A DNA stretch of 64,000 nucleotides from Flaccisagitta enflata (taxonomy: Eukaryota), in the NCBI GenBank assembly GCA_965153355.1, contig OZ231126.1, forward strand, positions 14,756,001-14,820,000, given 5' to 3'. Made by a program: the position numbers and the translations under genes. Shown here one piece after another: positions 1 to 64,000 of the stretch. The notes beneath the pieces were generated by a model, which was not told the DNA's origin, ran no database searches, and saw only the letters and a list, made by a program, of their open reading frames with translations. Numbering within the stretch: position 1 is the stretch's first letter; each line of letters begins with the position of its first letter.

Positions 1-788
1 TGGTCGGTCGGTCGATCGGTCCCAAATATTCTATATATTGCGAGCGGTCGTTTCATTACTATTCTCACTGTTCCTATACATTATTGTTTTATCAATTATC
101 ACCCCTACCCGCAAATTGTAAATCCGGTTGAAAATGCATTTCCATCGAGCAGAAATTTAGATTCGGTTTCAGATTTAAAATCTTTATCCATGCGAAAGAA
201 GAAAACCGTTAGTCAACGACATTTGAATAGGATTAAATCCGGTGGACTGGCAAGCATTTGATTTTTGAATGAGAGGCAAAAACAGAAAAGATTCAAGTCC
301 GAACAGGTTTTGGCCTTAGGGCTTTCCTTTCTTAGTTTATATACTACCAGACGCTATGCGCCTCTTCCTCCTCCTCCTCCTCTTCCTCCTCTTCCCCTTC
401 TCTCCTTCTTTCCGTCTTCCTTTTTCCTGTCTTCCGTTTCCTTTCAGTCTTCCTTCATTGATGGCCTTGAAAGAGAGTCGGCACTCAGGACTCGAGACTC
501 AGATCTCAGGACTCCTTGACTCGATAACACACAATCTGCCAAGTTAGATGATTGATGGTGCAGAAGAGGCACGATAAACCAGATGATAGAGTGAACAAGA
601 CAAAGTAGTACAATAAGATGCGCCGTGTGGATCGTCAGGCGTTTGTGCTACCGACCAACAAACCAACAGACCGACGGACGGACACAGCCATTATAAAGGT
701 GCGTTAGCGCACCTAACAACGGGCATATGACGCCGCTGAAGGAATCTGCATCTGGAGGATGTTTCGGTCAATTTGCTGTTTTTATTGG

Positions 789-1023
789 AACAAGGCCGGA
801 TTCACGGCTACCCCAGTCGCGTGCGGGTGGGCAGGGGCTGTATTGTGGTCACTTGATCACTTGGGCAGGAGCAGTGAGGCCATAGACCGCAAAAACAAAA
901 AAAAAGTAAAGTGTGATGGACCGACCGACGGAGGGACGGACCGACGGACGGACCGACGGACGGACCGACGGACCGACGGACCGACAAAGCGGGGTGTTGA
1001 GTCGCGTAGCACGCGACTAAAAA
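789..1023. mobile_element. Helentron-associated (HINE/DINE-like) non-autonomous element, family A (representative copy)
   Basis: Ends AACAAGGCCGGAT.CACGGC and GAGTCGCGTAGCACGCGACTAAAAA, an internal (GACG/GACC)n microsatellite, and a subterminal AGTCGCG/CGCGACT inverted motif. Related copies in both orientations at about 1779-1938, 4757-4888, 12001-12173, 13404-13550, 17092-17240, 22256-22420, 24030-24203, 31357-31530, 60412-60692, 60830-60968, 62025-62302 and 62740-62888. Family assignment is inferred from architecture (GTCY microsatellite, asymmetric inverted repeats, T-run insertion sites). Confidence 0.7.
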
Positions 1024-2123
1024 TTATTTATGAAGTTTACATTTTTTTCTCCTGAAGGTGCAAATGATGAGGTTGTGTTTACCACCACATTTTTTTAGTA
1101 CTTGTTAGATCAAATACAGTGATGTAGAAGGCCACGCTAGACAAATGTGACCGATCGGGGGATCGACTGACGGATCAAATAGTGGCATCAACAGTCTCGT
1201 AGCAGCCGATGTAGAAAAGCAAAATGGCAGAAAATGGTAAAATGGTGGTAACCATGTTTGCCGGAATTGATTACTTCCGAAACTTAAGGGGAAAAAATGA
1301 TCGTGTATGGCAACACAAATTCTATCCAAAGACAACGGAAGCCGCCCACAAATATGTGCCGTAACGACAACCGGCCCAAAAGGCCGTGTGAGCAAAAACG
1401 CCTCAGCAGATTAACAGAATTTAATATCTCTCAAATATTCAACACTTTCCATGAATTGAATAACATTCTTGAGATTCTCTACATCATTTTTGACAGAGTC
1501 TCTCTCTCTCTCTCTCTCTCTCTCTGATTATTATATTATCTTATTTGAGACCCCATGCATTCCTGTGGTACAAGTTGTCAAAACTTCAATAACTCATGCC
1601 TCCATGAGACTCCAAGAGCGATTTCCACGAATGACAAAAATGTGACGCCTGATTTGCTCTTCCTCCTCCCCCCTATTTCCGGAATTTGGAGATTCTCGCC
1701 TTAACTCACTTATATCCTTCCAGGTAAGACCACTTCCCAAAACAGTTTGTGGGTTTCCTTTCCTCCTTCGTTTCGTTCTTTTAAGTCGCGGACAAGCAAC
1801 TCTAGAAGAGGCTTTGTCCGTCCGTCAGTCGGTCGATCCGTCCGTAGTGGTGATCTAGTTGAGAAAGTGCGAAAACGCGCATTTCCGCACCTGCCCACCC
1901 GTCCGCGACTGATATTGGCCGTGTATCCGGCCTTGTTTCCATTTTTGGTCGCATGCATGCGACTATTCAGTCCATATCGCTCTTTGTCATTTAGTCGATC
2001 AATCTGTCCGTCCGTCCGTTTTACTTTCTTGAACAATAAAAAGATCATTTTAGGAACCCAAAAATGTGTGTAAATCCCTTCTGACATTCAGCGCCTTATC
2101 GCACCTGCACATCCCGCAGTCTG

Positions 2124-2734
2124 TTTTTGGGCAGCGGCTCCGAAGGGGACATAGTCCTGTAGAACACAAGGGGACTCTGTCCATCCATCCGTCCGTACGT
2201 CCCTCCGTACGTCCATCCCCCCCTGCCCCATCCTCAGGGCGTTGTCTCCTTTGGGGCTTATTCTGACCCAAATTTTGCTAAAAAGCTCAAATCCAAGCAA
2301 TATGGCCAAAATCTAAGAAAAATGACCCAAATCCAAGCAATATGGACCAAATCTAAGCAAAATGGCCCAAATCTTGACAGAAATCTTCAATTCTGGCCTT
2401 TGGTCCATCATTTTGGCCCCTAAGACCTATATTGTGGCCTCTGATACCTAGATTCTGACCAGATTTGGGCCATTTTGCTTGGAATTGGGCCATCATGCTT
2501 GGAATTGGGCTATTATGCTTGGATTTGGGCCATATTGCTTGGATTTGGGCAATTAAGCAAAATTTGGGTCAGAATAGGCCCCATAGGAGACGAAACCCTG
2601 AGGATGGGGCAGGGGGGGATGAACAAATGAACGGGCGGACGGACGGACAGATTTCCCCTGTGTACAACTTGAAACACATACTACTCAAGCAGGGCACGAG
2701 TAACGCTTATCACTTACTGCCTTCGGGCTGCTAT
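2124..2734 (+). mobile_element. HINE-like element, family B, with internal inverted arms and ~21-bp subrepeats
   Basis: Starts TTTTTGGGCAGCGGC.CCGAAGGGG and carries (CCGT)n. Inverted arms CCTGCCCCATCCTCAGGG...CCCTGAGGATGGGGCAGG enclose AAATCCAAGCAATATGGCC repeats in both orientations. The tail AAGCAGGGCACG.GTA.CGCT is shared with other copies. Confidence 0.65.
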
Positions 2735-3863
2735 ATATCTTATCAGACTTGCTCGCGCGAGAAACCGTCTTCCAAACGCGCAGTTGAAGGCACCCGTACT
2801 GGCCGTAGTCAACTAGTGCTGATCAGTGATTATGGAGGTAATCCCATTTCGAGGAAGACGCGAATTTTTTGCTCAAATTCACTCCTTTGAACACAACGCT
2901 ACCGCGATTAAAATAGATCATTTTAATAGAAAAATTGTTATTACTGACTCATTTGGGTTTAAACTAGCATGCGGTGCCTTTCTCTTTTCTCAAAAAATCT
3001 TGGTGATATCTTTTATTGAGCAGGATTCTTTCCTTGTCTAAAGAACCCTTTTTGTTGTATATGAAACATGAGACTGCAATATGTAAATGATGAAATGACT
3101 AAATTCGCCAGGGCTAGGTAATTGTCTATGTAGTCCTCACTTTGAGTGCGCCTAGCCACCTCCTTATGAGGTCGTATCCATCAATAATTGGGTCAGTTCG
3201 TTGCCGCGTCGGTGAGGCGGTCCGTCTGTCCGTCTTTTACACTTGAGTCACAATGACAGACCCTATTCTTCGCATCGCGCTGCTCCTTCCTAGTGTCTGA
3301 CAGGCAGACTAGTGAGACTACATCACTGCGTCTGCCCATCCACACACAACCATAGTTGCCGAATGCCAACCTGTCGTATATCCGACCTTGCTTTTACTTT
3401 TCAGTCGCTGGTGTGTCCGTAGGAAGGTATGCACGTATGCAGGTATAAAGGTTGATAACGCGAAATCATCGATGACGCGAAATCCGCGGAGGTGATGACC
3501 TCTGAGTATTACGGCGCCTGTCCAGCCACATAACAGCCCTCGCCCTGCCCAATGCTACCACTGCCCATCCGCATTACTGCCCCTGTCCATCAACCAGTGC
3601 AGCGACTACTTATCGACCGTGTATACGGCCTTGTTTTTTAAAGGTAGGTATTTCATGTATTTTTTGGTAGACGCGGTCAAATTCCACGCTTGAACATGAC
3701 AAATGTCAATTTGATGGCTCATGGGTGGCGATTCGGGGTCATAAGTCAGTCGGCATCATGCCTCGACTCGAACCGCATTTCGGAAAAAAGCTTCATGAAA
3801 ATTATGACTCTGAGGAGATATATGATCATCGTCGATAAGGGTTGATGATGAAGAGGAGGAGAA

Positions 3864-4581
<718 letters not shown>

Positions 4582-5239
4582 AAGGAGAGGGAGCTGGAGG
4601 AGGCAGGAGGAGGACGTTAACATTCCGGCAGAACGGAGGATATCACTCCAAATTTTTGCGGCTTTTCGTGGGAGAAAATCGATGTTTTCGAGGTAGAAAG
4701 AGCAAAATAAAATGTTTTTTTTTCTGCACGAATTTTGCCTTCTAGCTTCTAATGAAAACAAGGCCGTATGCACCTCCCCTAAGTCGCGAACGGGTTGGAA
4801 AGAGCGGAAAACAGAAATGTGACTGACCGACGGACTGAAGGACCGAGCGACACGGCAAGTTCTAGAGTCGCGTGTCCGCGACTAAAAAGTCAAATAATTT
4901 GACCACTAAACTGAGTCTCTTTTCATTGGCATCAAACCACTGCGCTGCAAGGATTATGACAAAAGATGCACATTGATTTGGACATCAGCTGATCAGCGTG
5001 GAACCGATCAAATGTTTGTTGCATCATTGTTTTATTGTGTATGATATCAGTACTATGATACTCCTATGATCGCATATAATATTGTTCCACTTTTCATAAA
5101 ACAACGCCGGATATACGGCTACTCCAGTCCCGTGCGGGTGAGCAGGGGCAGTATCTAAGGTCACTAGAGAATTTGCCTATGTGCAGAACTGCAGATATCG
5201 ATTCATAGGACTATTTTGATTAGGGACACACACACACAA

Positions 5240-5758
5240 AAAAAACAGGTCGCCCAAGGGCAATATGTGGTCAACGATACCCGTTGCCCTGCTTTGCATG
5301 GTTGTAAATTGGAATGAGAGGAAGCAAGGCAGCGGCCCCGAAGGAGACGAAGTCCTGTAGAACACAGGGGATTTTGTTGTCCATTCGTCCATCCGTCCAT
5401 CCGTCCATCCTCCCAGGCCCTCTCAGGCCTGAAATCTGCCCTCTCAGGCCTGAAATCTACCCTCTTAGGCCTGAAATCTGCCCTCTCAGGCCTTGAATCT
5501 GCGAGGGCAGATTTTAGGCCTGAGGGGACAGGTTTCAGGCCTGAGTAAGCGGATTTCAGGCCTGAGAGGGCAGATTCAAGGGCTGAGAGGGCAGATTTCA
5601 AGCCTGAGAGGACAGATTTCAGGCCTGAGAGGGTAGATTTCAGGCCTGAGAGGGCTTGGAGGGGACTGATGAACAAATGGACGAACAGACGAATGGACGA
5701 ACAAAAGTCCCCCTGTGTTTTACAGGACTTCGTGCCCTTTGGGGCCGCTGCCCAAAAA
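5240..5758 (-). mobile_element. HINE-like element, family B, with 21-bp CAGGCCTGAGAGGGCAGATTT internal repeats
   Basis: Inverted GGCAGCGGCCCCGAAGG...CCTTTGGGGCCGCTGCCCAAAAA; internal repeats in two orientations; tail homologous to 2124-2734 and 30604-31030. Confidence 0.65.
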
Positions 5759-7242
5759 CACTGCGGCGGCTTTTCCTTGTTTCATCTCCCGCTCATCAAA
5801 AGATGTAAGTCAGGGACTGGGAAAATGGTGGCAAAAAGTAAGTCAGTAAAAATTTGACGGCGAATAAGTAGGGCTTTCTTTTCCTTACCTTTGACCGAAG
5901 AAGGAAATTCAAAAGTTAACGGCAAAGATTATATTCTTGCCATTGGTTCGTTTTAGTCTTGAGGTGGAATTTTTAGTTCTCGTGTCCTTCTTGAGTCCCT
6001 TCTTTTTTAGATAGCGTCATCAATGTGAAGTCTGATGTCATGGAACCTTCTTTTTCCGCAATTTGCGTCATGAGTTGTTTTAAGGAGCGCCTTTTTAGTT
6101 GCGGACACGCAACTCTATAAGGGGCTTTGTCCGTCCCTCCGTCCATCCGTCGGTCCGTCGGTAATGATCGAGTCGAAAAGTGGGGAAACAAGCGTTTTTA
6201 AAAGAAGCTTTTTATGTATATGTCTGTGTTGGAAGGGAGGTTGGAAGGGGCGTTGGGTGTGGATGGGGGTTGGATGCCCCTGCCCACCTGTCCCCAACGA
6301 TATTGTGACCCCGCGTCACTCGTTTTGTTCTTCTTTCTCAGGTGGCAAGGTCTTCGAACAAAATTGGCATGATAGTGGGCATGTTTTGCAGGAATGTTTT
6401 TTCTGAACGACTCATCCCTATTCAAGAAAGCGTGCTTGCCAACAAGTTTGTCGATCGGTACGTCGGTAGGTATCTCTATTTAGTAATAAGACGTATGTGA
6501 TGATGCATGACCTGAAAAAGGTCGAAATACTAAAAATTGCTGATAACTTAGCAAGTTAGCAATCGCTAGGACAGCCATATTAATTCAAAATCACGGCACA
6601 TTCTAGCACTTCATGCTTTGAGAAAAAGCTTCAGACGAATGCGAAAAAGGGAATTCCAAGTAGGAAATAATCCATTCATTCCCGCTGGCGCAGCAATGCC
6701 TTAGAAACCAGTAATTTAGTTTATTTCCCCCTTTGTCAATATTTGGTCGTCCGTGTATGATTGATTCATCGAATATTTCTTTGAAGCATATTTAGTCAGA
6801 AAAAGGTGTCTAACTTTGTACCTCTCGCTTATATCGAGGTTAAATGTGGGACAACTTTCATGAGTCAGAAATGACAAAAATTGACAGAAATAGACGAAAA
6901 TGTCGATTCGGGTCATGAAAGAAGGTTAAAAGATCAAAATCGCGTGATGGCTCTTGTTATGAGGATTTCGATTTGATATGTAAAATTGCAGTGATGCAGA
7001 AACGATCCCTGATATTTTGACAAGTAGATCAATGCGTGACCGAACGACCGAGGAACTAACGGAAAAAAGACGGTAATAGATACAAAGATTCGAATTTCTG
7101 ACAGACGCGCCGGGGCACCTGACAAACCGTTTGTACAGGAATAGAAATGCGCGTTTCCGCAATTTATAACTCGAGCGTCACGCACTAACCAACGGGCGGA
7201 CAGACGGGCAAAGCCACCTTTATAACTGCATGTCGGCAAATA

Positions 7243-7640
7243 CACTCTTTTCTTTGACTAAGAACCTTGTTTATAAGAACATTGAGGCTCAGATTTGAAA
7301 AAAAATAAGAACAATCATAAGAACATTGTCAGCCTCACAATAGGGAGGATTATAAGAACATTCTTACTGGTTTTGCACTAGGTTAACTGAGGGAACTGCT
7401 GTAAATAAAAAGAATTATGACTGTGTTATTATGGCTTACATCAATCAGTCTTACACTTTGTTTGTGATTGATATTTTAGTTCTCATATCCTTTCTATTAG
7501 AATTAGATCATTCACGTAAAAGCTGACAATTAGAAAAAATAAGAACATCTTAAGAACAATTTGAGCCTCAAATCACTTTAAAAATAAGAACATTGAGCCT
7601 CAGAAAAAAATAACATGTTCTTATAAGAAAAAAAGAGTGT
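7243..7640. mobile_element. MITE flanked by TA (Tc1/mariner-like)
   Basis: TA|CACTCTTTT...AAAAGAGTG|TA with many ATAAGAAC and GAGGCTCA/TGAGCCTC submotifs. Related partial copies near 14933 and 21383-21541. Confidence 0.65.
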
Positions 7641-8316
7641 AATGAGACGCTTTTTGCGGTTTCCAGTTTGCCCGTTGTTATACAGTGCGCATATGCATAC
7701 AAAGTCAGCTCCTCATCGAGATTGTCGTTTACATTCGATCTCGCATGTTTAAAACCAGTTCACGAAAAATGCGTTTTAAAAATTGACGGAAACTCAATCA
7801 ACTGGTTTTTCGAGTTCGGTGTCCACCGGCTCATTGTGATTTCGCTATAATTAGTTTTTCTACATGCTGTAACATGAAAAAGGAATCGGTAAGTACGAAC
7901 ATTGTGTTTTATCTTCAATATATCCGTTCATCACGAAACCTTTTCTTTTCAAATTGAGCGCCTTAAATTTCAAACTTTGGGATTGATTCCCAGAACGAAA
8001 ACTCGCTCTCGAAGAGTGAGAGTGTCTACAGAAATATCTATAGAGAGGGAAGAGGAAGAAAAGAAAGGGACTAAGTCTAAATCTAAGGGAAGAAAACTGT
8101 CTTGTGAAGAGATTCCTTTTCGTTAGCTATCTTTAACTGTTCTCCCGCAACTTCAACTGTTCTCCAGCATTTATTTGTCGTTGTTGATGATGATAAAATC
8201 GGATTTGAAACAAAACCATATCTTAGTAGAATACAAGCCCAAAGGGCTAAAGTCGCCAAGGGGAGGGTACTGGGCAGGAGCAGTGCTAAAAAGAAATATT
8301 TACGCTCACACATATA

Positions 8317-10997
8317 CAGTCTATGGACAAAACGACAATCGCAACTTTTGCTAATCACTGGTAGGATGCTGAGGTGTGATCTTTTTCAAAATGCAGGCTT
8401 ATAACTGCTATGTAGAAAATTACTAAGGACTGAAGCAAACTTACAGAAGAACAATTACCACAGGGAGGCCATGTAAATTGTTAAAATGAACTTTTTAAAA
8501 ATTGAAAGCATATATGTTGGCATTCAGTCGCAAAGCCAGCCAGCAAATGTCAACTACCCTCCGTAAGTGTCAACTATCCCCCACAAGTGTCAAATCCCCC
8601 CCGCAGGTGTTGTCTACCCCCGGGCAAGTGTCACCTACCCCTCCAATTGTCCACTACCCCCTGCAAGTGTTGACTACCCCCCGCAAGTGTCGACTACCCC
8701 TCGCAAGTGTCGACTAGCTTTCGCAAGTGACAACTACCTGCAAGTGTCTACTACCCGCTGCAAGTGTTAACTACCCCCCACAAGTGTTGAATACCTCCCT
8801 CAAGTGTTGTCTACCCCGCAAAAGTGTCGACTACCCCCCAAAAGTGTCAACTACTCCCCAATTGTTGACTACCCCCCGCAAGTGTTGACTACCCCCCTTT
8901 AAGTGTCGACTACCTCCCGCAAGTATCAACTACCCCCGGTAAGTTTTGACTTCCTCTGTAAGTGTTGACTACCCCCTGCAAGTGTCAACCACCCCCTGCA
9001 AGTGTCGAATACTCCCCCCAAGTGTTGAATACTCTCAAAAGTGTCAACTATCCCTAAAAGTGTTGACTACCACCCCCACTACCCCCTGCAAGAGTTAACT
9101 ACCCCTGGCAAGTGTTGACTACCCCCGACAAGTGTCGACTACCCCTGGCAAGTGTTGACTACCCCCCGCAAGTGTCAACTACCCCTTGCAAGTGTTGATT
9201 ACCCCTTGACAGTGTAGACTACCTCGGGAAGTGTCAATTCCCCCTCCAAGTGCGAACTACCGCTCGCAAGTGTTGACTACCCCTTGCGAGTGTCAGTTAC
9301 CCCCAGCAAGTGTCAACTACCCCTGGCAAGTGTTGACTACCCCTGGCAAGTATCTATCACCTCTGCAAGTGTTGACTACCCCCCAAATGTCAACTACCCC
9401 CCTGCAAGTGTCGACCACCCTGCACAAGTGTCAACTACCCTTCAAGTGTCAACCTCCCGCTCAAGTGTCGACTACCCTGCAAGTGTATACTACCCCCAAG
9501 TGTCAACTACCTCCAAAAGTGTAGACTACCCTGCCTCAACTCCTCTCCAAGTGCTGACTACCCCCTGCAAGTGTCGACTATCCCCTCAAAAGTGTAGACT
9601 ACCCCAGCTAGTTTCAACTCCCCCTTGAAGTGTAGACCACCCCCGGCAAGTGTCAACAACCCCTGGTAAGTGTTGAATACCCCTGGCAAGAATCAACTAC
9701 CCCCTGCAAGTGTTGATTATTCCTCTCAAATGTTGATGACTTCCCATAAGTGTTTACTACCCTCGCAACATCAACTGCAAATGTCAACTACCCCCTACTA
9801 GCGTTAAATACCCTTTGAAAGGTTGACTACCCCAAACATAAACTTCCCAGGTGGTAGTTGACACTTTTGGGGGTAGACAACACTGTGTGTCGACACTTGT
9901 GGGGGTATTCGACACTTGTAGGGGTAGTCAACACTTGTCAGGGGTAGTAAACATTTGAGGGGGGTAGTCAACACTAGGGGGTAGTTGATTCTTGCCGAGG
10001 GTTGTTGATACCTGTGGGGGTATTCAACACTTGTGGGGGGTAGTTGACACTTGCGGGGGTAGTCGACATTTACGTGGTGTAGTGGACACCTGGGGGGTAG
10101 TCAATATTTGCAGAGGGTAGTCAACACTAGTTGACACTTGCAGTGGGTAGTCAACACTTGCAAGGGGTAGTCAATGCTTGGCTTGGGAGTTGACACTTGC
10201 TGGGGGTAGTCCACACTTCTGGGGGTAGTTGACACTTGCAGGGTAGGTAGTCGGCCCTTGTGGGGTAGTTGACACTTGCGGGGAGTCCACACTTTTGGGG
10301 TAGACAACACTTGTGGGGGGTATTTGACACATATGGGGGGTAGTTGACGTTAGCAAGAGTAGTCAACACTAGTGGGGGTATTCAACATTTGAGGGGGTAG
10401 TTGACACTTGCAGGGGGTAGTCAACACGCTCCGGGGGTACTCAACACTTTGAGGGGTAGTCGACACTTGCAGGGGGTAGTCTTCACTAAAAGGAGGTATT
10501 TAACAATTGCAGAGGGGTAGTTGACACTTGCAGGTGGTAGTTGACACTTGCAGGGGGTAGTAGACACTTGCAGGGGGGTAGTCAACACTTGCAAAAGGTA
10601 GTCGACATTTGCAAGAGGTAGGCGACACTTGCGGGGGGTAGTTAACACTTGCAGGGGGTAGTGGACAAATGGAGGGGTAGGTGACACTTGCCCGGGGGCA
10701 GACGACACCTGGGGGTGGTATTCGACACTTGCGGGGGGTAGTTGACACATGCGGGGGGTAGTTGACATTTGCTGGCCGGCATTGCGACTGAATTTCAACA
10801 TATGCTTTCAATTTTCAAAAAAGTTCATTTTAACTATTTACATGGCCTCTCTGTAGTAATTGTTCTTCTGTAAGTTTGCTTCAGTCCTTAGTATTTTTCT
10901 ACATGGCAGTTATAAGCCTGCATTTTGAAAAAGATCACACCTCAGCATCCTACCAGTGATTAGCAAAAGTTGCAATTGCCGTTTTGTCCATAGACTG
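8317..10997. mobile_element. Foldback-type element: ~230-bp terminal inverted repeats plus two inverted minisatellite arms
   Basis: TA|CAGTCTATGGACAAAACG...CGTTTTGTCCATAGACTG|TA. The TIRs continue into arrays of ~21-23-bp CAAGTGTYRACTACCCCC units, which switch to the reverse complement at about 9845. No transposase ORF. Confidence 0.92.
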
Positions 10998-12305
10998 TAT
11001 ATGTACTGCTAGAACTGACACAACTATGACTGACCTAAAACCCCCCCCCCCAAAAAAAAAAGACATAAAAATCAAAAATGTTACGGATGGAGCGACATAC
11101 ATTGGGACGGAAGGAATGACGGACGGATGGACAGAAGGACTGACACATCAAGGTGTAGAGTCGCATGTCCTCGATCAAAAATCCGTCTTTCATTTTCACT
11201 TTTGTATGAATTTACGTGTTTTCATCATCATATCTACAATCTAATCCTGAAAAACTTCCTCAAAAATTTTCTCAGTTGCGTTCGCCAGATTTTTCTACAT
11301 CAACAGCATGCATACCCCGCTACAACGGATGTCGGAAAACGCGCATTGAAGATGTTGTGATTGTTTGTAGGAGATTGTGTGAGTTTGTGTCTTCCCGCCT
11401 ACGCACAGTAAATTGTCATGAAAAATAAGTAGCCAAAGTGGTCATTTCAGCGGTCCAATTTTTCTAGTTCACGTCATCAGTTGACTCATCTGGGGGCCAA
11501 GTCCAAAAAGAATTTTTCAAAAATATTATTTTAAACCATTACTACAGACGTTTTCTTAAAATTGTCCATCTCTCATTTAACACATAAAGTAATGGGAATC
11601 CAAATTCGCACAAAAAAGTTGCAGGCTTTTCTAGGCTTTTGAAAAATCAGCATTTTCCTTGTATCCCCCTAGTCCCAATCGACTCGCTGGATTTGACTGT
11701 GATGCGCGTGATTGCGCTTGTGAGTTTGAGAGGAGATATAGACAAAAGTTGATTTACGATATCATACAAATTAGCGCAAAGCAAATCTTGTGAGATTTGA
11801 CGTAGAGGCAGCATTTTCATCAACTTACTGTCGCTGATTTGATTCTTTACTAAAGTAAAGTAAAAGGGCCGGATACACGGCCAATAAGTAGTCGCTGATG
11901 AGTGGGCAGGGGCAGTAATGCGGTTAGGCAGGGGCAGTATCTGGACTGGCAAGAGAGAGAGAGAGATCTTGCCCAATGTGTTCGATTTTACGCTAATTTA
12001 AACAAGGCCGGATACATGAAAAGAAAGTCACGGACCATTAGGCAGGGGCTATAATGCAAAAACCGCTCGCAATTAAAAAAAAATTGGGATTGACGGACGG
12101 ATGGATGGGCAGACGGACGGATGGACAGATGGATGGACGGACAAGGAGTAGAATTGCGTGTCTGCAACTAAAAATGCTATGGACGGACCAACGGATGGAC
12201 AGACAAAGCCTCTTATGGAGTCGCTTTGCCTTATTTAAGGAACTGTAACTCAAGTAACGAGCGTTTAAGTTAGGCTATGAATATATGAAGCAGGCGCAAG
12301 AAGTA

Positions 12306-13082
12306 TAGTATGATTTTTCTCAACTGCAACAAAAGATGAGGACACTACGCAAAAACTAGACGAGCTAGCAAAATTCTGAAAGAAGCCCCTGAAAGATAAG
12401 AGTTTGCAGTTTTTTGCTGAAAGATTTGAAGGATTTTCTGAAAAAAATATGATCTTCCTGATGTTTTTGCCATTATTAATGAATTTCTGCAAAGTTGAAA
12501 ATTAAGGAAAATTGAAGAGATATTGGCTGAACTGTTTTTCTTCAAATTGCTCTCATTTCTAAACGATTTAAGCTACAGATGCCAGATTGGTCTCAATTGA
12601 AAGATATTTTGAAGTAGTTTTTGGTTAGAACTCGACAGACATACTTATTTTAAGTCTTGAATACATTTGGTGAATTGAAAGTCAATTCTGCAAAAAAATT
12701 TTTAAGAAAAAAACTAAAACATTTATGCCTGGCATGATAACACTTTGAAAATATCTTTTTCTCTCTTTTGCTCCTTAAACTACATCAAAAAATCATTCAT
12801 TTGAGACCAATCAGGGATCAGTAGCTCAAACCATTTAAGAGTAAGAGCATTCCAAAGGAAGGCAGTTCAACTAAGATCATAATAAAATCGCCTTTTTTGC
12901 AGTATATGCCCTTTAATTCAAAATTTCTAAAAAGGAACAAGTTTAAAGAATAAGTTCCTGGAATTTCCCCCAAAAAAACTGCAGTCTCTCATCTTTCAGG
13001 GGCATCTTTCAGAATTTGGCTAGCTCTTCTAGTTTTTGCGTTTCATCCTCATCTTATGTTGCAGTTGAGAAAAATCATACAG
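12306..13082. mobile_element. Long palindromic MITE
   Basis: GTATGATTTTTCTCAACTGCAACA.AAGATGAGGA...TCCTCATCTT.TGTTGCAGTTGAGAAAAATCATAC; inverted similarity extends inward over much of the element; TA at both flanks. Confidence 0.8.
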
Positions 13083-13109
13083 TATGAAGATGGGAAATAG
13101 ACGAGCGAG

Positions 13110-13185
<76 letters not shown>

Positions 13186-13217
13186 AGATGGGAAATAGAT
13201 TTTTTGAGCGAACGAAC

Positions 13218-13291
<74 letters not shown>

Positions 13292-13888
13292 TAGAGAAAG
13301 AAAGTTTGAAATTAGATTCTCTAAGATACCTTGTGTGCATGGAGAGAAAGTAAATTTAAGGTTTAGAAAGAGGGTGTGGTAGGGGGGTTCTGCGTTATGA
13401 ATGTTTTTAGTCGCGGACACGCGACTCCAGAACTTGCTGTGTCGGTCCAACGGTAAGTCGGTACATCACATTTTTGAATTGAGAGCGGTTTTTGCATTAC
13501 TGCTCCTGCCCAACCATCCGCAACTGGATTGCCGTGTATCTGGGCTTGTTCTAAAGATCTATTGGCAAGTACAAAAATTTCTGCATACTCTGTCAGAAGT
13601 CCAAGGTTGACCAACCCCTTGGGACGGATGCTTTGTTACAATTGCATATTGCAGTAAAACTTTCCAAAATATGTTAAGATGTTTTCAAAATATCAGTAGA
13701 AACATGAATGAAAGTCGAATTAGTTCCGACAATTAATTTTTCTTTCTAGAGGGCAAAGCAAGCCCACAAAATCAGGTGTGGCTTTTTTATAGAACAAAAA
13801 ATATGAACCCTTACTTTGTGCACAGTCTGAAGGAAATAATAAGTTAAAAAAAGAAATTTGGAGGTGGGAGGGACAGGGGCCTTGCGCA

Positions 13889-14869
13889 GGATCCGGAGCA
13901 CTGTGTAGGTGAATTGGTGGTGATTAGGGGGTGATAGGGGGGTGATGGGTACTTATTTTTCATGGTGGTGGGATCCGGAGCACTGTGTAGGTGAATTGGT
14001 GGTGATTAGGGGGTGATAGGGGGGTGACGGGTACTTATTTTTCATGGTGGTGGGATCCGGAGCACTGTGTAGGTGAATTGGTGGTGATTAGGGGGTGATA
14101 GGGGGGTGACGGGTACTTATTTTTCATGGTGGTGGGATCCGGAGCACTGTGTAGGTGAATTGGTGGTGATTAGGTGGTGATAGGGGGGTGACGGGTACTT
14201 ATTTTTCATGGTGGTGGGATCCGGAGCACTGTGTAGGTGAATTGGTGGTGATTAGGGGGTGATAGGGGGGTGACGGGTACTTATTTTTCATGGTGGTGGG
14301 ATCCGGAGCACTGTGTAGGTGAATTGGTGGTGATTAGGTGGTGATAGGGGTGATGGGTACTTATTTTTCATGGTGGTGGGATCCGGAGCACTGTGTAGGT
14401 GAATTGGTGATTAGGGTGATAGGGGGTGATGGGTACTTATTTTTTGGTGGTGGGATCCAAGCACTGTGTAGGTGAATTGGTGGTGATTAGGGGGTGATAG
14501 GGGGTGATGGGTTCTTATTTTCATGGGTGGGATCCGGAGCACTGTGTAGGTGAATTGGTGGTGATTAGGGTGATAGGGGTGATGGGTACTTATTTTCATG
14601 GTGGTGGGATCCGGAGCACTGTGTAGGTGAATTGGTGGTGATTAGGGGGTGATAGGGGGGTGACGGGTACTTATTTTTCATGGTGGTGGGATCCGGAGCA
14701 CTGTGTAGGTGAATTGGTGGTGATTAGGGGGTGATAGGGGGGTGATGGGTACTTATTTTTCATGGTGGTGGGATCCGGAGCACTGTGTAGGTGAATTGGT
14801 GGTGATTAGGGGGTGATAGGGGGGTGATGGGTACTAATTTTTCATGGTGGTGGGATCCGGAGCACTGTG
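13889..14869. repeat. 82-bp G-rich minisatellite, about 12 copies
   Basis: Unit GGATCCGGAGCACTGTGTAGGTGAATTGGTGGTGATTAGGGGGTGATAGGGGGGTGACGGGTACTTATTTTTCATGGTGGTG; copies start at 13889, 13971, 14053 and so on, some with small deletions. Confidence 0.97.
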
Positions 14870-16130
14870 CTACGACAATATAGTTACCCTGAGTTGCCTT
14901 TTCAATGATGGACATGACTGAAAATTGAAATACACTCTCCTCTTATAAGAACCTAGTTTATAAGAACATCAAGTCTTTGAATGGCCCCGAAAATTAACAT
15001 CTCAAGAATCTTTGAAGGCTTTAAATTACAAAACTGTTTGACTGTTTGACTGTTTGTCTACTAGGGAGACTGAAAGTATGCTCAAATTTGAATCTGGTCT
15101 TCCTCGCGGGAGAAATTTGACAAAATCCATTACTGATGATAACCCTAAAATCTGGTGGCGATCCAATAAAGATTGCTCATGACCGCACCCCCCCCCCCTC
15201 ATTTCAGAAGTGGTGGTGGTTGTAGCATTATTATCAAGATAATCTTACTTCTAAAGCTCGTATCTCCTAAACGAATTGAGCAATTGAGCTCAAATAGGGC
15301 TCGTTTTAAAGATCAGACCAAGCTTTTTAAAATGAGCTCAAGATGAGGTCATTAGCTCAATTCGTTTAGGAGCAACAGTCTTCCAAAGTTGATGTTATTT
15401 TCAGAAAAATGGCAAAAACCCTTGCAACTTCTACAGCTCCTCAATGAATTGAGCAGTTGAGCTCAACTTGGGCTCATTTGAAGGAGCAGAGAGACTTTAG
15501 GACAGAAAATGGCGTGGGAAAAAAAATACCCTAATAAAATTGCAGCGCTTGTAAACATCTTTGGTGAGGATGGCAACATGACAAAAATACCAAAAGTAGC
15601 GTCATCAGCTTCCTAGATTGAAGATCTGTAGTCATTAGAGAGAATAGAAATCTGTTTACTTGTTTCTGGCTGTCTTTGTCCGCTTCTGTTTCTTCTGTCT
15701 GTCTTTCAGTCAGTCCATCTGTCTGTCTGTCACTAACGATCCTTATATGTCCTTCTGTCCATCTTTCAGTCTGTCTTGGTCTGTCTCTCACTGTCTCAGT
15801 TCTTCGGTCTCTCTACATGTTTGTCTGTTGTGTCTGCCTTTCCGTCTTTCTCCTTCTGTTTTTCCCTGTCTGTCTGTCTATCTTTTCCTCTCAGTCTTTC
15901 CCTTTGTCCTTCCCTCTCTGTGTCTCTGTGTCTCTGTCTCTCAAGTATTGGACTTATTGATCGATTTGAAATGAGTAATTTTGATTTTGATTTCATCCTC
16001 AAAAAGATTGTGTTCTTTTTCTCTATTTCTCGATGGACGACAGCGCTCCCTCTCGAAATGAATGGCTAACATTTTCCTTCTATCATGGAAACAAATGAAC
16101 ATTGAAAGATCTAAGCAGATGTATGCGTAT

Positions 16131-16468
16131 TAGAGGTGGGGAAAATGCACTTTAGTCAACAGATCAAGTTGCAGGTGAAGGAAATGTCATAATATGATAA
16201 GAATAGGTAGTATGCCAAGTTTCAGGGCCTTTGGAACAGTTTTAGCCTAGCCCTCCACCCCCCTCCTGCCCCATTATAAAAGATAGGAAACTTTTGAGGC
16301 CAAAATCATTCCTATACATTTTCTATGGGAAATCAGGGGGGTGGAGGGCTAGGCTGAAACTCTTCCAAAGGCCCTGAAACTTGGCATACTATCTATTCTT
16401 ATCATATAATGACATTTCCTTCACCTGCAACTTTATCTGTTGACTAAGGTGCATTTCCCCCACCTCTA
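16131..16468. mobile_element. hAT-type MITE with ~135-bp TIRs and 8-bp TSD
   Basis: ATGCGTAT|TAGAGGTGGGGAAA...TTTCCCCCACCTCTA|ATGCGTAT, a perfect 8-bp duplication at 16123-16130 and 16469-16476. Confidence 0.92.
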
Positions 16469-17430
16469 ATGCGTATTCATAATTGTTCCGATAACCTATT
16501 GGGTGAGGACATAAAAACCGGTTGGGTTAGGATATAAAAACCAATTTGTTAAATCGTAAACTAATCAAGTTCGATAATGCGAGAGTTGCTTCCATGATTT
16601 GTGGGATTTCCTTATAAAATGAAAAATGAAGGCTACAATGATGTACCTAGTAGGCGGCGTTATTATCAACCGCTTCTGTATCCTTGTTGGACGACTCATG
16701 AGAAATCAAGTTGTCCAGTTACCCAATGAATGAAGCCATTACTTTTTAAATTAAGGCTGATTATAACTATAAGGATAGCTGTGATGGGACCAAATTGAAC
16801 TCTATTGAGAGCTTTTGTCCTTTACTGAGTGAGGATTGGGGAATAGTGATATTCGTGTCGTCCAACTTACATATCTAAGTATAGGTGCCGTATGATAGCC
16901 AATGATCAAACTTTTACCATGTCTTTGTCAATTTCGTCTCCTACTTGAAGTAACCAACGGAAACATTTTGCATCACTTATGATCACTTCCCCTACCCAAT
17001 AACCACACTGGCTTCTGCATCACTGCCACTGCCCAGTGCTCACCCGCACGCGATCATAGGCTTTGACAAATCGGGCAATATATTGAAAAAAACAGGGCCG
17101 GATACGCGGCTACCCCAGTCGCGTGTGGCTGGGCAGAAGCGGTGCTGGAGAAAGTCACCAGGTCATCTGGGCAGGAACAGTAAGCTCAAAAAGCTTAAAA
17201 ACGCTGAAAAAGTAAAAATTGGACCGACACGCGACTAAAAATACACGCGGTTAAGTCAGAACATTATGACACCATTGTTTTTCATCTTCTCCTAAGGGGA
17301 AAACAATTGATTTTTTTTTATTAATGAAATATGATTGGCGCTGATAGAACTAGCATAATCGTTATGATCAAAGCGGAGGGCAAGGGGGATTATGTGTGAG
17401 TTGTTAATTCGAGGGAAAATTCTTTAGACG

Positions 17431-23719
<6,289 letters not shown>

Positions 23720-24450
23720 TTTTGCAAGACGAGTGTTCAATGCTGATTCGCGGTTCTCTGTTTTGAAAAGCACGTGAATTTTTTTAAAGAATTGCTCGAA
23801 GATATGCTTGATATTCCTTTGTTCTTAGCTTCGTTGTGCGCTATGTTTGAATTGTCTCTGCAAAGCCATTTATTCGACACCGAGCCTTTTTTCGGTCAAA
23901 ATAATGTTATGAGGGCGATTTCGCGAATATCGATAAACTTAAATCCAGATACAAGTTAATTGACTCACACTTCGTTTTGAAAAATCTCCGATCTGGCTAA
24001 GCTGCGGGAGAAAGACTAGAGGAGTACAAAACAAGGCCAACACCTCTAAGTCGCGCGCGGTCGTCAAGACTAAAAGACAAAAAGTCCAAATGTAAAATGA
24101 CTTAAATGACTCGAAACGACGTAAAAGGGCGAAAAAAAGTTAACGCGGACGGACCGACCGACCGACATAGCGGGTCATAGAGTCGCGAAGCACGCGACTA
24201 AAAACCGAGCGTTTTAGATGCCTAATCACGGCCATGATTTGTTCGGTCGGTGACAATTGATGAGTCGCCACTATCGTTTGCCCAAAAGTTAAATGTAAGG
24301 CCAAATAACATCTTTGAATCGCGGACTTATGCTCATTGTTTCTCACTCTCTTATTGTCAGAGGATGATAAAACTGAATACCCATAAACCAAAACAAACAA
24401 ACACTACCTCTCGCTCTGAAAATTCTCAATCTGTTGTGATTTAAACAAAC

Positions 24451-26238
24451 ATGGGGACGGATCCACCCTCATCCTCTCCCTCTCTTGCTCCCACTTCCAC
24501 TTCTCCCTCTTCCTCCTCCTCCTCATCATCACTTCCCCGCGTTCGCCTCCGTCGTCTGCGGGAGAGTGACGGCGAAGAACTCCGTCGATTATTCACCGAC
24601 GACGTCTTCACTTTCACCGATTGGGCGCTTCCGGTCCTCCAACACCACGTCATCTTCCTCGAACCCTGGACGCCTTTGCTCTTCCTCCTCCTCTTCCTCT
24701 TCCTCGGCGTCTTCGTCGTCGGCACGTGGAGAATGGCGGCGTTGCTCGTTGCAGCTTACATACTTTTGATTTGGGTTCAAGCGCTTTGTTGTTTTCTCTT
24801 TGAAGAGAATTTGATGGGCAATCAGCCGGAAATTATGCTGATGACGGGACATTTGTGGAATCAAAGAGGACCAAGAAACGCGTTCTGGGTCGCCGTTGTG
24901 GGGGATGAGGAGGAGGAGGAGGAAGAGGAGGGGGAGAGAAACGGAGAAAAAGGGGAAGAAACTAATGTCAACAAAGAAGGAAAGTTAGAGCTGGTGGAGG
25001 AGACGGAGGAACAATCGAAAATGAATGAAGAAAAGCAAGAACAATCAGGAGAGGAAGAGGAAGAAGAAGATGAGAGAAGAGGACAGAGAATCGTCGGCGC
25101 CATCGCCATACTAGAGACGCCAAAGAACAAAAACGAGGTGTGAACTATTCATGGCTAAGGGCGTGTTTCTAGTGAGCGCCGAAAACGCGTTTGTTCCCGT
25201 GAAACGCGATAACAGTGTGAACACTTTTTCAAGAATTTTAACTGTCCCACGAGGGAGTGAGCGTAGTGAGTGAGCGAGCCAGTGAGCGAGCCCGTGAGCG
25301 GAGTGAGCGGTGCGAGCGAACGAACGTAGCGAGCGACCGAGTGGCCCTTTCAAAACGCGATCGTCTTTGACTAGAAACGCCTCCTAAATCAGAATATCAG
25401 TCAGATGGTGGATTCTTTTGTGCTTTCTCAACTGATTCGCCATGTGAATTTTTGTCGATTTGGTGCACAATTCGTTTCAAGCTAGATGTTGTATCTTGAA
25501 AAAGAAAAATGTTATCATCCCTACGGCCTCCTCTACTTTCGTTATGTAGGCTAGTCTTTCCCGCATGGCTGTTTCGCGTAATTTCCGCCGTCGAGGTGTC
25601 GCCAAAATACTCATGGCGAAAGCGTTGGACTTTTGTCAGCGACAAAAATTCTCAAGCGTCATCCTCGACTCCTGTGACATACAAGTAAACTAGATATCCA
25701 AAATACAGTGAAGGGTTACCAAGTTGTTTTTGTTTTTGTTTTTGTTTGTTTGTTTGTTTTTGTTTGTTTTTGTTTGTTTTTGTTTGTTTTTGTTTGTTTT
25801 TGTTTGTTTTTGTTTGTTTTTGTTTGTTTTTGTTTGTTTTTGTTTGTTTTTGTTTGTTTTTGTTTGTTTTTTTGTTTTTTAGCTAGTTATGGTTTACTAT
25901 CCTTGCCAAGGCTAAGATGGCGTGACTTCGTTAGGCTTGTTAGCGTCTGTGTGTCTGTTCAACTACACGATAGTCCATTGAGTCCATTCTTTTTGATAAG
26001 ATTTCAAGCGACTGATGCCGAATATCTTCTTTTACTTTTACAGTTCGCCGCTCATCGTCTTTACGAAGCTCATGGCTTCAACTTCTTTTTCCAAGAGCCA
26101 AAATGGACAACCAAAGTGTGGTTCCTCCCGTATCACGTCTACCGTTACCGTAAAAGGTTCAACCAGGACAAGAATCATAACGAACTTGAAGGGATGATCG
26201 ATAAAGATACAAAAGACGCTTGGAAGAAAGACGCATGA
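24451..26238 (+). CDS. NAT8/Camello-like GNAT N-acetyltransferase, 3 exons (24451-25137, 25550-25684, 26044-26238), about 338 aa
   Basis: N-terminal RLRRLRESDGEELRRLF, a hydrophobic membrane segment, FWVAV...IVGAIAI, GNAT motif A RMAVSRNFRRRGVAKILM and motif B Q|FAAHRLYEAHGF; phase-0 GT-AG introns. Confidence 0.9.
25159..25384. mobile_element. PIF/Harbinger (Tourist-like) MITE in NAT8-like intron 1
   Basis: TAA|GGGCGTGTTTCTAGT...ACTAGAAACGCCTCC|TAA, imperfect TIR, internal GTGAGCGAGC repeats. Confidence 0.7.
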
Positions 26239-26743
26239 AGCGTAGATGCTGCTGTTTTTTACGGATCGTTATATTACAGGGCACATTGTCATTGCATTGT
26301 CGTCATTTATGATAAACCCAATATACAACAGAGAAAGTTATGTAGTGACCTAGTTTGTCCCTATGATTTTTGTTTCAGTCCGTTGCATTAGTCTGGAAGA
26401 GGATAGTGCTCGTGCCTAATTTTTCTCCGCCGGTACTATTCTCGTCATGTATACTCATATACGGCCTTGCTCAACTGATTGAATCTTATTACAGCATATT
26501 TTTTCTCAAATGTGCTAAAGATGACAGCGTAACTCGAGAACCAACAAATATTTCTTAAATTTTTTTTTCTAAAAATGAGTCTGTCACTTATTCGATAATC
26601 TCATATTCTCATTTACAGACTGTTCTTACCGCTTGGTTTTAAAAGAGCTCTATTTAAAAAATTAATTTCCTGATCTGAATTCTGGGCCATCAAAAAATAT
26701 GCCACTCTTGTGTCATTCCGAATGTATTTGTTCATCATGTTAA

Positions 26744-26932
26744 AAGTGCTTTCACCCTCAAGGAAAAAACATGATAATCATGTTTCTCCAATGAATAGGG
26801 GTTTTCGCATTGGGAAAGTTATCGAGATATTACATAGGGAATATCTAGATAATATCTAGATAATGAGCCCAATGCGAAAACCCCTAATAAAACCTTATTA
26901 TCAGGATTTCTTCCTTGAGCGTGAAAGCACTG
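26744..26932. mobile_element. Small MITE containing a nested 89-bp MITE (26797-26885)
   Basis: Outer AGTGCTTTCAC.CTCAAGGAA...TTCCTTGAG.GTGAAAGCACT; inner AAT|AGGGGTTTTCGCATTGGG...CCCAATGCGAAAACCCCT|AAT. Confidence 0.75.
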
Positions 26933-27480
26933 TAAGTCAATAGAATCGAGTTAATTGGGCCAAAAAGATATTTTGATTAAGTAGTAAGCAAACACAAACA
27001 CAAACACAAAGATATTTGATAAAGTAGTAAGCAAACACAAACACAAAGATATTTTGATGAAGTAGTAAGCAAACACAAATATTCAGAGCTCACAACTTAT
27101 CGGGGTTTGTCCTCGAGGGACATAACTTGTGTCCTAGAACGAAGAGACGAGTCCCGACTCAGTTCTTCCAGTGATCGAGGCAACGCCCTTTTAAAAGTTT
27201 TATAATTTCAGCCCTTTTAGTTAGGATAAATATGCGGGTGTCTCTGCGAGCATAAAACTCAGCTCGACAAAATTAGGTCTTCATTGTTTGCGTAATTCAT
27301 TCACGATTCGTCACGGCATGTATATCACAATGAATGAAGTCATGCGATGTGACTTCTTAATGACGCATCCGCGGACGTAAACATTGTGCCTCTGACGATA
27401 TTTGTGACTTTTAACTTTTAAAAGAAGTGGGTCTTTCACCTCTACCTGGGGACCTGCACCCTCCCCACTGAGAGAAAACA

Positions 27481-27586
27481 ATGGAGGAGCGCCTTTCTTC
27501 TGCTGGACAATTTGAAGCTGAGGTTGAAGAAGTGCACCAACAACACGAACAGCAGCAACGCCACCATAAACAACAACATCAACAAG

Positions 27587-27684
<98 letters not shown>

Positions 27685-30600
27685 GATGATGAATCCTATG
27701 GCAGAGACGAGTTGATCCACGTTAGCTCCATGCCACTCGATAAAGAAACGTTCGATCAGCCTTCCAATGAACAGGTTTGTGAATTGTACTATCTAGCTCA
27801 TGGACGCTTGGACACCTAAAAACAAGGCCAAGTAGGTCAATAAGGTGCGACGTGTAGATCGTCAAACGAATGCGTTATCGACCGATCGACCGACCGACCA
27901 ACCAACCAACCAACGGACAGAGCCAGTTATAGAGGTGCTTTGTCGCACCAAAAAAAAAAAAAAATTTCGCATGTCAAGAAATAGTAGTATCAACTGATTT
28001 TGATAAACATCTAGAATGGGAGAACAGTGCATATTTCCCATGTTTTCATCATGCAACACTTACAAAGACGGATGAATGATTGTGAATGAGATATAGTTTA
28101 AAAAGATCTATGAAAACTATATCTAATTGTCTTTTTTTTTTTTTTGACATTTCTTGTATTGCGTGCTCGAACTGATCAAAATTCTGTCATAGAGAGACGA
28201 CATGTAAAATACAAACTACTTCACCCGGGAAGCTGAAATTTTTATACAAGGCCAAGTAGGCCAATAAGGTGCGCCGTATGGATCGTCGAACGAATGCGTT
28301 ACCGACCAACTGACGGACCGACCGACAGACAGAGCCAGTTGTAGAGTTGCGTTGGCGCACCTAAAAAGCGTCAATCTTCACTCGGTGAAAATCAGTTTAT
28401 CCCAAATCCCAATTTTAAAACAAAGCACAGGGCAACAGCCCCTATGGGGCCGCTGCCCCTCTAACCACCACACACCCACATACACTCACTTTGGGGAAAC
28501 GGGTACCGCTGACCATCTAACGCTTTTGCGACTTTTTTTAGATGCGCCCGTCAGGAACGCATCTCAATAAGAGGGTCCGTCCGTCGGTCCGTCGGTCCGT
28601 CGGTCCGTCCGTCCGTCGGTCCGTCCGTCCGTCCGTCCGTAACGCCTGTGCGAAAACCGCGTTTCTCGACTGATTTAGGCCACGATGAGATCCCGTACTG
28701 AATCTAATGATCAACAACGTGTTTTGAGAGCCTCATGCACTATTCTGTCGCTTCATCTGTCTGTCCATCTTTATCTCCATATATGTCACGTATTTAGTCA
28801 ATACACGCAGAGACACAGTCCGGACGCATCGTTGCCCGGTCGGGCTTGTTTTTTACATCACAAGATAAAGTGTGATAAGACTTTCTTTTTGATGATCCTG
28901 GAATTTTTTAACCGCCTTTCATCCCCCTTTCCTCCAAATACTTCTCCTGTTCTTCCTCCACAGGATGTTGATGAATTCGAACAAAGCAGCATCTTAATTG
29001 CAGATCCAGCAACACAAACAGTTCTATATACAAATTCAGCATCATCAGCAGATGGGGTTTCGACCGTAGATCCTTATTTAGCAGCAGTTCCAAAATCAGA
29101 GTCAGCAGCAGTACCTTACCCAGCATTAGATTCCATTGTGACAGTAGATGCTGTCTTGGCAGCAGATTCAGTTAACACAGTAGATAAAGCTTCAGAAATG
29201 TACCCAGCATCAGAAGCAGATACTGTTTTGACAGCAGATCCAGTTTTCCCAATAGCAATGACAGATCAAGCTTTAGAAAACCAAACATTAAAAGCAGTTT
29301 CATGTTCGACAGTAGATTCTGTTTTGGCTGTGGACCCAGTGTTACTAGAAGATCCAGTGTCTACAGAAGTGGATCCTTCTTCGGCAGCACATCCAGCAGA
29401 GTCAATTTCAACAGTAGATCCTATCTCGGTAGCCGATCCAGTATTCACAGCAGATCTAGCTTCAGCGGCATATTCCATATCAACAACAGATTTGGTATTT
29501 ACAGCAGAACCAGTCTCAGTAGTATACAAAGCATCAGTGGCAGATTCAGAGGCATCTACCATTGATCTGGATATGGCAAAAGTCCCAGTGCTAAAAGCAG
29601 ATCCTGCTTCCGCGAGGCCATCTCCAGTATCGAAAGCAGATTTAGGTCTGAAAGATCATTCTGTAATAGAAGCGGCTCCAGCATTGACAGAGTTAGTTTC
29701 AAATCCAGCCCCAATAAAGGCAGAGAGTGAGAGTGAGACTGAAAGTGAGAGTGATACACCCGTGGTAAAAACCTTTCGTCTAGATTTGGATTTCGTCGAG
29801 AGAGCTAGGAACAGTTCATATAGTAAAACCTCCTCTAAATTTGCGCGACCAAGTAGTAGATATGCAGGACGGAACATACAGACATATGCAAAAGGCGCGT
29901 TTTATCTACCTCATAAAGCCGGTTTCACGCGCATCGTCGTCGACGTTGAGCCGGGAGTCGCCGTAGAAATCAAAAGCCTATGCTTCAATAGTAATCCCGT
30001 GGTAGAGCTAGTTGGAGGGGAGAAACTCATCGCCACCACCGAGATTGACCTGGCTATTTCTGGGCTCAAATCTGTCCCGAAGGATATTGAAAATTTGCCA
30101 GTGATAGAGAGGGTGTACATGGGTTGGGGACACGAAATATCTCCTTTCATTTTAAGGCGAATGTTAGATTTAGAAGATGAGCACATGGAGAGGCAGAATA
30201 AGATTTCTAATCTGCCAACTAAGTTCATTAATATCAAGACTTTGAAAGTTTTAGGCCTTGGTCAACTTGACCCTTTCCCAAAAGGAGTTGATAAAATGCA
30301 ACAAATTGAAGAGGTTGACTTGACAGGCAGTAAAATGAAAGAGATGCCTCCGTCCCTTGACAAGCTTAATAGTTTGAAAGTCCTTCGTCTACCCAAAAAT
30401 GAATTAGACTCCATTCCAAGGAGTATTGAAAAGCTCCCAGCTATTGAAACAATCTGTTTGTGGGGAAATAATCTAAGTGAAGTCCCGCCTTGGCTTTTTG
30501 AAATCAACACGTTGAAAGAAGTTCGCCTTAATGAAAACAAAGGTGATTGAGTTTTCGGTCTGCCAGTTTGTCAGTTTGTCCGCAACAGTTTCCTTTTTTG

Positions 30601-32213
30601 GGCTTTTTGGGCAGCGGCCCCAAAGGGGTCGATGACCTATGGGGAACACACATATGGGGAATCTTCTCCTTCAGTGAACCCCCCTTAAATCCCAGCCTGG
30701 AGGCCTAAATTCCAGCAATGAGGCCAAAATCTTAGTCCCCAGGCCAAAATATCAGCCTCCAGGCTTGGATTTGGGCTTTGAGGCAAGGATTTGGGCCTTG
30801 AGGCTGGGATTTGGGCCTTGAGACTGAGATTTGGGCCTCGAGGCTGGAATTTTGGCCTCAAGACTGGGATTTGATGGGGAGTAAGCTGGAGAAGAAAATT
30901 CCCCATATGTGTGAAAGCATAGGTCATCGACCCCTTCGGGGCTGCTGCCCTGCCTCCCCTTCTACTTCAAGCACAACCTACATAAGCAGGGCACGGGTAC
31001 CGCTGGCCATCTAACGCTTTTGCGACTATTATTTTTTGCTTCAGTGCCCCTGCCCAAATTCTATTTTAGTCTTATGGACAGTGGCCAACAAAATAGATAA
31101 TTTCCTTTAAAACACAGCACAAAATTTTGTCCATTTGTCCTCGTCCCCGCATCTTTTCACCCTTAGTTTCCGTTGAGGCCCAAAATCTGCCCACCAAGAT
31201 GTTAATTTAAGGTGCAAGAAGTTAAAAGTCCTGAAAAAACATAATTTGAGGCAATACTACGCAAAACAAAAAAATGACGCATCTCTTTTTTTTTTTAATG
31301 GATAAAAAACAGTAATTTGAACTATATTCAATTGAGTCATTCTTAAAGATTTTCAAAACAAGGCACGGCCACCAAAGTCGCGGGTGGGCAGGGACCATAT
31401 TTGAGGTCATCAGACCATTTGGGCAGGAGCAGTGAGGTCAAAGAAATGAAATCATAAAAAAGTAAAGTGTGACCAACCAACCGACCGACGGACAAAGCGG
31501 GTTGTAGAGTCGCATGCACGCGACTAAAAATTCATTTTAGACCAACCCCAGGTCTGTATCTCAAAGGGTCGAGAAGCTCTGCAAAGAGAACTATTAGAGA
31601 AGCAATATTTTGCTGAAACACATTTTTTTAATGAGGATTTTGAATCTGAAATAGGCAACATTTTTACTCATTTCTAAATGAAAAAAGATAGAAATACAAG
31701 ATTGGCGCCAAAAGTACTTTCAAAGGGCTTTGAAATGATCTAAGATTTTAATTAGTTTTTCTAAAATTGTATGGCCAAATGAGCTTTTTTAAAGTGCGTC
31801 TTTTTATTTGTGGTATTGGGCTGATTTGAGGTCTGGAAGGTGTAATTTAAGGCCTAATCAGGCCTAAGAGGGCCAATATAGGTAACAGACGACTGAACAA
31901 ATCAATGTACCCCTGTGTTCTGCGGGACATGGGCCCTTTTGGGAAACTGCCCTAGAATGGATGGGTGGTAATGTTGACCATTTCTTTAACAGGACTGCAA
32001 ACACTTCCTCCGCTTCCTCAATCATCCCAGCTCAGAAGGCTTTGGGTAGATGATTGTTCCCTGGAATCACTCCCAAACAATTTGTTTGAATTTCAGTTGG
32101 AAGATGTATGTCTCGGTGGAAACAAAGGTATGATGATGATGGTGATGATGATGATGAGGATGGTGATGATGATGATGATGATGATAATGATGATGATGAT
32201 GATGATGATTAGT

Positions 32214-32263
<50 letters not shown>

Positions 32264-34223
32264 ATAAAATGGAAGAGAGGCTTAAAGACCGACACGTTGT
32301 GTTTCAGCTGAATATGCTTCATCAGGGTATGATGATGATGATGATGATGATGAAGATGATGGTGATGATGATCAATTTTTTATGATATTGATGAAAATAT
32401 TTATGATGACGATGATAATGACTAAGGTGATCCCACCCTCAGGATTGAAGGATCTTCCGCCGCTTCCTCCTTCGTGCTCTTTGAAGAAACTAAGGGTGGA
32501 AAATTGTTCATTGGAATCCCTGCCTTCAAATTTGTTCCAAAGTCAATTGGAGGAATTCTGCTTGGATGGAAATGAAGGTAAATCATGCTTTTTGAGCTGG
32601 AAAAGTTGCGGAATACACATTTTGTCATTTTAACTCTGATAATGTGCGAATGATCTCTAATTAGCGCTCCGGTCAGGCACTTTCTTTCCAAATGAAAACT
32701 CATTTTGTAATTTTGACTCTTTACTATCTAGGAAATATGTTTGGAAGCACCTTTAAAGAGGAATATCTCAACTTCTCATTGAGATGAATAAGAAAAATTT
32801 ATGAGCATTTTAATTATCATCAAAAAATCTACAATCTGAATGCAATCTCGTCTCTGTGCACCAAACCATTTAGAAATGCCATTAGTTTGAAGTTAATCAT
32901 GCACTTTCAAAAATGGCAAAAAAAGGAGGATTTCTTTTTTCTCCTTCCTTTCCATCTTTGAATTGCTCTAAAAAATTATGAACATATGCAGATTGCACCA
33001 CTGGTTAGCTCTTGAGCTCTAGTTTTATAATCTCATGGATTTTTAGTCAGATTTCTAAAGGGAAGTAGCTCAATTTTGCAGCCAAAATGACCAAAATGTA
33101 CCATTTTAACCACAACCACCTCTTAGTTGTGATAAACAAACCAAACTCGCAGTTCCTTAAATGGATTGAAGATTGTTTTTCTTTTTTGTTCTCGGTAATA
33201 TGAATAACAGGGTGTGCAAAAAAATCCGCACTCAACATCATTTCTACTAAAAAGACACATAGAATTGGAAAAACTTTCTCAAACTGATGCTCAAAGTTGA
33301 AAATTTGGTTATTTCTATAGTTAAGATAAGAAAAAATGTCAGTATAGTGGACAGCTAAATATATTATTAGACCAACAATGACATAACTAGAATATTACAA
33401 ACATTCTTTTTCTGTGAATAAATGTTTATCTCTCATCTGAATTCAATTGATGAAATTTTTTTTTGTGCACTGAAACCCCTCCTGCTTATCCCATCTATCT
33501 CTCCTTGATGTATTTCATCTCAAACAATCCATCTAAAGACCAATGAGGTAACTAAAACCTTCTTTTTTTAGTAAATACTGCTCTGCCAATAAAATCATGT
33601 CAAAATCATATTTTCTGTTTCTTCTTAGATACATATCATGGCCATGTATAGAAATTGTATCAGCTGTTCATGATTTCTACTTTTAGTATAACCAACTGAC
33701 ATACTACGGTTCAAATTTTAGCTTATGACTCTTATAAGAAGCATGGTTTTAAAGCATTATGCGGAGTGCGAATTTTTTTGCACACCCTGTTATAAGAATA
33801 ACCAAAAACAATCAGGTTTATTATTTTTAAGTGCAGAAGGGGGAAAACATACTATAAACCTAAAGTGCTTCCAAACTTTTTTCCTAGATAGTAGTTTACA
33901 CCCCTTTTCTAGAGGTATCATTTTCTTCGGAAATTCATTTTTCTAAAATTCTAATTAGCGGTCCCCTACTTCCCCAGTTCAATGACTTTGCGCTACATTC
34001 GCAAGAAAAAAAACAGGGGGTACCTGTTAGGGAGGGCCGAATTGAGAAAATATGGTATGTTTAATGTACAAAAACATATTCATAAGTGACAAGCTTTTTG
34101 CCCATCTTTGTTTTTTCTTTTCTTTTTTGGGCCCACAGCTAGATGTCCTCAGGGTCACATCCTCGCCCCTACAACTGAAGAAAACGATTGGCGTTGCGAC
34201 GGATATCTACCTGAAGGATGCAG
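27481..34223 (+). CDS. PolyQ / ADP-repeat / leucine-rich-repeat protein, 3'-incomplete model (exons 27481-27774, 28964-30542, 31993-32127, 32443-32577, probable 34139-34223)
   Basis: Phase-compatible GT-AG junctions. LRR motifs include LKVLRLPKNELDSIPRSIEKLPAIETICLWGNNLSEVP. Two paralogous 135-nt phase-1 LRR exons. The last exon encodes RCPQGHIL...WRCDG...GC, resembling the first half of a Cys/His zinc-binding module. Downstream exons were not securely found. Confidence 0.8.
28535..28852. mobile_element. HINE-like element, family C (TTTTTAGATGCG...GGACGCATCGTTG...GGCTTGTT)
   Basis: AGATGCG/CGCATC subterminal inverted motif with (CCGT/CGGT)n; relatives at 18314-18556, about 20690-20808 and 61004-61868. 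Confidence 0.65.
30604..31030 (+). mobile_element. HINE-like element, family B, in LRR gene intron
   Basis: TTTTTGGGCAGCGGCCCCAAAGGGGTCGATGACCTATG...CATAGGTCATCGACCCCTTCGGGGCTGCTGCCC, then a ~80-bp tail, so the inverted repeats are asymmetric. A reverse-orientation relative lies at 51456-52072. Confidence 0.7.
33207..33790. mobile_element. TA-flanked MITE
   Basis: TA|ACAGGGTGTGCAAAAAAATCCGCACTC...GAGTGCGAATTTTTTTGCACACCCTGT|TA. Confidence 0.7.
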
Positions 34224-35033
34224 GTAGGCACATGCCCCCAACTCTTCTCCTCCAATTACTATCTAGGAAAAAGATAAAGAGGACAGCTGGATAAAAGCTA
34301 GCATTCTTACTCATTGAATGAAATATGAGTTCATATGAATATACCTTTGATCGTAAAGACATAATGTGTTTTGAGTTTCCTCAGGAGGGTTGGTCTTTGA
34401 TTATTTTTACCTAATTTGAAAAATCATTGAATCCTTTGCCTTTGATTTCATCAACAATAAAAAAAATTTAGATAAATGTATATAATCTAGTGAGGCCAAG
34501 CAAAATGATTTTGATCAATCGCTTTGGAAATGAGAGCTCTTTCAATGAAGCTAATTTCTACTACTTCACTTGTTTGAAAATAGCCGGCAAATTTTTCAGA
34601 AAGAATCCGGTCAAGTCGCGGAAAAGATTTTTCCCACAATCAATTTTTTTGCCAAACACATCAAAAGATCCAGCGGCCGACAGAGACGAAAACATTTTTC
34701 CCCCTCTCAATTGCCAACCTCTTTGCTATCGGCATTTTTTTGGATTTCAAAGGCGAAAGAATTTTCCTTTTTTTGTCTGAATTCAAAAAGGGGAGGTTTT
34801 TTTGTAATGCGGTGACAAATTCTATAAAGGCTAAAATCCTGAAAGGACTTGATCCCAGAAAAGACTTGATCCCAGATAAAGACTTGATCCTGCTAAACGA
34901 TTCCAGTAAAAGACTTTCAATTCCTGAAAACTCGATTTCCTGCTTAACGATCATAACCTACGGCGGCGGCGTGGCGGCGGCGGCAAACTCAGTCGGGCGT
35001 CAAGCTTTAATCAAGCAAAACGGCGTCTGGCTT

Positions 35034-36323
35034 ATGTCAGCAACCTCGACGGCGTCACCTCGGGCCCCTGGGGGGCGGGGGTCCCGAAAAATCAAGGAAA
35101 ACCCTCAATACCCATCGCAACCGGGTGTAAGGACGTCAGCGGAGAATCGGCGCCTGGCGGCGGCGGCGGCGCCGGACATGTCTAGTCCTTCAACAACGAC
35201 GAGACCAAAGACAGCACCGTCGACAACGCCAGGCTCAAAGGATAAGAAGAAAAGGCTCAGTTCATCGACGACGCCAAAGGGGGCGACGGCGTCGACGGCG
35301 ACAACGCCGACGGGGCTACTTCCGGCGTCGGCATCGATGCCGGTGGAAAGCGGCGGTGGCGGTGGCGGTGGCAACGCTGAAAAAGCTGATATCATGGTGA
35401 GATTAGCCCAATTGGAGGAGAAAGTTGAGAGATTTGAAGAGGAAGGAAAGCTAAAGGACCGGGAAATCTTTGAGCTCAGAGATCGTCTTGAGGAGGAGGA
35501 GTTTGAGAGGAAGAGAGTCGAGGATAGATTTAAAGATAGATTGGAGGAGGAAGGAAAGAAACAGGAGGAGGAAATCCGAGTTCTAAAGGAGAAAGTCTTG
35601 GAGCTGGAAAAGAAGGAGGAGGGCCGACAGGTGGTGGGAGCAGAAGATCCAAGGCAAGAAGAAGCCAGGGGGGAGCGGGAGAGGTATAAGGGAGTCATCC
35701 TAACGGACTCTAATGGAAGAGGAACAACCGAGGGCACCATTAAGAACCACATCCCGAGGAAAGAGAGGGGAAAGTTTGAGATTCGGGTGGATGACACGGC
35801 ATACACGATGGGAGAAGCCCTTGAACGCGTGGGTGTGGGGGAGGGGAAGGTGGATGTAAGTGGTGCAATAGTAGTGGTCGATTCCCTGACTAACGACATC
35901 AGAGGATCAAGGAAAGTGACTCCGGCGTCACCCGAGGAACTTGTGCATCGTGTTAGTCGGCTGTGGCAAGGACTGTTTGCAGCCGGTGCAGCAGCTGTTG
36001 TAATTTGCGAGGCCAAGCCAATGCGTGACGTCGATGTCTCTCAGCACAATCGCCTTCTCAGCGAGTTTTTGGAGAACAGTGGAGCAGGCGGATATGGTTG
36101 CAGAACCCAGATGAGAATGAACTATCTGAAGATGGATGGCGTCCATTTTTGACCTGAGTTTGGCTCTATCTTAGATCGCACTTATGCATGCGCTATATTA
36201 GGCATACATGTCCCGTGCCCTACCCCGCTTGAGGATTTTGTACCCGAGTTTGTGAGACGTAGGTGGGAGAGAGAGTGGCCTAGGATAGGTAGAGGTGGGC
36301 CAGGAAGGGCGCCCATGTTTTAG
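35034..36323 (+). pseudogene. LINE ORF1: coiled coil plus SGNH esterase-like domain, with a premature stop at 36150-36152
   Basis: Heptad-rich E/K/R segment; SGNH-like blocks ILTDSNGR, VVVDSLTNDIR and DGVHF. The frame stays open after the TGA up to TAG at 36323, 3 nt before the ORF2 ATG. Confidence 0.8.
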
Positions 36324-36326
36324 ACT

Positions 36327-39300
36327 ATGGCGGCTGGTTCTGTTGATCTGCGTGGAGTGGGGCGTTGCCCACGTTGCGAGGTTTGTGGTACCGCTGTTAG
36401 GACGAGGGGTCTGGGGGTTGGGGGGGTGTGGTGCCCGGGTTGCTTAGGTGGTGCCCTGCCCTTTGTTGGACTAGTGGCAGAGGGGGAGTTTAGGGGTGCC
36501 CTTAGGGAGTATAGGGAGGGGCTGGGGTCGAGGGCCAGGGACTTCTTGGGTTTGAGGTGAGGAGGTGAGGGGGGCTCTTGGGGGGGTGGACGCCACACTT
36601 AGGGGGTGTGGGTATGTTGGGGGGGACGAGGTCAGGGGGAAGCTTAGAGAGCGCGCCAGGGATGGGGGCTGTTCCCTCTCCCTCCTCTTCCATAATGTGA
36701 GGAGTGCGCGGGGGCCTGGGATGGAGTTGTTTGAGGCGGAGCTGAGGAGGTGGGGGGTCCAATGGGATGTGGTGGGGTTGGCTGAGACTTGGTTGGATGG
36801 GGAGAGTGAGAAGGGGGTGGCGGTTCAGGGTTACGGGGCGGTGTTTGCATCAAGGGGGAGCAAGAGGGGTGGGGGGGTGGCTCTACTTTTGAGGGATGGA
36901 CTCACGTACAGGGAGAGGCCTGACCTGGGGACTTTTACTGAGGGGGTTTTTGAGTCTCTGTTTGTGGAGATTGTTAGGGGAGGGGGATGTAGGAATGACA
37001 TAATTGGGGTGGTCTATAGGTCCCCAGGGGGAGACCTGGGGGTGTTTAATGATGAGATGGCCAGGGTGCTGACTAGACTCCGGGGGACGGACGCTTACAT
37101 AATGGGTGATTTCAATGTTGACTTGTTGAGGACTGGCACCCATGAGCCAATGTCAGACTTCATGGGGGGATTCTCATCAGGGGGTTTCTACCCCCTGATA
37201 TCTCTCCCCGCAAGGCTGACAGACACTACTGCGACATTGATAGATAACATATGGACCAATAACTTGGGGGTGGGTATTGGGAGTGGGTTGGTGACGGTCA
37301 GGGTGTCGGACCACCTCCCTGTGTTTGCGTTTGTTGGGGGAGGTGGGCCAATAGAGGGGCAGGGGAGTGGGGGGGTGGGAGGTAGGAGGCGGCTGGTGAA
37401 TGAGGGTCGCATTGGCCGGTTTGCTGAGGAGTTGGAGGGGTGGGCTTTTGATGTGGAGGGGGCCCTGGGAGTTGAGGGGAATGTTGCGCGTTTTCGGAAT
37501 GCCTTCAGGGATCTGTATGACGCGCGTTTCCCATGGGTTGAGGACAAGAGGAACCGGAGGTACATTGAGAAGCCCTGGCTCAATGACGCCGAGTTCAAGG
37601 GGCTGGTCAGGGAGAAGGGTGAGCTGTACTCCAGGAAGCTGAGGGGGTTGCTAGATGAGGAGGGTGGGCGTAGACTGGTTGAAGTAAACAGGACAGTGGG
37701 GAACATGAGGCAGCGCCTGAAGAGGGCTTACTTCAACCAGAGGCTGGGTGAGATAGGTGGGGACCTGAGGGCCACCTGGGAGGTTTTGGGGGAGGTTTTA
37801 AGGGGTAGGAAGGGTCAGGGTAAGGGGGCGCCGTGTCGCTACTTCCTGAAGGAGGGGGTGCCGGTGACAGACGGGGCGAGGATAGCGGAGGGGTTCTGTG
37901 ATTTTTATTGCCAGGTGGGGCCGGGGCTGGCGTCTAGGATAGGCAGGGAACGGGATGGGGCCTTCCTGGAGTACATGGGGGAGAGGGTTGAGGAGTCCCT
38001 CATCTGGAGCCCCACGACTCCATTTGAGGTGGAGGAGCTGTGTAGGTCTCTGGCTCCGAGGAAGGGGATGGGGTGGGATGGGGTGTCGCCGCGGGTGATT
38101 AGGGGGGTTGCGAGGGAGCTCTCTGGCTCCTTGTCGAGGCTCTTCAACTGCTGCATGCGGGGTGGTTTCTATCCTGCTTGCTTCAAGGTTGCAAGGGTGG
38201 TCCTGGTTTTCAAGGGAGGGGACCCCACTGAGTTCTCGAACTATCGCCCGGTTTCGGTCCTGCCTGTACTCTCTCAGCTCTTTGAGAGGGTGTTGCAGAA
38301 GAGGCTGGTGGCCTTCTTCGACAGGCACCGGGTGATCGTCCCGGGGCAGTATGGGTTCAGGGCTGGTCATTCCACGTCCATGGCTGTATTGGACATGGTG
38401 GAGAGGGTAAGGGGGGCATGGGAGAAAGGGGACGTCTCTCTTGGGGTTTTCATAGACCTCAAGAAGGCGTTCGACACAGTGGACCATCAGCTTCTCCTTG
38501 GGAAGCTGGAGCATTATGGAGTGAGGGGGCAGACTCTGGAGCTCCTCCGGAGTTACCTGGAGGGGAGGGCCCAGTATGTTCAGTATGGGGGTTTTGAGTC
38601 AGAAAGGGGTCAGGTTGAGTGTGGAGTCCCTCAAGGATCAGTGTTAGGCCCTCTGTTCTTCTTGATCTATGTCAACGACATGGCAAGAGCATGCAGGGGC
38701 CATGATCTGGTCCTTTTTGCGGATGACACAAATATTTTTGCCCAGGGGAGGGACCCTGCTGAGCTTTTTGGGTTGGTGAATGGGGGTTTGGGTGAGCTCA
38801 GCAGATGGTTTAGGTGCAACAGACTTACTCTGAACTTGAAAAAGACTGAGTTTGTCTACTTTGGCGGACCTGGGGCCAGGGGGCACCTACCGGAAAGGCT
38901 GGGGCTGGAGTTTGGAGGTGAGAGGGTGGTACAGGTGGATGGGTCTTGTTTTCTAGGGGTGTGGGTGGATGGGGGCTTGAGGTGGTCGGGGCAGATAGAG
39001 CAGGTCCGGACGAAGGTTGCCCGGCTGCTGGGGGTGCTTGGTAGGGCGGGGGAGGTTTTGAGTAGTGGGTCCCTTCTCTCGCTCTATAATGCGTTGGTCC
39101 TCCCACACCTGCAGTACTGCCTTATGGTGTGGGGAGATTTCAAGGGTGGGCGGAATCTGACAGTGGGGGGGGCTCTTCTTAGGTACCAGAAGAGATTTGC
39201 TGGCCTGGTTGCTGGAAAGAGGGGGCGGTACCATGCAGACCCGCCCCTGGCTCAGCATGGCATGCTCAAGGTGGAGGACCTGTACAGGCAACAGCTCCGG

Positions 39301-39495
39301 GTCCACGCCTGGTGCTTCTGGAGGGGCAGGCTCCAAGAGAACCAGGCAGCTATGCTGGGCAGGATTGATGGGGTGCATGGGTATGGGACGAGGGCTGCAA
39401 GGGGGGGGCTTTATCTTTCGACCAGGGACCATAGGTCAGTGGGGTACAGGGTGCTGAAGGAGTGGGCGGCTTTGGGGGAGGATCACAGGGGGTTT
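36327..39495 (+). pseudogene. LINE ORF2: Cys-rich N-terminus, APE endonuclease and reverse transcriptase; frameshift near 36560
   Basis: CEVC...WCPGCLGGALPF; APE motifs LAETW, YRSP, GDFNVD, TLIDNIW, SDHLPVF; RT motifs NYRPVSVLP, QYGFR, DLKKAFDTVDH, GVPQGSVLGP, FADDT. Confidence 0.95.
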
Positions 39496-41322
39496 GTTTG
39501 TTTGTTATCCAACGTAGAAGATCGAGTTGACTAAATAAAATCGTCCAGAGAAGAGAGAGAGTCAGAAAGGGAAATGTGGCCCGGAGAGTCCGAGTTGAAG
39601 GATGAGGATGAAGGAATCGAGAGAGTTGAGAAAAGCGAGTGAGAAGAAGAACCGCCCGGCGAAGGTGGTGGGGCCGGAGGTGGCCGGCCGTTAGGATGGA
39701 TTGACGGCGGCTATAAATTACGCCCACGAGTTTCAACTGGCACTGTCTATGAGCGTCTAGCTGACTGACGACTTGTGGTGAAAGAAAGTTGGCCGATTGG
39801 AAAATAGGAAGGCGATCGTCTCGTTTATTCCATAAAAATTTCAACAACTGAAGAGAGGGGATAAAATGAAAGGGAAAGTGGGCGTTAATGGTGATCAGCA
39901 AACGCAAAAGATAACATGAAATCGAGACAGGACACAATAAAGGACAGAAACAGCACATGACAACATGTTCATCTTCTTCAGAGCCCATGCCACCTGATAA
40001 TACCTGCCCCTGCCCCGGCCCATCCCATTAAATTCATCCATATCATCCCCATAGTAAGCTGATCGGGCAAACGATAAAACCATACTAAAATCCATCGATA
40101 AAATGCAAAATGCAAAAGACAAAAATAACAGACCGGAAGACAAGATAAAAACAACGTTACTAAAAGCAAAGACGCGTCTATAAAACTTACTTTTAGGCCC
40201 ACTTTCGTTGGTTTCAACCCACAGTCTGTCGATGTCAAACTAACGTTAATTGTCCGTTCATAAGTTTATCTGCAATAAAAAGATGAGAGATTATTGAAAT
40301 TAGTAAATTCCAAGGGCACATTCAATCAATCACGAAAAATCAATCAATCACTTTAGGAAGCACATTAAATAAAAATAAAAACAATCGATCCAAAATTGGA
40401 TGACACGAAACGAGTTACGTATGTTTGTTTACGTAATAAAAACAAATGGCATAAAATACAAGGCGCAACCATATGGTTACCCATCTAGCTTTATATAAAA
40501 ATGCGAGAAACAAAAGACACCGGCATTGAATAATAAGAAAGAAGAAAATCAAAAGCACGCAAAAGAAACAAAAGCACACATACTTAATAGACGGACGGAC
40601 ATACATTTCTAACATTCTGCCCCATATTTTTGGAATTTCACTAATTTCAAAACTGACATCTAGTTTCCGGTCGGGGAAACCTCACAAAAACCGACATTAC
40701 CTTCCTTAAAAAATTTACATAGACATGGTGCTCCTCGCCCTCCCCCGTCCACCGCCTCATATCCCCACCCCAATTATCATCAACAGATCGACGACTGCAC
40801 GAATGATGACTCCTGTCCGGAAAGGATCCACCACCAGCAAATTTTCAACGATCAACGATGACGCGGATGGAGACGAGTATGCACGAGGAGGTTGAGGCAC
40901 CCTGCCTCTGTAAAAGTTAAGGGAAAGGGGGGAAGGGAACGTGGCCTGGAGCACTCAAGCCTGGATTTGACTGAGAGGGAAACAATATAGGGGGTATACT
41001 ATCAGTAACATGTCATACGAAAGTATTCAGAAAATGACTAAAAAGACCATGTCTAAAACAAACACAACAAATGTACATGTTCCATAGGAAATCAAACAAA
41101 AACAAGACAAAATTAACAAATATTAACTATATATAAAAACGAACCCAAAGCAAAAAAAAATAGTAAGCATCATGGAACGACCACATCACCTATGCCTACC
41201 CATTACAGAGACGAGCGGGTCATTCCGGCCCAACATCTCACAATCTGTGGGCGGTAAAGGCGATGATGATATCGCCAACGGCACCGCATCGAAAGGCGTG
41301 AGGGTGGTGCAGCCGCCTGAGA

Positions 41323-42443
41323 ATGTATCCTCCCCAAGGGGAAGATAAAAAAAGAGAAAGAATAGTGGCAGATGGATTAGTAAAGTTCTTATCGACACAG
41401 ATTCAAATTTACAACAAAACTCAACCTCAACCCTTCCCAAACCATGACACTTACGCGGGCGTTTTTCGCCAGGCCCCGGGGCGGATACGTCATTCCCACG
41501 CCCCGGTTGCGCCCCGACAATGCCGGCCTGTCCATCGGCGACGGGATGAGGATGTGATGGTGGAAGACGATCCTCAGCGAATGGTGGCGCTCTCCACGCC
41601 ATGTTCAGGTTCTTCTTCTGATTGTGTGCATCCGTTCAAAGCGCTGTCATTGAAAACCAAAGGTGAGGGATTGGAAAGTGATGAGAAAGGGGATGAGGAT
41701 GATTCAGGTGAGAAGGGGGATGAGGATAAGAAAGGTGGGGAGGTAGAGAAGAAGAAGAAGAAAGAAGAAGAAGATGAGAAGGAGGAAGAGAAGAAGAAGA
41801 AGAAAGAGGAAGAGGAGGAAGAGAAGAAGAAGAGGAAGAAGGAGGAAGAGGAGAAGAAGAGAAGAAGAGGAAGAAAGAAGAAGAAGGAAAGAAGAAAAGG
41901 GAGAAAAAGAAGTCTAGTCCATTACCAGAGGGTTTCTTTGAAAGTTCTTCTGACAGTGATAGTGATAGTGAGGAAGAGAGAGGGCTTAAATCACAGTACC
42001 CGGGATTTGAGGATCCGCCAGAAGGGATCACCTTATGCCACGAAAGAGGTGGTTACCTCTGTGGTGGCTGTGGAGATGCTAGAAGGGTGGCTAGGATTTT
42101 GAAAGCTACAGAAAGTGTAAAATTTGACGAGGTGAAAAAGGGCACTAAAGAATGTCTGGTTTACCTGGCAAATGAGGCAAAGTTTAACGCCATAGTCAAA
42201 GGGCTTATCACCAAGGAAACTACCATGTATGATTTGCTGTGTGTTTTTAACTCCAAGGCAACACATTGGAGGCATACCCTTGACCCTTTACTTAAGCGTG
42301 TTGAGCATTTTACAAGCTTTAAAAACTTTTTATTGTTTTTTCGGACGGCCAAATGGCCAATGATCCGTGAAGAGTCTTTAGTAGAGGCGCTTAATAGTTT
42401 CCCCATGGGGCCGAGGAAGTGGATGTGGAGCAAGAGCATATAA
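41323..42443 (+). other. Unassigned ~370-codon reading frame with one frameshift in a K/E-rich tract
   Basis: ORF 41323.. is continued in another frame from about 41900 by KKKSSPLPEGFFESSSDSDSDSEEERGLKSQYPGFEDPPEGITLCHERGGYLCGGCGDARRVARILKATE...WMWSKSI*. No family recognised. Confidence 0.45.
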
Positions 42444-42765
42444 GTTGCCCATAGGACCGAGGAAGTGGATGTGTAGCAAGAGCATACAAGTTGCCCATGG
42501 AGCCAAGTAATTGGATGTGGAGCAAGAGCATACAAGTTGCCCATGGGGCCGAGGAAGTGGATATGGGGCAAGAGCATACAAGTTGCCCATGGGGCCGAGG
42601 AAGTGGATGTGGAGCAAGAGCATATAAGTTGCCCATAGGACCGAGGAAGTGGATGTGTAGCAAGAGCATACAAGTTGCCCATGGAGCCAAGTAATTGGAT
42701 GTGGAGCAAGAGCATACAAGTTGCCCATGGGGCCGAGGAAGTGGATATGGGGCAAGAGCATACAA
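42398..42765. repeat. 46-bp minisatellite, 8 copies in higher-order ABCD-ABCD arrangement
   Basis: Unit GTTGCCCATGGGGCCGAGGAAGTGGATGTGGAGCAAGAGCATAYAA; the variant pattern repeats with a 184-bp period. Confidence 0.95.
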
Positions 42766-43669
42766 GGAGCCCGGGGGTCGTGTAAACTTGCAGAGCCAAG
42801 CCAAAGGTATGGTGATTGGCGAGGTCACAAGTCGCCGAGAAATGGGGAGGCAGAGATGGGGGGGGGGGGGGAGCGAGGGAGAAGGGAAATACTATCTAGC
42901 TCATAAATATACGGACACCTTCCCATATTCATAGCAGCTAAACTTCAATAATATTGAATCAATATCCAATAAAAAAATGAAAGTAGATCAACAAACTATA
43001 ACGAAAAATCTTCCATTCAAGACCAAGCAAAGCTCAGTAGCTCAATCTGTTTTGAAATGAGAGCGTTTTGAAGAAAAAGTGTCATTTAACAAAAATCAAA
43101 TTCAAAGGTTTTCAGTTGAAATCATTAAATGACAACCTTCATAGAAAGAGATCCTAAATCCAAATAGATTGGCAAAAATCATTCTGCTTGACCTCATTAG
43201 ATCACATTTTTACCAAACATTTTGAATATTGAAAAAATTGGAGGCTGTAGTTAAACATATTGCTCTAAAATTATCTTATATCAATAGAAAACAAAAGAAA
43301 AATCAATGATTTTTTGTTGCTTACTGAGAAATAAAGGATACACTGATTTTAGTCGAAAAATCATAAACCAATCCAATAGAAACTCGTAACAGAAGTTCTT
43401 GATAGATCATAATACCAAAAATGAATTTATTGGGATATATATTTCATTCAGTGAGTCAGAATGCAAGTCTTTGTCCAGCTGTCCGTATATTTATGAGCTA
43501 GATGGTACTAAAGGTAAGAATGAAAGTAAAACGAAACCCGTGGGATCGATAAAGAAAAAAATACTCTTGGGCAGACGTAAAGCAGAACTCTCGATGTTGA
43601 GTTCAAATTTCGCGGAAAAGGTTGAAGCGCGAAAGTGTGAAGAGGAACGACTTCTGCGTCTATCGCACC

Positions 43670-44010
43670 GGACTGAGGTCAAAAGGGCTGAAGGAGAGGT
43701 GGGTTTAGACACTCTGGTGAAGGAGAATGGTGGTTGGAAACTGGACTGAGGTCAAAAGGGCAGAAGAAGAGGTGGGTTTGGACACTCTGGTGAAGGAGAA
43801 TGGGGGTTGGAACCTGGACTGAGGTCAAAAGGGCTGAAGGAGAGGTGGGTTGGGACACTCTGGTGAAGGAGAATGGGGGTTGGAAACTGTACCGGGGTCA
43901 GAAAGCTGAAGGGCTGAAGGAAAGGTGGGTTGGGACACTCTGGTGACACCAAATGTTTGAGGGATAGCGAGAGTTGGAAACTGGGCCGGGGTCAAAAGGG
44001 CTGAAGGAGA
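43670..44010. repeat. ~73-bp degenerate tandem repeat, 4-5 copies
   Basis: GGACTGAGGTCAAAAGGGCTGAAGGAGAGGTGGGTT.GGACACTCTGGTGAAGGAGAATGG recurring at 43670, 43743 and 43816. Confidence 0.85.
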
Positions 44011-44389
44011 AACATGGGAGAGTGGTTTGAAGGGTTATTGTCACTGGGCTGAGGCTGAAGGGGCTAGGGACTAATGGCAGTGTTAAAAAAAAATCATGGT
44101 AAATGGTAATGGTTTATTCAAATATCTAAACGTGGATAATGAAGAAAACATGGTAAAAAAAGTCATGTTCATTGCAATAGAATGACATTCATCACTAACT
44201 AAAACTTTTTTGCGCCGCACTGAAGAGTTACACTGTGATGGGTTTAGTACTTAGTAGGAGGGCCGATGAAAAAAGGGTACTTTTAACTGGACTGGGGCCA
44301 AAAGGTTCAGAGGAGGAGAGCGAGGGTCTAACGCCCGGCGTCAGGAGGCCAGGGGCAAAAGTGGGTCAAATAGACGAAAGAGGTCGAAA

Positions 44390-46919
<2,530 letters not shown>

Positions 46920-46994
46920 GCTCGCTGTAGTGATAAGGTATGGAGGTCAGACAGGGGTCATAAAGATGGCACTGGGAGGCAGAATGAGGTGAAA

Positions 46995-47512
46995 GCAGTA
47001 GAAGTGTAGTATGATGGAGTGGGTCCGAGTAAACATTGTGTGGGGCTGACTGTAGAAAGTTGGTGTAAAGAATGTAGGATGGGCTGAAGTGTTAGGCCTA
47101 CACTGTGGGCTAGTAGTAAAGTAGGAGGCAGTGGTTCTGAGTAAAAATTTGGTGGGGCTGACTATGTGAAATTGGTGTAGACTGTAGGGAATGAAGAAGT
47201 AGGATGGAGTCGATCCGAGCAAAAATTGGGAGGGGTTGACTGTGTGAAGATGGTGCAATGAATGTAGAATGGGCTGTAGTGTAAGCTAGTGGTGGAGTAG
47301 GAAGAAGTGGATCCTAGTGAACATTGGGTGGGGTTGACTGTGTGAAGTTGGTGTAATGAATGTAGGATGGGCTGTAGTGTAAGCTAGTGGTGGAGTAGGA
47401 AGAAGTGGATCTTAGTGAACATTGGGTGGGGTTGACTGTGTGAAGGATGGGCTGTAGTGTAGGATAGTAGTGGAGTGGGAAGGAGTGGATCCGAGTGAAT
47501 ATTGGGTGGGGT
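46995..47512. repeat. Degenerate ~85-bp tandem repeat
   Basis: Recurring GTGAACATTGGGTGGGGTTGACTGTGTGAA and GTAGGATGGGCTGTAGTGTAAG blocks. Confidence 0.75.
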
Positions 47513-48212
47513 TGCAAGATAGGAAACGGAGTAATTTTATGGTCCGGAACTGCAAGCCATGCTTTATGTGACCCTCTGTTGGCATCGTAAAATCCAACCA
47601 TGCAGTATGAAGCTTAGATATTTTGCTCGCCTATCATCGTTGAAATGAAAAGAGTATTTAGATGCCATTATGTCAAAGCCGACTGTCCGATCCAAATTCC
47701 TGGAAACTTGTACTAGTAAGTTGTAAGCGGAAAAAAAAGAGAAAAAAGAAATAATCAGATAGTGAAAATGTGACCAGAGCAATAGATGGAAGGGGTCAGC
47801 CGTCACGTCTTGCGTGAAAGGTCACTGCAAAGATGTCACAATTTCTGGCAGAGATGAATTCCTTTTTCACTGACCCAGTAGTATCCAGAATATCGCCACA
47901 GTTGAACTTAATCATGGTGCAGTATGCGCTTGATAGGCCAATACAGTATGTACAGTCATCTAGAGTCTAGAACCGTGACTAGGGGCATAAGGGGAATTGT
48001 ATGGTTTCAACTCCCTCAATTCTAGACTTGGGAATAATTTAACAAGAGATTAATACCCAAATCACGTCTAAGAGCGTCCTTGACCGCCTGAAGAACACTT
48101 GTTTTTGCGCAAGGATGTGAATGTAGCATTTAGTTTCACCGTATACCGCGAAGGATACCGCAATAGATCCTTTGCACTAGTCTCTGGTCACTGCGCTTCT
48201 CTCTAATTATGA

Positions 48213-50436
48213 AATGAAATGAAATACATGTATTTCTCTGGGTATCTAGTCTACGCGAGTACAATTGATGTCAGTTATCTTTCCAGATGGATTGCAAGTA
48301 AGCCAAAAATCCTATATAGAGCAGGTAACACAGAATGGATCAATGCAACATTACAATAACAGCGTGATTATAAAATCAAAGGGAAATCCACTTAAGTTGT
48401 TGGAAGCTTGAGAGCTGCAAACCAGATAAGAAACAGATTGGTTCAGATTGTGGACTAAAACAATGAGAAGCGATATCAGAGTTTTTTGTTAGAGCTCCTC
48501 CGTCCCATCCAGCTCCCAACAGCCTACAGGTCGTTTTGTTGCAAGGTGCAGGCGTACAGAAGGCATTGAAACACGGATATCATCATGGACGTCGTTAAGA
48601 AGTGAAATGGGCTGTTGGGAGAACAAATCTAGGAAATGGGAGGAGAGAGGTTTTTTATTTCACAGGAACTTGGTATTGTAAATGGGGGCAAAAATGACAA
48701 GACTGCTACAGGCAGACGAGCAACCTGGAGAAGACCTGAGCAGCAATGCCCCACCAAAAGGGCATGAGCGTGCATTGATGAGAGCTTAGGTAATCTTAGG
48801 TGATCAGATTCTATTTACAAGGAATATAGGGAATGGACCCAGGGGAATGGACCCACAGCCACGAGACCACCCAATGGGAGTGGGACCCAACTCTAAAGAA
48901 AAAAAAAGCAAGACAAATTAATCCACTGCAAAACACAAATGAAGTTTTTGTCTCCTTTTCCAAAATAAATTAAATGCACGCCCAAGCCAGAAGATAGGTT
49001 TTTCTTTTACTTAGTTTACGAGTGCCCCAGTTAGCACCCACGCATGGTCAGTCAGTTTGAATTTGAAATTTCATAAATCAATCTTTTCTTTTTTTTAATT
49101 TTTTTTTTTTAAAGTTTTTTTTTTTTTTTAAATTATCATACAACTGAAATTTAAGATATTGTAAATTTGCAAGTGGACTTGAAGATAGTTTCATAGAGTT
49201 GAAATAAGAGATATAGGGAAAAGTATATTGAAACAGATTGAATTTATTGCAATTGTTTATTGATTGTTTTTTGTCAAAAGGGTGTACAACACTGCCTAGT
49301 TACAGTGCTCTTGCAGGATTATTTATTAACAGTTTATCATTGTAGGCTGTTTTAATGAGTAAGTGAACGACACTGGCTATACCCAGTGCATCGCGTAATG
49401 ACTTGTTAATGGTAATTCTTTGTCAGCTGGAAGTTTAGAATTAGTAAACGACACTGGCAAGTTCCAGTGCATCGCAAAAAGATTTGTTGGGGTTTATCCT
49501 TGAATGGTAATGTTAAATGTAATTGAGCGACACTAGCTAGATCTAGTGCTACGCATAGATGATTATTGATGATTTATCTTTGATATTAACTAGTTTAAAA
49601 GTTAGTAAACGGCACTGGCGAATTCCAGTGCCAAAGCGAAAGTAGGATTGTAGCATTTCTCCATTTATTTAGAGAATACAGTTGTCGAATTAACAAGCCA
49701 CCCTATCCCATGGCAAATTTGGAGAATGCCAATAACATTGACTGATAAGGCTAAGAAGTGAAAAAAAAGAGTGTAGGTTGTGAGGGAATTGGGCAATCAT
49801 TGTGAGGAAGTAAAGACTCAGTCGACAGACAAAAAAAGAGAACCATGCGAATCAGGACATGGCATGATAAGACAGAGTAAGAAGGACGAGAGAGGTGATG
49901 GATAGATGGGCGGGAAAAAAAAAATCAATGAAATTTTCTGTCAGAGCAAAGAGGGTTAGTACATGCACATTTTTCAAGGTAATTTTGGAGCAAGAGTTCT
50001 TCAGTTTCTTTCTTAAAACGTTTTTTCGAGTCTATCTGCTTGAGATTATCAGGTAAGTCATTCCAGAATGAAGGTGCAAGACAAGGGAAAGAGCGTTTAT
50101 TCCCAATTGAGGAGAGGGGCGGAAGCTTAACATTATTTGGATGTTGGCTTGCTGACCTTAGATTGTGATTCGAGATTTCTGTATAGAGATGCTGTTGATA
50201 ATTATAGATGTCAGGCCCTATGCCTTTCGTCATGTTATACATGAGGCTAAGACATTGGTGTCTGTGCTGATCAGGAAGTTTTAGTAGTTTTAGTTTTTTC
50301 ATGCGGGGTTCACTGTGTGCGAGCCAATGTGATTTAGATATTATTCGTATAGCTTTTTTTTGAATGCCAGCTATTCTTTTTAAGTTCTTTTCATATGTTG
50401 CTCCCCATACTTCAAGTCCATAGCAGAGGTGAGAAA
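48213..50436 (-). mobile_element. 5'-truncated CR1-group LINE with ~1.7-kb 3' UTR, (TTTCA)n tail and 8-bp flanking duplication
   Basis: ORF2 C-terminus on the - strand (50436-49925): SHLCYGLEVWG...IQKKAIRII...HSEP...HNLRS...SF...APSFWNDLP...FKK. Tail ATGAAATGAAATGAAAT on the + strand near 48209-48225. AATTATGA at 48205-48212 and 50437-50444. Confidence 0.85.
49285..49635 (-). other. Array of five covarying stem-loops at ~81-bp spacing in LINE 3' UTR
   Basis: CACTG(G)-6-nt loop-(C)CAGTG hairpins start at 49290, 49371, 49452, 49531 and 49613. The 49531 copy has the double change CACTAG/CTAGTG. Confidence 0.7.
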
Positions 50437-52587
50437 AATTATGATTTCCTGAGTGATGTAGAATTGATAACCGTAAAAACGACCTCTTGAATTCTTAATC
50501 AGTGGGTTGGCCCTATAACCAGCCCCTTCATGACTCCACCCAGTCTCGCTCAACATAATAATTCATTTCATTTTCATCCATGATCAATCATCCGGTCGTT
50601 TGACCTAAAAAATGACCGCATAGACTTAGAGAGACTTTGACCCAAAAATGCCCATGGGCCTTGTTCCAAATTCATAAGTCATAATGGCCAAAGCGATACG
50701 TTTCATCAGGAAATGTTGAGATAGAGGAAGAGAGGGAAGAGAAATGGATGAAAAGAAGGAAAAAAAAGAACGCGAGAGAAAGAGAGATGAACATTTAAGG
50801 TCACGTAAGATAAACGGAAGAAGAGAAGCAATAGTCGCGGAAAATTGGGTAAGGATCAGGGATGAGGAAGCGGTTGACCGCTTCCAAGTTGAAGGATTGG
50901 AAAGATTCTTGTATCTGAACTTTAAATGGAAGCGGAAGCGAAATCGGAATTGAAAGCGGTATGAAAATCGCCTCCACATCCCTAGTTGGAACAGTATTTC
51001 ATTACGCGCATTCGCACTCTTTAAAAAAAAGGCTTTATTTCATAAATGAAACAGCGAGTCAAAGGGTGACGAGTAAGAATCAATTGATTTAAGAGGCAAT
51101 CAATAATGTAATACATTGGACTCGAAGCATGACCAAGCACCATATTTACATGGAAACAAGGCCAAGCAGGCCAAGTAGGTGCGCCGTGTCGATCGTCAAA
51201 CATATGCGTTACCCGACCAACCGACCAACCGACAGACACAGCCAGACGGACACAGGGATGCTTTGGCGCAGCTAAAAATGACAATTTAAATACATGTATA
51301 CAATGTAAAGAGTGGGAACATAAAAGATTATGCATTCATTCTCTGAAAGTGGTTTCCGGCAATTTTGCCCACAGAGTTCATGGCTCATTGCTCAGAGGAA
51401 TCCGTCAGAGCCGACCTATTGTATTGAATTTTCTCCAAAACAAGATAAAAGAAATAAAAGTCGCAAAAGCGTTAGATGGTCAGCGGTACCCGTGCCCTGC
51501 CTAATTAGGTTGTGTTTGAAGTTGAAGGGGAAGCAGGGCTGCGGCCCAGAGGGGGTCGATGACCTATGCTTTGACATATATGGGGAATTTTCGCCTTCTC
51601 TTGCATCCGTCCGTCCTTCTGTCAGTCCGTTCCCCCCAGTCTCGAGGCTCGAATCCAAGTGCCAAGACCCAAATCTCAGCCTCATGGCCCAAATCCTAGC
51701 CTCAAGGCCAAATTCTAGCCTGGAGGCTAGGATCTGCTTCTCTTGGCTGGGATTTGGGCCTCACGGCTGGGATTTGGGCCTCCGGACTAGGACTTGGGCC
51801 TCCAGGCTAGGATTTGGGCCACGAGGCTGGGATTTGGGTCTTGGGACTGGGATTTGAGCCTTGAGCCGAGGGGGGGACAGACGGACAGTTGGACGGACGG
51901 ACGGACGGACTGACGGACAGATGGAATGATGGACGGACGGACAGACGGACGGACGGATGGACAGACGGACGAACGGACTACAAAAGGATGGATGGACGGA
52001 TGGACGGACGGACGGAGGAGAAAGAGAAAATTCCCCAAATGTGTGAAAGTATAGGTCATCGCTGCCCAAAAAGGGGACCAACTGACCAACCAACTGACCA
52101 ACGGACTGACATAGCGGGGTGTAGAGTTGCGTATCCCGCGACTAAATAATGGCAGAGGATGGCGACCATATAGTTAACTAAGACATCAGATTTGGTACCT
52201 CAATGAGGTCAATGAATAGGAGGGTATACAGAACTGAAGCAGGACTGCCTTATAAATAGACTCAGAATTGGGCAAAGACAATGAAAAAAAATCTACAAGA
52301 ATAGTCCAAAAGATACTATCTATTTCCTCAAAGTCAAAGTCCTCAGGACCACTACAAAATGACCTTTCCTGCCATGTACAAATCTTACTTAATGAATTCT
52401 CGTTGTCCGTGGGATGATGAATATTTATAAACAACCCTTGTATTTGTGTTTGACCCTTATTTCAATGAAAATGATCAGGATTCAGGAAGCGATAGCTTTT
52501 TGATGTTCTCTTTAAAATTTCACCAAATTTATTGGACACCCTGTTAATGATAAGAGCCTTTTATGTTTTTCTCATATTTCTTCGACA

Positions 52588-53547
52588 CTATTCACCACTT
52601 TTGCAGGCAAATGCATTTCTTAGTTTAGGAAATAATATTAAGTAACCAAAAATATGCAAAAAAGAGGCGAGAGAGAAAAACCCGGCGCTAAGATTGTTTA
52701 TCGCCATTTCGTCATCCAACAAATTCTCTTGTTTGCAATTATTTGCCTCGTAAAATCGCGGCAATATATACAGAGGAACATCGTGGCCTATCAATATCAA
52801 GTTAACAATCAATGGAATATAGACGAAAATGCCCAGAGATTGATAAACTTGGGCTCTGTCGTTTCTGTTGGTCAATTGTAAGGAGGTTTGCAGCTTTGTC
52901 CTAACGGAATGGCCAATCTTAACAACGGCGATTGTATACAATATCTTGATGATGCCAATTTTCACAAACGAGAACCAACCACTACCGCGAAAGAATTTGG
53001 GATATACTGAAAACTCGTAGGTATAAGCGAGTTGATATGTGCAGAAAATTGCATTGGCTACTTTGTCGCCGCTTAGAACGAAACTGACGCACGCGCCTAT
53101 GACCACCATCTTCACCACGTTTTTACCAGAACTGAATGATTCGTATTTGAATGAGTCGCAAATCATAACGTGGACATCGATACTTTGCATAAGCGACAGG
53201 AAATAGTGATTGATGTAGAGGAATTCTTGAAACAGTGCTAAGGTAATTTTGGATAATTGAAAAAAGTAATATTCGCTGTTGATTAATTTAGATAACGCCT
53301 CGAATGATGTATTTTCTTTGATCCACAACTGAAAAACCATAAAAATTGACATATACAAAACCACGCAAATCTGTTGAAGAATGGTGAAGATTCTTCTGGG
53401 GCCTTTGAGATTCCACGCCAGTAACGGTAATATGCTAATGCTCAATCCGGCGCATAAACACATCATCGTTACGCAAGGAATGATGATGCTGTTCCTTGAT
53501 TCTCTACGTCGCTTAAAGCATTCGTAAGAATTAGAACCTAAAATCAA
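52588..53547 (-). CDS. Divergent 7TM GPCR-like (chemoreceptor-like) protein, uninterrupted 7TM region, start uncertain
   Basis: About 7 hydrophobic segments. TM3 end SLMQSIDVHVMICDSFKY resembles S.DRY.AIC.PF.Y; C-terminal LHIFGYLILFPKLRNAF is TM7/helix 8-like. The ORF begins at TTG, which overlaps a likely acceptor (TTGATTTTAG|GT), so an upstream exon is probable. Confidence 0.75.
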   Translation of the reverse strand: MILGSNSYECFKRRRESRNSIIIPCVTMMCLCAGLSISILPLLAWNLKGPRRIFTILQQICVVLYMSIFMVFQLWIKENTSFEALSKLINSEYYFFQLSKITLALFQEFLYINHYFLSLMQSIDVHVMICDSFKYESFSSGKNVVKMVVIGACVSFVLSGDKVANAIFCTYQLAYTYEFSVYPKFFRGSGWFSFVKIGIIKILYTIAVVKIGHSVRTKLQTSLQLTNRNDRAQVYQSLGIFVYIPLIVNLILIGHDVPLYILPRFYEANNCKQENLLDDEMAINNLSAGFFSLASFLHIFGYLILFPKLRNAFACKSGE

Positions 53548-55654
53548 GAATGTAGGAATGCGATAATCTCAGATGGTATACCATTTTCAGGCATGTCGTA
53601 TTTCTTGCATTATATTGACTGAAAACAACCATCACTCCCAATTGTCCAAAAGAGTGATATGTTATGGTTCAAAACGGATACGCAAAAAAAGTGCTACTGA
53701 CCTTCAGGCATTAGGTGTTCATACAAAATATTCGTCTCATTCTTTGATAAGCTGAACAAAAAATCACAAGCTGGTTTAAGATGAGGAGGATAACTTTGAT
53801 AGCACGTATATACATCCATGATATCAAGCTGGTTGAATATGAGGGGGATAACTTTGTTAGCAGGCATCCATATCCATGATATCAAGCTTGATTCCTTGCT
53901 ATATCAGTATAAATAAGTTTGAAATATCTAATTACTGCCTTGATTTGATTTTGCTAATCAGTGCTGTGCAAATCAGTAAAAATAAGTTTGAAATATTTAT
54001 TAACTACCTTGATTTGATTTTGCTAATCAGTAAGGTGCTAATCAATACTGTGCAAAACGGTTATGCTTAGTCTGTTTCTTAGTAGTACCGTCAGAACTGC
54101 ATTTGTTTCTGCCATAACTGTGAAAAAAATGCTGGATATTACCATTTTAAAACAAGACACAAATAACTGAGAGGCTGGAAACTGGCAAGACGGCATAAGA
54201 GAGCGAGACCTTTAGCCTGATAGACTGACCTACTTAGTAACTCACTGACCGGCAGACTGCCCCCCCCCTACAATACTAAGGGCGCACTCCATCCCCTCAT
54301 CTCTCTACCTCGACTGCTATACTTGACTACTTTTAAACTTGACTATTATTGAACTATGATTGGGTTGCACAACTTACTTTCTTACGTACTTACTGAATGA
54401 CGGTCTGACTGATCGATGGCTGACACTTGAAAGGTGAGTACAGTAACGTGAAAGAGACAGAGTCCCGTGCGCCGTAAAAGGCTTTAAAGGAAAGAGTTTC
54501 AGAATCCTAAAACTTTTAATCACCATTAGAAATTATTTCGGTTCTATACAAAAAACGATTTGGCGGAACTGAATGATGGAAGGTGTCCACTGTAGCGACT
54601 TCCAACTGTCACCTTTACTAATACTCGCTTCAAAATCAATTAGAATTAGAAATCTACTTTCAATGTAAAATGCAAAATCTGAATTTAATTATGATGCTGT
54701 CAAAATGAATCAAGATGTAACTGAATCCAGTTTTTTACAGAATAGAGAGTTGTATGCTACTCTAAATTGTCTTCTTTTATCTCTGTTTGAAACTTCAACA
54801 AGTTCAATAGCGTAAATAGATAATGGCACGCAATGCGTTGTGACAAGATGCACAAGACAGGGGAGGGGGGGATACGGACAGACGTAGAAGGAGAAAATTC
54901 CCCATATGTGTGAAAGCATAGGTCATCAACCCCTTCGGGGCCGCTGCCCAAAAAGGACGAAAGAGAAGCTGAGGAAGATGAGGAAGCGGAGGAGGCGGAG
55001 AAGGGGAGGAAGGTCGTCTCTGTCTGGAAATTCATTAGAGAGAAAAAGTTATTAGAGCAGTTTTGATGGATATGTATTCTCTCTCTGAGATGGCTTTTGC
55101 TCATCCTTTATCTTCTCATTACTTTGTCCTTTACTTCCTTCCATTATTTGTTTTACTTACCGTACTTGTTCCTTACTAATGGCTAATTCCGTGTTTCGTC
55201 ATGCGCGCGAGAAACCCTGACTCTCCACCATTGTAGAAGTGTCATTGCTTCTTCTGCTGAATTGCATAAGGTCACAAAGGTTGGGTGACATACCTAACTA
55301 TCTGGTGTGCCATACTAAACCAATTTTTGCCACACCGACTGCCCCTATGGGATCCAAAACAGGGGTAGAAGGGTCGATTTGGGCCTGTCCCGATTTTGTC
55401 CCTGCAAGCAAAACGCAAGTTTAACCAATCAAAAAATGTCAATTGGGGTCATCCAATAGCTTGTAAGCAATCACTGTCAATCCATTGATATGTGTAGAAA
55501 GTTTGTATTCAATATTTGTATATCTCTGCTCATCGCATTCATTAAAATGGTTCCTACGTCAGACTCAAAGCCAGTCACAGACTGGGGTATCTGCTAGGAC
55601 ACCAAAAACATATCCAATGGAACAAATCATCAGCCTCTAGTAAGTCAGCCTTCT

Positions 55655-55709
55655 TGGTCTAATGGTTAGAACACTTGCCTTCAGAAATGAGGGTCAGGGG
55701 TTCGAATCC
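55655..55709 (+). promoter_or_regulatory. tRNA-type Pol III internal promoter (A box and B box), repeated in each unit
   Basis: A box TGGTCTAATGG (55655-55665) and B box GGTTCGAATCC (55699-55709) at tRNA-like spacing. No run of 4 or more T in the unit; the first T5 is at 57467. Confidence 0.75.
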
Positions 55710-55728
55710 AGGACGGGCATGAAGGTAA

Positions 55729-55786
55729 CACAGGAGTTTGAGGGAGCGCTTAAAACGCTGAGTCGGTCCCAAGCCCGACAACTGTG
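55729..55786 (+). ncRNA. Twister ribozyme-like motif, P5-type permutation, copy 1
   Basis: CACAG-GA-GTTT-GAGGG-AGCGCT-TAA-AAC-GC-TGA-GTCGG-TCCCAAGC-CCGAC-AA-CTGTG: closing stem CACAG/CTGTG, P4 GTCGG/CCGAC with UCCCAAGC loop, GAGGG and GC pseudoknot partners; predicted U^A site at 55751/55752. Confidence 0.75.
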
Positions 55787-56025
55787 GTGACTTACTATGC
55801 TGATGTAAAACAAATTGTATATCTCTGCTCATCGCATTCATTAAAATGGTTCCTACGTCAGACTCAAAGCAAATCACAGTCTGGGCTATTGCCATGGACA
55901 CCAGTTGAAACTCTGCGAACTTATAATCAGCCTCTAGTAAGTCAGCCTTCATGGTCTAATGGTTAGAACACTTGCCTTCAGAAATGAGGGTCAGGGGTTC
56001 GAATCCAGAACGGGCATGAAGGTAA

Positions 56026-56083
56026 CACAGGAGTTTGAGGGAGCGCTTAAAATGCTGAGTCGGTCCCAAGCCCGACAACTGTG
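56026..56083 (+). ncRNA. Twister ribozyme-like motif, copy 2
   Basis: As copy 1; the AAAC>AAAT change keeps P2 as a G-U wobble. Confidence 0.72.
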
Positions 56084-56324
56084 GTGACTTACTATGCTGA
56101 TGTAAAACAAATTGTATATCTCTGCTCATCGCATTCATTAAAATGGTTCCTACGTCAGACTCAAAGCCAGTCACAGACTGGGGTATCTGCTAGGACACCA
56201 AAAACATATCCAATGGAACAAATCATCAGCCTCTAGTAAGTCAGCCTTCATGGTCTAATGGTTAGAACACTTGCCTTCAGAAATGAGGGTCAGGGGTTCA
56301 AATCCAGGACGGGCATGAAGGTAA

Positions 56325-56382
56325 CACAGGAGTTTGAGGGAGCGCTTAAAACGCTGAGTCGGTCCCAAGCCCGACAACTGTG
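56325..56382 (+). ncRNA. Twister ribozyme-like motif, copy 3
   Basis: Same sequence as copy 1. Confidence 0.75.
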
Positions 56383-56623
56383 GTGACTTACTATGCTGAT
56401 GTAAAACAAATTGTATATCTCTGCTCATCGCATTCATTAAAATGGTTCCTACGTCAGACTCAAAGCCAGTCACAGACTGGGGTATCTGCTAGGACACCAA
56501 AAACATAGCCAATGGAACAAATCATCAGCCTCTAGTAAGTCAGCCTTCATGGTCTAATGGTTAGAACACTTGCCTTCAGAAATGAGGGTCAGGGGTTCGA
56601 ATCCAGGACGGGCATGAAGGTAA

Positions 56624-56681
56624 CACAGGAGTTTGAGGGAGCGCTTAAAACGCTGAGTCGGTCCCAAGCCCGACAACTGTG
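56624..56681 (+). ncRNA. Twister ribozyme-like motif, copy 4
   Basis: Same sequence as copy 1. Confidence 0.75.
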
Positions 56682-56922
56682 GTGACTTACTATGCTGATG
56701 TAAAACAAATTGTATATCTCTGCTCATCGCATTCATTAAAATGGTTCCTACGTCAGACTCAAAGCCAGTCACAGACTGGGGTATCTGCTAGGACACCAAA
56801 AACATATCCAATGGAACAAATCATCAGCCTCTAGTAAGTCAGCCTTCATGGTCTAATGGTTAGAACACTTGCCTTCAGAAATGAGGGTCAGGGGTTCGAA
56901 TCCAGGACGGGCATGAAGGTAA

Positions 56923-56980
56923 CACAGGAGTTTGAGGGAGCGCTTAAAACGCTGAGTCGGTCCCAAGCCCGACAACTGTG
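56923..56980 (+). ncRNA. Twister ribozyme-like motif, copy 5
   Basis: Same sequence as copy 1. Confidence 0.75.
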
Positions 56981-57221
56981 GTGACTTACTATGCCGATGT
57001 AAAACAAATTGTATATCTCTGCTCATCGCATTCATTAAAATGGTTCCTACGTCAGACTCAAAGCCAGTCACAGACTGGGGTATCTGCTAGGACACCAAAA
57101 ACATATCCAATGGAACAAATCATCAGCCTCTAGTAAGTCAGCCTTCATGGTCTAATGGTTAGAACACTTGCCTTCAGAAATGAGGGTCAGGGGTTCGAAT
57201 CCAGGACGGGCATGAAGGTAA

Positions 57222-57279
57222 CACAGGAGTTTGAGGGAGCGCTTAAAACGCTGAGTCGGTCCCAAGCCCGACAACTGTG
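57222..57279 (+). ncRNA. Twister ribozyme-like motif, copy 6
   Basis: Same sequence as copy 1. Confidence 0.75.
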
Positions 57280-58634
57280 GTGACTTACTATGCTGATGTA
57301 AAACAAATTGTATATCTCTGCTCATCGCATTCATTAAAATGGTTCCTACGTCAGACTCAAAGCCAGTCACAGACTGGGGTATCTGCTAGGACACCAAAAA
57401 CATATCCAATATTTCAACTGTAAGATGACAAAAAATGAATTTGAATTATGATACTCTTCCCCTTTATTTTTCTGTCATTTTTTACTAAAAATGAGTTAGG
57501 TAGACAGTTTTTTTCGTAGGCCTATCTTTACTCAAACATTAAGCATTTTTTCTTTTTTCATTGTATTAAGGTTTAGTTGAAGGACCTTTCCTCCGATTTT
57601 CAAAGATTTTTTCCATTTCAATCATGAGAAATACTTATTTTCCTGGAGCGTTACAATTCAAAGGTGCTCCTTGTTGTAGCTGTCACACTTGTGTCACACT
57701 ATGATTCATACTATGCCACGGCATAGTAACATAAGTGACGAAAAATTCATCTACATAATGGGAAAGAAAATCAAATTCTGTACTTGCAGCTAAAATTTCA
57801 ACTCTTAACTCCAAACTGTTTGGTCACAGTGAAATTCCAAAGATGATCACTACAAAAATAAGAATTGAATTGTAATGCTCGCCGACCAAGCTTTGTAGTT
57901 AATTCTTTGTTTCCACACAGCGCTTCCCACACATATGTGCGATGCTTTTAAGTTTTATTTTGATAAAATTTCTCAAAATTCAAATTTGCATATCTCAGGA
58001 ACTATCTGAGTAAGCCCTATGAAATTTTGCCTGGTTGGTATCTAGATCAAGAGACTCCTTTGCCTAAATTCTGATGCGACCTAGAGAATGTTGAGCAGTC
58101 CAACCAGACCAACCAGCCTACCAGATAAAAAAATGAAAAAAAGGCATAACTTCTAAAATAGTTGACCGATCTGGTTGAAATTTTGCATGGAGCTTCCTTT
58201 AAAGATTCCTTGTCATTGGCATAAAAAAAAGCATGGGAAAAATTTTTTTCTTCCAACAGCCCACCCAGCCAGAAATAGTGCTTATAGAGATTTTCTTAAA
58301 AAACTAAAAAAATTCAAAAAAATTTCAGAAACATGATCACACATGTTTGCTTGAACGTTATCAATAAGAATTTCACTGTCAGATTGATTTCATAATTGTA
58401 TTTAGCTAAATTTTCTAGTAATAAAATTGCCAACAATATCTATTTAAGCCTAATTTGCATGGAAAATGAGTTTACTTAAGAAAATCTAAGTATGGATTTA
58501 TATGTAAGAATAGGTGAGCTACATGATGACATATGGTTTTGTTCAATTTTCAAACATGTAAAATTGACAAATTTCATCCCGTCCACGGTCGGCTTAGCGT
58601 GACACCAGTCTAATGAATTTGGATCTCTGGGTGT

Positions 58635-59647
<1,013 letters not shown>

Positions 59648-61003
59648 CTCTGCCTCATTTCTTCATCTCATTCTAGCTACCTGTCAAGGACAGGCATTTT
59701 TTCCTTTATTCTTCTCCTTTTCGCTCTTGATCTATCTTTCTTTCTCTTGCATTCCCTTCTTTCTTTCTTTAATGCTGTTCATCCTATTCAGGGAGTTGAA
59801 TCGTGACTCGGCATATTAACGAGAGTCACGCGGAAAAGCACATGTTCAAAAATTAGGCGAAAAAAAAAAGCTTACTTCCAGTTTGGCCAAGTGTGATAAA
59901 AATACATTTGATGGGATGCGAAAGTCACAGAGTGAGATTCGGACGCGCAAGCAATGCCCTAGATCCCACCACCCCCAAAAATTAATGTCAATGTTTGTAT
60001 ATTGGCAATAAGGCAGCTTCACTGTAAGGCATGATATTGCCCAGTCCTTAAGACATGCGGCTCAAGTTTGTTCTTTATCAGCATAAGTGGCCAAATTTGG
60101 AAACGAGATACGAGTTTAATTCTTCATTAGTGTTTACTTGATTCAAAATCCGACAAACGAAGTACATGTGCATTCAATGAAATATCTAAGACAAATACGA
60201 TTCTCCTTGGACCATTCATGCTTAAGTAAATCAATCGTGCTGCAACCAAATTGGAAAACTGGAAATTTAGAAATTTAGAAATTAACATTCAACATTGACT
60301 TCGGAAATCAGCGTAATCTATAGAGAAAAAAAAACAGGGATGTCCCCCCTTTGGCTGGTTGTTATTGTAAGTAATTAAAACTCAAAACTTCATTCTAAAA
60401 CAATCAAATGAAAACAAGGCCGGATACACGGCTAACCATGTCGCTCACGGGTGGACAGGGGCAGTGGGCAGGGGCAGTGATGAGAAAGTCCAAACATTTA
60501 GGCAGGTGCAGTGATGCAAAAACCGTCCATAGCAGCAAAAATAATGTTACCGTCGGATCGCCCATAGCAGCCCATAGCAGCCCATAGCAACCCATAGCAA
60601 CCCATAGCAGCCCATAGCGGCAAAAATTATATTACCGTCAGACCGACAAACCAAGCGACCGAACGATGGAGTCGTTTAGCACGTGACTAAAAAACTCTGC
60701 TCTAACTAAAACATGAAATAGCTAGCTGGACACATCCTCACTCTTGCCACTTTGCTACGGAAGCCACTGAGTAGGGCACTGGATGAGTCTGTTGGTCTGT
60801 CAGCCTACTTTTCCTTTCTTTTTCCATGTTTTTAGTCGCGGACACGCGACTCTACATCTTGGTCCGTCGGTCGGTACGTAACAAATATTTTTGAATTAAG
60901 AGCGGTTTTTTTCATCGCGGCCCCTGCCCAACCGTCCGCGACTGTCCTGCCGTGTATCCGGCCTTGTTTATAATTAAAATCAGAAATTTGCTTACATTCG
61001 ATG

Positions 61004-61868
61004 AACAAGGCCAACAGATGTCCAATAGATGCGTCCTCTTTGGATGTAAGATATTATCATACAATTTATAAGGATACTATAAAGATATTAGGATGTTATG
61101 ATATGAAAATATAAAGATATAAAGAGAAAAATATAAACCGATTCCTCCCTCCCCCCAAAGCCTCCCCCCACGCCTCCCCCACCCACGCCTCCCCCCACAC
61201 CTCCCCCTCCCCACGACGCCTCCCCCTCCCCCACACGCCTCCCCACCCCTCCCCCCCACGCCTCCCCACCCCTCCCCCGTCTCATCCTCACAAAGAGACA
61301 TGAAGGGACTTAGAGAGACATGGAGAGATATGGAGAGACATGAGCAGATATGAGGAGACATAAGGAAACATGGGGAGACAAAAGAGACATAAAGAGACAT
61401 GAAGAGACAAAAGAGACATAAGAGACCTAAGACATAAAAGAGATATAAGAGACCTAAGAGATATAAGAGACATAAGAGATTTATGAGACATAAGAGACAT
61501 ATAGGAGACATAGGAGCCATAAGAGACATAAAGGAGACATATTGGAGACAATAGACAAAAGAGACAAAAGAGAGAAAGAGACATAAGATACCTAAGATAC
61601 CTAAGATAGCTAAGATACATAAGAGAAATAGGAGATATAAGAGATTAGAGATATGAGAGACATATAGGAGACATAAGATACATATAGGAGACTAAAGAGA
61701 CAAAAGAGACAAAAGAGACAAAAGAGATGAAAGAGACATGAGAGATATAAGAGACATGAAGAGACATGAAGAAAGAAAACTACAAGTGTTCAGTTTGAAG
61801 AGTTCTTGTGTTAGTGTGGTAACGGACGGACACACCCTCTTATAGAGATGCGAGGACGCATCTAAAAA
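61004..61868. mobile_element. HINE-like family C element expanded by internal C-rich and AAGAGACAT-type arrays
   Basis: Ends AACAAGGCCAAC...GATGCGTCCTCT and CCTCTTATAGAGATGCGAGGACGCATCTAAAAA enclose CCCCACGCCTCCC repeats (61145-61278) and ~9-bp AAGAGACAT repeats (61292-61770). Confidence 0.7.
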
Positions 61869-62409
61869 TAGAAGTTCTCTGCAGGTTTCATATTGTAGTG
61901 GCTTTTGGCTGGTAATTAACTATGTACGTGGGTTTATATTCATTTTCATTTACAAGATTACGTAAAGGGCGTTAGTGTCGAGCTTTTGTCATGTTCATAT
62001 AACTCGACGCCTCACCATGAACAAATCAAGGCCAACACCTCACAGTCGCGCGCGGTTGTTAAGACCACAGGACCAAAAGACCAAAAGACTAAAAGACTTA
62101 AAGACAAAAAGACCAAAAGAATAAAAGACTAAATGTAAATTGTCTTGAAATAACTTGAAATAACTTAAAATAACTTAAAATGACTTAAAATGACTTAAAA
62201 TAACATAGAACAGTGAAAAAAAGCTAACAAAGGCTAAGCATGACAGACCGACCGACCGACCGACGGACAGAGCGGGTCATAGAGTCGCGTGCACGCGACT
62301 AGAAATCTGTGTAATTCTCTAATTCTAGTAATTTCAGAATATCTTTTATGTTTTTCTAACTTAAAAAAAAAAAAAACTAATCCTTTTCAAACATGAAAAG
62401 TCGATTTAA

Positions 62410-62527
<118 letters not shown>

Positions 62528-62528
62528 C

Positions 62529-62625
<97 letters not shown>

Positions 62626-62964
62626 CTTTTGATCCAGATGTTGATTCAAAAGATATATTCTTTTTCTTATGGGTACTTTCTTTGTCCTTTCTTCCTGATG
62701 TTTTTATTTTGTTCTTTATCTCTTCCTCTATTTTAACGTTTTTAGTCTGGACCACGCAGCTCTACACCTGCGTGGCCGGTCGGTCAGTGAGTCGTCGGTA
62801 GGTCCGTCATTTTTGAATTCCGAGCGGTTTTCGCATTTTGCTCTCTTAATAAATGTGCGACTGGATTGCCGTGTATCCGGGCTTGTTTTTCGCGTTTATC
62901 GAAATTCGACATCAGGTCTGCCGGGACAGTCGTGACTACATGTTTCGTTTCATATTTTTATTAT

Positions 62965-63020
<56 letters not shown>

Positions 63021-63361
63021 TCAAGCACACTAAAAGCACAGAAACAGACTTAGGAACGACATCGAATAACAAAGAAAAGGACAGACAAACATAAGAAATA
63101 TTGAGAAAAAAACAAACAAACAATAGGAACTGTAGGATTCAAACAATTTGACTTGTGTTGATATCAGTGCTACCGATAAGATACCTGAAGAAGAATGAAT
63201 GTCTAGCACCATTGGAAACAATACGATTCTACTTAAGTACGAAATCGTCATCCCACTTTTTTCCCCCATTTTTATTCTTCTTCCCGTTATTTCTTGAACG
63301 ATTTTTATTTTCTATTTTCTCCTTTTATGCATTAACCTTGAGAAATCTCTTACATCGAGTG

Positions 63362-63475
63362 ATGGCAGAGAATTTGAACGCCAGCGAGAATAAAGTGGGA
63401 TTTGATCCCAGCCAAATGTTTCTCGAGGAAATCCAACAAGAAGATCAGCTCAGAAGATTGGAAGCCGCCAAAAAA
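63362..63475 (+). CDS. Possible first coding exon of a gene continuing beyond the window
   Basis: ATG in GTGATGG context, protein-like MAENLNASENKVGFDPSQMFLEEIQQEDQLRRLEAAKK, then a possible donor GTACGA. No family recognised. Confidence 0.3.
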
Positions 63476-64000
63476 GTACGAACTCGTACTGACTACAAGC
63501 AACTCAATAAGGCTCTGGAATTTTTTATCCTTCGGTCCGTCTGTGCGTCCATCCACCTCTCCGTCTGTCAGTAAGTCGGTCTGTCAAAGTAAACCCTTTC
63601 GACACATTGGCGCATTGGCGCATTAAACATGCATCACATTTACAGCAAAGTTGGTAAAAGTCATATCCTCTCGTCAAAAACATGCGTTTTAGTGTGATTT
63701 TCTTACTTCTCGGTCGTGACGGCGCAGACGAAATATGAACGCACCGTTACTGTCGTCCATTGCATGACAAGGAAAATATCTTCCTTTTTTGTGTTTACTT
63801 TGGAAAATCATTGGACGATTAGATTCTTTTCCATTCATTCGGTAGATTCTCCCACTGGCACAGATCCGATTGTCATCTTAGGTCGTGATTTTGATAGGAA
63901 TCTGTAGAGTCTAAGACATTTTCGACCACAAATTTTGCCGTTAGTCGCGGCCACTTAATCAGTCAGTATGTCACTCAGTCGTTCAGTATAAATGTGGATC

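What the first reader, a model, noticed from the sequence alone, without database searches (positions are those of the whole stretch)
55516..57410. Candidate twister-based retrozyme: tandem 299-bp units each carrying Pol III boxes and a permuted twister ribozyme
Seen: about 6.3 near-identical head-to-tail units, each with tRNA-type A/B boxes followed by a twister-like fold, no oligo-T terminator inside the unit and no credible protein. Established: metazoan non-LTR retrozymes (e.g. schistosome SM-alpha, newt satellite 2) are tandem arrays of small units that self-cleave with hammerhead ribozymes to give monomers and circles; twister ribozymes occur in RTE-clade retrotransposon 5' regions. Inference: read-through Pol III transcription gives a multimer that the ribozyme cuts every ~299 nt into monomers with 5'-OH and 2',3'-cyclic phosphate ends. 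These could be circularised (RtcB-type ligation) and re-inserted as concatemers by a borrowed reverse transcriptase. I know of no well-described twister plus tRNA-promoter version of this life cycle, but I could not run a literature or database search.
Basis: partly seen in the sequence, partly recalled or inferred. Interest (0 to 1): 0.95.

Follow-up and report, generated by a model that had tools for sequence, protein, structure and literature searches.

The report
Tandem repeat with twister ribozymes
A 1.9-kb block of six head-to-tail 299-base units, each pairing a tRNA-like promoter head with a stripped-down twister self-cutting RNA motif, looks like a twister-based counterpart of the hammerhead "retrozymes" that make small RNA circles in animals.

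Summary
TRF finds a 299-bp x 6.3 array at 55516-57410. All 6 full units match the Rfam type-P5 twister model. The match is below threshold (30.4 bits against 37.6; E 7e-4 locally, 0.022 window-wide). The conserved loop nucleotides, P2, P4 and both pseudoknot complements are present. Only the P1 hairpin is missing, replaced by a loopless palindrome AGCGCU. Published work says P1 is dispensable (PMC5408937, PMC11662667).

Each ribozyme follows a degenerate tRNA-like head with a perfect B box and a near-consensus A box at canonical positions. The tRNA covariance model does not recognise it.

The cleavage-to-cleavage 299-nt RNA is unusually stable (z -4.8 to -5.8). An 8-bp direct repeat abuts both array ends (P about 0.001). 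Near-identical units with the head-to-tail junction occur in contigs of 4 of 4 marine runs laid, three of them RNA libraries.

Best reading: a retrozyme-like or SM-alpha-like non-autonomous element using twister instead of hammerhead. Cleavage, Pol III transcription, circles and reverse transcription are inferred, not shown. It is a new variant of a known kind.

The parts
55516..57410 (+). Tandem array, 299-bp unit x 6.3 (u1 55516-55813, u2 55814-56108, u3 56109-56407, u4 56408-56706, u5 56707-57005, u6 57006-57304, partial u7 57305-57410)
   Evidence: TRF; alignment A1; pairwise identities
55510..55517 (.). Left copy of the 8-bp direct repeat CAATATTT (candidate target-site duplication). Its last 2 nt overlap unit-homologous sequence.
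   Evidence: Sequence; null tests give P 0.0135 (loose) and 0.001 (abutting both junctions)
57407..57414 (.). Right copy of the 8-bp direct repeat CAATATTT. Its first 4 nt (CAAT) overlap unit-homologous sequence, giving a microhomology.
55729..55786 (+). Twister domain of unit 1 (P5 strand CACAG through P5 strand CUGUG). Predicted cleavage between U55751 and A55752.
   Evidence: cmscan hit 55736-55778, 30.4 bits; P5 in the MFE fold
56026..56083 (+). Twister domain of unit 2. Predicted cleavage U56048/A56049. P2 carries a C-to-U change that turns a G-C pair into G-U.
   Evidence: cmscan hit 56034-56075, 29.7 bits; alignment
56325..56382 (+). Twister domain of unit 3. Predicted cleavage U56347/A56348.
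   Evidence: cmscan hit 56332-56374; a 61-nt RNA-run contig over 56329-56389 with 0 differences and depth 96
56624..56681 (+). Twister domain of unit 4: CACAG(P5)-GA-GUU(P2)-U-GAGGG(L1)-AGCGCU(loopless P1)-U/AA-AAC(P2)-GC(T2)-UGA-GUCGG(P4)-UCCCAAGC(L4)-CCGAC(P4)-AA-CUGUG(P5). Predicted cleavage U56646/A56647.
   Evidence: cmscan hit 56631-56673; structure evaluation
56923..56980 (+). Twister domain of unit 5. Predicted cleavage U56945/A56946.
   Evidence: cmscan hit 56930-56972
57222..57279 (+). Twister domain of unit 6. Predicted cleavage U57244/A57245.
   Evidence: cmscan hit 57229-57271
56543..56621 (+). tRNA-like head of unit 4: 79 nt, closed by the 9-bp stem GCCUUCAUG/CAUGAAGGU, with an A-box-like TGGTCTAATGG at positions 8-18 and the B box GGTTCGAATCC at positions 52-62. 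The same element lies at 55648-55726, 55945-56023, 56244-56322, 56842-56920 and 57141-57219.
   Evidence: Fold of -36.4 kcal/mol; ARAGORN at -ps80 calls 55648-55719 as Phe(GAA)-like; no tRNA CM hit
56683..56700 (+). 5' strand of the long-range helix (UGACUUACUA + GCUGAUG) that extends P5 into a three-way junction
   Evidence: MFE of the cleavage-to-cleavage monomer
56822..56841 (+). 3' strand of the long-range helix (CAUCAGC + UAGUAAGUCA), directly upstream of the next tRNA-like head
55871..55924 (+). Divergent patch of unit 2 (the variable domain of the family). The rest of the unit is nearly identical to the others.
   Evidence: Alignment A1, columns about 60-115; other variants of this region appear as loose ends in public runs
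57467..57471 (+). First T5 run downstream of the array, a possible Pol III stop for read-through transcripts

Best explanation
The block is a non-autonomous, non-coding repeat element of the retrozyme / SM-alpha kind that uses a twister ribozyme instead of a hammerhead.

Each 299-bp unit carries a degenerate tRNA-derived head with A and B boxes (a candidate internal Pol III promoter). About 10 nt downstream sits a compact type-P5 twister whose P1 hairpin is reduced to a loopless AGCGCU.

Inferred mechanism:
- Transcription starts at any head and runs through the downstream units.
- Each twister cuts between U and A of the UAA loop (for example U56646/A56647).
- This releases 299-nt monomers with 5'-OH and 2',3'-cyclic phosphate ends.
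- The ends are held together by P2, P5 and a long-range helix.
- Such ends are the substrates of RtcB-type tRNA ligase, so circles are expected.
- New genomic copies arise by reverse transcription of multimeric or circular RNA by a borrowed retrotransposon enzyme, leaving a target-site duplication.

Shown here: the array, the motif content, the fold stability, the flanking 8-bp direct repeat, and near-identical head-to-tail units in independent DNA and RNA runs.

Inferred: Pol III use, cleavage, circularisation and retrotransposition.
For: 1. All 6 of 6 full units hit Twister-P5. GAGGG, UAA, GC and GGUCCCAAGCC are identical to the consensus. P2 is GUU/AAC (3 bp), the same P2 length as in the 54-60-bit twisters of L002. 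P4 is GUCGG/CCGAC. The T1 (GGG/CCC) and T2 (GC/GC) complements are present. These pairings are my reading.
2. The missing P1 is not disqualifying. Twister keeps wild-type activity with P1 deleted (PMC5408937, abstract and passages). P1 imperfections had no effect in a high-throughput assay (PMC11662667, passages).
3. Two one-sided changes keep pairing. C-to-U in P2 of u2 gives G-U. A56328G in P5 of two variant contigs gives G-U.
4. The monomer MFE is -102.3 kcal/mol, z -4.8 linear and -5.8 circular, each against 100 dinucleotide shuffles. P5 opens onto a three-way junction with the tRNA-like hairpin and a 17-bp long-range helix.
5. Only the + strand carries a ribozyme, as in retrozymes.
6. The flanks have no homology to the unit. 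An 8-bp direct repeat abuts both junctions, P about 0.001. The CAAT microhomology at the 3' junction fits target-primed reverse transcription (inference).
7. Of 24 listed runs, 20 hold the unit's words. They come from 14 studies, and 6 are RNA libraries.
8. In 4 of 4 runs laid (3 RNA, 1 DNA), a contig bridges unit end to unit start. Two contigs of 328 nt equal a 298-nt cycle plus k-1 letters.
9. Variable-domain variants appear in u2 and in the runs, which shows a family rather than a single local duplication.
Against: - The CM score is below Rfam's gathering cut-off (30.4 against 37.6; one search gave 0 hits). The window-wide E is only 0.022.
- The six hits are not independent.
- There is no covariation within the family, because the twister core is invariant.
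- The tRNA-likeness fails the tRNA CM and default ARAGORN.
- The absence of TTTT is not significant (P 0.5).
- Contigs cannot show strand, RNA ends or circles. RNA libraries can contain DNA, and I laid no silent control stretch.
- Only one array lies in the 64-kb window, and no genome was available to count loci.
- The array ends coincide with neither the cleavage site nor the presumed transcription start.
- There is no LINE-like 3' tail, and no similarity to the one LINE in the window.
- The TSD was noticed post hoc.
- Unit 2's foreign patch does not fit a simple copy of one circle.
Confidence: 0.55

Rival explanations
1. This is ordinary SINE-derived satellite DNA. A tRNA-derived repeat that once carried a twister was amplified at the DNA level, by unequal crossing-over or by extrachromosomal circles. 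The ribozyme is a silent relic, and the RNA-library signal is read-through transcription or DNA carry-over.
For: - The twister score is sub-threshold and P1 is lost.
- u3-u6 are 99.3-99.7% identical, as local homogenisation would give.
- The head-to-tail junction is present in the DNA run as well.
- Contigs cannot show transcription.
- The array ends do not match RNA ends.
Against: - All conserved twister nucleotides and both pseudoknot complements are intact in 6 of 6 units, and in the main contigs of 4 of 4 runs laid. Differences lie elsewhere in the unit.
- The highest-depth RNA contig is the twister core, with 0 differences.
- The whole monomer is folded around the ribozyme, with z about -5.
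- The 8-bp flanking repeat indicates insertion.
Confidence: 0.2
2. This is a SINE whose twister is a 5'-processing device, as in the RTE element Perere-3. The tRNA-like head drives Pol III transcription, the twister then removes the head, and the linear downstream RNA is the retrotransposition template. Tandem arrays are by-products, and no circle is involved.
For: [quoted passage not shown]
- Truncated twisters at RTE 5' ends are mentioned as unpublished work (PMC7761336, passage).
- The head-then-ribozyme order is seen here.
- The array is flanked by a TSD-like repeat.
Against: - The ribozyme here is the permuted type P5, with about 22 nt of essential ribozyme upstream of the cut. A 5'-terminal cutter would be type P1.
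- Cleaved linear copies would lose their promoter. PMC6765202 (passage) makes this point for SM-alpha.
- No monomeric copy, 3' tail or partner-LINE similarity was found in the window.
- The monomer fold brings the two ends together.
Confidence: 0.12
3. The twister match is a chance resemblance, and the unit is a tRNA-derived repeat with no ribozyme ancestry.
For: The window-wide E-value is 0.022, the score is below the curated threshold, and there is one independent sequence.
Against: - The match includes the 12-nt L4/P4 block plus GAGGG, UAA and GC at the correct spacing, with P2, P4 and P5 pairing.
- A second, unrelated metagenomic contig (L001) shows the same unusual loopless-P1 layout at 34.8 bits, with compensatory P4 changes.
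Confidence: 0.06

Closest known systems
Metazoan non-LTR retrozymes (type I hammerhead tandem repeats of about 170-400 bp giving small circRNAs; PMC7229834, abstract and passages; 10.64898/2026.07.22.740005, abstract and passages)
   Same: Short non-coding units in head-to-tail arrays, one self-cleaving ribozyme per unit on one strand only, a stable branched monomer fold, and units found in transcriptome data. The expected cleavage ends suit RtcB ligation.
   Different: The ribozyme class is twister, not hammerhead; there is no hammerhead hit in the window. A tRNA-like A/B-box head is present. No link to Penelope-like elements was seen. CircRNA is not demonstrated here.
Schistosoma SM-alpha SINE-like elements (Pol III promoter plus hammerhead, in tandem repeats; as described in PMC6765202, passages)
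   Same: A tRNA-type internal promoter followed by a self-cleaving ribozyme in every unit of a tandem repeat. The same logic applies: only multimers keep a promoter upstream of a complete unit.
   Different: Twister instead of hammerhead, and a different host group (a marine eukaryote; the neighbouring LINE's nearest clusters are mostly echinoderm). Transcription and cleavage are untested.
Twister T-variants at the 5' end of the RTE retrotransposon Perere-3 (PMC8501958)
   Same: A eukaryotic twister with a weak or absent P1, tied to retroelement biology and lying next to a TSD.
   Different: Those are type P1 with a P3 stem, one per protein-coding element, with P1 partly built from the TSD. 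Here the twister is type P5, has no ORF, and is repeated in tandem after a tRNA-like head.
Asymmetric twister-bearing viroid-like cccRNAs from metatranscriptomes (930 clusters; 10.1101/2022.07.19.500677, passages)
   Same: Small RNAs with a twister on one polarity only, recovered as circular or concatemeric assemblies from environmental RNA. The present unit is also found in marine metatranscriptome contigs.
   Different: Here the unit is encoded as a chromosomal DNA array with unique flanks. In the passages I read, no genomic origin or tRNA-like head was described for those clusters.
Engineered Tornado-type circRNA expression (tandem twister ribozymes; cited in a passage of PMC7229834)
   Same: Twister cleavage on both sides of an RNA, followed by cellular ligation, as the route to circles.
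   Different: That is a synthetic construct with two different flanking ribozymes. Here there is one natural ribozyme per repeat unit.

Membership tests
Twister ribozyme, type P5 (Rfam RF02684, clan CL00120) | Covariance-model score at or above the curated gathering score (37.6 bits) | tested here: not met
   30.4 bits (29.7 in u2) in 6 of 6 units; E 7e-4 and 0.022-0.033; 0 hits in gathering mode
Twister ribozyme, type P5 (Rfam RF02684, clan CL00120) | Highly conserved L1 and L4 nucleotides (GAGGG, UAA, GC, GUCCCAAGC) | tested here: met
   All are identical to the model consensus in the cmscan alignment. The conservation rule comes from PMC5408937 (passage) and Table 1 of PMC8501958.
Twister ribozyme, type P5 (Rfam RF02684, clan CL00120) | Stems P2 and P4, and pseudoknot complements T1 and T2 | tested here: met
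   P2 GUU/AAC, P4 GUCGG/CCGAC, T1 GGG/CCC and T2 GC/GC are read. A 3-bp P2 is also seen in the 54-60-bit twisters of L002.
Twister ribozyme, type P5 (Rfam RF02684, clan CL00120) | P1 stem next to the cleavage site (a hairpin in type P5) | tested here: not met
   Six nucleotides (AGCGCU) with no loop. The hairpin energy is 0.0 kcal/mol. The literature says P1 is dispensable (PMC5408937, PMC11662667).
Twister ribozyme, type P5 (Rfam RF02684, clan CL00120) | Site-specific self-cleavage at U/A | not testable with these tools
   Needs in vitro transcription, or raw-read end mapping. Only contigs were available.
Non-LTR retrozyme (metazoan) | Tandem non-coding units of about 170-400 bp, each with a self-cleaving ribozyme | tested here: met
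   299 bp x 6.3; ribozyme motif in 6 of 6 units; longest open frame 98 aa
Non-LTR retrozyme (metazoan) | The ribozyme is a type I hammerhead | tested here: not met
   No hammerhead hit at E<=10 in the array or at E<=1 in the window
Non-LTR retrozyme (metazoan) | Accumulates as unit-length circular RNA | tested here: inconclusive
   The head-to-tail junction is in 3 of 3 RNA runs laid, but also in the DNA run. Contigs cannot tell circles from tandem copies.
SM-alpha-like Pol III SINE with ribozyme | Internal A and B boxes upstream of the ribozyme in each unit | tested here: met
   The B box is an exact GGTTCGAATCC at positions 52-62. The A-box-like TGGTCTAATGG lies at positions 8-18 of the head. 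The box consensus is recalled, not taken from a call.
SM-alpha-like Pol III SINE with ribozyme | Transcription by RNA polymerase III | not testable with these tools
   The lack of TTTT in the unit is uninformative (P 0.5)
tRNA-derived SINE | Recognisable tRNA-derived head | tested here: inconclusive
   No tRNA CM hit. ARAGORN calls only u1, and only at -ps80. The box positions and the 9-bp acceptor-like stem do fit.
tRNA-derived SINE | LINE-related or A-rich 3' tail, and dispersed monomeric copies | tested here: not met
   No tail, no similarity to the window's LINE, and no other copy in 64 kb. The genome-wide picture is unknown.
RTE 5'-terminal twister (T-variant) | Sits at the 5' end of an RTE open reading frame | tested here: not met
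   No ORF follows the ribozyme. The only LINE lies about 16 kb away and is unrelated in sequence.

The most novel reading that the evidence does not exclude
The loopless palindrome that replaces P1 is functional. Two ribozyme copies, from adjacent units of a multimeric transcript or from two molecules, would pair AGCGCU with AGCGCU. This would form a domain-swapped double twister with two composite active sites, so that cutting depends on the multimeric state and monomers or circles are protected. That would be the twister equivalent of the double hammerheads of newt satellite, amphibian retrozymes and Penelope-like elements. Together with the tRNA-like Pol III head, the element would be a natural Tornado-like circRNA factory.

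Support:
- As a hairpin, P1 has 0.0 kcal/mol. As a homoduplex it has -8.3 to -10.9 kcal/mol.
- The swapped dimer evaluates to -22.1 kcal/mol, against -10.6 for two monomers, pseudoknots ignored.
- The only other short-linker type-P5 twister found, L001, has a different but again self-complementary linker (GCACGUGU), with the same P2 and compensatory P4 changes.
- None was found in 185,579 prokaryotic genomes (0 hits) or in IMG/VR (its 1 hit was an ordinary twister).

Against:
- There are only two examples.
- A stem that merely lost its loop is palindromic by descent.
- P1-less twisters cleave well as monomers.
Probability: 0.2. Interest if true: 0.8.

Novelty: new variant of a known kind. Interest (0 to 1): 0.62.

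Why it matters
If confirmed, this would show four things.

1. The retrozyme life style (tandem DNA units, self-cut monomers, RNA circles, re-insertion) has been reached with a second, unrelated ribozyme class. That argues the architecture, not the hammerhead itself, is what selection favours.
2. At least some of the many asymmetric twister "viroid-like" circular RNAs seen in environmental metatranscriptomes may be host-encoded repeat transcripts of marine eukaryotes rather than infectious agents.
3. It would provide a natural counterpart of the engineered twister-based circRNA expression systems.
4. It would give a compact, easily testable P1-less type-P5 twister whose palindromic linker may make it the first dimer-dependent twister.

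Tried and rejected
- Whole-genome census: no genome is held for this window.
- Other copies in the window: blastn of the unit found nothing outside the array except a 14-nt word.
- Paralogous empty site for the flanks: none. Only the far-left 50 nt of the flank match other repeats.
- Flank-to-unit homology: not above shuffles.
- tRNA detection: ARAGORN at default gave 0. The Rfam tRNA model gave no hit even on a 111-nt slice.
- Oligo-T absence as a Pol III argument: rejected, because 50% of shuffles lack TTTT.
- Survey for more loopless-P1 twisters, metagenome scan: 4 hits, of which 3 are ordinary twisters whose inner GAGGG or short hairpin matched the pattern.
- Survey, IMG/VR: 1 hit, an ordinary twister.
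- Survey, prokaryotic genomes: 0 hits.
- Scan of IMG/VR for the head's B-box-to-stem segment: 0 hits.
- Host placement: the LINE's nearest atlas clusters are mostly echinoderm, on very few records. The second atlas query was uninformative. The host is left as "marine eukaryote, probably an invertebrate animal".
- Earlier scan notes: nothing for this genome or sequence. The word search returned only prokaryote and phage twister cases.
- NCBIfam on the LINE gave only a generic RT match.
- Depth figures from contigs were not used to argue for expression or copy number.

Full report
**1. Observation**

Tandem Repeats Finder reports one array at 55516-57410 with period 299, 6.3 copies, 96% matches and score 3597. 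It is by far the longest-period clean array in the window. An alignment of the units and pairwise identities show that u3-u6 are 99.3-99.7% identical. Unit u1 is 98.3-98.7% identical to them. Unit u2 is only 92.6-93.3% identical to the others, because one patch of about 50 nt (about 55871-55924) is replaced by unrelated sequence while the rest of the unit is conserved.

The unit occurs nowhere else in the 64-kb window, and no whole genome is held. The longest stop-to-stop frame over the array is 98 aa, so there is no credible protein.

**2. The ribozyme**

At Rfam's curated thresholds nothing in the window is called. In E-value mode the type-P5 twister model RF02684 matches all 6 full units on the + strand. 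The score is 30.4 bits (29.7 in u2) against a gathering score of 37.6. E is 7e-4 for the 2.1-kb search and 0.022-0.033 for the whole window. The six hits are copies of one sequence, so they count as one observation.

The alignment, in unit 4 coordinates 56624-56681, reads CACAG(P5)-GA-GUU(P2)-U-GAGGG-AGCGCU-U/AA-AAC(P2)-GC-UGA-GUCGG(P4)-UCCCAAGC-CCGAC(P4)-AA-CUGUG(P5).
- Every nucleotide that the model and the literature treat as highly conserved is present. These are the L1 and L4 nucleotides (PMC5408937, passage; Table 1 of PMC8501958).
- The complements for pseudoknots T1 (GGG/CCC) and T2 (GC/GC) are also present.
- A 3-bp P2 with the same one-column deletion occurs in three twisters of 54-60 bits on the metagenomic contig L002.

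What costs the score is P1. The model expects a hairpin, but here there are six nucleotides with no loop, whose hairpin energy is 0.0 kcal/mol. This does not argue against activity. Twister keeps wild-type activity when P1 is deleted (PMC5408937, abstract and passages). In a massively parallel assay, P1 imperfections, length and stability had no effect on cleavage (PMC11662667, passages).

The predicted scissile bonds are U55751/A55752, 56048/9, 56347/8, 56646/7, 56945/6 and 57244/5. No ribozyme-like match lies on the minus strand or elsewhere in the window.

**3. The tRNA-like head**

A 79-nt segment ends 2 nt before the P5 strand. In unit 4 it spans 56543-56621, and the equivalents in the other five units are listed under parts. 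It folds to -36.4 kcal/mol and is closed by a 9-bp stem, GCCUUCAUG/CAUGAAGGU. Counting from its first base, TGGTCTAATGG occupies positions 8-18 and GGTTCGAATCC positions 52-62. These are the canonical places of the tRNA A and B boxes. The box consensus is recalled, not taken from a call.

The segment is nevertheless degenerate. The Rfam tRNA model gives no hit at E<=10. ARAGORN finds nothing at default settings, and only unit 1 (Phe-GAA-like) at a lowered threshold.

The + strand of the unit has no TTTT, and the first T5 lies at 57467, about 55 nt past the array. However, half of the shuffled units also lack TTTT, so this says nothing by itself.

**4. Architecture of the RNA**

The 299-nt RNA from one predicted cut to the next has an MFE of -102.3 kcal/mol. 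The z-score is -4.8 linear and -5.8 when folded as a circle, each against 100 dinucleotide shuffles. The predicted helices are these:
- P5 (CUGUG/CACAG) opens onto a three-way junction.
- One arm is the tRNA-like hairpin.
- The other arm is a 17-bp long-range helix (56683-56700 with 56822-56841) leading to the variable domain.

The monomer containing u2's foreign patch keeps P5, the long helix and the head. It re-pairs the variable domain differently. The whole unit is thus built as an extension of the ribozyme's closing stem, which brings the two cleavage ends together.

**5. Insertion signature**

The 300 nt on either side of the array show no homology to the unit beyond shuffle level. The same 8-nt word, CAATATTT, lies at both junctions (55510-55517 and 57407-57414).
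- A shared word of at least 8 nt occurs in 1.35% of control pairs of 35-nt windows.
- It occurs in 0.1% of control pairs when both words must lie within 14-nt windows abutting the junctions.

I noticed the repeat before testing it, so this is post hoc. Four nucleotides of the right copy (CAAT) and two of the left copy (TT) are also unit sequence. Such microhomologies are what target-primed reverse transcription on an internal site of a multimeric or circular RNA would leave. That is inference. No paralogous empty site exists in the window to confirm it.

**6. The family outside the window**

The unit's sampled words are held by 20 of 24 listed public runs, and 17 of them hold half or more. All are labelled marine or seawater metagenomes. 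They come from 14 studies, and 6 rows are RNA libraries.

I laid 4 of the 20: three RNA runs (X12, X17, X20) and one presumed DNA run (X1). All four are stored as assembled contigs.
- In 4 of 4, a contig joins position 56407 back to 56109, with at least 48 letters on each side.
- In X1 and X12 the contig is 328 letters. That equals a 298-nt unit plus k-1 letters, which is a closed cycle in the assembly graph.
- The common environmental unit differs from the window's u3 by one deleted base and a few substitutions.
- None of the listed differences falls in the twister core (56329-56389).
- In X17 a 61-nt contig covering exactly this core has 0 differences and the highest depth.
- Two divergent contigs carry A56328G in P5, which keeps pairing as G-U. 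Unit 2's C-to-U in P2 does the same.
- Other contigs run off into different variable-domain sequences.

Limits: contigs cannot show strand, ends, level, or circle versus tandem. RNA libraries can contain DNA, and I had no second call to lay a silent control stretch.

**7. Mechanism**

The best-supported reading is a non-autonomous repeat element that works like the hammerhead retrozymes of animals (PMC7229834). In layout it is even closer to the Schistosoma SM-alpha SINE-like repeats, which combine a Pol III promoter with a hammerhead in tandem units (PMC6765202, passages).

The inferred sequence of events is as follows:
- Transcription runs through several units.
- Each twister cuts.
- Unit-length RNAs are released whose ends sit in one loop.
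- A tRNA ligase joins the ends.
- Multimeric or circular RNA is copied back into DNA by a borrowed reverse transcriptase.

The SM-alpha argument applies here too. After cleavage the promoter lies near the 3' end of the monomer, so only arrays or circles can propagate (PMC6765202, passage).

Rivals:
- A silent SINE-derived satellite.
- A SINE whose twister only trims the 5' leader, as in Perere-3 (PMC8501958).
- A chance match.

The evidence for and against each is set out in the Rival explanations section.

**8. The palindromic linker**

AGCGCU cannot form a hairpin, but it forms a 6-bp homoduplex of -8.3 kcal/mol, or -10.9 with the flanking G-U pairs. I wrote out a fully domain-swapped dimer in which P1 is shared and P2 and P5 are intermolecular. 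It evaluates to -22.1 kcal/mol, against -10.6 for two separate monomers, pseudoknots ignored.

I then searched for other type-P5 twisters with very short GAGGG-to-UAA linkers.
- JGI metagenome contigs gave 4 hits. Three are ordinary twisters. One, L001 (34.8 bits), has the linker GCACGUGU, which is again self-complementary. It has the same P2 and a P4 with two compensatory changes.
- IMG/VR gave 1 hit, an ordinary twister.
- The 185,579 prokaryotic genomes gave 0 hits.

Two examples are too few. A stem that simply lost its loop is palindromic by descent. I therefore keep the dimer as the novel case (probability about 0.2), not the main reading. Dimer-dependent hammerheads in newt satellite, amphibian retrozymes and Penelope-like elements are the precedent (PMC7229834, abstract; PMC6765202, passages).

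**9. Comparison with the literature**

I ran eight full-text searches. I read passages of ten papers, and for PMC8501958 the outline and two named sections as well. I found the following:
- Hammerhead-only retrozymes in plants and animals.
- Twister variants at the 5' end of an RTE element (PMC8501958; also the "in preparation" remark in PMC7761336).
- Twister candidates newly predicted in echinoderms and other invertebrates, with no mention of tandem arrays (PMC11662667: 0 occurrences of "tandem").
- 930 asymmetric twister-bearing circular-RNA clusters from metatranscriptomes (10.1101/2022.07.19.500677).
- No natural dimeric twister.

I saw no description of a chromosomal tandem array that combines a tRNA-like head with a twister. 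Supplementary candidate lists were closed, and the original twister discovery paper is not in the library. This family may therefore already sit unremarked in such lists.

**10. Verdict**

The ribozyme call is probably right, at about 85-90% that it is a genuine twister-derived motif, though formally sub-threshold. The retrozyme-like interpretation is the best available, but it rests on inference for every dynamic step. It is a new variant of a known kind. Interest is 0.62, rising if the dimer mode or the circles are confirmed.

Noticed in passing
L001:1-1388 (minus strand as read): This metagenomic contig has a sub-threshold type-P5 twister (34.8 bits, at 425-381) whose P1 is a loopless self-complementary GCACGUGU. 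A 7-bp hairpin precedes it. About 85 nt downstream lies an 89-aa ORF fragment ending in an HSLRSGGAT...GRWTSDA..YIR motif, which looks like a tyrosine-recombinase C-terminus (a recalled resemblance, not tested). A partial duplicate GCUGUUGAGGG lies about 110 nt upstream.
   Followed up: partly
window:34584-39534: A LINE-like element. A 992-aa frame at 36556-39534 has an AP-endonuclease and a reverse-transcriptase domain. A 522-aa upstream frame at 34584-36152 has only a borderline FAM76 match and is probably ORF1. The nearest atlas clusters are mostly echinoderm. There is no sequence similarity to the 299-bp unit.
   Followed up: partly
window:8543-10772: Two large arrays of a 20-nt repeat lie in opposite orientation: GCAAGTGTCGACTACCCCCC at 8543-9713, and its reverse complement at 9889-10772. 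Together they form a palindromic satellite of about 2.2 kb.
   Followed up: no
window:5417-5655, 30655-30905, 51663-51865: Clusters of 20-21-nt repeats are arranged as inverted blocks. They give weak plant and animal miRNA-precursor CM hits, for example MIR7533 at 68 bits against a cut-off of 230. They are probably hairpin-forming MITE-like repeats. The far-left flank of the array (54900-54950) matches sequence beside two of these three clusters.
   Followed up: no
window:13889-14869: An 82-bp tandem repeat with 12.2 copies and 95% matches. It was not examined.
   Followed up: no
L002:3092-5984: A GC-rich metagenomic contig carries three above-threshold type-P5 twisters (54-60 bits) and a hammerhead-II-like match (29 bits) within 3 kb. 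This clustered-ribozyme layout is known from bacteria and phages.
   Followed up: no

What the first reader, a model, noticed from the sequence alone, without database searches (positions are those of the whole stretch)
55729..55786. Minimal P5-type twister variant with near-absent P1 and atypical P2
Compared with the twister consensus as I recall it (UAA-P2-GC...CCGG-UCCCAAGC-CCGG...P2'-GAGGG), all modules are present in permuted order, and P4 shows a compensatory stem GUCGG/CCGAC. However, P1 is only AGCGCU (1-2 bp), and P2 is either 3 bp with a bulged U (AAC/GUU) or 4 bp at the cost of one A of UAA. An alternative hairpin AGCG-CUUAAAA-CGCU could sequester the cleavage site, which suggests slow, switchable or inter-unit (dimeric) cleavage.
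Basis: partly seen in the sequence, partly recalled or inferred. Interest (0 to 1): 0.8.

Follow-up and report, generated by a model that had tools for sequence, protein, structure and literature searches.

The report
Twister-like ribozyme in tandem repeat
A 299-base repeat in a marine animal's genome carries, once per copy, a stripped-down version of the self-cutting "twister" RNA whose shortest stem is a palindrome, so it may cut long repeat transcripts into unit-length, possibly circular, RNAs by pairing two copies.

Summary
The motif is real and sits exactly at 55729-55786. It is one of six near-identical copies, one per unit of a 299-bp tandem array (55516-57410).

- **Twister likeness.** Every strongly conserved twister loop nucleotide is present, with P4, P5 and both pseudoknot complements. 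Rfam Twister-P5 scores 30.4 bits, below the 37.6 cut-off, because P1 has no loop and P2 has only 3 pairs.
- **A relative.** One metagenome contig, L002, has the same loop-less layout. Its P4 differs by two compensated pairs, and its P1 is a different sequence that is again self-complementary.
- **Unit content.** Each unit also has a tRNA-gene-like A-box/B-box segment upstream of the ribozyme.
- **Insertion mark.** The array is flanked by CAATATT on both sides.
- **RNA libraries.** Four RNA libraries from four studies each hold a closed 298/299-nt cycle of the unit. This fits tandem or circular RNA but does not prove transcription.

Best reading: a retrozyme- or schistosome-SINE-like element that uses a twister variant instead of a hammerhead, probably most active as an inter-unit "double twister". 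Cleavage is untested. Against activity, one RNA run carries G at the catalytic A, and pseudoknot-free folding favours a competing hairpin. The seven literature searches found no report of twister in such repeats.

The parts
55516..57410 (+). Tandem array of the 299-bp unit, 6.3 copies, 96% matches
   Evidence: Tandem Repeats Finder. The unit alignment shows near-identity except for one replaced central segment in unit 2. No other copy or fragment of the unit occurs elsewhere in the window.
55729..55786 (+). Twister-like core, copy 1 (the finding). Predicted scissile bond U55751|A55752. P1 palindrome 55745-55750. Competing hairpin 55745-55759.
56026..56083 (+). Twister-like core, copy 2. Carries a C>U change in P2 (AAU), which turns the C-G pair with GUU into U-G. 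Predicted bond 56048|56049.
   Evidence: (29.7 bits)
56325..56382 (+). Twister-like core, copy 3. Predicted bond 56347|56348. This copy was the reference for the laid RNA-run contigs.
56624..56681 (+). Twister-like core, copy 4. Predicted bond 56646|56647.
56923..56980 (+). Twister-like core, copy 5. Predicted bond 56945|56946.
57222..57279 (+). Twister-like core, copy 6. Predicted bond 57244|57245.
   Evidence: This copy lies outside the range searched.
55648..55719 (+). tRNA-gene-like segment of unit 1, with an A-box-like TGGTCTAATGG at 55655-55665 and a B-box-like GGTTCGAATCC at 55699-55709. Equivalent segments occur in all six units.
   Evidence: The motifs are present in 6 of 6 units, with one B box reading GGTTCAAATCC. 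ARAGORN calls a tRNA-Phe(gaa)-like gene only at an 80% threshold and only in copy 1. There is no tRNA call at default settings and no Rfam tRNA match. The box consensus sequences are recalled, not tested.
55510..55516 (.). Left copy of the flanking direct repeat CAATATT (candidate target-site duplication)
   Evidence: CAATATT occurs exactly twice in 55401-57500, once at each array junction. Both copies partly overlap the unit's own end bases.
57407..57413 (.). Right copy of the flanking direct repeat CAATATT

Best explanation
Each 299-bp unit encodes, on the + strand, a type-P5 permuted twister-class self-cleaving ribozyme variant lying about 20 nt downstream of a tRNA-gene-like segment that may act as an internal RNA polymerase III promoter.

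Proposed mechanism (all steps inferred):
1. Read-through transcripts of the array are cut between U and A of UAA (55751|55752 and the five equivalent sites). This gives 299-nt unit RNAs with 5'-OH and 2',3'-cyclic phosphate ends.
2. Those ends are the substrates that RtcB-type ligases circularise.
3. P1 is a loop-less palindrome (AGCGCU), so it cannot form within one ribozyme. I propose that it pairs with the same hexamer of a neighbouring unit. The result would be a domain-swapped 'double twister', analogous to the double hammerheads of newt or axolotl repeats. Oligomers would then be cut efficiently and unit-length or circular RNAs spared.
4. The RNA is copied back into DNA by a retrotransposon reverse transcriptase, giving multimeric insertions flanked by short target duplications.

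Shown here: the motif and its conserved nucleotides; the tandem array; the flanking repeat; a second loop-less relative with compensated P4 and a palindromic P1; and closed unit-length cycles in RNA libraries.
For: - Conserved nucleotides. GAGGG, UAA, GC and GUCCCAAGC are intact in 6 of 6 window copies. The CCC/GGG (T1) and GC/GC (T2) complements are present by direct reading.
- Rfam. Twister-P5 is the only ribozyme family among 14 low-stringency matches on either strand.
- P5. CACAG/CUGUG closes the core.
- A relative. A metagenome scan that left P1 free (N{4,8}) returned 7 loci. One of them, L002, is loop-less; 4 are ordinary twisters with full P1 hairpins; 2 show no twister pairing.
- L002 details. 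It scores 34.8 bits and resembles the window only in the core, by a 27-nt BLAST match.
- P4 compensation. P4 differs between the window and L002 by two doubly compensated pairs out of 5.
- P1 self-complementarity. L002's P1 segment GCACGUGU pairs with itself at 4 of 4 positions, and AGCGCU does so at 3 of 3.
- Chance levels. These are 0.016 for a Watson-Crick 6-mer and 0.020 for an 8-mer allowing G-U. If only mini-hairpins were needed, both inner tetranucleotides (GCGC, ACGU) would be palindromic by chance 1 time in 256 (my arithmetic).
- Energy. The domain-swapped dimer scores -28.7 kcal/mol against 2 x -8.6 for two monomers.
- Array. 299 bp x 6.3 copies, flanked by CAATATT. Its ends do not coincide with the cleavage site, so the template was not a cut monomer.
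- RNA libraries. 4 of 4 RNA runs laid, from 4 studies, each hold one 328-329-nt contig that wraps the unit, which is a closed 298/299-nt cycle.
- Structure. The circular + strand folds at -98.7 kcal/mol, z = -5.3; the minus strand gives z = -3.0.
- Literature. P1 is dispensable (PMC5408937). P1 and P2 imperfections are tolerated and every base at n-1 is tolerated (PMC11662667). Axolotl hammerheads with a 1-bp helix III capped by a palindromic tetraloop work as dimers, and RtcB circularises retrozyme RNAs (PMC7229834). Schistosome SINE-like repeats combine a Pol III promoter with a hammerhead (PMC6765202).
- Three-base P2. The four ordinary environmental type-P5 twisters L004, L005, L007 and L008 also have only 3 nt between UAA and GC.
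Against: - No cleavage or RNA-end data exist. All runs are kept as contigs, so transcription, strand and ends are not shown.
- The Rfam score is below the gathering cut-off in every copy.
- P2 has 3 pairs plus a spare U, whereas the crystal structures show 4 pairs plus an A-G pair. Changes in the number of P2 pairs were suggested to disturb the active site (PMC5408937, section 11).
- The competing hairpin fold is more stable than the pseudoknot-free twister fold.
- In a two-unit transcript, the inter-unit P1 and the cis P2 each have a probability of about 0, and the competing hairpin 0.02-0.3. That model ignores pseudoknots.
- One RNA run (X20) carries G at the catalytic A (56348) and at 56350 as its assembled sequence. 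X18 has C at n-1.
- Of the seven distinct differences seen across the four runs, three fall on a 4-nt stretch at the scissile bond (56347, 56348, 56350). This does not look like purifying selection.
- The window copies are too alike to show selection.
- L002 is not in a tandem repeat within its 1388 bp, so a partner copy for a dimer is not evident there.
- The tRNA likeness is weak.
- Absence of T4 runs on the + strand is not significant: 936 of 2000 shuffles also lack them.
Confidence: 0.4

Rival explanations
1. The ribozyme is active as a self-contained monomer. P1 is simply replaced by a 6-nt connecting loop (a natural 'mini-twister'), each unit cuts itself in cis, and the palindromic sequence of the loop is incidental. 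The context is the same retrozyme- or SINE-like element.
For: - The core is a contiguous 58-nt domain closed by P5, so it needs no partner.
- P1 is dispensable, with near wild-type rate (PMC5408937 passages). P1 length and stability had no effect in 2625 type-P1 candidates (PMC11662667 passages).
- L002 has no second copy within its contig.
- Pseudoknot-free folding gives no inter-unit P1.
Against: - Two loop-less examples that differ in sequence and in length both have fully self-complementary P1 segments. If only the outer pairs mattered, that would happen by chance about 1 time in 256.
- The loop-less form was not found among prokaryotic or viral twisters. Searches gave 4 hits, all with ordinary P1. 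Searches gave 0 hits.
- A monomer that cuts itself efficiently would also re-cut its own circle.
Confidence: 0.27
2. It is an inactive relic. A satellite or SINE-derived repeat once acquired a twister, and the motif now persists only because the copies amplified recently. The signal in RNA libraries would then be read-through transcription or DNA carry-over.
For: - The score is below Rfam's cut-off.
- P2 is shortened (PMC5408937, section 11).
- The competing hairpin is more stable.
- X20's assembled sequence has G at the catalytic A. Substituting that A with U or C abolished activity in all five ribozymes examined (PMC11662667 passage); A-to-G itself was not reported there.
- Differences between runs cluster at the cleavage site.
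- The copies are 96-100% alike, so their conservation carries little information.
Against: - All strongly conserved nucleotides and both pseudoknot complements are intact in 6 of 6 copies. They are also intact in the assembled sequence of 3 of 4 RNA runs, counting X18, which changes only the tolerated n-1 base.
- An unrelated locus keeps the same core, with compensatory changes in P4 and a re-made palindromic P1.
- The + strand RNA is unusually structured.
- The same closed unit-length cycle appears in four RNA studies, one of them an oligo-dT library.
Confidence: 0.28
3. It is a chance resemblance to twister within a repeat.
For: It is a sub-threshold Rfam match only.
Against: - E is 7e-4 for a 2-kb search of all families.
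- None of 100 shuffles holds the core.
- An independent locus, L002, has the same arrangement at 34.8 bits.
- P4, P5, T1 and T2 are all complementary.
Confidence: 0.03

Closest known systems
Twister ribozyme, type P5 permutation (Rfam RF02684, clan CL00120; architecture as reviewed in PMC5408937)
   Same: - The order of modules is the same: P2', GAGGG, P1, UAA, P2, GC, P4/L4.
- All strongly conserved loop nucleotides are present.
- The P4 stem is extended by the G-C pair, and the T1 and T2 complements are present.
- The predicted U|A scissile bond is the same, and the termini lie in P5.
   Different: - P1 has no loop, against 14 nt in the Rfam model. It is a 6-nt palindrome.
- P2 has 3 pairs plus a spare U instead of 4 pairs.
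- The score of 30.4 bits is below the cut-off of 37.6.
- The host is an animal genome repeat, not a bacterial or phage intergenic region.
Metazoan non-LTR retrozymes with type I hammerheads (PMC7229834)
   Same: - Short tandem repeats, 299 bp here against the 170-400 nt reported.
- GC below 50% (45.8%).
- One small ribozyme per unit, in one polarity only.
- A flanking short duplication.
- A highly structured unit RNA.
- Unit-length closed cycles in RNA libraries.
[quoted passage not shown]
   Different: - The ribozyme is twister-like, not a hammerhead.
- The tRNA-gene-like segment is not a feature mentioned in the passages I read of that paper.
- Circular RNA is not demonstrated here.
Schistosome SINE-like repeats carrying a Pol III promoter and a hammerhead (described in PMC6765202)
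   Same: Tandemly repeated units in which a tRNA-type internal promoter is followed by a self-cleaving ribozyme. As a result, only tandem copies yield full-length units after cleavage.
   Different: - The ribozyme class differs: twister-like here, hammerhead there.
- The promoter function and the tRNA origin are only weakly supported here.
Twister 'T-variants' at the 5' end of Perere-3/RTE non-LTR retrotransposons (PMC8501958; also mentioned in PMC7761336)
   Same: Twister variants with a defective or absent P1 and a variable number of A residues at the cleavage site, tied to retrotransposition in an invertebrate.
   Different: - Those are type-P1 forms that cut at the element's extreme 5' end, and their P1 5' strand is supplied by the target site.
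- This one is type P5. It cuts in the middle of the ribozyme, lies in a non-coding tandem repeat, and has a palindromic P1.
Twister-bearing viroid-like circular RNAs from metatranscriptomes (bioRxiv 10.1101/2022.07.19.500677)
   Same: Small circular RNAs processed by twister ribozymes.
   Different: - Those reported are mostly twister-P1 forms, often with ribozymes in both polarities, and no DNA copy is described.
- Here there is a genomic DNA array and a ribozyme in one polarity only.

Membership tests
Twister ribozyme (type P5, RF02684) | Reaches the Rfam gathering score (37.6 bits) | tested here: not met
   No matches at gathering score in the whole window. The copies score 30.4 bits (4 copies) and 29.7 bits (1 copy) among the 5 copies in the range searched.
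Twister ribozyme (type P5, RF02684) | Strongly conserved L1 (UAA / GAGGG), L2 (GC) and L4 (GUCCCAAGC) nucleotides, including the A 3' of the scissile bond | tested here: met
   Present in 6 of 6 copies. The criterion is taken from PMC5408937 passages.
Twister ribozyme (type P5, RF02684) | P4 helix closing L4, supported by covariation | tested here: met
   GUCGG/CCGAC in the window against CUUGG/CCAAG in L002. All 5 of 5 positions pair in both, and 2 pairs are changed on both sides. Only two lineages were compared.
Twister ribozyme (type P5, RF02684) | Complementarity for pseudoknots T1 (L4 CCC with L1 GGG) and T2 (L4 GC with L2 GC) | tested here: met
   Direct reading of 55742-44 with 55768-70, and of 55757-58 with 55773-74. 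These positions are invariant, so there is no covariation.
Twister ribozyme (type P5, RF02684) | P2 of four Watson-Crick pairs next to the sheared A-G pair | tested here: not met
   AAC/GUU is 3 pairs plus a spare U. The alternative AAAC/GUUU loses the second A of UAA. Four ordinary environmental type-P5 twisters also have 3 nt here.
Twister ribozyme (type P5, RF02684) | P1 helix closed by a loop within one molecule | tested here: not met
   The loop is 0 nt. Within one molecule only an A-U pair over GCGC is possible, and that costs +4 kcal/mol (-4.6 against -8.6). A 6-bp P1 is possible only between two copies.
Twister ribozyme (type P5, RF02684) | Site-specific self-cleavage at N|A giving 2',3'-cyclic phosphate and 5'-OH ends | not testable with these tools
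   The runs are held as contigs only, which show no molecule ends.
Metazoan non-LTR retrozyme (PMC7229834) | Short tandem repeats of about 170-400 bp with low GC | tested here: met
   299 bp x 6.3 copies; GC 45.8%.
Metazoan non-LTR retrozyme (PMC7229834) | Type I hammerhead ribozyme in each unit | tested here: not met
   No hammerhead match on either strand, even at E up to 10.
Metazoan non-LTR retrozyme (PMC7229834) | Expressed as unit-length linear and circular RNA | tested here: inconclusive
   Closed 298/299-nt cycles occur in 4 of 4 RNA runs laid. Tandem DNA or multimeric RNA would assemble the same way.
Metazoan non-LTR retrozyme (PMC7229834) | Target-site duplication flanking the insertion | tested here: inconclusive
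   CAATATT lies at both junctions and nowhere else in 55401-57500. It overlaps the unit's own terminal bases, and no empty site was examined.
Schistosome-type SINE-like ribozyme repeat (PMC6765202) | tRNA-derived internal Pol III promoter upstream of the ribozyme | tested here: inconclusive
   A-box-like and B-box-like motifs occur in 6 of 6 units (the consensus sequences are recalled). ARAGORN gives a call only at an 80% threshold and in 1 of 6 copies. There is no Rfam tRNA match.

The most novel reading that the evidence does not exclude
This would be the first natural 'double twister'. It is a twister ribozyme that has given up its intramolecular P1 for a palindrome, so that two copies in a tandem Pol III transcript swap strands to build two active sites. 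It would drive a twister-based retrozyme that makes 299-nt circular RNAs in an abundant marine animal. That would be a natural counterpart of engineered twister-plus-RtcB circular-RNA expression systems (the Tornado design; recalled, not read here).
Probability: 0.3. Interest if true: 0.8.

Novelty: new variant of a known kind. Interest (0 to 1): 0.62.

Why it matters
- **Known background.** In the papers read here, hammerheads are the ribozymes described in animal retrozymes, newt satellite repeats and schistosome SINE-like repeats. Twisters in animals have so far been tied only to the 5' ends of RTE/Perere-3 elements.
- **What a twister here would show.** A twister doing the hammerhead's job in a tandem repeat would show that this life-style is independent of ribozyme class.
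- **Dimer dependence.** A palindromic, loop-less P1 would extend the 'cut as a dimer, survive as a monomer' principle from hammerheads to a second ribozyme class.
- **A search blind spot.** Rfam's cut-off and the type-P1 descriptors used in large surveys would miss such forms. The number of twisters in eukaryotic repeats may therefore be underestimated.
- **Possible use.** The element could also serve as a compact natural scaffold for making circular RNA.

Tried and rejected
- **Host genome.** No whole genome is held for this window, so there is no genome-wide census of copies.
- **Earlier notes of this scan.** Nothing was found near the place, by sequence or under retrozyme words. The word search for twister returned only phage and bacterial cases.
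- **Other hits of the pattern scans.**
  - L001, L003 and L006 show no twister pairing.
  - L004, L005, L007, L008, L011 and L012 are ordinary twisters whose P1 loop happens to contain GAGGG.
  - L009 and L010 look like type-P1 forms with a chance upstream GAGGG.
  - These judgements rest.
- **Subfamily scan.** The UAAAACGC subfamily pattern with P1 of 4-34 nt gave 0 hits in genome contigs and 0 in viral contigs.
- **tRNA origin.** Not confirmed by Rfam or by default ARAGORN. The bxd_1 and other low-score Rfam rows are chance.
- **Pol III terminators.** The lack of T4 runs on the + strand is not significant: 936 of 2000 shuffles also lack them.
- **Link to the window's retrotransposon.** No shared sequence was found between the unit and the retrotransposon at 36556-39534.
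- **Run holdings.** Shares of 0.27-0.42 were counted as evidence only for the four runs that were laid.
- **Alignment.** MAFFT misplaced the P1 gap, so pairs were counted by script instead. One search trimmed P1 wrongly; one search corrects it.
- **A-to-G differences at the cut site.** I considered editing or reverse-transcriptase errors at a ligation junction as explanations. I could not test either without DNA from the same sample.
- **Papers not held.** Roth 2014 and Lünse 2017; only their titles were seen, in reference lists.

Full report
**What is there**

The finding's coordinates 55729-55786 enclose a 58-nt segment that reads CACAG-GA-GUU-U-GAGGG-AGCGCU-U|AA-AAC-GC-UGA-GUCGG-UCCCAAGC-CCGAC-AA-CUGUG. 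It is not a single motif. Tandem Repeats Finder reports a 299-bp repeat, 6.3 copies, 96% matches, at 55516-57410, and each unit holds one copy.

- The 40-nt core occurs six times: five exact copies and one with a C>U change in P2. No match appears in any of 100 shuffles.
- The units are nearly identical, apart from a replaced central segment of about 55 nt in unit 2.
- No other copy or fragment of the unit lies elsewhere in the 64-kb window.

**Is it a twister?**

At Rfam's gathering thresholds nothing in the window matches any family. With E-value reporting on 55000-57000:

- All five copies in that range match Twister-P5 (RF02684) at 30.4 or 29.7 bits, E 7e-4 to 1e-3. The cut-off is 37.6.
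- No other ribozyme family appears on either strand among the 14 listed matches.
- The alignment shows why the score falls short. The model's 14-nt P1 loop is absent, and P2 aligns with a gap.

Every nucleotide that the literature calls strongly conserved is present in all six copies: UAA and GAGGG of L1, GC of L2, and GUCCCAAGC of L4 (criteria from PMC5408937, passages and section 11). The sequence also allows both pseudoknots, and a 5-bp P5 (CACAG/CUGUG) closes the core. The predicted scissile bond is U55751|A55752, with equivalents at 56048|49, 56347|48, 56646|47, 56945|46 and 57244|45.

Two family features are not met:

- **P1.** It cannot close on itself. AGCGCU allows one A-U pair over GCGC, at a cost of about +4 kcal/mol.
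- **P2.** It is 3 pairs plus a spare U, or 4 pairs at the expense of the second A of UAA.

Published work softens both points:

- Twisters lacking P1 cleave at near wild-type rate (PMC5408937).
- In a massively parallel test of type-P1 twisters, neither the length nor the stability of P1 or P2 mattered.
- In the same study all bases at n-1 were tolerated, whereas U or C at the catalytic A abolished activity (PMC11662667, passages; no type-P5 forms were tested there).
- The same pattern scan that found L002 also returned four ordinary environmental type-P5 twisters (L004, L005, L007, L008). They have full P1 hairpins and only three bases between UAA and GC, so a 3-bp P2 is a natural variant.

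**A relative**

I scanned the metagenome contigs with a pattern that fixed only GAGGG, UAA, GC and the L4 core and left P1 free at 4-8 nt. It returned seven loci.

- On inspection, one (L002) is loop-less like the window, four are the ordinary twisters above, and two show no twister pairing.
- L002 scores 34.8 bits with a 0-nt P1 loop. It is not tandemly repeated within its 1388 bp.
- It resembles the window only in a 27-nt core match; the flanks are unrelated.
- Its P4 is CUUGG/CCAAG against the window's GUCGG/CCGAC. All five positions pair in both, and two pairs are changed on both sides.
- Its P1 segment is GCACGUGU. It differs from AGCGCU in length and sequence, yet is again fully self-complementary: 4 of 4 pairs (one of them G-U), against 3 of 3 in the window.

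The chance of such self-complementarity is 0.016 for a Watson-Crick 6-mer and 0.020 for an 8-mer allowing G-U. If only a mini-hairpin were required, the inner four bases would be free. Instead both (GCGC and ACGU) are palindromes, which has a chance of 1 in 256 by my arithmetic. This is a post hoc figure from two observations.

The loop-less form looks rare:

- The same kind of pattern with a 4-nt P2 found only ordinary twisters in the prokaryote species genomes (2 hits) and in the viral contigs (2 hits).
- The UAAAACGC subfamily pattern found none in either collection.

**Context of the unit**

About 20 nt upstream of each core lies a segment with an A-box-like TGGTCTAATGG and a B-box-like GGTTCGAATCC, about 33 nt apart, in 6 of 6 units. 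The box consensus sequences are recalled, not tested. The tRNA likeness is weak:

- ARAGORN finds nothing at default settings. At an 80% threshold it calls a tRNA-Phe-like gene in copy 1 only.
- Rfam's tRNA model does not match.

Other features of the unit and its surroundings:

- The + strand has no T4 run inside the unit, and the first T5 lies 57 nt past the array. However, 936 of 2000 shuffles also lack T4, so this is merely compatible with Pol III read-through.
- CAATATT occurs exactly twice in 55401-57500, once at each array junction. This fits a 7-bp target-site duplication, although both copies overlap the unit's own end bases.
- The array begins and ends at unit positions that are not the cleavage site. 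That argues against insertion of a cut linear monomer, and for a multimeric or circular template or for later in situ expansion.
- Folded as a circle, the + strand unit gives -98.7 kcal/mol, against -71.6 ± 5.1 for shuffles (z = -5.3). The minus strand gives z = -3.0.
- An APE-type endonuclease plus reverse transcriptase frame lies at 36556-39534. It shares no sequence with the unit.
- An intronless GPCR-like frame points to an animal host.

**RNA libraries**

Words from the array are held by 20 listed runs from 14 studies. Almost all are marine metagenomes, and 6 are RNA libraries. I laid four RNA runs from four studies on one unit.

- Each holds a single 328-329-nt contig that wraps around the unit. 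That is 298 or 299 nt plus the 30-nt overlap, so it is a closed cycle without flanks. Depths are 9-19.
- Tandem DNA, multimeric RNA and circular RNA would all assemble this way. Contigs show no ends or strand, and DNA carry-over was not excluded.
- Two differences are shared by all four runs. One of them simply restores the B box found in the other window copies.
- X18 has C at the n-1 position (56347), which is a tolerated position.
- X20 has G at the catalytic A (56348) and at 56350.
- Three of the seven distinct differences therefore fall on a 4-nt stretch at the predicted scissile bond. This weighs against purifying selection on catalysis, at least in the X20 population.

**Mechanism**

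I commit to an active, class-twister ribozyme. It would cut read-through + strand transcripts of the array into 299-nt units with 5'-OH and 2',3'-cyclic phosphate ends. Those are the ends that RtcB ligases circularise in hammerhead retrozymes (PMC7229834).

The loop-less palindromic P1 suggests that two ribozyme copies pair at AGCGCU and swap their P2 and P5 strands. This is exactly the double hammerhead of amphibian repeats, whose helix III is one pair capped by a palindromic tetraloop.

- Nearest-neighbour energies give -28.7 kcal/mol for the swapped dimer, against -17.2 for two monomeric twister folds. They also give -14.5 per monomer for the competing AGCG/CGCU hairpin fold.
- In a two-unit transcript, a pseudoknot-free partition function gives the inter-unit P1 and the cis P2 a probability of about 0, the competing hairpin 0.02-0.3, and P4 about 0.7.
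- Secondary-structure energetics alone therefore do not favour the active fold. Tertiary pairing would have to pay for it. A crystal form of a rice twister did form intermolecular dimers, reported as an artefact (PMC5408937).

My odds are:

| Reading | Odds |
|---|---|
| Dimer-favoured active ribozyme | 0.40 |
| Monomeric mini-twister | 0.27 |
| Inactive relic | 0.28 |
| Chance or other | 0.05 |

**Comparison with known systems, and novelty**

- The element works like metazoan hammerhead retrozymes (PMC7229834) and like schistosome SINE-like Pol III/hammerhead repeats (PMC6765202). It fails their defining hammerhead feature.
- It differs from the twister T-variants at the 5' ends of Perere-3/RTE elements. 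Those are type-P1 forms that cut at the element's 5' end (PMC8501958; PMC7761336).
- It also differs from twister-bearing viroid-like circles, which are mostly twister-P1, often carry ribozymes in both polarities, and have no described DNA copy (bioRxiv 10.1101/2022.07.19.500677).
- Seven full-text searches found no report of a twister inside tandem-repeat, retrozyme-like or SINE-like elements, or of a dimeric twister.

I class it as a new variant of a known kind. Interest is moderate to high because it is directly testable.

Noticed in passing
window 34584-39534 (+): A non-LTR retrotransposon. The 992-aa frame at 36556-39534 has Exo_endo_phos (4.5e-12) and RVT_1 (1.4e-33) domains, and a 522-aa frame at 34584-36152 precedes it. 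It shares no sequence with the 299-bp unit.
   Followed up: partly
window 52591-53568 (-): An intronless 326-aa frame whose language-model neighbours are invertebrate rhodopsin- or serpentine-type GPCR clusters. This suggests an animal host.
   Followed up: partly
window 55870-55930 (unit 2 of the array): About 55 nt of the unit's central region is replaced by a divergent sequence in this one copy, while the ribozyme and the tRNA-like parts stay the same. It is a variable module within the repeat family.
   Followed up: no
window 51663-51721 and 51745-51865: Two short arrays of a 20-bp repeat whose consensus units are roughly reverse complements of each other, followed by a (GGAC)n tract at 51875-52016.
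   Followed up: no
window 3746-4881, 44328-47091, 58640-59651, 62414-62624: Very long low-complexity and microsatellite tracts. The last two are (TG)n/(TC)n microsatellites; the first two are long low-complexity tracts seen as runs of single residues in the translated frames.
   Followed up: no
L002 28-297 (-) and L002 about 520-545 (-): Downstream of L002's loop-less twister lies a C-terminal tyrosine-recombinase-like frame (Pfam Phage_integrase, 21.6 bits, below cut-off). About 110 nt upstream there is a half-copy of the ribozyme's 5' part (GCUGUUGAGGG).
   Followed up: partly
L004, L005, L007, L008: These are environmental type-P5 twisters with full P1 hairpins. They have only three bases between UAA and GC, and their P1 loops contain a second GAGGG.
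   Followed up: partly
window 56347-56350, as seen in runs X18 and X20: Differences between the RNA-run contigs and the window cluster on the bases around the predicted scissile bond (U>C, A>G, A>G). Allelic change, editing and reverse-transcription error at a ligation junction could not be told apart.
   Followed up: no

Follow-up and report, generated by a model that had tools for sequence, protein, structure and literature searches.

Background

Metazoan genomes carry tandem hammerhead retrozymes, repeats of about 300 bp (range 150-450 bp) with a GC content under 45%, and these give rise to circRNAs that are ligated by RtcB (PMC7229834). In the Sm-alpha SINEs of Schistosoma, which often lie in tandem, a Pol III promoter is paired with a hammerhead (PMC6765202). 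Some hammerheads act as dimers in tandem transcripts, and a loop-less palindrome beside the cleavage site is the hallmark of this group (PMC6765202). For the twister ribozyme, stem P1 is reported to be conserved yet dispensable for cleavage (PMC5408937).

Here we describe a tandem array of a non-coding 299-nt unit in Flaccisagitta enflata, located in the 64,000-nt stretch of contig OZ231126.1 that was analysed (the window; all positions are counted from its first letter). The unit shares with the metazoan non-LTR retrozymes (PMC7229834) its form as a non-coding tandem repeat of ~300 bp with rather low GC, a single ribozyme per unit on one strand, a highly self-paired predicted RNA, and presence in RNA libraries. 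Those retrozymes have a type I hammerhead, whereas the ribozyme predicted here is a twister; a tRNA-derived, Pol III-like module such as the one we propose for the unit is not described for metazoan retrozymes in PMC7229834; and circRNA is reported from the metazoan elements (PMC7229834), whereas the unit is known from contigs and the genomic array alone. The order of a Pol III-type module followed by a ribozyme is that of Sm-alpha (PMC6765202), as are the tandem arrangement, in which an upstream unit can drive the next, and the release of monomers from multimers, both of which would apply to the unit as well. Sm-alpha has a hammerhead in place of the twister, and the unit further differs from it in a 121-nt structured spacer, a 17-bp clamp and a head that is unrecognised by tRNA models.

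Among twisters, the T-variants of the RTE-type LINE Perere-3 (PMC8501958) resemble the candidate described here in being animal ribozymes linked to non-LTR elements with a weak or variable P1. They are of type P1, take the 5' strand of P1 from the target-site duplication and stand before a protein-coding LINE, whereas the predicted twister of the unit is of type P5 and lies in a non-coding 299-nt tandem unit. The asymmetric twister circular RNAs (bioRxiv 10.1101/2022.07.19.500677) are, like the unit, small, non-coding and branched, with a twister on one strand and closed-cycle assemblies; they are mostly twister-P1 and are known from RNA data alone, with hosts unknown, whereas the unit forms a chromosomal tandem array. 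The dimeric hammerheads of Penelope-like elements, the newt satellite and amphibian retrozymes (PMC6765202, PMC7229834) are also tandem, and in these, as in the unit, the helix on the cleavage side is a short palindrome that is unable to close on itself. They belong to another ribozyme class, and dimeric action of the unit would be hypothetical; a literature search yielded no natural dimeric twister. In viroids of the Avsunviroidae-like kind both polarities carry ribozymes and there is no DNA stage, whereas the unit has a predicted ribozyme on the plus strand only and resides in chromosomal DNA. In our literature searches, no paper described a twister unit that is tandemly repeated in a chromosome and has a tRNA-derived head; supplementary lists may include related eukaryotic repeats.

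Array and unit organization

Tandem Repeats Finder placed a plus-strand array at positions 55516-57410, with a period of 299, 6.3 copies and 96% matches. Our own alignment resolved this array into six full copies, starting at 55516, 55815 (297 nt), 56112, 56411, 56710 and 57009, and one 103-nt partial copy (57308-57410). Five copies are 0-1 base off the consensus; we took the copy at 57009-57307 (plus strand), which shows 0 differences to the majority consensus, as the reference unit, with unit position 1 at 57009. The exception is the 297-nt copy at 55815-56111, which has an identity of ~92% overall and a diverged block at unit positions 57-113. This block covers the interior of the spacer hairpin and a linker, and the rest of the copy is nearly identical to the other copies. 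Such a mosaic suggests recombination between subfamilies. The stretch to which the original prediction referred, 55924-56240, consists of the end of this diverged copy and part of the next unit. No further copies of the unit were found outside the array in the 64-kb window.

The unit has a GC content of 45.8%, and its longest stop-free run is 61-77 codons. A Zeta-like endless ORF was considered and ruled out: none is present, and the unit length of 299 is not divisible by 3. The plus strand contains no TTTT and four AAAA runs. Each unit is predicted to fold into two lobes linked by a bipartite 17-bp helix (7 + 10 bp): one lobe consists of a tRNA-derived-looking hairpin adjoining a P5-closed twister, and the other of an A/U-rich spacer with a 57-nt hairpin.

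At the two edges of the array we found the same 8-mer, CAATATTT, overlapping the left edge at 55510-55517 and the right edge at 57407-57414 (both plus strand). It occurs only 6 times in the window, counting both strands, and is possibly a target-site duplication or microhomology from the insertion of a multimer. Six of its eight letters also match the unit, and the left flank (55255-55511, ~260 nt) has a weak collinear likeness to the unit, running from position 241 round to ~168 (7/200 shuffles scored as high); for both reasons the 8-mer is no proof of a duplication. The left flank may be an older, decayed copy that received the young array, which weakens the duplication reading. The predicted cleavage site coincides with neither edge. 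The last copy breaks off at unit position 99-103, which is 11-15 nt past the spacer hairpin, and the start of the array looks 5'-truncated.

Elsewhere, the window has a eukaryotic appearance, with abundant microsatellites and a LINE. A 20-nt repeat forms long arrays at 8543-9713 and 9889-10772 in opposite orientation (as GCAAGTGTCGACTACCCCCC and as the reverse complement of this sequence), which together make up a large inverted structure, and an 82-nt tandem repeat with 12 copies and 95% matches occupies 13889-14869. A 992-aa frame at 36556-39534 (plus strand) with an Exo_endo_phos endonuclease and an RVT_1 reverse transcriptase represents a non-LTR retrotransposon, directly upstream of which lies a 522-aa frame (34584-36152). 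We found no twister core at or near this LINE, and no sequence or tail that it shares with the repeat unit. Atlas look-ups showed a weak lean of the LINE towards echinoderms and were uninformative for an LRR ORF.

Predicted fold of the unit

The original prediction named a set of stems, all of which exist in the 299-nt repeat. Within the stretch 55924-56240, a 10-bp stem TAGTAAGTCA/TGACTTACTA pairs 55935-55944 with 56085-56094, an 8-bp stem CCTTCATG/CATGAAGG pairs 55946-55953 with 56015-56022, and a 7-bp stem GCTGATG/CATCAGC pairs 56096-56102 with 56224-56230, each with 100% complementarity. The CACAG/CTGTG stem, here at 56026 and 56079, is present in every copy, and the core of the spacer hairpin, CCAGTCACAGACTGG, lies at 56167. 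One arm differs in a detail from the original prediction: CATCAGC is found in five of the six copies, and at 55925 the arm reads AATCAGC.

In the reference unit, the 5' arms of the bridging helix are CATCAGC (57121-57127) and TAGTAAGTCA (57131-57140), together 57121-57140, and the 3' arms are TGACTTACTA (57281-57290) and GCTGATG (57292-57298), together 57281-57298 (all plus strand). The longest stems had been proposed to pair sequence upstream of the tRNA-like part with sequence downstream of the ribozyme, and this 7 + 10 bp helix does so. In the linear stretch 55924-56240 the 7-bp arm pairs with its downstream partner, which in a circle is the same helix. In a circle or multimer, the 7 + 10 bp helix would bridge the lobe with the tRNA-like part and the ribozyme and the lobe with the spacer.

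To assess the stability of this fold, we compared folding energies with those of shuffled sequences. The stretch 55924-56240 folded at -102.7 kcal/mol (shuffles -78.5 +/- 4.9; z -5.0; 0/100 as good). The plus strand of the consensus unit reached -98.7 kcal/mol as a circle (shuffles -71.4 +/- 4.9, z -5.6) and -104.1 kcal/mol as a linear molecule (shuffles -76.0 +/- 4.7, z -6.0), and the minus strand as a circle reached -88.4 kcal/mol (shuffles -70.9 +/- 5.0, z -3.5), with none of 300 shuffles as good in any of these three cases. The clamped domain (unit 113-290) gave a z of -6.9 against its shuffles. A stable, branched fold, as originally predicted, is thus borne out for both the circular unit (z -5.6) and the stretch 55924-56240 (z -5.0), and the comparison with shuffles that had been proposed as a check returned no shuffle as good as either.

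For the circular ensemble we obtained pair probabilities of 0.8-1.0 in all four named stems, with 64% of bases paired overall. Barring the arms of the bridging helix from pairing cost 21.8 kcal/mol. Because the tRNA-like piece and the ribozyme are structured in any case, we also performed a control in which only the three linker segments were shuffled; these sequences folded at -86.7 +/- 3.1 kcal/mol, and 1 of 400 reached -98.7. The boundary-crossing stems contribute stability of their own to the fold of the unit. A single perfect 10-bp inverted repeat is by itself only mildly unusual (5/300 shuffles); the unusual feature is the nested set of stems, not the lone 10-bp repeat.

The spacer is 121 nt long and structured. 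Its hairpin (unit 33-89; 57041-57097, plus strand) is built from TGGT/ACCA, TCCTA/TAGGA, CAGA/TCTG and CCAGTC/GACTGG, and folds alone at -20.4 kcal/mol (z -2.6; 3/300 shuffles as good). In the diverged copy, 55815-56111, the base of the hairpin is kept and the interior is refolded (-15.6 vs -21.8 kcal/mol); this is the one copy in which the inner spacer hairpin is lost. Across the six window copies and the contigs of four public runs described below, we found 0 compensatory changes. Three single changes in the window copies (A139T, C113A and T286C) disrupt one stem pair each, and C241T keeps its P2 pair as G-U. The public contigs vary at few unit positions, namely 29, 94, 95, 182 and 184.

Candidate twister ribozyme

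We performed Rfam searches of both strands. The ribozyme predicted from these alignments is a type-P5 twister and not a hammerhead. With the twister model RF02684 (clan CL00120), each of the six full copies scored 29.7-30.4 bits, the lowest score being that of the diverged copy; the E-value was 1.3e-3 when 4 kb were searched and 1.1e-4 when the search was confined to the unit. The score of 30.4 bits is below the Rfam gathering threshold of 37.6, and a scan of the whole window at gathering thresholds returned no twister match. In the reference unit, the Rfam match covers 57229-57271 and is flanked by a closing stem P5, CACAG (57222-57226) and CTGTG (57275-57279), so that the candidate ribozyme with its P5 spans 57222-57279 on the plus strand. 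In the stretch 55924-56240 the match lies at 56034-56075 (plus strand), in a copy with a C to T change in P2 that turns a G-C pair into G-U. The twister was found on the plus strand only. Hammerhead identity was ruled out, as a search of both strands at E values up to 10 matched no hammerhead, and no other Rfam ribozyme was found on either strand of the unit. We also considered a type-P1 twister, in which UAACACAG would be the cleavage site plus P2, and rejected it, as GAGGG does not follow CTGTG.

The motifs GAGGG, UAA, GC and CGGUCCCAAGCCCG (14/14 letters) align to the upper-case consensus in the right order in 6/6 copies, and every one of them has all the conserved nucleotides of loops L1 and L4 along with the L2 GC. 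The conserved loop nucleotides are also intact in the contigs of four public runs. A 13-mer of the twister core occurs six times in the window, always within the array, and 0/100 shuffles match that count. By direct reading, P4 (CGG/CCG) and the pseudoknots T1 (GGG/CCC) and T2 (GC/GC) are complementary; pseudoknots are outside the scoring of folding energies, and the nested twister helices alone come to +4.5 kcal/mol vs -19.4 for a competing fold. The P5 stem CACAG/CTGTG flanks the match at the position where type P5 has its open stem, with a pair probability of 0.99-1.0.

The score lost relative to RF02684 lies in P1 and P2. P2 has only three pairs (GUU/AAC), is A-U rich and leaves one model position unpartnered. 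What is left of P1 is the loop-less palindrome AGCGCU (AGC/GCU), from which the 14-nt loop region of the model is missing, and AGC/GCU without a loop cannot form P1 in cis. Since cleavage is reported not to depend on P1 (PMC5408937), the motif may still be able to cut. From the Rfam alignment and the U-A rule (PMC5408937), the predicted self-cleavage site lies at 57244/57245 (plus strand), just after the palindrome AGCGCT, where the U of the adjoining UAA would be separated from its first A; the equivalent site in the stretch 55924-56240 would be at 56048/56049 (plus strand).

tRNA-like module

Upstream of the candidate ribozyme, a tRNA-derived-looking module is closed by a 9-bp stem (unit 133-211; 57141-57219, plus strand; from folding, with the box motifs found by eye). 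It contains TGGTCTAATGG (57148-57158, plus strand) and GGTTCGAATCC (57192-57202, plus strand), which look A-box-like and B-box-like, respectively. The module folds as one long irregular hairpin (z -5.7) and not as a cloverleaf. ARAGORN reported tRNA hits only once its threshold had been dropped to 70%, and these appear to be spurious; the Rfam tRNA model had no match to the unit at E values up to 10. The "tRNA-like head" of the original prediction therefore goes unrecognised by either method and comes down to box-like motifs.

Occurrence in public sequencing runs

Among the 24 runs listed from an index of public runs, 20 contained the unit, and in 18 of these no less than half of its words were present. 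These 20 runs come from 14 studies, all of them marine or seawater metagenomes; 6 are RNA libraries and 14 are marked 'DNA?', and the share of unit words is the same in 'DNA?' runs as in RNA runs. We checked contigs in 4 of the 24 listed runs, one marked 'DNA?' and three RNA libraries from three studies. In all four, contigs join the end of the unit to its start, going back 299, and in three of the four a 328-nt contig corresponds to a closed cycle of 298 nt with a 30-letter overlap. The closed-cycle contigs carry 0-3 substitutions and one 1-nt gap, spacer included. They appear alike in the RNA libraries and the DNA run and do not separate circles from tandem copies; the contig evidence shows neither RNA ends nor strand, and RNA libraries can carry DNA of high-copy repeats.

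It had been proposed that the functional unit is the full ~299-nt monomer or circle rather than a SINE with an accidentally co-amplified flank. Contigs from 4/4 runs include the spacer nearly unchanged and join the unit ends; it is thus the whole unit that repeats, and not a SINE plus a locus-specific flank. That part of the proposal stood, whereas for the circle the contigs fit tandem copies equally.

Two further contigs, of depth about 3, are diverged and hint at relatives; they are too short to show whether the spacer is kept in relatives. In one the spacer is more diverged, with CTGCTAGGA of the spacer before the matching part, and the other is without 8 nt of the twister. A search of metagenome contigs with a pattern of B-box, GAGGG and L4 gave 0 matches, and a family-specific 23-mer was absent from the metagenome contigs and the viral contigs searched (0 matches in each).

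Discussion

We propose, with a probability of roughly 55%, that this element is a genome-encoded, non-coding tandem retroelement of the retrozyme or Sm-alpha kind that carries a type-P5 twister. Pol III, the probable polymerase, would start from the internal boxes and transcribe across several units, since the plus strand is without a T4 terminator. The twister would cut directly behind the U at 57244 and at the corresponding sites of other units. Because P5 and the 17-bp helix clamp the domain in which the cut sits, the two ends of a unit-length RNA would be kept together, and ends held in this way would make a good substrate for an RtcB-type ligase. An RtcB-type or tRNA-ligase-type enzyme would then ligate the unit into a 299-nt circle, and a LINE reverse transcriptase may occasionally copy multimers or circles into DNA, giving rise to new tandem arrays. 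We infer the polymerase, cleavage, ligation and retrotransposition steps by analogy, for the enzymatic steps, with hammerhead retrozymes (PMC7229834) and Sm-alpha (PMC6765202). The structure had originally been called viroid-like. It is stable and branched; in the strict sense the term does not apply, and we regard the element as retrozyme-like rather than viroid-like because the predicted ribozyme is on one strand only and the unit is encoded in genomic DNA.

The reduced P1 also allows a more elaborate version of this model, which we hold to be doubtful, in which the element would be the first natural retrozyme with a "double twister". With P1 reduced to loop-less AGCGCU, the ribozyme would assemble only across two units, by domain-swapped P1/P2; multimers would therefore be cut, and the 299-nt circle, clamped by 17 bp, would be protected from being cleaved again. 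Such a circle would carry its own Pol III promoter and could serve as a template for rolling-circle reverse transcription. When two twister segments were folded together with RNAcofold, the dimer gained no more than 3.4 kcal/mol over two monomers, and its extra pairs came from swapping of P5, not P1, so folding does not support the dimer idea.

Several other explanations deserve to be weighed. A linear SINE cycle as in Schistosoma Sm-alpha, where the ribozyme would trim unit-length linear RNAs, the spacer would be the 3' domain recognised by a LINE and no circle would form, is in our view unlikely. It draws on the Sm-alpha precedent (PMC6765202), on contig data that give no circle-specific signal, and on the shape of the array, which ends at unit 99-103, shortly (11-15 nt) beyond the spacer hairpin, and starts as if 5'-truncated. 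Linear monomers, however, predict single copies bounded at the cleavage site, whereas we see 6.3 in-phase units with neither edge there, and the unit has no similarity to the LINE in the window. We consider it rather more unlikely still that the array is inert satellite DNA from a tRNA-derived SINE, with a relic twister, stems that are leftovers or DNA palindromes, and an RNA signal from read-through or DNA carry-over. The sub-threshold Rfam score with its weak P1 and P2 fits such decay, as do the lack of covariation and the single changes that break stems. The pairs of the bridging helix are moreover nearly all Watson-Crick, so either strand can form them (the minus strand has a z of -3.5), and DNA can occur in RNA libraries. 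Decay does not sit well with twister loop nucleotides that are intact in 6/6 copies and in the contigs of four runs despite the reduced P1, nor with a plus strand that folds clearly better than the minus strand, and the unit is present in six RNA libraries among the runs listed, the three with checked contigs representing three studies.

The presence of the unit in marine metatranscriptomes, together with the abundance of twister circular RNAs in metatranscriptomes generally (930 asymmetric clusters; bioRxiv 10.1101/2022.07.19.500677), would also suit an integrated cDNA of an exogenous viroid-like circular RNA replicon, comparable to the carnation retroviroid-like element. Against such an origin, which we judge very improbable, stand the ribozyme on only one strand, the 14 'DNA?' runs with the same share of unit words as the RNA runs, and a Pol III-like head of host type. 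Still less credible to us is that the 17-bp arms are the terminal inverted repeats of a MITE that was later tandemly amplified, with RNA structure irrelevant. Perfect Watson-Crick arms around a 140-nt core are what a MITE would have; yet these arms enclose exactly the Pol III-like head and the ribozyme, each closed by a stem of its own, the array edges lie in the spacer and not at the arms, and the window holds no solo copy bounded by arms.

Animal tandem ribozyme repeats that make small circular RNAs have so far been described with hammerheads, and animal twisters have so far been tied to the 5' ends of LINEs. The unit is compact at 299 nt, which makes for an easy bench test, and its palindromic P1 offers a natural test case for the regulation of twisters by dimerisation. 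If the retrozyme-like reading is true, a second ribozyme class would join the retrozyme lifestyle, and a chromosomal twister unit with a promoter-like head would link the "orphan" twister circles of metatranscriptomes to a host genome.
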